Positions 1 to 64,000 of a stretch of 64,000 nt of DNA are shown here, piece by piece. Origin of the DNA: Lytechinus pictus. Taxonomy: Eukaryota. The stretch covers positions 19,034,001 through 19,098,000 of the forward strand of contig NC_087246.1 in assembly GCF_037042905.1 (NCBI RefSeq). Reading direction: 5' to 3'. The stretch's first letter is position 1; each line of letters begins with the position of its first letter. The translations under genes were made by a program, and so were the position numbers. The notes under the pieces were generated by a model. It was not told where the DNA came from. It saw only the letters and a list, made by a program, of their open reading frames with translations, and ran no database searches.

Positions 1-31
1 CGGTGATGAGAGAGGTTTGACCAACATCTAT
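1..31 (-). CDS. SRCR-FA58C gene exon, truncated by window edge (IDVGQTSLIT)
   Basis: cag acceptor at 34-32; phase 0 continues the second FA58C. Confidence 0.75.
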   Translation of the reverse strand, partial: MDVGQTSLIT

Positions 32-3000
32 CTGATCAGTCAAATCATTCGCAGAAAAAAATCAAATGAATGAAAATTTGAATAAATCCATATTCCCAAT
101 TTCATTTGCCTAATGCACAGAATATTATTAAACTTGAAAAGCTATTTTGTAATCTGTATACTGTTAGGAAATGTCTCCTTACCCCCACCACGAAGTTCTT
201 GCAGCAGAGAACACCTGTAATCGTAAATTATGTTAAAATAAAGAGAATTGGTATCTGCGGTATGGAACCTTACACATTTCCCTTCAATAAATATTTTTAT
301 ACCATTAAATTCTGTTTAAAATAGACCTCTTACATTAATTACCGAATGATTCACATTTTTTGTTTAAATAGACCTTTCTTATCAATTATCGAATGATTCA
401 CTATTTTTGCTGTAAAATCTTATTTTTTTATTCATTTTTTTAACAATGTATCATCATGTTTATCATTCGGACCGTTTAGCTACATCAAATTTTCACATTA
501 CTGTATGTTTTATACTCAGGACATCTCCTTGTGATGAACTCCTGAACTTCCTGGGAATGTTCATAATATTGTAAGAACAAGCGTAAGTGATTAGTTTAAA
601 CTCACAAAGTGATTAGTTTAAACCCACAAGTTTTAAATCACAAAGAACAAATGTAAGTTCACGTAATAAACTAATTGTAAAAAGTTATACATTTTGTTCA
701 TTTTTGTTTTGCACAATTGCCAGTATCTTAACATCTTTTCAAGACGAAAAAAACCCAAACTCTCCCATATTTCAAATCTAAAACACACATCGACCGATTC
801 CAAATTTTCGGTCAAATGCGTAGATAGATAAGTCTTAGACATGTTTTTTTTATGAAGCACACACTTTTCTGTGTGCAGACGAATACAAATATAACGGACC
901 CACCATCACCCATCTGTCTTGGTCGTCATCAACGGCTAGCCAGCCAGCGCTCCTATTAGAATCAATTCCGCCGTTCAATCTTCCATTTTGCGCTAGAAAA
1001 AGGAATCCACCAAGAATTTGATACGATGAAGAAGTAAGACTAGAATCTGGGATTCGTCCATCTTCCACTCCCATTTTACTTCCTCTCAGGGGATGTAGAC
1101 ATCCAGATTCCTCTTGGTTTATAGCAGCTAAATTAAAAATGATTAAGAATAAACAACGATTTAAATGAAATATCTTTGAGAGATCGATAGCAAGGCAAGT
1201 TTATGCCCACAGGCCTATCTAAGGCTACTTCTTCCATGAGTCTTTCCGTATTTAATATCAATCATCCCTAGAGATTATAGATCAAGATACCCCTCCCCCC
1301 AAAAAAAAATATTGTTTTAATATTCTGAAGTTGGCGTCAACAAGAATGCTGACATGAAACTAGGCTGTCGGCTTCTGTCCGAGCAAGAGGAGAAACATAT
1401 TGTACTTCTTGAACTTCCCCAGTCGAGATATTCCTAGGAATTCTCTAAATTCCAAAGATTAGAATATGAAATGAGATTGGAGAAAATCTGTAGTATTAGG
1501 TGTTCAATCTAATTTTGGATATCATTGCACTCTACATTATTTCCAGTGAATTTCTACGCATTGTCCAGAGACATACCTCTGAAGTCAGTTGACATGGTTG
1601 AAGTAGTGTCACGAGTATCAGTCCAGAAATTAAGTCGCAGTGCCCCATGATTTTAGTCAAATTCATATCCCCATAGATCATGTGGATATTGGGACCAAAG
1701 TTTTTTTTTGCAACTTTGCAACTGAAAATTCCTAACTTGTCAAATATTCTTTTTCTGATTGTGTTCAAACTTCACCATATCTGCTTCTTTAAAATGACTT
1801 TGTGGCTGGTTCGAAATCCGCTTATAAGTCAAATCGTTAAAGTATTAGATCTTTATTACGATTCACGTACAAATAGAATTAAACACATTTATCAGAAATC
1901 GCATAATCTAATTTCTATATTTAGTGTGAATAAAGCTAAATCTTACCTTAAATTATAATTTCCGATAATTGTTCAAAAGTTACAATCTAATTGAATACTG
2001 AAACTTTGTATTAGCTCAGTTCCAAATTCGGTCGAAAGCACTGACGTCATGATCATTGATCATTATTGTGCTCACCTAATAATTCATTGATGGGACCGTA
2101 CCCATTGAGTTCTAACCTGATGCTCTTATAACCCAAGCTCTTTATCAGATGGATACGAAAGTATCTACATACGATGGGTGTGAGGAAGTTGTGTTCTACT
2201 TGACTATCACCGTCGTAATTTCCTGAGAAGACCTGAAGAAAACGCAAGAACATGGATGTATGAGAAGATAGTAATTCGATTTTCATAATGCCGGTTAAAC
2301 TGTTTAAAGTAGGCCAAAATAAGCCTACTCATCGTGATAATAATAATCAGAGAATGCAGTTTTCAAAAGCACATTTGCTCTAACAGTGGCGTAACTACGG
2401 GGGGGGGGGGGGGGGCATGGGGGGGCACGTGTCCCCCCAATCGGCTGGCAAAAAAAAAAAAAAAAAAAAAAAAACGGGGAAAAGGAGAAAAAGAGGGAGA
2501 AAGGAAGAGAAACGTAGTGGGAAAGGAGAAGTTATTGTTCATTATAATGTTATATTATAATCATGTTATGTTATATTACATAAGAAACATTTTTTGATAA
2601 CTTTATGAACATAAAGGTGTGTTGGCTCAGTTGGTAGAGCTTTTGTCTCACAACCGGGAGGTTGGGGGTTCAAACCCTGGCCGCGTCAGACCAAAAGACG
2701 TTAAAAGATGGGAGTTGCTGCTACCCTGTTTGGCGTTCAACGATTAAAGGGATAGAGCCTCGTCGATCTGGCGCTGCACAGCGGCTGCCGGGCCCACGAT
2801 CAATTGGGCAAAGCAAATTTTCGGAGTATTTCATTTCATGTCTATTTCGAACAATAAATTATGGATTTATCATTTATTTATCATTTATCATTTATAATTT
2901 GCTCAAGGCCTATGTCTTCATTGTTCCTGGTGCTTGAATTGTCTGTTTAACGAGATAATCCTGTTATACTAAAACCTTACGTTTTCAAGTCAATATAAAC

Positions 3001-6000
3001 CAAACATATTTCCTCGCACTTCGAGTTATTATTGTTTTATGTACTGACATATGCTTCTTTTTCATGACTTCTTAAAGTGATTGCCCCATTTTAAGGTCTT
3101 AATGTAAAACATTTCCTGTCCATGCTTATGTTCGCATTAGTGGATTGGATTGGTATCTGCTCTTCATGAATTCTTAAAATCGGTCCTTAAAAATGTCCCT
3201 TCTGATCTGAATATAAAAAAATTTCAGCTCGCGCTTCGCGCTCGCATGATTATGTTGATAAAATATGGTCTTAGTGAATTCCTACAAACAAGCCTAAAAA
3301 TGCCCCTCTTCAAGTCTGAATTTCATAAATTTTCAGCTCGCGCTTCGATTATAATGACATTTGCTTCATGTGTTTAGATGTATACAAAATCAGCTAGCGC
3401 TTGGCACTCGCATTAGATGATTATTGTGAGACATGCATACTCTTAATGGAGTCCTAAAATATAGCCCTTAAAATAACCCTGTTTGGGGTCAATATATAAA
3501 AAATTCAGCTCGCGCTTTGCGCTCGCATTGTTTGTTTAGCTAGACAGGTACGTATCATGATTACAAAAAAAATTGCTTATAATGTCCTTTTTTAGGTCTG
3601 AATATAAAAAATTTTCAGCTCGCGCTTCGCGCTCGCATCAGTAAGTGACTCAAAAACATTTCGGGTGCCCCCCAATGCCGTGACCCACGGTACGCCACTG
3701 TGCTCTAATGAAAGTGCTGATAATTTGAAAACAAACACACGAACCCCTATTTTGTTAATGTTTACACCTCTTAACTATACCTTCTTCTATGCAAAATTTG
3801 GTAAAATGACATGGGTTTTGAGTTAATTGCAGCTGCATTTATTGCACTTCTCAAGTTTGTACTGGAATTACACATTTTTGAGATTGGGTTTTTGTTATCT
3901 TTCACATCATCTTTAAGACTTACTGCTGTTAGACTGAGGGTGTGTTTATGCTTCCATTGCGAGGACTGAATCAGCGTTTTCAAACGTCGTTTCAAAACGC
4001 CGATCGTAAACGTAAAATAGCAATATTAGATTTTCCATCTTTAAGGATACAGTCATTGACTATGTTGCGAAATCTAATATTCATGGATTTTGACTGAGTA
4101 ATAGAGGTCTAAACTCATTGTAGTGATCTCGTGAGGTCTAAAAATGCCAAATTCTTTTGAATGCGCAATTCTTAAGAACGTCCATTTGGGTGAACTTTGA
4201 AGCTCTATAGCAAAAAATCAAGCACATGGACCCACGTTAATTTTTGCATATTTGGAATATTCAGGTGCTAAAGTATTCTATGAGCATAGTTTGGTGAAAA
4301 TGACATGGATTTCACTTTAACTGTGGAACGTCCTTAAGAGATCCACATTGCCCTCGTCTATAAAGACTCGGGGCAGTATGATTCTTTTGCGGGCGACATA
4401 TTTGAAGTTCCCCTCTCAAGGCCAGTCAATATTATATAAATATTCCCCGAACTTGTTCGGACCAAATCATAAACAACCACATGAGGTTTTGTTCACACAG
4501 GCGTTTGGCCATGGGTGTATTCATTAAAACCTCTCCGATAATAATGCAATTAATGGGATTGAAACAGTATTTATTGCGTTCGTTATCTCCCCCTCTCTGT
4601 TCTCAGATTTGGTTCCAAGTTGTTTCGGGCTTTGTTTTGTATAGGATAAAAAGGACAAGATGCAATATAGATGTTTACCTTGTCTGTATTAGCATAGGTG
4701 TCTTGGTAGAAGGCCCATGACGTTCCGTCCATACTGTATGACACTTTGTATAACGTCGTCCACTGTCTTTCAAATACTGGTCTGCCTTGTGTTATAATAG
4801 TTGTGATGATAAAAGCGGAATCAAAGGCAACCTGTAGCCAGGGGTCAGCGTCGTCGGTGACAGGGCGCCACGCAGATAAACCGTTAAGACGAGCTTTATT
4901 TTTGTCCACAAGGGTCTCGTTCCACTCACTTGAAACTGAAATAGCATCATCGTGGATTTTACCGCTTTCTAGACCTAGAGGACTACCACGGGGTGTGTTG
5001 CACATTTTCGCTGTTGTATAGAAAACACATGCAGAATTGTAAGTGGTTCTAATAACCATAATTACTTAAACTGATTATGTGTATAAGCACTGTTATAGAA
5101 AAAAAAAGAAACTGGAAATCCATATCGGTCATTATTAAGATTTAAATTCACTCTATCACTGTAAATATTGATTGTATCGACAAAAAGGGGAAAAAATCAT
5201 ACTTTCATTTAACCCTTTCCCCCTCTCTCTTCCCTAACTATACTGAGCAATATTACAATGTAAAACAAACCTAAGACCAGGTCACACCGCCCGATTTTTG
5301 TTGGAGCGTTCCTTGAACGGAAGGGAGAGGGGGCCGAATTTCGAGAACGCTCGTCACCGCCCACAAAATAGGTAAAAAATCGAAAACACGGGCGTTGCCT
5401 TAGCGGTGCACCGCTGAAGCCTACGTTGCTTTAGCGGTGACGCGAGCGTTGACAGAGCGGCGTTCTGCGCATGCGGGCGTTGGCTCGGCGGGGGTTTAAA
5501 GTTGGTTTAGCGGCATACCGCTTTTGACTACGGAGCTGAACGGATGTCTTTGATAGAAGTTCTGATAGATTCCAAATGGGCTCCTGGTCCATTTCTCCCC
5601 GTATTTATAGTCAAATGCTGGTCCCGCTCCGACACTTCCATACCAACGCCAAACAAAAGTTCATCACAGCAATGGATCGCTGCTTCAACGCCCGACACCG
5701 TTCCAGCAATCCCGTTTCTGCTCGTAAAACGCTTACAACCGCTCCAAAAAAGTTTGTGCAACATTTAATCACCGCCCGGGCAAAGCTGGCGAAGCAGCGG
5801 TGGTCTAGCGTTCAAGATTTCTGCGTTGGTCTAGTGGATCTTAAGCGTCCACGAAGTTGCGTCTAGCGGTGCCAACCTTTATCTGGGCGTTGTGATGATT
5901 TTTTTTCACCGCTCCTAGAATGCTGGGCGTTGGTGATGATTTTTTTTTCACCGCTCCAGGAATGCTCCAGCAAAGTTCTGCCGGTGTGACCAGGCCTTTA

Positions 6001-9000
6001 AGGCCTTTAATAATTCTTATGGAAGGTTACTCTCCTATACAGTGCGTATCAAAGAAAAGTTGACACTTTGAAAAAGCCCTGGCAATTAAAAAATATACGA
6101 CATGTGGGTAATTTTTTCACATATATTCTTGGGTTTGGGTCTCATCTATCCAATAAAAGTAAAAGTTATGACAGAATGTTACACTTGAGTGAGAACTGTC
6201 CATTTTTGTAAAGCTCGCAGAAATCTGTTTGCGCAGAAATGTTCGTTTTCATGCAGTGTCAAGGGGAAAGGGCGAAATCAAACTTACCCTGCGAAACATT
6301 TCTCATACATTTCCCTTGCACTTTTAGTCAATTGAAATAAAACGGAGACATTCAAGCATTTTGTAACAATTTTGCCAACCAAATTGAAATTTCAACACTT
6401 AGAAAGCACAACTTTTACCCTTTTTGTGCCAGCTGGATCTGAGGACATTGCTGAATTTTAACAAAAGTTTATATCAGACATCTCCAGTATTTTTTCACTA
6501 AGTTTTTATTATTCAAAGTGGGTTTACATTTCATTTTCCATGTAATTCTTGTTTCTCCACACTTTTCCCAAGCTTGACAATGATTAACAAAATAAAAGTC
6601 AAGCCTAAGCAATTCCATGTAAATCACAGCTCAGTGTAAAGCAAATATCGTCACGATGGCCTCGGTGTGTGGGGGAGTGGGGTGGGTGCGCGTTGCACTC
6701 TTCGAAGTGTTTTGGACAAGGGAACAAGTTAAAAAGGTAAAAGATATCTTCAAATCAATTTTACTAGCTAAATTCCACGTGTTCTTCATGATTAAGGTCT
6801 ACTTTTATTCGTGTAATTATTTCAAGGTTCTGCGCAAATCATTTTTCACTAACTTTTCAAAAGTAAGTGGTGCTCACTCAAGCGGAAATATTTTTAGACA
6901 GTTATATCGTCATTTGCTTAAATGGATCTGTACCAATGTTCAAATGTGGAAAAATCTTCAGGATATTACAAATGTATAATTTTACAGGATTTTTTCTAAG
7001 TGTAAACTGTTTTTTGATACGCACTGTATATATACAAAGTCATGTAGCTTTGGTGTTTGATACGGTGTTTGGTTCCTAATTTATTACGCAGTGAACCCTT
7101 AAGTAAAGAAATCGAAAACAATTTCAGAGTTGATTTTTAACAGAATCATATTGATACAATGAAATCTAGCTTCAATATCTTGCTCCTCCTTGAGGAAAGG
7201 AATCAATCGTTGTGCATAACATATATTGGATGAATCTTTTGACAACAAAAACGAGTTTATACAAAAAAAAAGAAATAAAATGAGGGTATTTATTTCAGGA
7301 TTTAGACATTTTTTGATCTCTCCATATTGAATGAATATACGATACTCATGTCAGGTCATGGGGGTTGAGCAGTGGCGACCCAGTTTTCTACTAGCCAAAG
7401 ACAAGAATGAAATCTCAACAATACAGCACCAGGGTTCAATCCCCTGCTTCTAATCCAAACCCTGATTTGATGGACCCACAAGCGACCAAATGGTCAGCTC
7501 GCTCCAATCGATTATCCTACACACTTAAAATGTTGGGCAACATACTGTCCACTGTGTTGGGTAATGAATGTTGGTAAAATGTATGTGGAGGAGCCGTGGT
7601 GTAGTGGTTCTGACTCTCGCCTTGTAAACAGAGGGTCGTGTGTTCGAATCCCACCACGGTCTGGAGTCCTTTGACAAGGCGTTAATCCACAGTTTGCCAC
7701 TCTCGACCCATGTGCTGAATGGGTACCCGGTAGGATGTGAAAGTCATTGTAGCTTGTCCAGTACTGTGTGCGCCTCACCGGCGGCTGACTGGAATACTGA
7801 CCAGGGAGTGGAGGATGTGCACACATTGATTGCGGGAATGACTGATCGAATCCGACGACCGGTGTAGTAATATATCTGTAAAGCACTTAGACACGTCGGT
7901 CCGATGTATTAAACGCTATATGAGAGCGGATTATTAATATTATTATTAAAAGAAAGAAAACAATTATATTCCGGGCAATTATTATCAAATTGAGCAATTT
8001 GGGTAGATTTTAACCAATAGTTGTGTGGACAGTATGTTGCCCAGGGTTGGTTAAAAGTTTTTTTTTTTTGCCCAACTATGTTAAGAGTGAAGTCAGAAGG
8101 AAGTGGATCAATTCAGTTAAGAATAGTTTAGCATATCGGTCTTTTGAAGGGATTGGGTCTGATCATCGAATTGTATCATGTTAATGTCAAAAAGGTTATC
8201 GAAATTGTAAAACTCAATCTAAAGACCTCATGAAGAGTATGGGCCCAGGTAAATCAAAATGATCAGTTGAAAGATCAATACATTCTTGCTATGTTTAATA
8301 GGTTTCGTACACTTTGTAATGAATTAGATGACAGTAGTGAAGCATCAGAAGTATACGATAAACTCATTGAAGCTAATAGAGAGATCGTACTCCCAACTCT
8401 CCCAAATAAAACTAAGAAAATGAGTGATGTCTCAAACGAGGAAAATCTAGCTCGCACCAGGGATATATTTAAAAAGGCTTCAACTATGATTACACAAGGC
8501 CTATTCGAAATAGTAACAGAAACTTGAAACTGCTAAAAAGGCACATGCCGGGGGCACATGATGTTTCCTATACAATGGCCCTTGAAAGTAAAATCAAAGA
8601 CAAAACTGAAAAGTTTGAAAGTCTTCGTTGATAAGAAACATGCAGCAGCTTACTGTGATAAAATTTGACACTTCCTTCTCGGCTCTCCAGTTTAGAACAA
8701 TAATACAGAAGACCCCTTTTTCAACCACAAAGTTTGTGATCTCCTCCCTACTAAAATAGGACCATTTTCTAAATCAGTGCCTCTTTGGCTCTGAAAAAGG
8801 TGCAAGTTTCAAAGTAACTTGGTCCAGATAACATTCCTGCTGTTACAGGGTAGAGTACTTTATTTCACGAAACTCTTCTAAAATGCTGTATGAAACTCTA
8901 ATTGGTAATAAACCCACAGCTTTCTCTTTGTCATCCATTATACCCATTCTAAAGAAAGGGATCTTTCATCACCATCAAACTACAGAGGCATAACATTATC

Positions 9001-12000
9001 ACCAATTGCAGCTATAATACAACGCTTCTTAATCGTTTGATTTCATATGTTGATATATATTAAGGACCAATCAAAATGGTTCCAGAGAAGGAAGATCCAC
9101 TCCCTCCCATATTCTCTTAATAAGGCGAATCATTGAAGAACTAAGAATGTCTAGAGAACAAGGTACTATCACTTTCCTTCATTTCTCACAGGCATTTGAT
9201 AGCGCTAACCGTTGTAATATGATTAAAATTCCTTCAAATTATGGTATCCCAAATGAAGTAATACAAGCAATCGATGTAATTTATACGAATCCACTCTCCT
9301 TTGCTCAAAGTGTAGATGGACCTACTGAACAGTTTGTGACAACTTCAGGAATTCTTCAGGGTGACACTTTGGTACCAAATCTATTTTCAATTGTACTAGA
9401 TTTTAAGATATTCACTAGATCATGTACGAATATTATGGACATCAAACCATAATGTCTATGACTACAAGTAGGGACCAACACAAAAATATTCAACTCATTT
9501 AGATCATGATGATGATATAGCATTGACTACTGCTTTTTGAATGATGCACAATTAAGAACTGCTTCTCACAGGAGAGGCTTCATCTGCAAAGTTTGGCATC
9601 AACTTGAATTCCCAAAAGACCGAGTTCATGACATTTAATAAAGCTCATGATCATGCATCAATACTGACAAGGGAAAGGGCCAAGCTTATTTTAAGTATTT
9701 AAATTCATTATGCAACTCAAGAAAAAACTTTCTATCGACATGATCGAGGAAAGCTCTTGCTTGGAATCCGGGGGGGGGGGGGGTACTCGACCAAAAAAGT
9801 GGTAGGTATGTGCCGCGGGCAAGACAAAAAACGAGGGCCTTGGAGCGGGCTTATTGTAAAATAGGAGGGTCCTCGGAACGGGCTTCGGAACAACTAATGT
9901 TTGTGAAAACGGTGGTCCTTGGAACGGGTCGCCTGCATGTGAGTGCGTCTAGCCTGCATCCCTATGGAACGGGCATACGTGCATGAAGCTAGCCCGGCGC
10001 GGGTGCGCTCGCGCAGAGGCGATGTTCACCAAAATTGCAGCTCATTGTATATAGCAGATCAATGCGGCCGGAACGGCGTAACGAAAAATATGCGAAGCTT
10101 TGGAGCGGATCTTTTTCTTTTTTTTTCTCGAATAGAAGAAAATGCAATGCTTTGGAGCGGCTTTATTTGTTCTTTTTCTCAATGAGACAAAAATGCTATG
10201 CCTTGGAACGAAAATTTGAGTATAAAAATGGGAGTCCCCTCCACGTCACATACCCACCACGCATTATTATACTGAGTGCCCCCCCCCCCCGCCTGTAATA
10301 CATGACATTTATATGATACAATTCGATGATCAGACCCAATCCCTTCAAAAGACCGATATGCTTATACTATTCTTAACTGAATTGATCTACTTCCTTCTGA
10401 CAAGGGTGGAGTTGATTTGAGCAAGCTGACCATTAGGCCGCTTGTGGATCCATAGCCTACCATTACGGTGTTGGAATCTAGTAATAGTAGCAATGCGATT
10501 GTGTTGCTCCACAAAATCTTTGAGGAGCATGCCAAGATGAAACAGTAGAGTGAGCATCTTAGGGCCCAAGTTGTGCATTAAAATCCCGCCTATCATCAGC
10601 AAAGTATGTGCAGGCAAAGAGTTTATAGCGGAAGAAAGTTCATCATAGAACGTACTGAGCACTCCTTCCCTACTCCTTCCCGACCTTTCGCTGGAGAACG
10701 CGAACGCTTATTTACGACGGTAGTTGATTTTGTGAGAGACTTTTGGGCCCGTCGTAAAAGACTGTCCTGCAATTTCAATTATGTGACATGAGGATCTTGT
10801 GTAGCTTTCGCATCTGCAACGGAAACATCAATCTGCGGTTCGTGTGCAAAATACTATGGTAACAGCGACATAATTATCCGATTTAGCACGACTTTCTAGA
10901 GCCACATTTGGTTCCTCCCAGATCTCGAGAGGCCGCCCGGGGGGGGGGGGGGGCACTTCCATTGACGAGTGGATACCAGGCGCAACCACGCGTAAAAAGG
11001 GAAAGAGTTGGCAAGTACGTTACGTATATGCCTATATGTAACGTTATAAGGGTGTCAAAAACGATGTTTAATATACTAAAAAAAGGGATACATTTCCAAG
11101 ACAAGTCTTGTAGGGGTTCACAAGCCAAGGGATGCATTTTCATAATCTGGAAAAGACTTGTTTCCCTTGTTTAGGGTGCTTTTCGAAACCCCATGGTCGC
11201 GCCTGGTATCCACTCGTCAATGGAAGTGGTTCCCCCAAAAATTTGAATCTAATCACCCATTTCGGGGAAAGTAAAACACAATGCCCATTACATTGTGTGC
11301 TAGAGGCATATCGTTTGTGTAGGAGGAGCAGGTAATAGAAAAAACCCGCAAATTCGGATGGTGTTCAGACAGATAGGCCTATTGCATATGTTGTGTACAT
11401 ATCAACGCATGCGAAATGGTTTCGGCTGGAGAGGTGATCTGACCCATAGAATCAATTGCCAGTGATCCACCAATAATCCACATTAGATGCAATATCGATT
11501 CGATGGACTGTAATGATCTATATCTAAGCCTTAATTCAGTAAGTTTTTCCTCACTCAATATGTACACGATTTGTTTGAAAAAAAAAACCACTTTCTTATC
11601 CATGTCATAATATATTGTAGGCCCAGCATTTCGAATATCTCCAGCCAGCTGTCACAGTAGAGGCTCGCCGCCGGCTCAGGGGGCATACGCTGATGACCAG
11701 TCGTACATGCACGAAAGCGGGATTTAATCTCGCAGCATGGTGTGTGTGTCGCGTGAAAGAATTTTGTACACGATCGAAAAGCAGATCTATAGGGCCTAGC
11801 TGTAATACAAAGCTTAGCAATGATTGTAGAGCAGTTTTCTACGTTTGATTCTATTGAATATAATGTACAATCAATCTTAAAAATCGAGTCTATGATTAAT
11901 CGTTACCTTTTGTGTTACTAGACCCTAATGTCGCGTTCCAGAGGTTTGCGAAAACTCGCAATTATGTGGGCTGCAACCACGTCGGATTTCATTTTGCGAG

Positions 12001-15000
12001 GGGGCGGTAAATGCACGCAAAGGCAGAGTGCACTTTGCGCGCTCCCTAGGGGGTGGGTGCAGGGAGGGGGAGTTTTCCCCCGTCCCGCGCGAAGCTTTCG
12101 AAGTTTCATCATATTAAAATAAAAAGAAGCAGTCTCTCTTATCTCTAGTGCCTATATCAGCTCCAATTCAATTGAATTGTGAACGCACAAAAAAGGGATA
12201 AAATGGAGGAAATTAAAATAATAATTACCCCGCGCAGAAGCTAAAGCGTTTAATCAATTTTTCGGAAAAGGAAGGATCCCAGGAAAAGGGTATTCTCCAA
12301 GCCATATTGAAAGAACAGATTTGATTAGAAACAATTTAGCGACAGTGAACATCTTTGACCTGCAAAACAGAGAACAAGGGAATATGTGCCGGGAAGAAGA
12401 TATTCCTCCCTGCGCAGAGCAATGAAACTCAGTAGCGTAACAGGCGGGGGGGGGGGGGGCAGGCAGCGGCGTAACAGGGGTCGGTGGCCAGGGGGGGGGG
12501 GGGGCAAGAGCCAAAAATTTCCCGGTCATATCATGGAACAGGCAATGGCGTCATAAGGCAAACATTTTGAGGGGGCGATATGGCGTACCGGGCAAATATA
12601 TATATATAAAAGCGAGCGAGCAAAAAATTTTGACATTTTTATTGCAAAAATCTAATTTTGTGATAGATTTTAATTATAATAGATTTTAATTTTAATGTTA
12701 AAAAGATGATATCATATTTCACCCTCCTCTCTTTCCTTTTTTCTCTCTTTTTTGTACGCCACGGTGAACAGGATTTTTGTTATGATTGTGAGCATCAGGG
12801 CGAAGCTCTATATGCTCGAGGGGGCCGAGTATGGCGCTTCTGGCAATAAGTAGCTTAATATAGGTCCCGAGAGAGCGAAGCGAGCGAGATAAAAAAATCA
12901 CCTTTTCATGAGAATCTAACATGAAGATCGATTTTTACGTGATATTCAGAAAAATATAATACACTTTCCTTTCTTTCCTCATTTTTTTTGTTTGGTTGTA
13001 GAACTTTTGGGGGCCATGGTCCAAACTCATCCATATAACAGTGCTTTATGGGTGGGGTCCAGGGCAGAGCCCCGGAACCTCTTGATATCAAAGCCATTTT
13101 GAACCTTACAGATAGCCACTTATTTTAATCAAATTGCGTGTATATTTATATAGCTTTAACACAACACATAAATTCAATGCAGTTGTGTATCGTAATCATC
13201 CAAATATTGTGAGGGGCACACCATAGCAAATGTGTAAAAATTTGTAAAAAGTCGCCAGCGAGCGAAGCGAGCCAGAAAAAAAATGGCCTGTTAAAATGAA
13301 ATTCTAATTATGTGATAGATTTTTACATCATTATAGCAAATATCATGTCATATATTTTTTTTCATTTATCTCATTTCGCTGCCTCCTTTATTTTCTTTTA
13401 TTTCCCCTTGGCTGTGGAACCACCCCCGGTACGCCAGTGCTTCAACGTAAAGCTTAATGCAGGCAGGGTCCATATAGGGGCCCGTTATAGAACCCATTAC
13501 ACGGGTCGTGTGGTCCAGTGGTTAGAGCATTGGACTCATAATCGCAAGGTTGTGAGTTCGAATCCCAACTCTGCCATTGTCTCCACTTTGATAAAAAGGC
13601 CCGAGAGTGATATCTGTCGTCTATAACGTCAGCCACTATGACTGATTAACCTAGACGTAAAATGTTTCATAGGTAATTGGTTATATACCAGCTTGGCGTT
13701 TACCAGCAAATTGCTGTCCTGCCGAGTTCCTACGAGAGTTACCACAAACAGAAACAGAAACAGAAACATTAAAGGTTACAGATGAAGAGCCCCCACTGCA
13801 CGGGGTCTTGACTCTTGGACAGAGCCTTTGGAGATTTAGCAAGTTTATGATAGACTTTCATACGACATTATGCTATATACCATCCATTTTTCTTCCCGCT
13901 CGTTATCTCAATCCTCGGCAGCCCGGTAGTGTACGTTATCTTGTCCCTATTCTTTAATTTCCAATTTAGATTTTGGCTAATTCCATTCTGCATTTATTTC
14001 CCGCTTTTGTTTGCCTTTTTGTCATCTTTAATTTATTTCCCTGTCTTACTAATCATGCTAATGTATTTTTATATCGGGGCGAATTGTTCTTTCTCACTTG
14101 TTTTTTTCCTTCCATTTCCCGTTATCTTTCCGTTTTTCCTTTTTTATGTTTTTTCTTAGTTTTCTTTTCCCTTTTCCTTTCCCTTTCCCCTTTCCCCTTT
14201 TTCTTTCCTTTCCCTTTCCCTTTCTTCCCCCCTTTTTTTTTCTTTTTCCCGTTTTATTTTATTTTCCCGGTGAGCTCCGCCAGGGGGGGGGGGGCAGCTT
14301 GCCCCCCTGCCCCCAGTGGCGTAACAAAATAATTTTGTTAAGGTATTAATTTTTTAATTAAAAAATTTAAAGAATTAAAAGAAAAACTCACAAAGCTACC
14401 TATCTTCCCCTTTGCTTTCATTTTTCTCCTCTCCTTTTCCTCTTCTTTTTTTTCTTTTTGGGGACTTTTTTAATGAGGGGGGGGGGCGACCGCTCCCACC
14501 GCCCCCGGCTACGCACCTGGTGAGCTGTAACAGGAAACTATAGTGGTTGCTGGATTGCCGTTCAGAGTGATTTCAATTATACGATTATCATGCTTTCGAA
14601 TTGACATGCTTTCAGAGTATACCCATTCGCAACATTTCAAAATGCCTAAATATTGAGCTTTATGGACTAGTCCAACCCTCTTGCCACTCGATATTAAAAA
14701 TAAAGGTATGAAAACTATTCACTACTACATATTTCTTTTCAGTAAAGGATCCACTTTGACTTTGTCACTATTATCAAGGTTGATCCGTCCCGGAGGCTTT
14801 AGGATCAACCTGTCATTGATGTTGTAGTGTTCCGACATGGGCAAATCAGGGTTTAGAGGCAGGGGCTTGAACCCTGGTGCTGTATTGTTGTGATTTCATT
14901 CTTGTCTCTGGCTAGTAGAAGACTGGGTCGGCACTCCTCAGCCTGAATGCGACGGGTAGACCGAGCTACATGTTATCGGTATCAAGCCATTCCAAGATGT

Positions 15001-18000
15001 GGTGGAAATCCATTCAAACAAGATTGGGCAGAGATCTACGCCAACACATTTATTTTAGGGAGACGACCTGGAGATACGAATCTAATAAATCTAATGCTGT
15101 TAAACCAAATTAGCTTTTTTTAAATAAGCTGTATGGAAAGGACCCAAATCATCCTTCCTGGGGGAAAAATTAGTTTCCAAGCTCTCATATTAGAAGGCAG
15201 ACCCGTCGAGAATAGTCATAATCAATGCATCTTGAAACGTCTAACTGAATTAATTAGGGTGAAGACATTATAAGCTGATAAAAAAAAAAAGGTTATTATA
15301 TTACGTTCGTTGCTACCGAAATGTCTTTTGCCTGCCGGTAATGACGTTACATTTAATTTGGTTATAACTTGTTGTACTTTCGTGCCATGATTTATGAAAC
15401 TTTTGAGAGTACATTATCAGTGAAGATGAGTTCGCATATTATTTTATTTGACTCAATTGGTTTAGTATGATATTGTATTGAACTCATATTGCCGAAATTT
15501 ATTTGAGTTTCAAAGAAAGTCGCATCGTTTTGGATACTCACATGTACAACAAACGATAGCGATACTCTTGTCCAAAGGGACCTTCCAATCGATACGCTTA
15601 TACCAGCAGCGAGTAATGTTATTCATATTAGCTGGACATCCTAGATACACAGCATCATACAAATTATTTGGTGAGGATGATATATCAAAGAGATCTCCTC
15701 CTACTGTCGTATATGCACCTATTAAGAGACAAATAGAAAATACAAGATGAATGGTGACTTCTGTTGGTTAACGAAGTAATATGCAATGGACTTTAGATAC
15801 ATTCATCATTTGTAATGGATATTCATGAGTGACCTTATCCAGTGATGTTAAAGCCTTTGGTTGAATTATATGTAGTTCACCTTAGATTATTGAATTGAAT
15901 TTATTACCAAATATATCACTGTCAGGTACAATTACATGGAATAGTACATCACATATAAACAAAACATTTGGTAATTGGAGCTAACATAATAGCAAGATGC
16001 TAATCGAGGTTAGCCCCAAGTAATGTCATTATCATAGTTTAAACAATAATTTTAACTAAATCTCAATATTGTACATCAAATACAGTACTAATTCTACTTA
16101 TTACTGTTGCAGAAAATTGTGATCATTTTTAGAGAACATATTTACACTATTTACAAAAAAAAATCTTAATTATTCATAAAATCTTTATATAGAATTTTTT
16201 GTTTTCAGGCAATATTTACCATACCAAATTAATCATAATCTTCCAGTAGCATTAATTTTAACGATTTGCTAAATATCTTGCGACTGGGGGTGTTTCTAAT
16301 ATTACTTGGCAGATGATTTCATAAAGTAGGACCAGAAAATGAAATTGATTGTTTTCCCAAATTGGTATTATTTTTGTCAAGATTAACATTTCGCTTTTCT
16401 CTATTTCTCGTATTGTAAGGATGGTCTATAAATGAAAAATAATCAATAAAACTATTCGGCAACCGATTATTCATTAAATCGTGCATAAATACTCCTATCA
16501 AATATTGGTATTGTTTGAAAATATCGAGAATATTTAGATCATAAAATAAAAGAGCAGAGTGATACGTATGATGGTTGAACGTCATTATTTTATCTATTCT
16601 TTTTTGAAGTAATAATATAGGGTTTAGGGTTGTTTTGCACAACCCACCCCAAACTTCCAGATCATACGTTATATGTGGTAAAATAAATGAGTTGTATAAC
16701 ATTACTAAGATTCTCTTTGTTACATAATTCCTCAATCTATAAAGTATTCCAATGTTTTTCCTTAACACATTGCATACAAATGTCAACCGATATTCGCTAC
16801 TCTGGGCCAAAATTTTGGAACAGTTTACCAGCCCGCCTACAAAACCCTCGTTCTTTGCAATCTTTCTCTTATAAAATGAAACTTTATTTAAATGCTCGCA
16901 CTGACAGAGATCATTGACATGTTGACATGCTTGAACTACCTTCCATTTCTAATGTTAATTAATGCACATGCCTTACCTGTTGCTCTGCTAGACAAATGTC
17001 ACTCAAGCTCTTTATATATACATGTACCAATATTACGTAATTGCGACCAGTTTACTCTGTTATTCAAATGAACTTATCTTCTAATGCCTACATTTCTTCT
17101 CCCTCTTCTCCATCTGTGTTTCTTTTTCTACTCTTAACTTTCTTATTTATATGCAATTACATATGATGTCATTACAGTACGTAACTTGTTATTTATTTGT
17201 ATCTGGCGACCCCAACTCAAGCTCTGCTTTCCGGGTTTTCGCCTCCTTCAAAATTGTGTCGAAATATATACTGTATTCGTTACTATGTCAAATATTATTT
17301 TGTATCTGTTTGAAGGAAATAAATGTGATTTTCAATCAATCAATCAACCTGTTTCTTCCCTGTAAGGTTTTTGTCGATACATATACCAAGAAATAATATT
17401 GATTCCACACACTCTAATAAAGTTCCTTTCAGTGACATTTATCCTGATATTAAAATATTTTTTTCGTCTATTTTTAAACAACATATATTTAGTTTTCGTA
17501 ACATTGATTGTCAATTTGTTGGCATTGCACCATGTTATTATATAGTTTAAATTGAGACTAATTTCTGATAAATCAATATGTTGTTCATCTCAATTGAAAG
17601 TATGAAATTAATTCGAGTCATCCGCAAAAAGACGGAAATTGAAATAATTTGAGGAGTTTGCCAGATCGTTTATATGCAACAAGAACAAAGTTGGACCCAA
17701 AACTGATCCTTGTGGAATACCGCATGAATTTGGCCTGCATTCGAAATTTACACCATCATGATTAACAAATTGCTTCCTGTTTCGTAAATAATCATTAAAC
17801 CATTCTACTGCTTTACCATGAATGCCATAGTGTTATAGTTTCATAATGAGAATAGATTGATTAATCGTATCAAAAGCTTAGCAAAATCGATGAATATTCC
17901 TACTGTCACCTTCATTCATCAGTATATCTTGTAATTTGATTAATCAGATTTATCAGTGAAAGTTCGTACTGTATCCATTTCTAAAACCATATTGGTGTTT

Positions 18001-21000
18001 ATACAATATTCCATTCTTTTCTATGAGTTACAGATCATATTCTGTTTCTTTTCATAAGATAATTGACGTACAATGAATATTTAAAAAACTACACGTAACT
18101 TTTACACAAATTATTCTGCCAACTCTACCAAATTGGTGGTAAGACTCCCGCGTTAATATGCGGATATAAGGCACCAACCGATTTTTATTTGTTTTCCTTT
18201 GACAAATCGGTATTTTTAATCCTCTTTAGAATCACCCAAGCAAGTGCTTAAACGAATGCAATATATGCGTTTAGACTATTTCAATATCTGCTGTAGATAG
18301 ATATAGATCCAGATTGTGGATGTCTGCATCCACTACAAATGCAAAGTTGCACAGAACAGCAAAGAGCGGAAGAGTTAGGATGATGGGGAAGGGGCCAAGC
18401 GATTATTGAGTACCATATACGTAGCTGGTGAGTGGCATGGAATTTGTCAGCCAGTTAATCTGAAGGAGAAGGGTGTTCACGAATCACGATGTCCAAAAAG
18501 TTTCCTTTTTGGTCAATAAACCCTTCAATAACGTTCAATAACGCTCAAACCTCCACTATTGTTTCTTCTGCCATTACCCTTTCATGTCTTTTAACATTTG
18601 ATATGAAATATCGTACAGATAGATTTCTTCCTTTCAGTTGGATTTTGCAAAACGTTTTGAATGTAAGGTGGATAGAAGTGTACCGTGAAGCCATCTGTCG
18701 TTATTGAAAAATAAATCTGATTTTTTTGTGTTTTTTAATGTACGTTCGCAGACAGGAAGTGCATATTTATTTCAAGCGGAATATGCCTTAAAAGCTCGAA
18801 AACACGAAGTTTTTTTTTGGTCCATCGCTGCGTTCCCTCGCATTAAATCAATGAACATACTGAATGAACAAAGATGTCAAAGAGGGAAGACCCAGCCCAC
18901 CCCCCCCCCCCGGAATTCAAGATCCCCATCATATTGATACTTAACTCTCCAAGTGCCAAATGGAGAGTAATTACAGAGTATTTTGTGTATAGGTTTGCAA
19001 CTCTCCATACTTGACAGTTATTATCCAACTCATAAATGACTCATTGGGTCTACTCTAAGTTTTGTAATGCAGTGGATACACTGCAACGAGACCATACGTG
19101 AGATTTTGTAAAGGGCAAAATACGTTCAAATTATTCAGAGGAAAGCTAAGCGACAGAATGCCAATGCGGTTTAGGCATTGTTAACGAAATTCATCGATTA
19201 ATTCACATGATTTAAAGAGCCAAATTTATTATATGCTGAAACTTGCCACACCCTCTCACAAAAAGTGGGATATATATCCCCCAACCTCCAGGAGTTAACT
19301 CTAGTGATCATTTACCTTCATATCCTAGATACTTGCAGACGAACCGCGATGCATTCTTTGGCCAATCTCGCTGATGAACGAGCAAATCGTTTGTAGGGCC
19401 AGCTTGAGATGTGACAACCAATCTTCCTTCAGTTTCATTACCACCGACAAGTCTTAAAGACTGTAAGAATGGCCCTTTTGTAAAGGAATGGAAACAGATT
19501 GCAAATATTAAGGAAGTTTGTACCTCTGACTCCAAGTTGTTTAGTGAAAGAGAATCGGGTCTTTGCACGAATGAAAACATGGATGACTTATCATTTGTAA
19601 TGTAAGACCAACATTACTTTTTTTATGAAACACTTAAGATATTACCAATACACAATGCAGGCTTATGGCCCAGAGGAAGAACATGTTGGTTATTCATAGC
19701 TAATCTGAAACGGGTTATCTCCACGCTATAAGTTCTATATTTTGTATTACTTTATTGTTATGTTTACATATTGTTAAACAGAAACATAATATTATTGTTA
19801 AATAATCATTTGATCATACAAAGTATAGTTTATATGTAATTTCAATCGTGAATAACATTCGGTTCTCTGATCTCTCTGCAAAATCTCTCTCTCTCGTTTA
19901 TACTAATAATCATTACATGGGGAGATGTCGGAGTTGTACTCGGAGTGAGTTGTATTCGGGGGAGTTGTCCTCCAACGGAATTGTACTCTGGTGTGTAAGT
20001 TGTCATCTGGGGTATATGATCAGGGGAGCTATCCTCCAGGAAACTCGTCCTCTGGAAGGGGACCCTTACTCCGAGAGAATTTGACATGCGAGGGAGTTGT
20101 CCTTCATGGAGTGGGGGGGGGGGGGGGCTGGGCGGTCCATCCACGGGAGTCCTAATAAGTATATTAACAGTAGGCAGTACACATGAATACACGCTCTCAA
20201 TGCAAAGGAGCTATAATCCGGTCCCTTATCACTCCTCTCAGAGTGAATTGAAGGACCAGTCCTGATGGAGTGATATCTCGGTCTTTCAAGAGTGGGTTTT
20301 CACCCTTTTTTTGAATGAAAGTGTGCATTTTTTTACATTTAGAGAGTATTTGGACAGTCTCAAGATCGCCTCAAAATTGATTTTGTCCCACACTACTTAT
20401 GAAGGGTAATTAGTTGTTAATTATTACATTCTTACCTGCACAGTAGAATTGTTTTGAATGAACAGGTAGAGCATTGAACCCACTTGGTATGGCCGAAATC
20501 TTTCCTTCCGTTAATTCTAATTGTACAACGTCTCCACTTGCCAACATCTTTGATGGACACTTAACGATCTCGGGGCAAATTTGACCAGCAGTAAGAGCTG
20601 TGGGGTTATAGTGGTTTATGAAAAAAGACTATCAGCATAATCTCCAGCAAAAGGAACATCCTTCATGGAATCTTAGATCTACCACCTCTGAAAGGAACTC
20701 GATGAAAACTCCTCTGAACAGAACAGAGTCATTGATAGAGCAATTCATCCGTTTCTTAATGTTTACATTTTGATGTGTAATCCATCGATTTCCAACACTG
20801 TACTTTTTTTTTATTTTTATACAGTAAATGAAACCACACGAAGCAAACCAAACACTTCATACGGAGTGGAAGCGTTGAAATCAATACAAAATATTTCATA
20901 ACATTAATTTTATGACATAATATATGTCTATTAAGTATAAAAAAAATGATGAGTGCAATAAATAGTTTTAAATATTTACCTGTTTCTTGAAGTAAAACCA

Positions 21001-21040
21001 CAGACAAGAGAATTATCTCAAACATAATGAAAGTTGTCAT
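1..21040 (-). CDS. Spliced gene, 3' incomplete: signal peptide + SRCR + at least two FA58C/discoidin (F5/8 type C) domains
   Basis: Phase-consistent GT/AG exons 21040-20980, 20597-20436, 19474-19316, 15718-15542, 5010-4679, 2232-2076, 1127-904, 31-<1. Motifs: MTTFIMFEIILLSVVLL signal; LRLVGG..EGRL..W...VCKYLGY (SRCR); PLGLESGKI..ARLN..AW..WLQV..IITQG..YKVSYS (FA58C); MGVEDGRIPD..GRLN..GW..IDVGQTSLIT (second FA58C). Confidence 0.85.
904..1127 (-). CDS. SRCR-FA58C gene exon, N-part of second FA58C
   Basis: tttag acceptor, ATG|gtgggt donor; MGVEDGRIPDSSLTSSS...GRLN...GWLA...WVM. Confidence 0.85.
2076..2232 (-). CDS. SRCR-FA58C gene exon, C-part of first FA58C
   Basis: cttcag acceptor, gtgag donor; VFSGNYD...PIVCRYFRIH...IRLELNG. 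Confidence 0.88.
2384..3700. mobile_element. Non-autonomous hAT-like DNA transposon (MITE family A)
   Basis: TIRs CAGTGGCGTA/TACGCCACTG; perfect 8-bp TSD TGCTCTAA; internal GCTCGCGCTTCGCGCTCGCA repeats; homologous, opposite orientation, to 35597-36778 and 37141-38341. Confidence 0.9.
2615..2895 (+). mobile_element. tRNA-derived SINE inserted in MITE A
   Basis: A box TGGCTCAGTTGG, B box GGTTCAAACC, (ATCATTT)n-like tail; absent from the other two MITE A copies. Confidence 0.8.
4045..4333. mobile_element. Small TTAA-flanked MITE (Kolobok/piggyBac-like)
   Basis: TTAA|GGA...TCC|TTAA ends; TIR match is short. Confidence 0.5.
4679..5010 (-). CDS. SRCR-FA58C gene exon, N-part of first FA58C
   Basis: cag acceptor, AAG|gtaaac donor; lies within ORF 4583..5059. 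Confidence 0.9.
5275..5996. mobile_element. GC-rich MITE, PIF/Harbinger-like
   Basis: TIRs GACCAGGTCACACCG / CGGTGTGACCAGGCC, flanked by TAA/TTA-like triplets; internal CACCGC and GGCGTTG repeats. Confidence 0.7.
6040..7026. mobile_element. Tc1/mariner-like MITE
   Basis: TA TSD; ~28-bp TIRs CAGTGCGTATCAAA...ACACTT / AAGTGT...TTTGATACGCACTG. Confidence 0.85.
7517..8090. mobile_element. MITE-like inverted repeat element interrupted by a SINE
   Basis: TGGGCAACATACTGTCCAC near left end and GTGGACAGTATGTTGCCCA near right end. Confidence 0.55.
7588..7948 (+). mobile_element. tRNA-derived SINE with conserved-core-like body and L2/CR1-type tail
   Basis: A box GTGGTGTAGTGG, B box GTTCGAATCC, CTCGACCCA..GAATGGGTACC core, GTAAAGCAC..CGCTATA..(ATT)n tail. 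Confidence 0.85.
8092..9765 (+). mobile_element. Degraded RTE-like LINE (end of endonuclease plus RT)
   Basis: Frameshifted motifs GSDHR, NYRGITLSPIA, FSQAFDS, GILQGDTL, DDDIAL. Confidence 0.85.
9768..10292. mobile_element. MITE with G-tract termini
   Basis: CCGGG(G)nTACTC ... GAGTG(C)nG inverted termini. Confidence 0.6.
10300..10662 (-). mobile_element. RTE-like LINE endonuclease fragment (second, inverted copy)
   Basis: FYDELSSAINSLPAH..IGG..RFQH..W..PNG..QI; 3' part is the reverse complement of 8092-8180. Confidence 0.8.
10936..11237. mobile_element. MITE with ~35-45-bp TIRs
   Basis: CACTTCCATTGACGAGTGGATACCAGGCGC and its reverse complement at the two ends. Confidence 0.85.
12430..14313. 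mobile_element. hAT-like non-autonomous element family B, internally inverted copy
   Basis: Body 12464-14313 is the reverse complement of 38765-40259 plus ~36994-37032; termini CAGTAGCGTAAC and CAGCGGCGTAAC. Confidence 0.85.
13501..13766 (+). mobile_element. tRNA(CAT anticodon)-headed SINE
   Basis: A box TGGTCCAGTGG, B box GTTCGAATCC, (AGAAAC)n tail, CATTA TSD; absent from the homologous site near 39242. Confidence 0.85.
14520..14945 (-). mobile_element. 5' part of the inverted RTE-like LINE copy
   Basis: RIIEITLNGNPATTIVSCYS endonuclease motif; 14845-14945 is reverse-homologous to 7365-7468. Confidence 0.7.
15542..15718 (-). CDS. SRCR-FA58C gene exon, second half of SRCR
   Basis: tag acceptor, gtgagt donor; GAYTTVGG...YLGCPANMNNITRCW...IAIVCCT; phase 1-1. 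Confidence 0.8.
15890..18010 (-). mobile_element. Degraded CR1/L2-group LINE (RT and C-terminus), interrupted at ~16730-17350
   Basis: QYGFR, GIPQGSVLGPTLF, LYNSFILPHITY..EVWG motifs; (ATTCA)n-like end near 15890. Confidence 0.8.
16730..17348 (+). mobile_element. CR1/L2-group LINE 3' fragment nested in opposite orientation
   Basis: IRYSGPKFWNSLP motif, AATAAA and (CAAT)n tail. Confidence 0.75.
19316..19474 (-). CDS. SRCR-FA58C gene exon, first half of SRCR
   Basis: GPFLQSLRLVGGNETEGRL...VCKYLGYE; aag acceptor chosen for phase, gtaaat donor. Confidence 0.8.
20436..20597 (-). CDS. SRCR-FA58C gene coding exon 2 (Cys-containing N-terminal segment)
   Basis: cacag acceptor, gtaag donor, open 162-nt phase 1-1 exon (LTAGQICPEIVKCP...FYCA). 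Confidence 0.7.
20980..21040 (-). CDS. SRCR-FA58C gene first coding exon (signal peptide)
   Basis: ATG at 21040, hydrophobic leader, G|gtaaat donor. Confidence 0.75.
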
Positions 21041-23268
21041 CACACGATGCTGAAGACGTGCCTGATATATGTAAACGGAACATTACCAGAAACAAGAATT
21101 TTTTTTGGACGTCTGTCGGAAATGAAAAAAAATCTTATTCTCAAACATATAAACCAATGTCTTCAAAGTGTCCTACAATTTATTTTTTTAAAAAAATCGA
21201 AAAATTACAATTTATGAGGAATTTTTCTAACTGGTGAGAACGGTCGAGGATACTTGATGAAAATAAGATATCCTTATTCAAATCAACATTTCGATGGCCA
21301 GATTACTAATATAAAAGTTTGATAATATGTCACAAGGCGTTTACTGATCTGTAGTCATCAATTCGACGTTATGCAGTGAATCTGACATGACAATAAGGTA
21401 TATTTGGTAAAGTCGACTGGATACGTGAATGATGTTACAGTCACGTGAACGAAAAAGACTTCAAAGAAACCGATAGTATCTTATTGGTAATACAGTTGTC
21501 TGTCGAATTGAGACGGTTTTGATGGTGTGCCTGCATCATGATGGATGAAAACACGGAGAAACATTGCGATTATCAAATGCAGAAATGTCGTTAGTCGATT
21601 CCATTTTTAAATTTACTTTTCACATCGTGAAATGAGAAAACATGCCAATTAATTGGCTCTGATCGAACCGCGCACCATGACAATTATATGACAAAATTAC
21701 AATTCTCAGAGTGATATATATATACGAATAACTTTCTTATTGCTTGATTACCGCTGAATAATTACAAGTAATGATAATTGCTAGTATTCATATGTTCGTT
21801 TTGCTTCGGTTATTTGTCTGTTCCAAGGTGAAAGGAACAATAAATTAGAAGTTGTGAAGAGTTCAATTTGATTGCACAATAACCATTGGTGCAGTAAGAG
21901 TGTTAATACTGTCAGTTCGTTATTATGACTCCAATGATAATCTTATTATAATTTCTAATAAACACAATTATTTTTCTTTCTTCTCTTGCTACAGATACAT
22001 GCATTGTATTGTGTTTCGTTTGTGTGTTGAATGTGCATTGTGGGCGAACCGACGGCCTTGTAAGTAATTACGCCTTTAAAATGTCTAATATTGCTAACAA
22101 ACTTTCCTCTACGAGGTCGACGATGTGCCATTGTGTTTCGTGAAGTGCTAATCATCACCAATCACTGACCCCTCCCTCCCACCATGGACCTACTAGTAGG
22201 TCCATGCTCCCACCCACCCATCCACTTCCACGCACAAAATAGGTATTTCTGAAACGGCAGTGACTCGGTGGGTCATTATTAGGCCTATAAAATAGAATAG
22301 TTTACGGCAACTTGCTATTATCAATGACGTACATGTAGGCTGGTTTGAGCATGGGAGGTGCAGATCATGGGGAGGTGGAACTAAAGTGGTATGGGGAGCA
22401 CGTTTTGAGGAGGTGGAACTAAAGTTTTGAAAAGGGGTACAAATTTCGTTTTGCTTGCCAGTGTCGGAACTCCTCTGCCTCAGCGGAAGGATGCACACAC
22501 CCACCCACAAAAGACAGACAAACACTCTCATATAATTTCCACTCTCTTCCTTTCCCTTACACGCATGTGTACTCACATACATTAATAACAGAATGACATA
22601 AATCATGAAAATACGGTATATTGTATGATATAGAGTGTGTGATACAATCGGTAAAGAAGCGCTAAACCAAAGCACCTAACCCATCAAAATCCCAATAAAG
22701 ACACCCCCATACGCTAAGATCCATATATCCACACGCTCCCTTTACTTATACATCCTTACACGCCCTCCCACACCCGTCGCTGCCACATACACTTTTTAAT
22801 TAACACATGCACGCATTTTTACCAGAAAGACATTCTCATTTGCTCGATTCAAGATAAAAAGAGCCACGTAGGGCATAAAGTGCCTTGTGTCGGGAATCGA
22901 GCCCCAGACTTTCAATTGTGTAGTTCGGCGCCTTACACCACTTGGCCACGGCACATACACTAAACATACCCATCAACCCTCACCCACACACATACTCTCA
23001 CGTACCCACACACGTACCCACACACACACACACACCATCAATATTTCTGGTTATGTTCATAAGTGGGCGTGAAACAAAATCGCTTATGCCTTGTTGCTCT
23101 ATAATATCATCCACACAACCCATATCATTCATCCACACGCACAATTCTGGATTGATATGTGGCATCATACATCTTGAATGTAGAACCGGGTTGTGCGTCG
23201 TGATCACTTCACCTTCGCTGTGAGCGCGTATGTCCAGATAATAGTAAAAGTAGTAATAATACAACTAG

Positions 23269-23364
23269 GGCCAAGTAAAAAAAGAAAGTAGTTGATCGTC
23301 CTCGCGCGCATCTATTTTGGCCGCCGCATGAAAATTTTTACTATTTACTATTTTCAAAAATTGG

Positions 23365-23404
<40 letters not shown>

Positions 23405-24856
23405 GTGATGTTTCTCCTCCGTGCCTGCTTTCCTTTTTGATTGCAGCATCAATTTTCTTGATATTTACTATTTTTATGGCTGCTGAATAGCGAAAAAAAT
23501 CACAAGATTGGCGAGGGATTTGCTCTCATGTGCTCTGGGATCTCTCTCGCAACTTCAAAAACAATTGCTAAGTCCGATATCGCCGTAACTGCAAGAAGGA
23601 AAAAAATTCTGATTTGTTTTTTTATTGGAATTTTGAAGATACCATCACAAATTAGCGAGAAAATAAAGTTTGCAAACTCGGAAAAGATCACGGATTTCTT
23701 CATTTTTAGTGCATTTTCGGGGACCCCGCTTCCTAAATCTGAACTAATCCGTCGCGTGCTTTGGAAATATGGCGCAGATAAATCAATTTTAATGATGTAA
23801 TTTGTATTTTAGCGGGGTATTTTGGTGAGTGATAGCGCCAGTACTTCGATGTGTGTTACGGTGAATGAGCTGTGCTTGTGACTCTGTTGGGTGAATGCAT
23901 GTGTGCTGGGATGATGTGATTGACTGTGCTGGCGCGACATGTGAATTTGTGAAATGAATTGAATTTTCTGGCAAGTTTTCTTACGTCAGCAGGCAATGCA
24001 TTGAATATTCAAAAAATAATTTGAAGTGGATTATTCATTATCAATATTGAAAATCATTAATGGGATTCCAGTAAGTGCCAATTCTGTTCAAATTTGATAA
24101 ACTTCATTCTTCCTCGAGCTATTCAATTTGATGGACAATTGTAAAAATTGGTAAATAGATCTAACAGTTACAAATATTGAAATAATAAACATTATGTGAA
24201 CAATTAACAATTAATTCAATAATCATTTAACATTTGATATCAATTAAAAAAATGAATAAAAATTGAACAGTATTTAACATTATGTAAACGAATATAAAAG
24301 CAGCTGGAAACTGCGATGCGAAACCATGCCCAGAGCTAAAAAAGAGATTGGCTCTGGAAAACTGAACATGGCTCCATGGTAATAAAAATGACCCCCCCCC
24401 CCCAAATGCATGTTTTACCCTTACATATATATTAATATAGAATAATGTTTAAATCATTCACTTGACATGAACATTTTGTTTTACAACAAGTAGCGGTATA
24501 CATCAGTAATACTTCAATAGATTTTTATAGCATAATACATTTTCCATATAGATTTCCAATCAATTGCATACATGTATATATATACATGTATATATTTCTA
24601 CTCATTTATTATTAATATTGATCATGCATCGATCACATAATTCGAGCTTGACATGGCCTGACAATCATTTGAATAAAAAATAGCAAAAAAAATAGTAAAT
24701 AGTAAGGACCTCCCTCATCACTGATGTCAAAAAACGGGCCGAGAAAATGCCTCCTTGTTTTTAAAAAAAATAGCAAGATAGCAAATAGTAAGGACCTCCC
24801 TCATCACTGCTCTCAGAAAACCCGGACGATCAACTACTATCTTTTTTTACTTGGCC
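23269..24856. mobile_element. Non-autonomous DNA transposon with 3-bp TSD (Zator/Harbinger-like)
   Basis: ~33-bp TIR GGCCAAGTAAAAAAAGAnAGTAGTTGATCGTCC; TAG on both flanks. Confidence 0.8.
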
Positions 24857-26595
24857 TAGTTAAAAAAAAACCTGTTGAGGTTCTGCACCTTCTTTTCTGG
24901 GATTTTTATTAGCCTTTGCAGGCCTATCAAAATTTAATGAAAACAAATGCAAATAAATGCATGTACGATACATGAGTACTTTCTTTATTAATGAAAAAAT
25001 AATAAACAAAAAACACAAAGAGGTATTATTCTACATGAAATCATTAAAACGAAAATTGCTATTTTAAATCAGATTTAACGTATATCAACAATTTAAATGA
25101 TTATTAGTGCTGTTTTGTCAGTAACTGATTTTGTATTGCACTTTTGCAATATGAACAAGAACGATTATCTGGATCAAGATGGAAACCTAATATTCGACGG
25201 GTCAGAATTCAATAATATTTTCGGACTTTCGCCATCGTCTGTCATAAAAACTACTATCTTAGCAAAAATTTACAATTCTGCCAGCATATAAATCACTATT
25301 TATTACAAAACAGATAACCTTTTTATGAACATAAATGAAAGGAATAAATAAGAACGTTATAAAACATTTATGAATACGAATAAGCTGATTTATTTCTGTG
25401 AGCAGTGGATCATAAAATGTGTAGTCCTCTATAGAAATAAACATGGGCTTACGACTACCCTGCAAAATTACACAGTGAATGTGTTACAAGTCAATATCAG
25501 GAACTGCATAGGGGAACCCCTGTCCGAGTTACGTAGGCCTATAAACCTTCAGTTCCTGTATAATAAAGATCTGATTAAGCAGTTTCCCCACCCATGGACC
25601 GTCTTTAGCCCAAAGGAGGGGATTCGTTGAATTTCCAGTTGTATAGGCCCATGCCCCACCACTAGCTTTGCGCTACTGTGTCTCGACCTGTTCATATTAT
25701 GGATTAATTTACAGAAGAAGGGGCGCTGGAATAATTTTGTGGTGGGGTTTATTAAGGAAGGTGCTGAAGAACATGATGAATACTATATCCACGAGTGATA
25801 AAGGAATAGAGAGAAAGAAGGAGGGGAAGGGCAGGCATGGATGGTGGAGGGGGCGGGCACGACCTATTAAATCCCCGATCTACTCTTGGGGAAGGGGGAG
25901 GGGGTGGTGGTCTCGTGTGTTCCATCCTATTCATTCTTTGTTTGTCAACGTGTGCCCGATGTCTCCTTTCAGGCTATCTTGGACCCCTGTACGAAGAAAA
26001 ATGAAATAAGATTACATAATGTATAGTAATACTGAACAATAAACCATGATCTGCCGCCCCTCATTTTCCCGACTGAAATAGAAAAGGATCTAGACCAATA
26101 ATTCGAAATTTGACGACCCAAGCTTCCAACCCACAGATCACGAAAATTCTAATAACAAAGTCTGTCTCCCATTATGCACATGGATTGTAACAATATCATC
26201 TGTGTTAGCTGATTATTACGATCAAATTGAAAAGTTATGAAATACAAATACAATTTTAGTGTTTGTTGTTGGTATTTTTTTCATTATTCAAGCAATACCA
26301 ATTTCTTTTGAACTGCTTGAGCTACTCTTTCGTGCTTATTGTTAAGGGAAGACTCTCGTGGGGGGGGGGGGGAGACTTCTAAACTATCAATGATTGTAAT
26401 CTTTACTTTGAAGTTTTTGTTTTATATAGTATATTATAATCATCACCATGGTCATAATATATTTCAAAACGGACAAGAATAGAAACGAATCATTAATGCA
26501 AAGCAATATACAAAGAGCAAGCATTGGCTATGTCATTTTTCATCAGAATTAGGGATGGCCTGATGAGAGGGTACAGCCTGATCATATCGGTTTCT

Positions 26596-32523
<5,928 letters not shown>

Positions 32524-32689
32524 TCTACGCCTCACTGTATAAAACATTAATAACACTTAAGCTTAGATTATGTAATAAAATAATTTAAACAGAAAAATAA
32601 ATACCTTTTCCGTGGACTGTCATTGCATTTCATTAGTTATGGCAACCGGAGCTTGTCATAAATACACTCAGTTGAAAATATTCGTGACT

Positions 32690-32702
32690 GTTTATATATA
32701 TA
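32690..32702 (-). promoter_or_regulatory. Candidate TATA box of the protease gene
   Basis: TATATAAA on minus strand ~90 nt upstream of a candidate AAG|gtat donor at 32605, consistent with a short non-coding first exon. Confidence 0.35.
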
Positions 32703-33769
32703 ATTGATACATAGGCCTAGATCTAGATCAATTATATATAAAGGGCGTCAATCGATATATATTTGGCATTTTCTTGCATGTTTAAATGGACATTTACCAT
32801 ATGCATCAAACTGATTATAGTCCAACTCCAAAAATTTTGGAGAAGTTTATTAAAAATGGACGTGAAATTTACATTTTCATGCAAAAGGGCCTAAATCCGA
32901 ACACTTTTCATGCATATTTTTTTTTTATTTCACCCAAATCAATGTTTCCATTCAGGAAGTTTTGTTCCTATGTTTAAAAATCATAAATATAAAAATGACA
33001 GTTTAAAAATCCTGCAGATTTCTTTTTATTATATATTAATTTTTATGTATTTTGGGATTTAGTCCCTTTGCATGAAAAGTCCAGAGGGGTAATAAATATT
33101 TTTTGCACCGTTTGTCTGGTTTTCTTTCCCCTTTCCTATTGAGGCCTCCATCAATTTCAAGCTCGTTTAAGAAGGAGGTCTCCCACATTTCAAAATGCAT
33201 TATGTCGATATATTTCTGTTATTTTTTTAAATAATCAAAATAAGAGAAATTTATCGGGTATAATTATATTTCAATTAGATTGTTAGAATGTATGTATGCA
33301 TATGTTATTCATTATGTAATTTGCTTATTGTTATTTTATGCTGAGAAAATGATAACACTTGTAAATACTTTTGTTATTGGAATGTGGAAATAAATAAATC
33401 AAATCAAAATAAAATAAATATAATAGTTCTCTCTTCCTCTACCCTTCCTATTGTCTAATTGTCAGCTTAGTTGTAGAAGTGGTTTACTGGTCTGTTTACT
33501 AGTTACATGTATAAGTTTTGTCTGACATAACAACAACTTGAAATAAGTTTTCATGCAAAGGGACAAAATCCATAAAAATTGTAAATTTAAAAGAATAATA
33601 TAAAATAAGAGACATCTCCAGGATTTCTATATTGTCATTTTTGTCTCGCCTGCATAAAAATATATTCAAGTCCTTTGAAAGCACGTAGAGACGTTGTTCA
33701 TAATGTGTTATGCGCTATACAAGAACTTTCTATTATTATTATTATTATTACTATTATTATTATTATATT

Positions 33770-34425
33770 ATATAGCAGAGCGAGACTATAGGCGCCAATT
33801 TTCCGGAAGCGGCGTCAACATCAAATCTTAACCGAAGGTTAAGTTTTTGAAATGACATTATAACCTAGAAATTATATAGATCTAGCTCATGAAACTGGGA
33901 CATAAATATAATCAAGTATTACTAAAGATCCTGCCTAAGTTTCAGGTCACATGATCAAGGTCAAAGGTCATTTAGGATCAATGAACTTTGACCAAGTTGG
34001 GGTATTTGTTGAATTACCAATATAACTTTAAAAGTTTATGGACCTAGTTCATAAAACTTTGACATACGAGTAATCAAGCATCACTGAACATCCTTTGCGA
34101 GTTTTAGATCACATGACGAAGGTCAAAGGTCATTTAAGGTCAATGAACTTTGACCGTGTTGGGGGTAATTGTTGAATTGCTATCATAACTTTGAAAGTTT
34201 ATGGATATAGTTTATGAAATATCTAGGGGTAATCAATTCACACTTACAAGTCTTAGGTCATGATCAAGGAAAAAGGTCATTTAGGGTCAATGAACGTAGT
34301 ATTATATCATTGTGTGAATGTTTTCTTTTTGTGAATACTTATTTTATAGTAGTTTTCAAAGCCGGCACTGACGCTATATTGAATTGCGTAATGCAGGCGA
34401 GACTGCCAGATGCGCTCCACTTGTT
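33770..34425 (+). mobile_element. Helentron-associated (HINE-like) repeat with ~180-bp internal tandem units
   Basis: Repeated AAGGTCAAAGGTCA units, GCGAGACT near both ends, ends in CTTGTT; related pieces at 46450-46620 and 51700-52138. Confidence 0.55.
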
Positions 34426-35596
34426 GTAACCTATATTGATGACTATTGAACATAGTGTAAGAGCTTCTTGAAAGGAAACATATATTTGGGTGAAATAAAT
34501 TATGTTGATTTATGAAAAATGAACAAACGTGTATTTAGTCCCTTTTGCAAAACTCTTCATATATAGGAACAGAAGCTTTCGGTATTATATAAGCCTACTT
34601 ACCCTTACAATGTTACAGGAGTCGATCTACAAATCATCCTTGATCATAACATGGACATATGAAGAGATGGACGATTAACGCGAGCATTTCTTTGGTCCAA
34701 TGATAGTCACCGTCGCCTGGTTATGTGCATCTTAATGAGAACATACAGGTGTTGTAACAATAGCAATTACCAGTCCATGACTACCAAGGCGTATCTGATC
34801 ACCCACAGACGGAACAGTTTCCCGGTCTTGATTTTTGTTGGCTGATACCCTGTTTCAGCATGTGCCTTCCAGTCAACATGCTTCATATTTGGAGCAGCAA
34901 ACTTGAGAAGCAGACGATTTATATGATATAAAATATGATATTATTCGATCCGCTAACTACCGCTCACACATAAGGACATCAATAACATTGAGAGATACGC
35001 TATCTATACATGTTATGTACCACGTATATCTGGAATATTATGGAGAAACCTGGGAAAATCAAATATTAAATGGTAAACAATCAATCACAATATTGCCTCT
35101 ATATTAAAATATGCAGACATTTCCCCAAATAAAACACATGGAACTAATTAGATTACCAAAGGTAAACAAAAACTGCACATCGATTTTTCATGATTTAAGT
35201 GATTTGTTATCAATTGCACATATTATTTGTGAAATATGTCCAGTCACGAACTGCTTCTGTCCCTTCTCACGGTGACGATCATAGGTCCAAAGAAGACTAG
35301 AATGAAAATAATGTTATTCAGACATGTACAGTCACCTGTTAGTGAATTCATTATCTAAGCGATGAATGTCCATCCCTTCATAGGTCCATGATCATAATTA
35401 CCGTTGTTATACATTTCTCAGCTGGTACGAGTCGAACAAACGTGCAAATCCGATGTTAATCGTCCATTTTAACTTCCTTTGTGCCCGATAATGTCTTAAA
35501 TTTAGTGTTGGAACTAGACACATGCAGCTAGACCATCTGACTCGGGCCTGTTGTTGTAAAAAACGCAGACTACTGGTAGATTACTGTGGTTATCAG

Positions 35597-36778
35597 CAGT
35601 GGCGTACCGTGGGTCACGGCATTGGGGGGGGGGGGCACGAGCAAAAATTTTGAGTCACTTAGTGAGCGCAGCGCGCCCAGTTGCCAGGTATACTGACCTA
35701 ATAGAGACATTTTAAGGACAGTGCCATTAAACGGATATGTATCTCACTGGTCAAATAATGCGAGCGCGAAGCGCGAGCTTAAAATTTTTGATATTCAGAC
35801 CTAAAAAAGGACATTATAAAATTCTTTTGTAATCATGATACGTACCTGTCTCGCTAAATAATGCGAGCGCGAAGCGCGAGCTGAAATTTTTGTAAATATT
35901 GACCCCAAACAGGAAGATTTTAAGGACTATATTTTAGGAATCCGTTAAGAGTATACACATCTCACCATAGTCATCTAATGCGAGTGCCAATAGCGCTTGC
36001 TGATTTTGTTAGAATTACATCTAAACATATGCACATAAAGCACTTGTAATCATGATTAACATACCCATCTCACTAATCAAATCTTGCGAGCGCGAAGCGC
36101 GAGCTGAAAATTTAGGAAATTCAGACATGAAGAGGGGCATTTTAAGGCTTGTTTGTAGGAATTCACGAAGACAATACGTAGTTCACTAACCAAACGGTGC
36201 GAGCGCGAAGCGCGAGGTGAAAATTTTTGATATTCAGATCAGAAAAAGGAACATTTTAAGGACTGATTCTAGGAATTCATTGAGAGCAGACATATTTCAC
36301 CAATCCGCTACTGCTAACGTAAGCACGGACAGGAAATGTTTTATATTAAGACCTTAAAATGGGGCAATCACTTTAGTCATGAAAAAGAAGCATACTATTG
36401 TACATAAAACAATAACTCGAAGTGCGAGGAAATATATTTGGCAGTTTGGTATATATTGACTTGAAAACGGAAGGTTTAGTTTTTATCAGGGTTATATATC
36501 TCGGTAAACAGACAATGCGAGCATCAGGAGCAATGAAAACATAGGCCCTGAGCAAATTATGTTTCATTAAGTTATGAAAAATGTTTCTTATGTAATATAA
36601 CATAACATATTATTATGAAATAATATAACATTATAATGAACAATAATGTCTTTATTCCCACTACGTTTCTCTTCCTTTCTCCCTCTTTTTCTCCTTTTCC
36701 CCGTTTTTTTTTTTTTTTTTTTGTCAGCCGATTGGGGGGGCACGTGCCCCCCCATGCCCCCCCGTAGTTACGCCACTG
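35597..36778. mobile_element. MITE family A copy
   Basis: CAGTGGCGTA TIRs; perfect TSD GTTATCAG. Confidence 0.92.
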
Positions 36779-37032
36779 GTTATCAGTATTATTTGTTAAG
36801 AGGATTCGTCATGATTGTCTATAGAGTTGATGAATGACTTGGTTAAACTTAAACGAAACACAACTTGTTAAATGGGTTCTTGTGTGCAATAGTATGTAAA
36901 CGTTTTAGTTAGCCAGGATTACGACGTCGTAAAAATAAGGCTTATTGGGGTGGTGTGACTACTGATAGACAGTGGCGTAACAGGCGGGGGGGGGGGGGCA
37001 GGGCGGGCAAGCTGCCCCCCCTGGTGGAGCTC

Positions 37033-38764
37033 CACTGGCGTAAATCCGTGTTGAGGGGTGGGGGGGATGACTGAAATATTTTGGCATTTTTTTTGCAATC
37101 ATGTTTTTAGATATGCAAGGAATTGTAATTGATATGTCCACAGTGGCGTACCGTGGGTCACGGCATTGTGGGGGCACCAGCAAAATCTTTGAATCACTGA
37201 GTGAGCGCGCGAAGCGCGCTCAGTTGCTAGTTATTCTGACCTAATAGAGACATTTTAAGGACAATGTCATTGAACGGATATGTATCTCACTGATCAAATT
37301 ATGCGAGCGCGAAGCGCGAGCTGAATTTTTTTAATATTCACACCTAAAAAGGGACATTATAATCAAATTTGCGTAATCATGATAGTTACCTGTCTCGCTA
37401 AACAATGCGAGCGCGAAGCGCGAGCTGAAATTTTCGTATATTTTGACCCCAAACAGCGAGATTTTAAGGAATATATTTTAGGAATCCATTAAGAGTATGC
37501 ATATCTCACCATAGTCATCTAATGCGAGTGCCAAGCGCTTGCTGATTTTAGTAGAATTACATCTGAACACATGAAACACTTTTTGTAGTCATTGCAATCA
37601 TGATTATCATACGCATCTCACTAATCAAATATTGCGAGCGTGAGCCGCGAGCAGAAAATTTAGATAAGTTAGATAATTCAGACCTGAAGTGGGGCATTCT
37701 AAGGTTTCTTTGTAGGAATTAACTTGGACCATACGTATTTCATTAACCAAATGATGCGAGTGCGAAGCGCGAGCTGAAAATTTTTGATATTCATATCAGA
37801 AAAAGGGACATTTTAAGGACTGATTTTAGGAATTCATGAAGAGCAGACATATCTCACCAATCCACTAATGCGAACGTAATCACGGACAGGAAATGTTTTT
37901 ATATATACGAAGACCTTAACATGGGGCAATCACTTTTTGAGTCATGTAAAAGAAGCATAGGCCTATGTCACTACATAAAACAATGATAACTCAAGTGCTA
38001 GGAAATATATTTGGTTTATATTGACTTGAAAACGGGATGTTTTAGTACAACAGGATTATCGTTGAACAGACAATGCGAGCACAAGGAACAATGAAGACGT
38101 AGGCCCTGGGCAAATTATGTTTCATAAAGTTATGATAAAAATGTTTCTTATGTAATGTAACATAACATAATTATAATATAATATAACATTATAATGAATA
38201 ATACTTTCTTCTTTCCCACTACGTTTCTTTTCCTTTCTCCCTCTTTTCTCTTTTTCCCCATTTCCCCGGGGTTTTTTTGGTCAGCCGATGGGGGGAGCAT
38301 GTGCCTCCCATGCCCCCCCCCCCCCCGTAGTTACGCCACTGTATGTCCATATGGCAAATACCCCTCCAATATTATTATTTTTTTTACCCCATGATGGTTT
38401 AATGGTTTTATTAGAGATTACATTAAAAAAATTTTGACATTCCATCTTAATCCCTTCCCAAAGACCCCAACATTGATGAATTGGAAGAAACGGGGGTTTC
38501 TCTTCAATGTTATGATAAGGACATAAGTATTTCGTTTGGAAATGGTGAACTGGCTCTTTATTTGCATTTTATGATTCAATAATATTGTTTTATTTGTTAA
38601 GCGGTATTTTAGGAAGAATTTTCACCAATAAAACAATTATCTCTTGTGATTTTTTTTTATTTCTTTCGTAAAAAGTGGGGGGGATGATTGTACAGGCCAT
38701 CCCCCCCTCCTCGAAAAGTGGGGGGGATATATCCCCCCCATCCCCCCCGGGATTTACGCCAGTG
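37033..38764. mobile_element. hAT-like element family C (middle element of nest)
   Basis: TIR CACTGGCGTAAATCC / GGATTTACGCCAGTG; perfect TSD TGGAGCTC. Confidence 0.92.
37141..38341. mobile_element. MITE family A copy (inner element of nest)
   Basis: CAGTGGCGTA TIRs; perfect TSD TATGTCCA. Confidence 0.92.
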
Positions 38765-40622
38765 TGGAGCTCACCGGGAAAATAACAAAAAAACGGGGGG
38801 AAAAAGGGGGGGAAGAAAGGGAAAGGGAAAGGAAAGAAAAAAGGGGAAAGGGAAAGGGAAAGGAAGAGGGAAAAGAAAACTAAGAAAAAACATAAAAAAG
38901 GAAAAAAAAAACAAGTGAGAAAGAACAATTCGCCCCGATATACAAATACATTAGCACGATTAGTAGGACAGGGAAATAAATTAAAGATGACAAAAAGGCA
39001 AACAAAAGCGGGAAATAAAGGCAGAATGGAATTAGCCAAAATCTAAATTGGAAAATAAAGAATAGGGACAAGATAACGTACACTACCGGGCTGCCGAGGA
39101 TTGAGATAACGAGCGGGAAGAAAAATGGATGGTATATAGCATAATGTCGTATGAAAGTCTATCATAAACTTGCTAAATCTCCAAAGGCTCTGTCCAAGAG
39201 TCAAGACCCCGTGCAGTGGGGGCTCATCATCTGTAACCTTTAATGGGTTCTATATAACGGGCCCCTATATGGACCCTTCCTGCATTAAGCTTTACGTTGA
39301 AGCACTGGCGTACCGGGGGGTGGTTCCACAGCCAAGGGGAAATAAAAGAAAATAAAGGAGGCAGCGAAATGAGATGAATGAAAAAAATATATGACATGAT
39401 ATGTGCTATAATGATGTAAAAATCTATCACATAATTAGAATTTCATTTTAACAGGCCATTTTTTTTTCTGGCTCGCTTCGCTCACTGGCGACTTTTTACA
39501 AATTTTCCCACATTTGCTATGCTGTGCCCCTCACAATATTTGGATGATTACGATACACAACTGCATTGAATTTATGTGTTGTGTTAAAGCTATATAAATA
39601 TACACGCAATTTGATTAAAATAAGTGGCCATCTGTAAGGTTTAAAATGGCTTTGATATCAAGAGGTTCCGGGGCTCTGCCCTGGACCCCACCCTAAAGCA
39701 CTGTTATATTGATGAGTTTGGACCATAGCCCCCAAAAGTTCTACAACCAAACAAAAAAAAAATGAGGAAAGAAAGGAAAGTGTATTATATTTTTCTGAAT
39801 ATCACGTTAAAATCTATCTTCATGTTAGATTCTCATGAAAAGGTGATTTTTTTAATCTCGCTCGCTTCGCTCGCTCGGGACCTATATTAAGCTACTTCTT
39901 GCCAGAAGCGCCATACTCGGACCCCTCGAGCAGATAGAGCTTCACCCTGATGCTCACAATCATAACAAAAATCCTGTTCACCGTGGCGTACAAAAAAGAG
40001 AGAAAAGAGGAAAGACAGGAGGGTGAATATGATATCATCTTTTTAACATTATGTCAAAATCTATCACAAAATTTGATTTTTGCAATAAAAATGTCAAAAT
40101 TTTTTGCTCGCTCGCTTATATATATATATATATTTGCCCGATACGCCATATCGCCCCCTCAAAATTTTTTGCCTTATGACGCCATTGCCTGTTCCATGAT
40201 ATGACCGGGAAATTTTTGGCTCTTACCCCCCCTGGCCACCGACCCCTGTTACGCCGCTGCTGATAGACATACACAACGCACCCCACATACACACACCCTC
40301 ATCCTCAGACGCACACACGCACAACAAAAACTCGAACAGCCATGGCTAACTAATATTGAGTGGTTAAAAAAAGATGAATTTTAGTGATGATGATTTCTGT
40401 TTGTTTTGATTTTAGTGTGTAAGAAATGTGAAATTAATGCTCGAATCAGGCAGAAAGTGTCAAAATTTGGGACATACAGGCGCGGACCCAGAGATAGACT
40501 TTTACGGTGGGGGGGGGGGGGGGGGCTGATGATGAAGAAAAACTGAAACTAGGCGAATTTTTTAAAATAAAGAATGGTAAGAATTAAGAAAACAGGAGGA
40601 AGATCTGAGGACAAACAGAAAT

Positions 40623-40653
<31 letters not shown>

Positions 40654-41542
40654 AATTATCATTTTGGCTTAGAAACGGGACAATCTAAGGTTATTTTGTC
40701 ATCACATGATCTTCCTATTCCTTTAATTCCTACGCGTGAGATATTCCTTTCTGAAAAAGGGAAATTTGATTATTGAAAATTCATGAAAATGTTATTACCT
40801 TATTCATTAGTATAATAACCCTAAATAAGAGCGCAAAATTTGTTGATATTAAGGTCTAAAAACTTGACACTATAAGCACTTTTGTAATTTTGAATAGCTG
40901 CATGGGTAATATATTTTTAACAATTAATGCGAGCGCAAATCGCGAGCCGAAATTTTTGATAAATCGTCAGGAAAATGGGATTTTAAGTAGTTTGTTATAG
41001 AATTACAATAGAGGTATACATTACTCACCAATAAAAATGCGAGCGCGCAGCGCTATAGCTAATTGGTTTTGACAATCAAACCTGAAAAGGGATATTTTGA
41101 GAAATTATGGAACACACGAAGAAAAAAGGGTACTTGTCAAATAAAATAATGCGAGATGTAACACAGGTAAAAAATTTGTCAAGCAAAAAAAAATAAATAA
41201 AAGTTATCAACCAAAATTTTAGGGGGGAACCACCAAAATGTTTTGACAAGCAAAAAAAAAAAAAAAAAGGTTATCAACAAAAAAATTAGGGATCAGGGGG
41301 CCGTTCCCCCAACTCAAATTTAGGGGGGGGGGACAGGACCCCCGTCCCCCCGCTTCCACTGCCTATTTATACGTCCCTGAAACATGAATATATTTTGATA
41401 GGAGATCGAAGATATCAATAAACATTTTCAAGTGAAATGTAATTACGACTTTTTTTCAGAAATTAGTAAAATAAAAATATTGTTGCGTTCTACTTCTACT
41501 TTTGGCTTGCCATAATATAAAAACTGATGCTCTTTTCGAAAA

Positions 41543-41677
41543 ATGGACACGTTGATTTGTCGAGAAACTTACGGATCTCGGTCGGATCCAAGGGATTATA
41601 TGTGTAATAATGATGGTAAAATATTGGAGTCACGATCTTCTAATAGAGGACTGTCATTTTTGCTCCACTTTTTTCGG
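41543..41677 (+). CDS. RUSF1: RUSF1 exon 1
   Basis: MDTLICRETYGS...LLHFFR, CGG|gtaaga. Confidence 0.8.
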
Positions 41678-44600
41678 GTAAGACTAAGAATCTGTTAACC
41701 AATTATTATTGATTTCCAATGGCAATGGTAGCCCCACCCGTGTTAATTTTTGTAATGTTAGTTCTTCAATTTTGCGGTAGATCACCGTAGATGTAGTCAG
41801 TGGACAGTGCACTCATTCAATGAACAAGGTTTTTATGATATAACCTTGTTCTCTGTTATATCTCCACGTGTGGCAAAATAAGGGTGGCAATGTTTGACTT
41901 ATTTTCTCTTTTTCTTTGGGACAAATGCTTGATTTTTTTACACTGACAGTTTCATCATTACAAATACAACTTTGCTCTTGACTTAAGACCGTAAATTTGA
42001 TTCTTTAAATTATTTTTTTCTTAATTAGAAATAGAGATTGAAAAATGAAAATTTTCTTGCCATATTACTTTCCACCAATAGAGGGCGTACACAAAAATAT
42101 GCCCAAAATTCAAGTTTTTGAGCGCTCTGGTGAATACAAAAATTATTCCCAAGTTACTAATGAAAAATAAATTGCAACTGTATGGAAATTAGTAATTTTG
42201 GTCACAAAAGTGATATTTTAATGATTTTTTAAAGAGTGTCTGTACAGCTTTGGCATACCATAGTCCTACCCACTCACACTAATACGAGGTTCGTATATAT
42301 ATGAACCTCATACACCGGACCGTGTTTGACCGTAGATTTCGAAGTAGTCGGCAAACATTGCTTCATTGCTGAAGTAATATTTGCCGAAACTCCTTCTCGC
42401 TACGCACCGGGGCTCTTTCCGGTAAGTAGCAATACATAACAAAATTATACATATGATATTTAACTCATTTCATTTAAAAAGAGCAAATTTCGCTTACCTC
42501 GGCCTAGCAAGTGACTTTGTTTGTCTCTTCTACGGAAATACAAGGAAGCCCGTTGGTGGCGCTAATAAATTTCACAACCTTGATTCAGCTCCTCGGTAAT
42601 TTTATAACTGTGTCTAAATTCTGTGAATGCGCAATTCTTATGATTAATTTACTAATTATGGGCACCAATAAATAAAATACCTTCAAAAACATAATTCAGG
42701 ATTACTATTGGCGATGATAACACTTTTGTTGCAATTAATTTAAAACGATGACTAATATAATTTTTTTTTTTTAAATACACATGCCTGGAACGAAACCAGC
42801 AGTACAAGCAGTATTAACGAACGTCACGGTATACCAAAGTCTATACAATGAAAAGATTGGATACTTCACGGACTTCGCGTAATGCCTTGCGTCGATTTGC
42901 GTGTAAAATAGTGTAGGTTCCTAATCTTTCCCTTGTCGTGTCTTTGATATGAATATAAATCGCGCGCCCTCTTTAGGCGAAAATTGATATCTACGCTGAC
43001 CAAATTTTATCTCCGTGAAATCTTCACTAAAGATCAAGAAAATATACATATTTTTAAGAAAAAACTTCAAGGAGAAGTCACGGAAGGATCTAAATGATTC
43101 GGTAAGTGTCATAGCAGAATGTGAAATACCAGATTATTGGTGATATTTTATGTGGGCAAAAGCCCACTATCTTTTTGACTTGTCGTGTGTGTCGCGTGCA
43201 TATGACTGATATTCCTTCGCACGCGAGATGATATGAACCCATGGGTGAGTCCTACCCACTCATTCAATGAACAAGGTTATGATACACTCACACTATTGCG
43301 AGGTTAGTATATGCTATACGAACCTTGCACAACCAACATGTTTTTGTAGTGGATTTTAGAGTTGTCGTTAACATCGCTTCATAACGTGAATGATGTTAGC
43401 CGAAACCCATTCCGCTACTCACCAGGGCTTTTTCTGGTAGAAAGCGTTCCATTATCAATTTTTAACATATTTTTTTAATTTAAAAAGGACACAAAAAAGA
43501 GCAAAATCGCTTACCTCCGCCTGGAAAGTGGCTTCGCACGTCTCTTCCACGGAAATAAAAGGAAGGTCGTTGGTGGCGCTAATACAGTTCGCAACTTTTA
43601 TTCAGCTTGGTGGTATTTTTTAAACTAGACTCATGATTCATTGTATGCGCAATTCCAATAATTGTTTGATAAAATAGAGACCCCAATAAATGCAATAACT
43701 TAAAAAACGTAGTTTTTTATTATTTTTGCTGACGATAATTAATACTTTTTGGAAAATATTCAAAACGATGACAATTAAAAAAAAAAATATAGAAAATTCT
43801 ATGTACCTTGAATAAAGCCCCGCAAGTGCTAGTGTTCGTTTGTCAATTAACGTTCAGCCAAAGTCTTTCCAGTAAAAAGATTGAACACTTTGCCGACTTC
43901 GCGTAACGCTTTGCATCGATTTACGTGTAAGATAATTTCTGTGTCTAGTCTTTCAATTGTAGTGTCTTTGATATGAAGATAAATCGCGCGCCCTCTTTCG
44001 CTCATTAGACGAAAAATTTGAGAGCTAGAAAGGTAGCTCTCGTATTTTGTCAACGAGAAGAAAAATCAACGCTTAAATGACGCATTTTGAGGGATATTCA
44101 TCAAATTATGAGGAATTGACTTCACATCGTTTCGTAAGTTTCGTAGGAGGACTTCATTCTATAAGTCCTCGTATTAATTTTTCGTAAATTAACGTTTTTG
44201 TTGAATGCGCCGTGCCTTCAATTATTCTGTAGTCGGCGGCTGAGATGTAGCCGTGGGTGGTTATGATATAACCTTGTTCTCAGTTATATCTCCATGTGTG
44301 GCAAAATGAGGGTGGCAATGTTTGGCTTATTTTCTCTTTTTTCTTTGGGACAAATGCTTGATTTTTTTACACTGACAGTTTCCATTGGCATTACACCTAT
44401 TCGTCATACAACTTGGCCCTTAAGTAAATTTGATTCTTTAAATTATTTTTTTCTTAATTGAAAATAGAGATAAAAAATGAAATTTTTCTTGCCATATTAC
44501 TTTCCACCAATAGAGGGCGTACACAAAAATATGCGCAAAATTCAAGTTTTTGAGCGCTCTGGTGAATACAAAAATTATTCCCAAGTGACTAATGAAAAAT

Positions 44601-47600
44601 GAATTGCAACTGTATGGAAATTAGTAATTTGGGTCACAAAAGTGATGTTTTAATGATTTTTGAAAGTGTGTGCTCTGTACAGCATTGGCATGCCATAGTC
44701 CTACCTGTAGATTCCCCACAGGCAGGATGGTTGCAGTGAGCCAGTGGGACAGTGGATTGTACAATTTGTATTACTGAACACTTCATAAACTCAATACGAT
44801 CATATCAAACGGAATATTTTCTTCAAATTCATCAAACTGCCACCATGAATACACAAATACATACAAATAACAACTTATCATGCTTATCAAGATTTAAAAT
44901 ATAACCAGTTAACATGTCATTGTTTGATGAATGATGATGAATATATTTTCTTAATTTCACCTGTTGGATCTGGTTCTTTTGGAATATCTTACTTTATTCT
45001 TCCCATTGCAGGTTGTGTTTCTCCCCCAAGGCTATCCAGACAGTGTGAGCAAAGACTACTTAGAATATCAGATCTGGGACACTGTACAGGTAACTCACTG
45101 TCGTGATTTTAACAAATTACCTCACAAATACACTTTATTTAGGAGGAACATACACCAAGAATGTTTTTTATTCAAAAATGAGCAATTACAATTGGTTTTT
45201 TGTTTTTTCTCAACATAAAGTATAATTAAGGAGATAACAATTGCAGTCAAACAATGATTTCTAATCATCAGAGTTGTTAATTTGAAAATAAGAAAAATGA
45301 TTGCAACTGCATGGACTCAGGAAGAAAATCCTCACATAATCCATTAATATTTTGTTATTTTAGCTTTTCTAAAATTGCTGTCACCTTAGTGGCTACAGCG
45401 CTGATTTATCAACAAGTCCATTTTCTCATTTTAAGCGTAAAGGTTATAAAAGACCATTAGACTCATTTAATTTCACTTGATTGAAGTTCATTTATTTTGA
45501 CACTCAAATACTATAAAGATAAATTGTATATGTTCAGCTTACATCAAAGTCTGACGATACATATTATTTTGTTTGTAACGTTAGGCTTTTAGTAGCAGTA
45601 TTACTGGGACTCTGTCAACCCATGCCATGCTGAAAGGTGTAGGAGTAGGTGACGAGACAGCTTCTGCTGCTGCTGCTACAATCACATGGCTACTAAGAGG
45701 TCAGTTTCCAATAGTGCTGGTCAATATTTGATTTCAATATTAATCGATTATAGCCTGCAAAATATTGCTGATATCACAATATATCACTGAGTTTGAAAAT
45801 TAACTGCAATCCTGTGAGAGTCGGGAAGGGAATATGAAACTATGAAAGTAAGGCTTTCATTAGTGATTTTCCATGATGAGCGGGCACTTGGGAACCAACT
45901 CACAAAGTTCTAAGTTGGTTTAAAGCAATACAGAGCAGCATTTTTGGTCAATAGGTAGTGATTAATTTGTCACAATCGAAAGTATTTTTGTCTTATCATG
46001 TTACTGCGATAAAACTACATAATCATAAAACTATAATTGAATATTCGATATTTTTTCAATATGGCATAAATTCAATAATATTGAAATATCGCCCAGCACT
46101 AGTTTGCAACTAGGAGTTTGGGAGGGGGCATAGATAATGAAGAGAGTCTAAGTTGGAGACTGCTTCTGCTGTTGCTGTTACAGTCACATGGCTACTAAGA
46201 GGTAAGGTTTGCAAATATTGTGAGCATGCTCTTGCTCTTTTGAATCCTATCACAATTGGTAATTAGACTAAAATAGTTTCTGAGATATTCAAGTTTGAAA
46301 AAATCAGTGATATGATTTATTTTTCACCATTCATTTTTTTTTCTATACAGATGGAACAAGTATGACTGGCAGAATTGCGTTTGCATGGTATCAAGGGTTA
46401 GTAACGTCTGTTTTACTTTTTTCTACACATCTTTTTGTCTTGCATGCATAGCTTAGAAAGTTTATGGACTAATATAAAAACTGAGACTTAGTAATATTCA
46501 AGTGTTAGTGATCATGTGGTATGAGTTTCAGGTTGCATGATCAAGGTCAAAGATCATTTAGGTTCAATGAAATTTGACCACATTGTGGCTTCAACATGAA
46601 AAAACTTAAAGGTTTAGATTTGGAATTCGGCCATCATCTTCCTCAATGGCAATTCATTGGTGAATGATGATGTTGACAACAGTTAGTTATTACCACCACT
46701 AGTAGTAGGAGTATTCTAATGCAGTGAGTTTGCAATAAATTCCAAACGTTGAATGTACATGTAACCCAGTTTGTTATTGAACTTCTGATTTGATTTACTT
46801 GTTCCAGTAGGCAACGGAATCGGCATGTACGTGGGTTATTTGACTTGGATTATTTCTCTTTGATATATGAACTGTCCTAGACCTTGTTTAATAAAAAATA
46901 GAAATAAAAGGAAAATATGACAATTTGCTGACAAAAGCTTCTAAAATGGCATTTTTAACTGGTTGAGAATAACTGTAACTTTTAAAATTCATATAAGGTT
47001 CTATGAAATGGGGTTCTGATAGAAATAATTGCTTATCTCTTGGGGGAAAAAAGTTATTCACTGTCCAATTTGTTATCCTTCACCATAGGTCAAGCCTGGA
47101 TAGTGATGCTAAGAGATGGAGGTAAGCTTATTCATTTTCATTTTTAGGGGGTATGTAGTAAAACAAAATACAGTTTCATATTTTCGATCAGAATTCAATT
47201 TTCACTATAAAATGAAATTTCCAGCAATCAGGTGAATTATTTATTGTAGAAAAATAGTGATATGGATCATTGGTATTTGATAAGCCATCCTCATCTGGAA
47301 ACCATCACTAGTCAATAGAACTAGTCTAAGTACCAGACATTAGCAAATTCACCTGTTAGCTAATTAAAGTAAAATTAGTCATGTAATAAATTTGATTGAG
47401 ACCCGTATCACCATTTTGTATTGGTGAATAATGTACAAAGTAAATAATCGTTTTGAACTTAAGATCTACTATCACCCTGTTTCTCTCCTTGCAGATTGTT
47501 TGCAGACATCATGAATGATGCAGCACTCTGTATAGAGCTCATTTCAGTATTCTTTCCGCAATACTTTGTCATCATTGCTTGCATGTCATCACTGTTCAAA

Positions 47601-50600
47601 GTAAGTATGCTAACCCTCTCAAGATGCTTTGGAATGTCATAATTTACCAAAAATAACCAATGGGTATCATATTTTTTCATTTTTTTGTTTTTATTTTGAT
47701 TCAAAAAGTGAACAAATGAAAAGGGAACACTGAACATAGTAGTAGTAACTATTGTTATAACTAATCAAATCCCAAGTAAGATTTCTTCTAAAGCATATCA
47801 AATTCTTTTGAAGATAACTTTCTATCAACTTCAGTGAAGGTGCATGGTAGTCCATCTGAAATTAATATCAAGTGATACTATGTTGTATTTTATGTAAAAC
47901 GCACCTTCAAGGAAAATATCATATCAAAGATAACATGATACTTCCTGGACGATCAACAAGCAATTTGATTTTATGGGACCTGAGAGGAATCGATGATGCT
48001 TTCTTTGTTCTTTTTTCAGTCTATGGTTGGGGTTGCTGGAGGAGCAACAAGAGCTGCACTCACCATGCATCAAGCTCGGAGAAACAACATGGCTGACGTA
48101 TCGGCTAAAGATGGTTCTCAGGTAAACATTTTGTTCTCGTAGAAGACACCATATCACAACCACTTTCAACAGCATCAGCCTCTTAAAGGTCTAAGCTACT
48201 CATATAGCTCCTGGATGTAGTTTTATTGTACAGTATATGCTTACTATAATGATACATAATTTTTTGCTTTCCTTTAGAACATTCATACAATGTTTGCCAA
48301 GTACCAAAATGTTAATGGAATTGCTCTTAACATTCGGTTTCTCAATGAAGATGGAAGGACCATCATACTTTTTAAAATCAAAATTCATGATCGGGTTGTT
48401 TCATGAAAAGGTATATTTATGTACCTAGACTATCAATAATGCACATGGGAATATAACACTGTGATATACATGTAGGTCATTGGTGTTTAGTAGCTCTTTA
48501 ATCAGTGATAACCAGGACTTAAGTGAAATATCCTATTTGTTACAGTGTAATGATTATTTAAAAATATTTTTCCGCCAAGCTTGTCTTAGTAAGTTAAAGT
48601 TGGAGACATCTTTAATGTTATAAGTAACTTGTCGTTTGCTAAAATGTCATATGAGTGAATGGCTGTATAATTCCATTTTAAATTTAAGCCAAACATTTGT
48701 AACTTTAGCTTATTACTCATGCAGCTTTCTAATGATGCTCAAAGTTTTCAAATCTATCAAGTGTGAAAATGCTAATGATCTACTGATTCATATTGCATTT
48801 TCATTCATATTATTTCTTTCTGATTCGTCTCAGGAAACGGTGGTGAATTTAGCAGCTCTTTTTGTAGGTCTCATCATCACTCCAATGGCATCTAAAAACA
48901 TCCTGTGAGTCCATTTCCTGTAGAATTTAGCATATACTACTGCGGCACGCCATAATTGAAACAATGGTCAGTGGTGGATCCAAGATTTCATCAAGGGGAG
49001 GGGATAGGGCGGTTGTTAAAGATAAATTCCAGTTGTGGGAACGATCTCAAAATGACTTTTTACAGAATTTAATATAATGATCACCAAAGTGTCTGTTTGT
49101 ATGAATAAAAAATATGTGCCAAAGGATTCTGGAAGAAATTGTGTAATTGCTGAGAAATGAGCAAAATAAGCGCGGATTCGGTCACTTCCGTCGGGTCTTT
49201 ATTCCAGCAATAATAATACACTGTCCCACGTGTGCCTATCTGTGTTGGCGATCTTCAGTGTGATCGTTTTTTAGCTAGATATTATGATTTCACAAAGTTC
49301 AGTTTATGTAACTGTACCAGATCTAGATCCACGATGATATATCAATACTTTACCTTGGTTTTACAGACTTTCTCACGAAATCAGTGTTTTACTGCAACTA
49401 CGTTCATTTAGCTTTAACAAAAAGTTAGTTGATATCTTCAGAATCTTCTGATACACCCCCTAAACAGATTGAATTACTTACATGGGAGGGGGTTGAATAA
49501 GAAAGGGAGACACAATTTAAAATTTGGGCAATTAGGAGGAATGTGACATATTTCCCATGTTAACTCGCAACACAGGCTCCTGGATGGGCAATTGTTTGCC
49601 CCTTATCATATTTGTTATCAAGAGTTGTTGTACACCACTTTTTACCCATTTCTGAATGGGAGCATGAAAAAGAGAATGTAATCTGTTGATTCCTGATTTC
49701 TTTAGTTCTCACAAGATTTGTACATAGACATTCCGGTTCAAGAATTAAAGGAAAGGGCCAACACTGGACTTATTCGAGGGATGAGTGATTGAACAACCTC
49801 TGCTAGTGGTATTGTTGCTTTAAGATATTGAATATGAAAAATATAACTTGGGGTCAATATTGTTTTCAGTTAGAAGAGCAGATAGATAGATGGATGCAGT
49901 TTTTACATTTTTCATCAAATTTAAAGGGCAAGTCCACCCCAGTGTGTGCATTGCCATATAATGAAGACTTAAGTTTTTTTCTGAGATTTCTTTTGTCATT
50001 AAGTTTTATGCATGTTTTAGAAGAAATATGGAAGTTGATGTATTTAGAACAGCATAGAATACTGATTATGGGTTAATGTGAATTAATGTGAATATAGTGT
50101 CACTGTCTAGAGGTCTAATTGTTTTATTGTTTTCAGACTGACATGGACACTTTTCTTTCTCTGTACCTGTCTCCATCTCTATGCCAATTACCGGGCAGTG
50201 ACCTGCGTTGTCATGGAAACCTTGAACCAGTCAAGGTTCCACATCCTAGTTCAGGATTACCTCCACAGCTCTAATGTCAGTATGTGTGGACCTGATGCAG
50301 TTAATAAGAAGGAACCTGTTATATGGAGTAAGTCTAACCTCATTTTTTTGGTTGATTAAGGTGTTGCTATTCTCTCAGTAGTCTGCTTATCCCAAGCAGC
50401 TCAAATCCAAGGCCATACAAGTGTAGGGTGGCATTGGGCTGGCACATTGGGCATGGTATCCCTATATACAGAGAATAAGCATAACATGTTCACTCCTGGC
50501 TTGCCTGTATAAATCTGCCCCGAGCTATCATATTAAACCTCAGGGGTTTATTTTGCATATACATGTCTACGTACTTGGTTTAAATAACAAACAGAAATAG

Positions 50601-53087
50601 TGAATATTCAAATAGCACATATAACCAATAAAAGAAATATATTGATATGCATAGAACATGAATAGCTGCTACTGAATATTAATGAACTAAGTCTGTTGGA
50701 AGAACCAATCAGAGAATAAGAATGTAACTTCTGTAAAGTATGTGTGAACATGAACATGAACAATAGACAAGGATCGTAGAAAAGATAGAATTTTGATTAC
50801 TAACATAAGAGAGAGGATGATCAAGAATAGTGCATATCTATAGATAGCTATTTCAGAACCCTGTTCACATTACAGCTCTACACAAGCATGACATTGGATG
50901 TAGTATATTGATCAGCTTCAATATCCCTTTCTCTGGCATTGGATTTTTTAAAATTTGTTCTGTGATATAAAAAATTTACCCTCTTAAAAAGTTGCATTGC
51001 CCTGAAAATATTGATAGCTCAGGCCTGATATTATTGGGGGTGATTATTCATGTATGTCTTTAAAGTGCTTAATGTTCCAATGTGTCAATAGATATATAAA
51101 AAGGGGTATTATTATTAAAAACTTTGTTCTGAATTCTTGCACACGACTGGTCATAATAAGTTTTAAATTATATTGCAACCTTTGTTGTTTTTTTCAATAC
51201 AGGACTTACAAGACCTCTAAAGCTTAACCTAGGTGTACCATTCAACAGAGTAGCCAAAAGGTAATTTCACTAATTCATTTTACTTCAATTTAATCAATTT
51301 GAAAAAGGTGATACCTAGCCCCATGTGTTATTCAAAGCTACCTATATTAATTTGAAACAGCCAATAGTTATGGTATGTGATATATATTTTTTTTTGCCCA
51401 GTGTTTCCTTGACATTTAAAACATTTTGATACATTGTTTAGGTTCTTTTATTTTTATTTTTGTGTTTATTTGTCAGCATGAGAGATCTTGAGATGTGTTT
51501 ACAAAGCAACGGACAGGAAAGGTATCTATTAAGTTTGGACATGAAAAAAGGTGAGTACTTTGTTGAGCTGTCTTATCATTTTGAAATGTCGCACAAGCGT
51601 TCTGCCTCAACATGAATGAAATTGATCTGATAGCAATTTCCATGAAATCTTTGATTTTGGTTCACCGTTATAGATAGTAAATTTAAGAGGAAAATAACTT
51701 TTTATATGCCCATCCCAGACGGGACGTATTATGGTATCACGCTTGGTGTCCGTCCGTCTGTTAACTCTTCCTTGTAAATGCGATAACTTCAGTTTGACTT
51801 AACCTAGGCTCATATAATTTGGTGTGTATGATACTAGCATGGATCCCAGGAAGCCTATTGATTTTGAGGTCAAAAAGTCAAAGGTCAAGGTCACAATGAC
51901 ATTTTCATCTTACCCTTCTGCAGTCCTTGTAAACGCGATAACTTCAGTTGAACTTAACCTAGGCTCATATAATTTGGCGTGTATGATTATAGCATAGATC
52001 CCAGCAATTCTATTGATTTTGAGGTCAGAAGGTCAAAGGTGTAGTCGCCACCTTCCACTTTTCTTGCTTGACCAATAACTCCATTTTCCATGTTACAGGC
52101 GAGCATATTTTGTGCTCGCCTTAGCGACACTCTTGTTTGCAATTGAGCTCTAGTCTAAAAGTGCTTTAGTGATTATACAGCAATGAGGAAATTGATTGAT
52201 CTTTTTGAAATCACAGAATTAACGTGCTTAGCATTTTTACTATGTTATAATAATGTTGCCTCGACATGCTTTAACAATATCTTGGTATAAAATTGGCTTA
52301 CAGAGTACACTGACCAGTGTGTAATTGGATAATCATTTACTTTTGCTTTATTCATTGCCTACAGAACCTTCATGAGCTTTGACTTTCATATGCACTTGTT
52401 TTACTGACTGAGTTAACTCCCTTTGCACACATTGTTAATTAGATTCCTTTGCTAATTGCCTTCTCTTGTGTGCCTCTTATTTTCTTTATGTAAAAACAGC
52501 AAATCATTATACAAAAATACAAATTAATACAATTCAAAATGCATTTGATACTACAAAATAATTCAAGATTGTGATCCATCCAGAGGCGTCGAGCATGGGG
52601 GGGCAGGGGGGGCAACCGCCCCACCAATGAAAATATTGGGGGGGCAAACATATCGTTTTGCCCCCCCAATAATTCCGCATGTGCAAAAAATAAAATAAGA
52701 TTGTAATGTTACACATAAATCAGCAAGCGAGATTGAGATACACAACTCGTTCTTCATCTAAAATCGTGCTCAAAATGTCCAGTTTTCAGATTAGAATATA
52801 AAAAAAATTCAGCTTGCGCTTCGCGCTCGCATCATTTCTGTAGCAAAAACCCATACTTTTCATGATGGAATAGGTGAATAGAATGTCCCGTTTTCAGTTC
52901 TATACCTCAAAAGAACTCCCACTTCGATTTGCAATAATCTTTTGTTGGATATATTTATTGTTCTTTATTAAAAACGTCAATTAAACTCTTTTTTTTTTAA
53001 AGATCAAAATATCAAAATTTTCAGCTCGCGCTTCGCGCTCGCATCTATTATTTTTTAATTTTTTTTAAAATTTAATTTGTTGGTGAG

Positions 53088-53125
<38 letters not shown>

Positions 53126-54773
53126 TTGTTAAGTTGAGGATGGAGAAGTAGAGACTCAACCTTCACTCGCAGATCTGCATGCAAGCATACTAGATTTTAA
53201 GAATTCTGTATCATCTAAATTGGACCAAATTGCTGCAGATATTTCCTCTATGAACAAGAGGTTTAACGACCTCAAAGAGAACGTGGACTTCAACTCTGAA
53301 CGAATCTTGGACATCGAAAAGCAAAAATTGCCTGTATTGGAAGACTCACTTCAACACAAAATTAAGTTCTTAGAACAAAAAATCATACTTCTTGAAATCC
53401 ATAATAGGAAGTCAAATTTACTTTTTTACGGACTTCAATCTACAGACGGGGAAAATGTCTACCAAGTGCTCAGAAAGGTGTTTGTCTCTCTTGGGATAGA
53501 GGAAGAGATAGCAACGCTCATAGCGATAGCTAACGCCCATCGTCTTCCAATACGGGAATCCGAAGGCCAAGCCGCCGGCGCCCAAGCACCCCCTCCGATT
53601 ATTGCAAGATTTTGCTACATGCATGATAGAAATAAGATCTTAACGGCTTTCGAAGATCAACAGAGGAAGCGTGCGAGGAGCTCCGGTGAAACCAGTCATG
53701 CTCTCACTCGAATTACAGTGCGAACCGATTTGCCGCCAGCAATGAAAATCTGCAGGTCGATCCTCGCGAATGAAGCATACAAGTTAAGGAAGGAAAAGGG
53801 AGTTTCTACAAGGATCTTTCAGAAAGGTACCGAGCTTCACCTGTTATGGAAGGAAAAGGGCACAAACAAGTGGAATAATCATGATAAGTAAGATTTAAAG
53901 TTATAGAATGGTGTGTTTCCTGTGTTTAGACTAATTACCTACTATATATATTTGATTTGATGAAGACATGAGTGTTAATACTGTAGGGAAGGGGAAGTAG
54001 CGGTATATACAGGAAATATAATTAAGGGGACCATGAACAACCTGGGATGGAAGAGAAAATGTGAAGGCAAGTGGATCATGAGTCAAATATTAGAAGTTCA
54101 AAGTTCAGGTCCTGCTTCAGCTATTTAATAATGATATTCTTAAAATTGATAACCAAAAAAGGTTGTTTATTTGTTTGTCTTAATCTGATAAAAGCCATGA
54201 TGTCATACGAGACCTTGCAGGGCCTTGTATTTCTGATTTATTATTTATATAAAAAAAAAAGGACAGTAGTAAATGCAAATGTCCTTTTGTTAGCCTGTAA
54301 TAATATTTACACAGTTTATTTTTGTTGACTAAAAGAAGAAAAATCACTATAAGGAGTAGACATGAATTGGATTAGCATGGTTTACATGTAAATAATAATT
54401 AAAAAAAGAACCGAAGACTGAATTATAAGTTAGAAACTTTAAACAGATATGAGGTTAGCAGGTATAGAAGAATATATGACTTCTAATCCATTTACATTAT
54501 GGAGGAATGCGTAAACTGTTTGTTTTTTTGGTTTTTTTTAAAGATTATTTATTATGTTTTACCACTATAGGGGAAAGGAAAAAAAAACCTGTAGTAAAAG
54601 GTACAGGGCTTTGTTTCAGAGTTGAAAAACACTGTCTGGTTTGTATTTTCAAAAAGAAGGAAAACAAAACCCTCAAAACAAACAGAAGAATGAACGAAGA
54701 ATTCACCAATGAAAGTGAAATGGAATTTTTAAGCTTTTGATGGTAAAGACAAGATTAATAAGAACATTAACCC

Positions 54774-54814
<41 letters not shown>

Positions 54815-57800
54815 CTCTTTTTTTTTCCTCTTTCCCCTGTGGTCACGAATTTCTGCTGAAGAAACAAAGATGAAAAAGATAATTATCAATGAGTTTAGTA
54901 AGTGCAGTTGCTGTTTTCATGTTTGTTTCTAACTATTTTGATTTTTTTTTTTTTTAAGCATTTAATCGCTTTTGCGTTGTTCCCTCAACTTTACAATGTT
55001 TGAATTAAAAAATACCAAAACTCGAAAATGGATTTGATTGTGATTGGAATCCTTTAATTATTGTCTAACTCGGAGGTTTCAAGTGCCCCTGTAGGATAAC
55101 AATTTCAGTTGCCTTGGAACAAATGTGAAGATAGGGATGAATAATAATGGCATTCCGATCACATTTCGGCAGTAATAGTTGGGTCGTGGGGCCACATTTT
55201 TTTTCCTGTTTAGTAGTTTGGCTCTACTTTGATTCATGAAATCTTGAACGGGCTAGGTCAGATTTGCATCACTGGGTTATTTCGGTGCCTATTGTAGGCA
55301 ATACACCAAGCAATACTAGGTAACAGGATCTCATTTTATTTCTCTTTTCGTGAATGGAATTGATGTGGCGAGCTTAGATCATGTAAATTGCATATACAAA
55401 AAAAAGGGAGAAGAATGTGATCCAAATGATATACCTATTATTGTACACTACAGTTTATGTACTGTTACAAAAATGTATAAGGGTGATTTTTCATTGCATT
55501 CAAATACGAAGTAAGTAAATGTTGGGCATTGTCATTCAGATTTGATTAGAGTAAATAGGTCTTTAGTCCTCATTAGCAAGAAAAAAAAAAGGACTGGAAT
55601 GTTGATATTATTGAATAACAGGTATATGCTTAGAGCAGTAACAAGAAATCATTCCTTCATTATTTATTCATTTCCTTTATTGTGTATGGAATGTAATTGC
55701 TTTTTACGTGCAAAGTGCAGGTGTAGTTAACCATTCACGTGTTTAGGTCTTTCAAGCTTTTTATATCTTTTTGCCCTGATTAGGGCTCTGATGCATAACT
55801 CCGGCAAGGCAAGGCTATCAGTCTTTGGAAAATATTTGTGGAAAAAAAAGGAATGCGATTTGATTAGTAATGTGTCTTAATCAAACTAAATAATACGAGG
55901 TTTCAGCTTTACAGCTTGCTTACTCTTTATTTTTGGAGCATGGAATTGATAATGGAATTTATCAGGACAGGATCCCCCCTTAATTTTTTTTTGGGGGATG
56001 TTTTGTATTCAATTATTTTTGTCATCGCAGTGGTTTTTTTTTTTTTTTTTTTTTAATGGAAGGTTTATGAATTGGTACCACAATGGCAAATAAAAATATA
56101 ATGCGCTTTATTTTCAGTGCTAGTTTTTAGTTGTGGTAAAACTGGAATTGAAGAGGAAGTGGTAAACCAGACGGGTGCAGTGTTTATCAGTCTATTCCTC
56201 AATTGCAGGAGGATCCACCCTATTCACGCATTATTTGGTTCCTATAGAATTTAATGTTGGAAATAGACTTGAGTTCTTTGGATATAATATGTTTGGGTTA
56301 TTAACTTGGTGTTGGCATATTAGCTATGCATGACCGCCAAGTTAATGGCATGGGAAAGTGTGGTTGGGTGACTGGCGAATTGTTGCTTTGGATATGTTGG
56401 ATGTTGAATGAATTTGATTAGAGTAAATAGGTCTTTAGTCCTCATTAGCAAGAAAAAAAAAGGACTGGAATGTTGATATTATTGAATAACAGGTATATGC
56501 TTAGAGCAGTAACAAGAAATCATTCCTTCATTATTTATTCATTTCCTTTATTGTGTATGGAATGTAATTGCTTTTTACGTGCAAAGTGCAGGTGTAGTTA
56601 ACCATTCACGTGTTTAGGTCTTTCAAGCTTTTTATATCTTTTTGCCCTGATTAGGGCTCTGATGCATAACTCCGGCAAGGCAAGGCTATCAGTCTTTGGA
56701 AAATATTTATGGAAAAAAAAAAGAATGCGATTTGATTAGTTATGCGTCTTAATCAAACTAAAAAATACGAGGTTTCAGCTTTACAGCTTGCTTACTCTTT
56801 ACTTTCGGAGCATGGAATTGATAATGGAATTTATTAGGACAAGCTCCCCCTCTATTTTTTTTTTTTTTTTTTTTTTTGGGGGGGGGGGGTTGTTTTGTTT
56901 TCAATCATTTTTGCCACCGCAGTGGTTTTTGACAAGGAAGGTTTATGAATTGGTATTATTATAATACACTCACTTTAAAGATATAGATGTAAAGTTGTAG
57001 GGAAATGGTGCATGATTTTCGTTGTTTGATTATCCTTACATCAATGATGTAAGAGATGTTCTAGCTAGTTGCAGCTAGACGGATAGCTAGCTGTATAGCC
57101 TTTTTCATTTTAGTATGAAGATGAATAATTTAGTAGATCGTTCTCTTTTATGTCATGTTTGCATCTGAGTAAAACCAAGAAGAGATTTCTTTGAAAAAAT
57201 CCAAACCCCCACTTTTTTATGCTTGAGCTATAGTACATGAAGTAAAGATGAGAATATTCATTCTGAAACAAATTTAGGCACATCGGAAAAGTCTCATTGC
57301 AGTTGGTTTTATGGGGGGGGGGGGTAATTTAGAAAGTAATGGAAAGGTATTTTCTTTTCTACGGTAAACCAGACAGGTGCAGTGTTAAACAATCAATTCC
57401 TTGATTTGCAGAAGGATTCATCCTATTCACGCATTATTTGGTTCCTATAGAATTTAATGTTGGAAATAGACGGGAGTTTCTTTGGATATAATATGTTTGG
57501 GTTAGGCTTAACTTGGTGTTGGCATATTAGATATGCATGACCTCCACGTTAATGGCATGGGGAAGTGTGGTTGGATGACTGGCGAATTATTGTGTTGGAT
57601 ATGTTGGATGTTGAATGAATGGGGGTGTTTGGAGTGTGATACTATGAGAGGGCGTGGTTGTATTGTGTTTTGTGTTGCCTGTTTGCATTTCATGGGTAGT
57701 CTTTCATGTCTTTCATTCATTCAGGTTCTGTTGTATTTTTCGGATTGGGTAAAAGTGTATGGATAGAAGGTTATATCTTACTTTACTCACTTTAAATGTC

Positions 57801-60800
57801 AGAGGTCTAAGAGACAAGGCTAAAAGAAAAAACATTTTTGAATTTTGCAAAAATAAAGGGAGTAATATTGTGTTTTTACAGGAAACCTATAGTACGGAAG
57901 AGGTTGAAGAGAAGTGGAAATTAGAGTGGAATGGGCCTATATTGTTTAGTCATGGAACGAACCATAGTAGAGGTGTTTCAGTTCTCATTTCTCCAAATTT
58001 AAATATAAAAATGGATAATGTTATTTTTGATGAAAATAGAAGATACGTCGTTATGAAGTTTGAATTTCAACAATCTAAAATAATTTTAGTTAATTGTTAT
58101 TTCCCCACAAGAGATAAGGAGAAGATGCAAATTGAATTTTTAGAGGAACTAGATAAATGTATTTCAAAGCTTTACAGCTCTGAAGAAATGATAATTATTG
58201 GGGGAGATTTTAATACAATAATGAATGGAGATTTGGATTATTTAGGTCCAAGAATCTTTTATAAAAACAGATTTAACAAGAAATTTGATGGATTTTTAGA
58301 TAGATTCGGTTTAGAAGATATATGGAGGAGGATGAATCCTGAAAAGAAACAATTTACATTCAGGCAAAAATGTCCTATTATGCAAAGTCGATTGGATTAT
58401 TGGTTCGGGTCCTCTGCTTTTCAGCATTTAGTTAATGGTTGTGATATTGTAACATCAATCACGCCAGATCATTCGGGCGTTCTGCTTCAATTAACAAGCA
58501 GTGTAGACAAGCCACACTTAGGCAATTCATATTGGAAGTTCAACAATAGTCTGTGCGCAGATCAGGAATTCGTGAATTTATTCAAAGATAAAATAGTTGA
58601 ATTAAAAAAAGAATGGCTCCCGAAAATAGAAGATAAATTATTGTTGTGGGATTTTTTAAAAATGAAAATGAGGGAGATTATTAATAAGTACACAAAGAAA
58701 AAAGCAAAGCTTAGGAAACATGAAATTGAAAAATTAGAGGAAGATATAAGAAGTTTGGAAATCCACCTATCGACTCAGCCTTCGAGGAAAATACTTGATG
58801 AAATGGAGGAGAAAAAGTCTAAATTGAACAGATTGTTTGATTATAGCCGACAAGGTGTAAAAATCCGATCAAGAGCTTTTTGGTTTGAGGAAGGAGAACA
58901 AAAAACACAATATTTTGAACAGTTATTAAAATCAAACAAACGGAAAAGTGTAATAACAGAAATATATGATCAAGGTGAACAGACTATAAAAGATAGGAGT
59001 GAAATATTGAAGAAGATAAAGTCATTTTACGAAAAATTATATTCATTGAATGAAGTGATTGTAAATGAAAACTCTTTTTTCCTGAAGGATATTCCTAAAT
59101 TATCCAAAGAGAGTCGAGATATTTGTGAAGGGAAAATTACTATTCAGGATTGTTTAAGTGTTTTGAAAGAAATGAAATTTAATAAAACCCCTGGAAACGA
59201 CGGTTTTACTGTTGAATTTTATTACACCTTTTTGAATTTATTGGGGGGATTTTTGGTGGAAGTGTTAAATGAAGTGTATAATAGGGGATTATTAGCAACT
59301 TCACAAAGGCAGGGAGTGATTACACTATTAGAAAAGGAAGGCAAAAACCCTTTATACATTCAAAACTATAGACCAATCACGCTTTTAAATGTTGATTACA
59401 AGATCTTATCAAAGGTACTAGCAAAAAGATTGAAAAAGGTTCTGAATGAGATAATTCATATTGATCAAATAGGGTATGTTGAAAATAGGAACATTGGAGA
59501 TGGTGTGAGATTAATCGATGATATTTTATTTCAGTCCTCTTTTGGAAATATTGGATATTTGATTACGGTGGACTTTGAAAAGGCTTTTGATTCTGTTTCC
59601 CATGATTTTCTTTTTCAGACTCTTAAATTATTTGGATTTGGCCAGTCTTTCTGTTCTTGGGTTCGTGTTTTATATACAGATATAACTAGTTGTATTATGA
59701 ATGGAGGTTATTCCACTGGTTATTTTGATATAAAACGAGGGGTAAGACAGGGGGACCCCATTTCTCCTTATCTGTTTTTGCTCTGTATAGAAACACTAGC
59801 TTTGGCAATAAGAAGAGACGCTCTAGTTGAAGGAATTCAGTTTGGATCTCATGAAATTAAGCAAATATTGTATGCCGATGATATCACTCTGTTTGTTAAA
59901 AATAGCAATTCTGTTAAACGGCTTAAATATCTTTTGGAAGAATTCGAAAAAGTGAGCGGTCTGAAGATAAACAAAGGGAAAACAAACTTTTTTTGGATGG
60001 GAAAAGATCAAGACAGACCTCAAACTCCGCTATTTGGAAATTTGGTTCAGCAAATTAAAATCTTAGGCGTTTATTTCTCTCTAAATGTAATAATAAAAGA
60101 AGATCTAAACTTCAAAGAGATACTAAGCAAAATAAAAAGACTTTTGGGATGGTGGAAACAAAGGGATCTAACCCTTATGGGTAAAATACAATTGTTGAAA
60201 AGTTATGCATTATCAAAATTAAATTACGTCTCGTCACTTTTAGTTGTTCCTAAGTGGTTGTTCGTTGAGGTGGAACGGATCACTTTTGAGTTTTTATGGT
60301 CAGGTAAAGACCGTATAAAGAGAAACATTATGTATCAGGATTACTCACACGGTGGGTTAAGAATGATGAATTTTAAGTTGTTCATAAAGGCCCAACGTCT
60401 AATGTGGCTGAAACGTCTATTATACGGGGAACGCAATGCTGGGTGGAAATTGTATTTTGATTTCTGTTTTAGATCACTCGGTGGGAGACTGTTATTTCTT
60501 TGCGATTTTGATATTTGCAAATTAACACAGACAATGCCACAATTTTATTCTGAAATGCTGAAGGCTTGGCAAGATATGAGAAAATATAGATATACAAAAG
60601 AGGAAGTAAACCCGATTATATTTAATAATAAGAATGTATGTGTAAGAGGTAAAATGATTTTTGATATTGATCTTTATAATAAGGGAATATACACTGTAGA
60701 TCATATTTTTGATAACGGGGTTGTGAGACCTGTGGCTTATTTTCAAAATCTTGGGGTAACCGCAGATGAACTGCTCCACATTATTGATATAGTACATGCT

Positions 60801-62209
60801 ATTCCAATTACTTGGAAAAATGCCTATAGCTCTATTAAATTTATAAAGATTGACGATGAGAACTTCAATGTTAATTTGAATATCAGTAAGCTGGAAACTA
60901 CTTTTGAGGTGATTAAATTAAAAATGATTTATAGTTGTTTTGTTGAAACTTTACGGGAAACTTATAATTTAACATTGAAAGATAAAAACATTAATTTGAA
61001 TTTTACGGATGTTGAAATGTGTAATAGGCTTGCCCAAACCAGGAGCATAACTTTGATTAGGAAACAAAGAGAATTCCAGTTCTTACTTTTACACGGGGCG
61101 ATTTATACCAAAGAACAGTTATTGAGATTTGGGTATGTTAAAGACAGTTTATGCTCTTTTTGTGGCAGAGAAACCGAATCATACATTCATATTTTTCTAA
61201 ATTGTCCCAAGGTAAAACCTTTATGGGAATTTTTCATTAAATATTTCTGTATGTCTGAATTAAGAGATTTAGAATGGAGAGATATACATTTGGGATTATC
61301 TGGAAGTACGAATAGAAATAATTGTGTAAACTGTATAATCTTTTTCATCAAATATGCCATTTTCCAATCCAGAACTAATGGTCAGGTTCCTTCCTGCCAT
61401 AAAATACAAAAATATATTGCGGAACGTAGGGAGGAAGAAAAATGCTTAGCTATAAAATCGGGCAAATTGAGTTTGCATGTAAAGAAATGGGAAGAACTGA
61501 AGGTGAATGAGGCAGTGAATGCAAACAGGTGTGAAGCGTCTGCTGGTGCTGTGAGTATGTAATGGTATGTCCGCGTGTGAATGCGAGTGTGCAATGGTAT
61601 ATGTCCGCGTGTGAATGTGAGTGCTTGCTGCCAGGGATGGGGGGGGGGGGGGGGGTTTCCTATCTCCATGGTTAGCAAAATGTTTGAGTAGATCCAAAAA
61701 GAAAGAATATTTTGTTTGGGGTGAGGAAAAGGTTTTGTTTGTTTTATTTTGTTGATGTTGTGTTTTGTTTTGTTTTCGTGTGTGCTTTATATACAAAATC
61801 TTTATTCAGATTATTGTATACTTTCTAAGAATAAACATAGAGACTTTTTTTTTTCTGTATTGTCTTACAAAAGTTGGAGGAATGAATATACATGTATAAG
61901 TACTTTTTTTTTATTATGGGATAACCTCTTCACTTAAAAAAAGTCTGTACTTTTGATTTTTCATCATACAATACGGTATTATTATACAGTAAATACATGT
62001 GAAATTACGAGGTTTTTGTTATTGGTATTATGGGTTATATCTGTTCGAAAAATTTATATCAAGATGTATATTATTTCATATGTTATATTGCTGTATAAGT
62101 GTACTTCACTTTAATTTGCATACATGTATTTGATTTATTACCCTTGTACATGAAAAATGTAATAGTATCTGAATAAAGGCTAAAAAAGCAAGAGAAAAAA
62201 AAAAAAAAG

Positions 62210-62241
<32 letters not shown>

Positions 62242-62617
62242 CTATATATATATACATATAGGCATATGTGTGCGTGTGTGTGTGTTTGAGTCTGTTTGTT
62301 TTGTGTGATCGAGCGCCTTTGGAAAGTTGATTCATGATTTTGCCCCCCCAATCTGAAAAATGGACGCCCCTGGATCCATCATAATGGTTCATTCTTCTCA
62401 TCCGTTAAAAATTATATCTCCTGATAAAGCCAGCTTCCGTGTCAATGTAATATTGATCTAAACAAGTTTTCAGTGATAAATTTTCTTGTGTGATCTTGAT
62501 ATCCTAGGTTGTATTGATATTGTGATTCATCATGATAGTACATCAGAAGATGTCCTTAAAGCTTGTCTCCAGGCTGAGATCATCATGTATACAACATTCC
62601 ATCTCCATGGAAACAGG
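41543..62617 (+). CDS. RUSF1: RUS1-family protein (RUSF1/C16orf58, DUF647); 12 exons visible, 373 aa, 3' incomplete
   Basis: Exons 41543-41677, 45012-45089, 45585-45699, 46351-46396, 47089-47121, 47495-47600, 48020-48121, 48834-48904, 50137-50327, 51203-51260, 51477-51550, 62508-62617, all GT/AG and phase-consistent. Family motifs FLPQGYPDSVS.DYLEYQIWD, LDSDAKRWRLFAD, GVAGGATRAALT.HQA..NNMADVSAKDGSQET, LHLYANYRAV...ETLN. Confidence 0.95.
41810..44705. repeat. A-B-B'-A' direct-repeat complex in RUSF1 intron 1
   Basis: ~440-bp near-identical repeats at 41833-42270 and 44260-44705; diverged ~700-bp repeats at 42272-42975 and 43288-43997. Confidence 0.85.
45012..45089 (+). CDS. RUSF1: RUSF1 exon 2
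   Basis: VVFLPQGYPDSVSKDYLEYQIWDTVQ. Confidence 0.95.
45585..45699 (+). CDS. RUSF1: RUSF1 exon 3
   Basis: AFSSSITGTLSTHAMLKGVGVGD...TITWLLR. Confidence 0.95.
45712..46101. mobile_element. hAT-like MITE in RUSF1 intron 3
   Basis: TIR TAGTGCTGG/CCAGCACTA; 8-bp TSD GTTTCCAA/GTTTGCAA (7/8 match). Confidence 0.75.
46351..46396 (+). CDS. RUSF1: RUSF1 exon 4
   Basis: DGTSMTGRIAFAWYQG. Confidence 0.92.
47089..47121 (+). CDS. RUSF1: RUSF1 exon 5
   Basis: SSLDSDAKRWR. Confidence 0.92.
47495..47600 (+). CDS. RUSF1: RUSF1 exon 6
   Basis: LFADIMNDAALCIEL...SSLFK. Confidence 0.93.
48020..48121 (+). CDS. RUSF1: RUSF1 exon 7
   Basis: SMVGVAGGATRAALTMHQARRNNMADVSAKDGSQ. Confidence 0.95.
48834..48904 (+). 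CDS. RUSF1: RUSF1 exon 8
   Basis: ETVVNLAALFVGLIITP. Confidence 0.92.
49020..49413. mobile_element. TTAA-flanked MITE (Kolobok-like)
   Basis: TTAA|AGATAAAT ... ATTTAGCT|TTAA. Confidence 0.65.
50137..50327 (+). CDS. RUSF1: RUSF1 exon 9
   Basis: LHLYANYRAVTCVVMETLNQSRF...VNKKEPV. Confidence 0.95.
51203..51260 (+). CDS. RUSF1: RUSF1 exon 10
   Basis: LTRPLKLNLGVPF; cag/gtaatt, phase fits. Confidence 0.85.
51477..51550 (+). CDS. RUSF1: RUSF1 exon 11
   Basis: MRDLEMCL...ERYLL; cag/gtgagt, phase fits. Confidence 0.85.
51700..52138 (+). mobile_element. HINE-like repeat with two ~155-bp tandem units
   Basis: T-rich ends, GTCC repeat, duplicated CCTTGTAAA.GCGATAACTTCAG unit, AAGGTCAAGGTCA, 3' CTCTTGTTT. 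Confidence 0.6.
53089..53125. repeat. (GT)n microsatellite at the 5' junction of the retrotransposon
   Basis: Seen directly; continues as (TA)n/(GT)n at 62209-62285. Confidence 0.95.
53133..53891 (+). CDS. L1-type ORF1p (coiled coil-RRM-CTD), N-terminally truncated
   Basis: Frame open from 53133 with no initiator (first ATG 53250); heptad region, then RKSNLLFYGL, AHRL, PPPIIARF, DLPP motifs. Confidence 0.85.
   Translation, partial: VEDGEVETQPSLADLHASILDFKNSVSSKLDQIAADISSMNKRFNDLKENVDFNSERILDIEKQKLPVLEDSLQHKIKFLEQKIILLEIHNRKSNLLFYGLQSTDGENVYQVLRKVFVSLGIEEEIATLIAIANAHRLPIRESEGQAAGAQAPPPIIARFCYMHDRNKILTAFEDQQRKRARSSGETSHALTRITVRTDLPPAMKICRSILANEAYKLRKEKGVSTRIFQKGTELHLLWKEKGTNKWNNHDK
55541..57620 (+). 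repeat. Tandem duplication within the inter-ORF spacer
   Basis: 55541-56076 matches 56413-56956; 56161-56412 matches 57363-57620. Confidence 0.92.
57759..61562 (+). CDS. L1/Tx1 ORF2p: APE endonuclease, reverse transcriptase, CCHC domain; intact 1267 aa
   Basis: NVRGL, LQET, GGDFN, SRLDY, PDH; YRPITLLNVDYK, DFEKAFD, GVRQGDP, YADD, LGV; CSFC..ES..HIF..C. Confidence 0.97.
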   Translation: MDRRLYLTLLTLNVRGLRDKAKRKNIFEFCKNKGSNIVFLQETYSTEEVEEKWKLEWNGPILFSHGTNHSRGVSVLISPNLNIKMDNVIFDENRRYVVMKFEFQQSKIILVNCYFPTRDKEKMQIEFLEELDKCISKLYSSEEMIIIGGDFNTIMNGDLDYLGPRIFYKNRFNKKFDGFLDRFGLEDIWRRMNPEKKQFTFRQKCPIMQSRLDYWFGSSAFQHLVNGCDIVTSITPDHSGVLLQLTSSVDKPHLGNSYWKFNNSLCADQEFVNLFKDKIVELKKEWLPKIEDKLLLWDFLKMKMREIINKYTKKKAKLRKHEIEKLEEDIRSLEIHLSTQPSRKILDEMEEKKSKLNRLFDYSRQGVKIRSRAFWFEEGEQKTQYFEQLLKSNKRKSVITEIYDQGEQTIKDRSEILKKIKSFYEKLYSLNEVIVNENSFFLKDIPKLSKESRDICEGKITIQDCLSVLKEMKFNKTPGNDGFTVEFYYTFLNLLGGFLVEVLNEVYNRGLLATSQRQGVITLLEKEGKNPLYIQNYRPITLLNVDYKILSKVLAKRLKKVLNEIIHIDQIGYVENRNIGDGVRLIDDILFQSSFGNIGYLITVDFEKAFDSVSHDFLFQTLKLFGFGQSFCSWVRVLYTDITSCIMNGGYSTGYFDIKRGVRQGDPISPYLFLLCIETLALAIRRDALVEGIQFGSHEIKQILYADDITLFVKNSNSVKRLKYLLEEFEKVSGLKINKGKTNFFWMGKDQDRPQTPLFGNLVQQIKILGVYFSLNVIIKEDLNFKEILSKIKRLLGWWKQRDLTLMGKIQLLKSYALSKLNYVSSLLVVPKWLFVEVERITFEFLWSGKDRIKRNIMYQDYSHGGLRMMNFKLFIKAQRLMWLKRLLYGERNAGWKLYFDFCFRSLGGRLLFLCDFDICKLTQTMPQFYSEMLKAWQDMRKYRYTKEEVNPIIFNNKNVCVRGKMIFDIDLYNKGIYTVDHIFDNGVVRPVAYFQNLGVTADELLHIIDIVHAIPITWKNAYSSIKFIKIDDENFNVNLNISKLETTFEVIKLKMIYSCFVETLRETYNLTLKDKNINLNFTDVEMCNRLAQTRSITLIRKQREFQFLLLHGAIYTKEQLLRFGYVKDSLCSFCGRETESYIHIFLNCPKVKPLWEFFIKYFCMSELRDLEWRDIHLGLSGSTNRNNCVNCIIFFIKYAIFQSRTNGQVPSCHKIQKYIAERREEEKCLAIKSGKLSLHVKKWEELKVNEAVNANRCEASAGAVSM
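62172..62208 (+). terminator. Retrotransposon poly(A) signal and A-tail
   Basis: AATAAA followed ~18 nt later by an A14 run. Confidence 0.75.
62508..62617 (+). CDS. RUSF1: RUSF1 exon 12
   Basis: CIDIVIHHDSTSEDVLKACLQA; tag/gtatgt, phase fits. Confidence 0.85.
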
Positions 62618-64000
62618 GTATGTATAATCTTATTATTACATTATGTAGTGGTACGCCTTTTGTGAGAATGAACTGGCATCTTGAAGGCGGGTGAGCGCTC
62701 CTTCTCGCAGAACCTGGCCGGTTTTACTTTCATTCTTCCTTCAGTAAGGATGTGCGGCTCCTAGTTGGCTTCCGGATTTGTGGCTCGCCCAGCCTTAAAA
62801 AAAAGACATTTTCTAAATTTATATAAAAAAAAGAAGACATTTGACGGAATGCTGATATATCCGTCTTTTTGAAGAGATCTGATAAATAAAATAGACTTCA
62901 ACTGGAATGAACTTGTTCTCTTTATTTTTGTCATCATCGTACGGTGCCCTTACAATTGTAATATTAGCAAAAGTAATTAAATCCAGTTTGGGGCAGTGTG
63001 ATATTCTCACAATCCTTTTTCTTCTTATTACTAGTATTACATCATATGAGCAGGGGTCATGTTATTATATTTGTTATTTGTAGTTATCTCCGCCAGCAAG
63101 CTCTTTTTATCTACCTAAAATCGAAAATGGTTGCTATAAGACATTAGTTTTTGCCCAGTCAAAATTGTTGAATTCTCTCTCAGATTAAGCTACATAATTG
63201 TAAATCTTCATGAGGACTCTGCTTAGCTTGGTTATTTCATAAGTCCATGGTTATTGCATCCCTGTATCCAATATAATGTGTATCGTGAGTTTAGGTAACC
63301 TTGATTTCATTGCTAAATTATGTGGGGGTTTAATATAATTTTGCATCTTATATTTTGTTGAAATCAGTAATTGTGGTTTTCACTTAAGGTGATAATTTAT
63401 GATAGCCAATCTGACATTGCTTTTCATTTGGCCCTACTTCTTTTTCAATTCCATATTTTTGACGGATCGTATTGGGTAAATTGATTTATATTTTAATGAA
63501 AGTGCCACTTGATATTACCATTTGCTTGTAGAAACTGTAAAGGCATTTTCATAGTCATAGGAGATTTGAAGAATCTTGTAACTTTATTAGAATTCATAAA
63601 TGGAGAATGTAGTCCATGACCTTTGCAGAAGTAATATATTAAGTATTCAGAAGATTAGCATGTTAATTTGTATACATTTTTATAGGCCATTGTACTACTT
63701 TGCTTGTTTCTCTGCTAATATCCAAGGTGAATTCAAATCATTTTAACAAAGTATGAGTATATTGATAACTATCGAGTACAGTTATCTATACAAAATAACC
63801 AGAGTTGTTCATATTTGTTAAAGCCAAATCTATGAAATCTCGATATTTTATGGGGTTAAATTTCACTGACTTTGGTAAAGTCTGAAATCATAGTGCAATT
63901 TTATCAAACAGAGAAATGGACATATTCTATATTTGGTTCAATACATGAAACGACTAACATATATTTTGATTTTGTTTAACTATGCATATAATTAGTAGAT

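Follow-up and report, generated by a model that had tools for sequence, protein, structure and literature searches.

The 64-kb stretch of Lytechinus pictus DNA analysed here (the window) carries a single LINE insertion of 9.1 kb (53122-62208), 5'-truncated and poly(A)-ended, which is flanked by microsatellites and lies inside a MITE (Table 1). We read the block as one insert because ORF1 homology begins directly after (TG)16, because AATAAA and an A14 tail close the block and are followed by (TA)n(TG)n, and because the whole of it sits between one unique pair of terminal inverted repeats. The 13-mer of this pair, ATCCAGRGGCGTC, occurs within the 64 kb only at 52578 (+) and 62363 (-), with 0.03 occurrences expected. 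Both flanks of the insert consist of TG/TA microsatellite, where an exact target-site duplication is not definable.

Table 1 Features of the LINE insert and its flanks, with positions in the window
Feature	Position	Strand	Basis
Left terminal inverted repeat, MITE-like non-autonomous DNA transposon that hosts the LINE	52573-52590	+	13-mer ATCCAGRGGCGTC
(TG)16 microsatellite adjoining the LINE 5' end	53089-53121		TRF; matching (TG)n at 62264-62304
ORF1 lacking its 5' end and start codon, 252 codons and a stop; coiled coil/RRM/CTD (modelled)	53133-53891	+	Translation
GTAAGA, 5' splice-site-like, overlapping the ORF1 stop codon	53888-53893	+	Sequence; retained in L022
Non-coding inter-ORF spacer, 3867 nt, 34% GC, 104 ATGs	53892-57758	+	ORF, Pfam and Rfam scans
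Alternative donor-like GTGTGT	53911-53916	+	Best score near the stop; also in L022
T-run (~50 T), then CT-rich stretch, inside the spacer	54777-54833	+	TRF
Repeat unit 1, internal direct duplication of the spacer	55540-56413	+	Self-match
Repeat unit 2, with ~430 nt extra at 56931-57362; ends ~140 nt before the ORF2 ATG	56412-57620	+	Self-match
Pyrimidine tract resembling a 3' splice site, with its final AG at 57723-57724	57700-57724	+	Matrix rank 2/569
ORF2, intact, 1267 aa, APE/RT (YADD)/zf-RVT	57759-61562	+	Pfam, translation
3' UTR; AATAAA at 62172-62177, A14 tail at 62195-62208	61563-62208	+	Direct sequence reading
Microsatellite of the 3' flank, (TA)n followed by (TG)n; perhaps a duplicated target	62209-62304		TRF, sequence
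Right terminal inverted repeat, same host transposon	62363-62380	-	13-mer pair

Pfam searches with ORF2 matched Exo_endo_phos (residues 10-222, E = 2.8e-10), RVT_1 (residues 528-771, E = 1.1e-38), in which YADD is present, and, above the Pfam cut-off, a C-terminal zf-RVT (residues 1100-1156, E = 1.3e-9); the domain set is unchanged in relatives that are 50-73% identical. ORF1 begins right behind (TG)16, and its homologues extend at least ~20 residues further at the N-terminus; this truncation had been missed in the original prediction. A Pfam search with the ORF1 sequence gave no match, and its alignment against viral contigs found no relatives. In the AlphaFold model of ORF1 (pLDDT 89), two alpha/beta modules come after a long helix, and the best PDB matches of the model are 2ykp/2yko, the human LINE-1 ORF1p trimer (E = 3e-8). 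Judged by this modelled fold, ORF1 is an L1-type ORF1p with coiled coil, RRM and CTD. The earlier assignment to an L1/Tx1-type LINE is thus borne out by the domain content of ORF2 and the ORF1p fold, the label Tx1-like being based on domain content and on relatives that bear no element names. The 3' poly(A) end and the 5' truncation, both LINE hallmarks, are present as well.

The spacer between the two frames holds no ORF longer than 85 aa. Its ten longest ORFs gave no Pfam match, and an Rfam scan of 52500-62500 returned nothing within it, with three weak sub-threshold matches located in the microsatellite flanks. Two stretches of the spacer are duplicated, 55540-56038 matching 56412-56930 at 92% and 56161-56413 matching 57363-57620 at 90%. 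Internal repeats were found in the spacer or upstream region of all ten related sequences compared, and blastn of spacer against spacer across lineages detected nothing in common. A second copy of the element, L022, is about 93% identical and independently truncated at another point; it spans the ORF1 stop, GTAAGA and the first 450 nt of the spacer, the latter at about 90% identity. Because this copy carries the same ORF1 end together with 450 nt of spacer, the spacer appears to be an integral, non-coding part of the element. Being within the reverse-transcribed RNA, it points to unspliced RNA as the template, and the proposal that the unspliced RNA is the one copied agrees with the retention of the spacer start and GTAAGA in L022.

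A position of ORF2 shortly after ORF1 is thought to be a requirement in LINEs, in which ORF2p arises from the shared RNA through an unconventional translational restart; in mammalian L1 the inter-ORF distance is tens of nucleotides. The element in the window has no such short, reinitiation-compatible region. With 104 AUGs spread over 3867 nt, ORF2p should be unreachable by scanning or by ordinary termination-reinitiation, and we infer that its synthesis needs a bypass of the spacer, with splicing and internal initiation as two candidate routes. In the first route, the conserved motif at the ORF1 stop that resembles a 5' splice site would be spliced to an acceptor shortly upstream of ORF2, leaving a gap of 6 nt. 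In the second, initiation would be internal, at a promoter or ribosome entry site located where the spacer, towards its 3' side, is T/G-rich and carries repeats. We rate the two routes about equal, each of them a tentative proposal. What speaks for internal initiation is only the repeat structure together with the T/G-rich tract.

In its full form, the splicing route treats 3837 nt of the spacer as a spliceosomal intron that gates ORF2p: unspliced RNA would serve as ORF1p message and template, while the spliced RNA would be bicistronic, with reinitiation across the 6-nt gap. We regard this reading as possible, with low confidence. The letters and coordinates originally given for it hold. ORF1 ends in CAT GAT AAG TAA GAT, with GT at 53888-53889, and the acceptor reads tctttcatgtctttcattcattcag/G (the slash marks the splice boundary), with AG at 57723-57724, 34 nt 5' of the ORF2 ATG (57759). 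Excision of 53888-57724, a multiple of three, rebuilds the AAG codon and extends ORF1 by FCCIFRIG, after which TAA AAG TGT ATG places both ORFs in the same frame; the predicted junction is CATGATAA/GTTCTGTTG. The arithmetic is therefore exact, and GT...AG ends with a consensus-like donor, a pyrimidine tract and an acceptor are all present at the borders of the gap, as scored with an approximate matrix. All GTs and AGs of the element were ranked with this splice-site matrix. The acceptor is second among 569 AGs, with 0.55 sites per kb this good, which favours an intron. The donor had been called strong; AA/GTAAGA is indeed present, but its score is only moderate, indeed ordinary (rank 43 of 517 GTs, with 3.9 per kb equal or better), and ATG/GTGTGT, with its G at 53911 and 20 nt 3' of the stop, scores slightly above it. 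The chance of finding a site at its position is a few per cent for each taken alone.

Comparison with relatives bears on the gap and on its borders. In every ORF1 relative with readable context, ORF2 lies 2.2-5.2 kb downstream on the same strand (gaps of 3.0, 5.2, 2.2, 4.1, 3.9, 3.0 and 4.0 kb), and two of these sequences, L005 (7.6 kb) and L019 (8.6 kb), resemble whole elements. A multi-kb gap is a trait of the whole sea-urchin-like (echinoderm) LINE group with this ORF1. Six of 15 lineages carry a GTRAG motif between -5 and +15 relative to their ORF1 stop, with a chance expectation of 2.9% (binomial P = 2e-6). Scored with the approximate matrix, four of the six echinoderm lineages have a donor with P = 0.004-0.055, and four of five have an acceptor with P = 0.016-0.076. 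The best or second-best site pairs would leave 27 nt between the ORFs in L002 and 11 nt in L005, alongside the 6 nt predicted in the window. The GTRAG enrichment, these P values and the short predicted distances, like the donor kept in L022, argue for an intron. Against it, a good donor is missing in two of the six echinoderm lineages, L019 having neither site and L001 a weak donor only. Of the two sites, the donor motif is kept in L022 and enriched as GTRAG, and the acceptor is missing near the ATG in the Tx1-like ORF2 relatives; that of the window sits within a T/G-rich tract, a feature usual at this position upstream of such ORF2s. Moreover, cis-preference means that a spliced, fully functional element should displace the intron-bearing form, so that an intron-less form would be expected to have replaced it. 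Copies lacking exactly 53888-57724, which the original prediction had proposed to look for, are absent from the contexts of about ten lineages, a small sample, although spliced human LINE RNAs do retrotranspose (PMC5860796) and efficient splicing should therefore leave intron-less copies.

A reading that we hold to be just as tentative takes the family as real and has the 5' splice-site-like motif act without splicing, for example through U1 snRNP binding that suppresses premature polyadenylation in the AT-rich spacer, while the repeat-bearing 3' portion of the spacer would supply an internal promoter or ribosome entry site for ORF2 expression. Such a role would suit a motif that is enriched with no matching conserved acceptor, and a spacer that persists in all copies seen. 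It is also consistent with the internal repeats that each spacer or region upstream of ORF2 contains and with the tracts that precede ORF2, which in L024 take the form of a T-rich, AG-free stretch of more than 200 nt before the ATG and in L031, L026 and the window are T/G-rich. However, the spacers have no sequence in common between lineages, and repeats are frequent in non-coding parts of LINEs, functional or not.

The two ORFs differ in their ancestry. All ORF1 relatives with readable DNA are paired with a CR1-like ORF2 of ~1000-1046 aa, which is without zf-RVT and only 24-26% identical to the ORF2 of the window. In these elements ORF1 and ORF2 co-diverge (43-61% and 41-52% identity, respectively), and the ORF1 clade of the window is nested among ORF1s with a CR1-like partner. 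Since the relatives carry this different ORF2, a module swap or chimera occurred, and ORF1 in the group appears to have been combined with two unrelated ORF2 clades. The pairing with another ORF2 also weighs against the intron reading. Linkage of ORF1 and ORF2 to other partners had been named beforehand as a refutation of that reading, a sign of two separate elements or a secondary insertion; this objection applies in part, as another ORF2 clade is found in the relatives.

This discordance also suits a one-off chimera or rearranged composite, which we rate slightly below both readings above and likewise hold with low confidence. ORF1 and the early spacer would come from a family with a CR1-like ORF2, and a separate Tx1-like element, consisting of ORF2 alone behind a long 5' UTR with repeats, would have been fused to them, either by RT template switching in one insertion or by a nested insertion followed by a deletion, and the splice-like sites would have no joint function. 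Besides the co-divergence and nesting just described, its case draws on two Tx1-like sequences, L004 and L013, whose 1.0-3.2 kb of upstream DNA is non-coding and repeat-bearing with no ORF1, and on the two tandem units directly 5' of ORF2, which resemble a monomeric LINE 5' UTR of the kind known from mouse L1. No ORF1 tail was found within the 136-3250 nt available upstream of Tx1-like ORF2 relatives (at least 45% identity), no second copy with the spacer joined to the ORF2 of the window was seen among the contexts compared, and in two sequencing-run searches the word share in a second species was equal whether the ORF1 part or the whole element was used, a result that fits one family or two. 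The chimera is opposed by the structure of the insert, as a LINE copy inserted on its own and truncated at the 5' side has to extend to its 3' terminus, yet the insert contains neither a CR1-like ORF2 nor a second tail, but a single poly(A) and a single pair of microsatellite flanks. The strong acceptor so close to the ATG would likewise have to be a coincidence. In addition, the gene layout of contig P0002 (ORF1 61% identical) agrees better with a Tx1-like than with a CR1-like ORF2 at 3.0 kb downstream, and this layout suggests that a close relative of the ORF1 is followed by a Tx1-like ORF2. Clade depths match as well, at 58-67% for the ORF1 clade of the window and 56-73% for the Tx1-like ORF2 group. 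Layout and matching depths suggest a family, not a single event, and we infer the same for the exact pairing of this ORF1 with a Tx1-like ORF2.

The broadest form of the splicing proposal seems unlikely to us: echinoderm LINEs with an L1-type ORF1p would hold a maintained multi-kb intron with its donor on the ORF1 stop, the spliced RNA would bring ORF2 within 6-27 nt, the unspliced RNA would be ORF1p message and template, and the arrangement would have allowed ORF1 to pair with two ORF2 clades. Two further accounts are rejected, namely two neighbouring independent LINE insertions, in which the upstream LINE would be without its own 3' end, and a later insertion of the spacer into a short-spacer element, given that L022 has its first 450 nt and that all relatives are long-gapped. 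The reading towards which we lean is a composite LINE, in which an L1-type ORF1, an integral, repeat-bearing, multi-kb non-coding spacer and a Tx1-like ORF2 form a single insert. The original interpretation is upheld in part, for the LINE class, the single insert, the unspliced template, the lineage-wide gaps and the enriched GTRAG; it finds no support in the Tx1-like relatives, in which the acceptor is not conserved, or in spacer-less copies, none of which was seen in the ~ten lineage contexts.

Between ORF1 and ORF2, a whole group of LINEs of marine invertebrates retains 2-5 kb of non-coding DNA that changes fast, with a donor-like motif recurring at the ORF1 stop and one type of ORF1 joined to two unrelated RT genes. 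If the gap were spliced, this would be the first LINE with splicing-dependent replication and would bring a retrovirus-like division of labour to a non-LTR element. If it held an internal promoter or ribosome entry site, ORF1 and ORF2 could act as semi-independent modules, which would explain exchange between LINE clades. Splicing or internal start, either one would bear on the control of ORF2p dosage.

With L1/Tx1 LINEs the element shares the ORF2 domain set, an ORF1p predicted to fold as human LINE-1 ORF1p, AATAAA followed by poly(A), and 5' truncation; it differs in its gap, 3.87 kb in the window versus 370-810 nt in distant Tx1-like relatives. Splicing of human L1 removes parts of the 5' UTR or ORF1, harms the element and yields dead-end copies termed SpIREs (Larson et al. 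2018, PMC5860796). Common to both cases is a LINE RNA with working or candidate donor and acceptor sites, whereas in the window splicing is proposed as needed for ORF2p, and no spliced genomic copy was found in the ~ten lineage contexts. Penelope-like elements are noted for retaining spliceosomal introns (PMC4209133). Their genomic copies, too, keep an intron-like segment and hence imply an unspliced template, but they encode a GIY-YIG endonuclease and a telomerase-like RT, and their intron does not lie between two ORFs. We know of no link between these introns and LINE ORF1/ORF2 expression.

In simple retroviruses, the unspliced RNA is genome and gag-pol message and the spliced RNA expresses the downstream gene. 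On the intron reading the element would split these tasks between its unspliced and its spliced RNA in a similar way, by analogy only, as it has no LTRs and no known packaging signal. Lastly, template switching by LINE RT makes chimeric retrocopies such as U6-L1, the known ones being single dead copies. The insert resembles these in combining two unrelated parts in one insertion with one tail, and in the discordant ancestry of its ORF1 and ORF2; unlike them, it has a long-spacer layout found again in many lineages, and its ORF1 and ORF2 are both open.

The 3867-nt spacer between ORF1 and ORF2 of this LINE (34% GC, 104 ATGs) is, on the comparison of related loci, an integral and lineage-wide feature of these elements that is copied from unspliced RNA. 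All its ORFs are of at most 85 aa, neither Pfam nor Rfam gave a match within it, and its two direct repeat units, 90–92% identical, stop ~140 nt upstream of the ORF2 ATG. A second copy, the 982-nt Tara metagenome contig L022 (~93% identical to the window element), is truncated at a different point, ~window 53490, and continues past its ORF1 end, GAT ATG TAA GA, into 450 nt of spacer, up to the contig end. The spacer start thus is part of the element, and RNA in unspliced form has been copied at least twice; the original prediction had proposed the unspliced RNA as the one copied. The window ORF1 matches 49 protein clusters, an NCBI protein of L. pictus among its relatives, and all relatives with available context have a same-strand ORF2 2.2–5.2 kb downstream. 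Two of them, L005 (7.6 kb) and L019 (8.6 kb), begin ~300 nt 5' of ORF1 and finish ~360 nt 3' of ORF2, as whole elements would. Searches of the paper literature turned up no account of LINEs whose inter-ORF spacers reach several kb.

Internal direct or tandem repeats are present in every spacer (window, L001, L002, L005, L017, L019) and likewise in the regions upstream of ORF2 in L004, L013 and L038; the units, ~100–1200 nt and 67–92% identical, showed no common sequence when compared between lineages. L002 and L003, from assemblies of two Diadema genomes, are near-identical ORF1-spacer-ORF2 elements that share one ORF1 protein; they could be either orthologous insertions or members of a young family common to both. 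The ORF2 of L001 lacks an ATG at or close to its start, and NCBI annotates only the ORF1 there as a gene (LOC135154054); L001 may thus be decaying, with its ORF1 kept or expressed.

Features of the window element and ORF1-ORF2 gaps of its ORF1 relatives (L, fetched loci or contigs; P, protein clusters with contig context)
Locus	Feature	Position	Size or gap	Remarks
Window	ORF1	53133-53891 (+)	252 open codons	ends CAT GAT AAG TAA GA
Window	Putative intron	53888-57724	3837 nt	acceptor AG at 57723-57724
Window	Spacer repeat unit 1	55540-56413
Window	Spacer repeat unit 2	56412-57620		~430 nt extra
Window	ORF2	57759-61562 (+)	1267 aa	intact
Window	3' UTR G-run	61640-61660	~17
Window	3' UTR (GTTTT)n array	61732-61776
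Window	AATAAA	62172
Window	A14 tail	62195-62208
Window	Host DNA transposon	52573-53088, 62305-62380
Window	Arrays with TTCAGCTCGCGCTTCGCGCTCGCATC	~3175-3640, 35753-37829, 40919-41101
L001 (L. pictus)	ORF2	14845-17919		frame opens 14845, listed start TTG
L001 (L. pictus)	ORF1-ORF2 gap		4.1 kb
L002/L003 (Diadema)	ORF1-ORF2 gap		3.9 kb
L005	ORF1-ORF2 gap		3.0 kb
L019	ORF1-ORF2 gap		4.0 kb
P0002	ORF1-ORF2 gap		3.0 kb
P0005	ORF1-ORF2 gap		5.2 kb
P0019	ORF1-ORF2 gap		2.2 kb

A Pfam search of the window ORF1 gave no match. Its structure model (pLDDT 89, 37 homologues as input) has a single long helix and then a pair of alpha/beta modules, and the best PDB matches, human LINE-1 ORF1p trimer structures (2ykp, 2yko, 2ykq; E 3e-8), identify the predicted fold as that of a LINE ORF1p. 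The copy is 5'-truncated: it is without a start codon, homology begins immediately 3' of (TG)16, and the homologues (250–300 aa) carry at least ~20 extra N-terminal residues. ORF2 encodes Exo_endo_phos, RVT_1 and zf-RVT (Pfam) and is followed by a 646-nt 3' UTR; (TA)n and then (TG)n lie directly 3' of the tail, so that (TG)n is found on both ends of the insert. An inverted 13-mer pair, absent elsewhere in the window, encloses the whole block, which has one tail only, and no second ORF2 or second tail was found downstream of ORF1. ORF1, spacer and ORF2 accordingly make up one insertion. The DNA transposon that hosts it is non-autonomous and has terminal inverted repeats of 13 nt, and its inner repeat motif also occurs in arrays of the window.

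The original prediction took the spacer for an intron that gates ORF2p. Its letters for the ORF1 end and the acceptor are correct to the base, and removal of the interval does restore AAG, add FCCIFRIG and leave TAA AAG TGT ATG. An approximate splice-site matrix places the donor at rank 43 of 517, an ordinary score, and the acceptor at rank 2 of 569, a strong one. In a matrix-free count, 6 of 15 lineages have GTRAG within −5 to +15 of the stop codon of ORF1 (window, L017, L002, L005, L024 and L031; 4/6 among echinoderm lineages alone) against 2.9% expected, a large excess even though the binomial P of 2e-6 is optimistic, the interval having been set after the data were seen; in L024 and L031, GTAAG or GTGAG lies on or adjoins the stop. 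At the donor, GTAAGA is kept in L022 and GTRAG recurs; Tx1-like relatives show no enrichment of acceptors before ORF2, and long-spacer elements show a mild excess of them in the 120 nt that precede the ORF2 ATG (P 0.016–0.076 in 4 of 5). A T/G-rich composition of the pre-ORF2 region, present in several lineages, makes acceptor-like matches cheap; in L024 the T-rich tract that leads up to the ORF2 ATG runs for >200 nt free of AG. With splicing at the site pairs found, the predicted inter-ORF distance would shrink to 6 nt in the window, 11 nt in L005 and 27 nt in L002. The donor-like motif at the ORF1 stop is a conserved feature needing explanation.

An intron gating ORF2p is a live idea, though of rather low probability. 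L019 has neither splice site, and copies lacking the spacer were absent from every context read. Given textbook cis-preference, a spliced copy would here amount to an ordinary LINE in full working order, and it should displace the spacer-bearing form unless the spacer holds something essential. Spliced human L1 RNAs are retrotransposed, leaving SpIREs (PMC5860796). Initiation inside the spacer, in its repeat-bearing 3' part, is, in our estimation, about as probable as the intron.

In ORF1 relatives with readable DNA, ORF2 is always a 1000–1046-aa APE+RT protein with an N-terminal extension and without zf-RVT, only 24–26% identical to the window ORF2, in the RT alone. We label it CR1-like, a putative placement, from its motifs and the (ATGAA)n tail of L002. 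L1-type ORF1p with CR1-like ORF2 and 3–4 kb spacers is seen in L001, L002/L003, L005/L006 and L019–L021 (sea urchins, marine metagenomes), so one ORF1 type partners two unrelated ORF2 clades. These elements co-diverge (ORF1 43–61%, ORF2 41–52%). The window ORF1 is 41–50% identical to the CR1-like-partnered ORF1s and, with the L022 protein, belongs, in the ORF1 tree, to a clade of nine members that has good support and lies nested within their set; this nesting and the ORF2 mismatch show that ORF2 was exchanged, in this copy or in the clade ancestor, and the window's particular pairing may be a chimera.

That the pairing arose only once is unlikely, three pointers weakly favouring a family: the P0002 contig (ORF1 61% identical) carries an APE gene and then an RVT_1 gene at nt 1174–1857 from the ORF2 start, spanning at least 3.48 kb, which matches the Tx1-like layout (window RT at residues 528–771) better than the CR1-like one (RT 599–845, total 3.1 kb); the depth of the ORF1 clade (58–67%) is close to that of the Tx1-like ORF2 group (56–73%); and a separate 5'-truncated upstream LINE would be without its own 3' end. 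In a further species, the ORF1 part (0.14–0.17) and the whole element (0.16–0.18) have the same word shares, a result that does not discriminate.

The window ORF2 has ~30 related clusters at 50–73% identity with the same domains. In five Tx1-like lineages at least 45% identical (L004, L013–16, L023, L026, L038), no ORF1 tail was found in the 136–3250 nt available upstream of ORF2, which in L004 are 3.25 kb of non-coding, repeat-bearing sequence. Distant Tx1-like elements (ORF2 30–45%) do have a homologous ORF1, 25–32% identical, 370–810 nt upstream; in the metagenome elements L024, L029, L031, L033, L041, L047, L080, L085 and L095 the gaps are mostly 410–480 nt. These gaps are far longer than those of mammalian L1.
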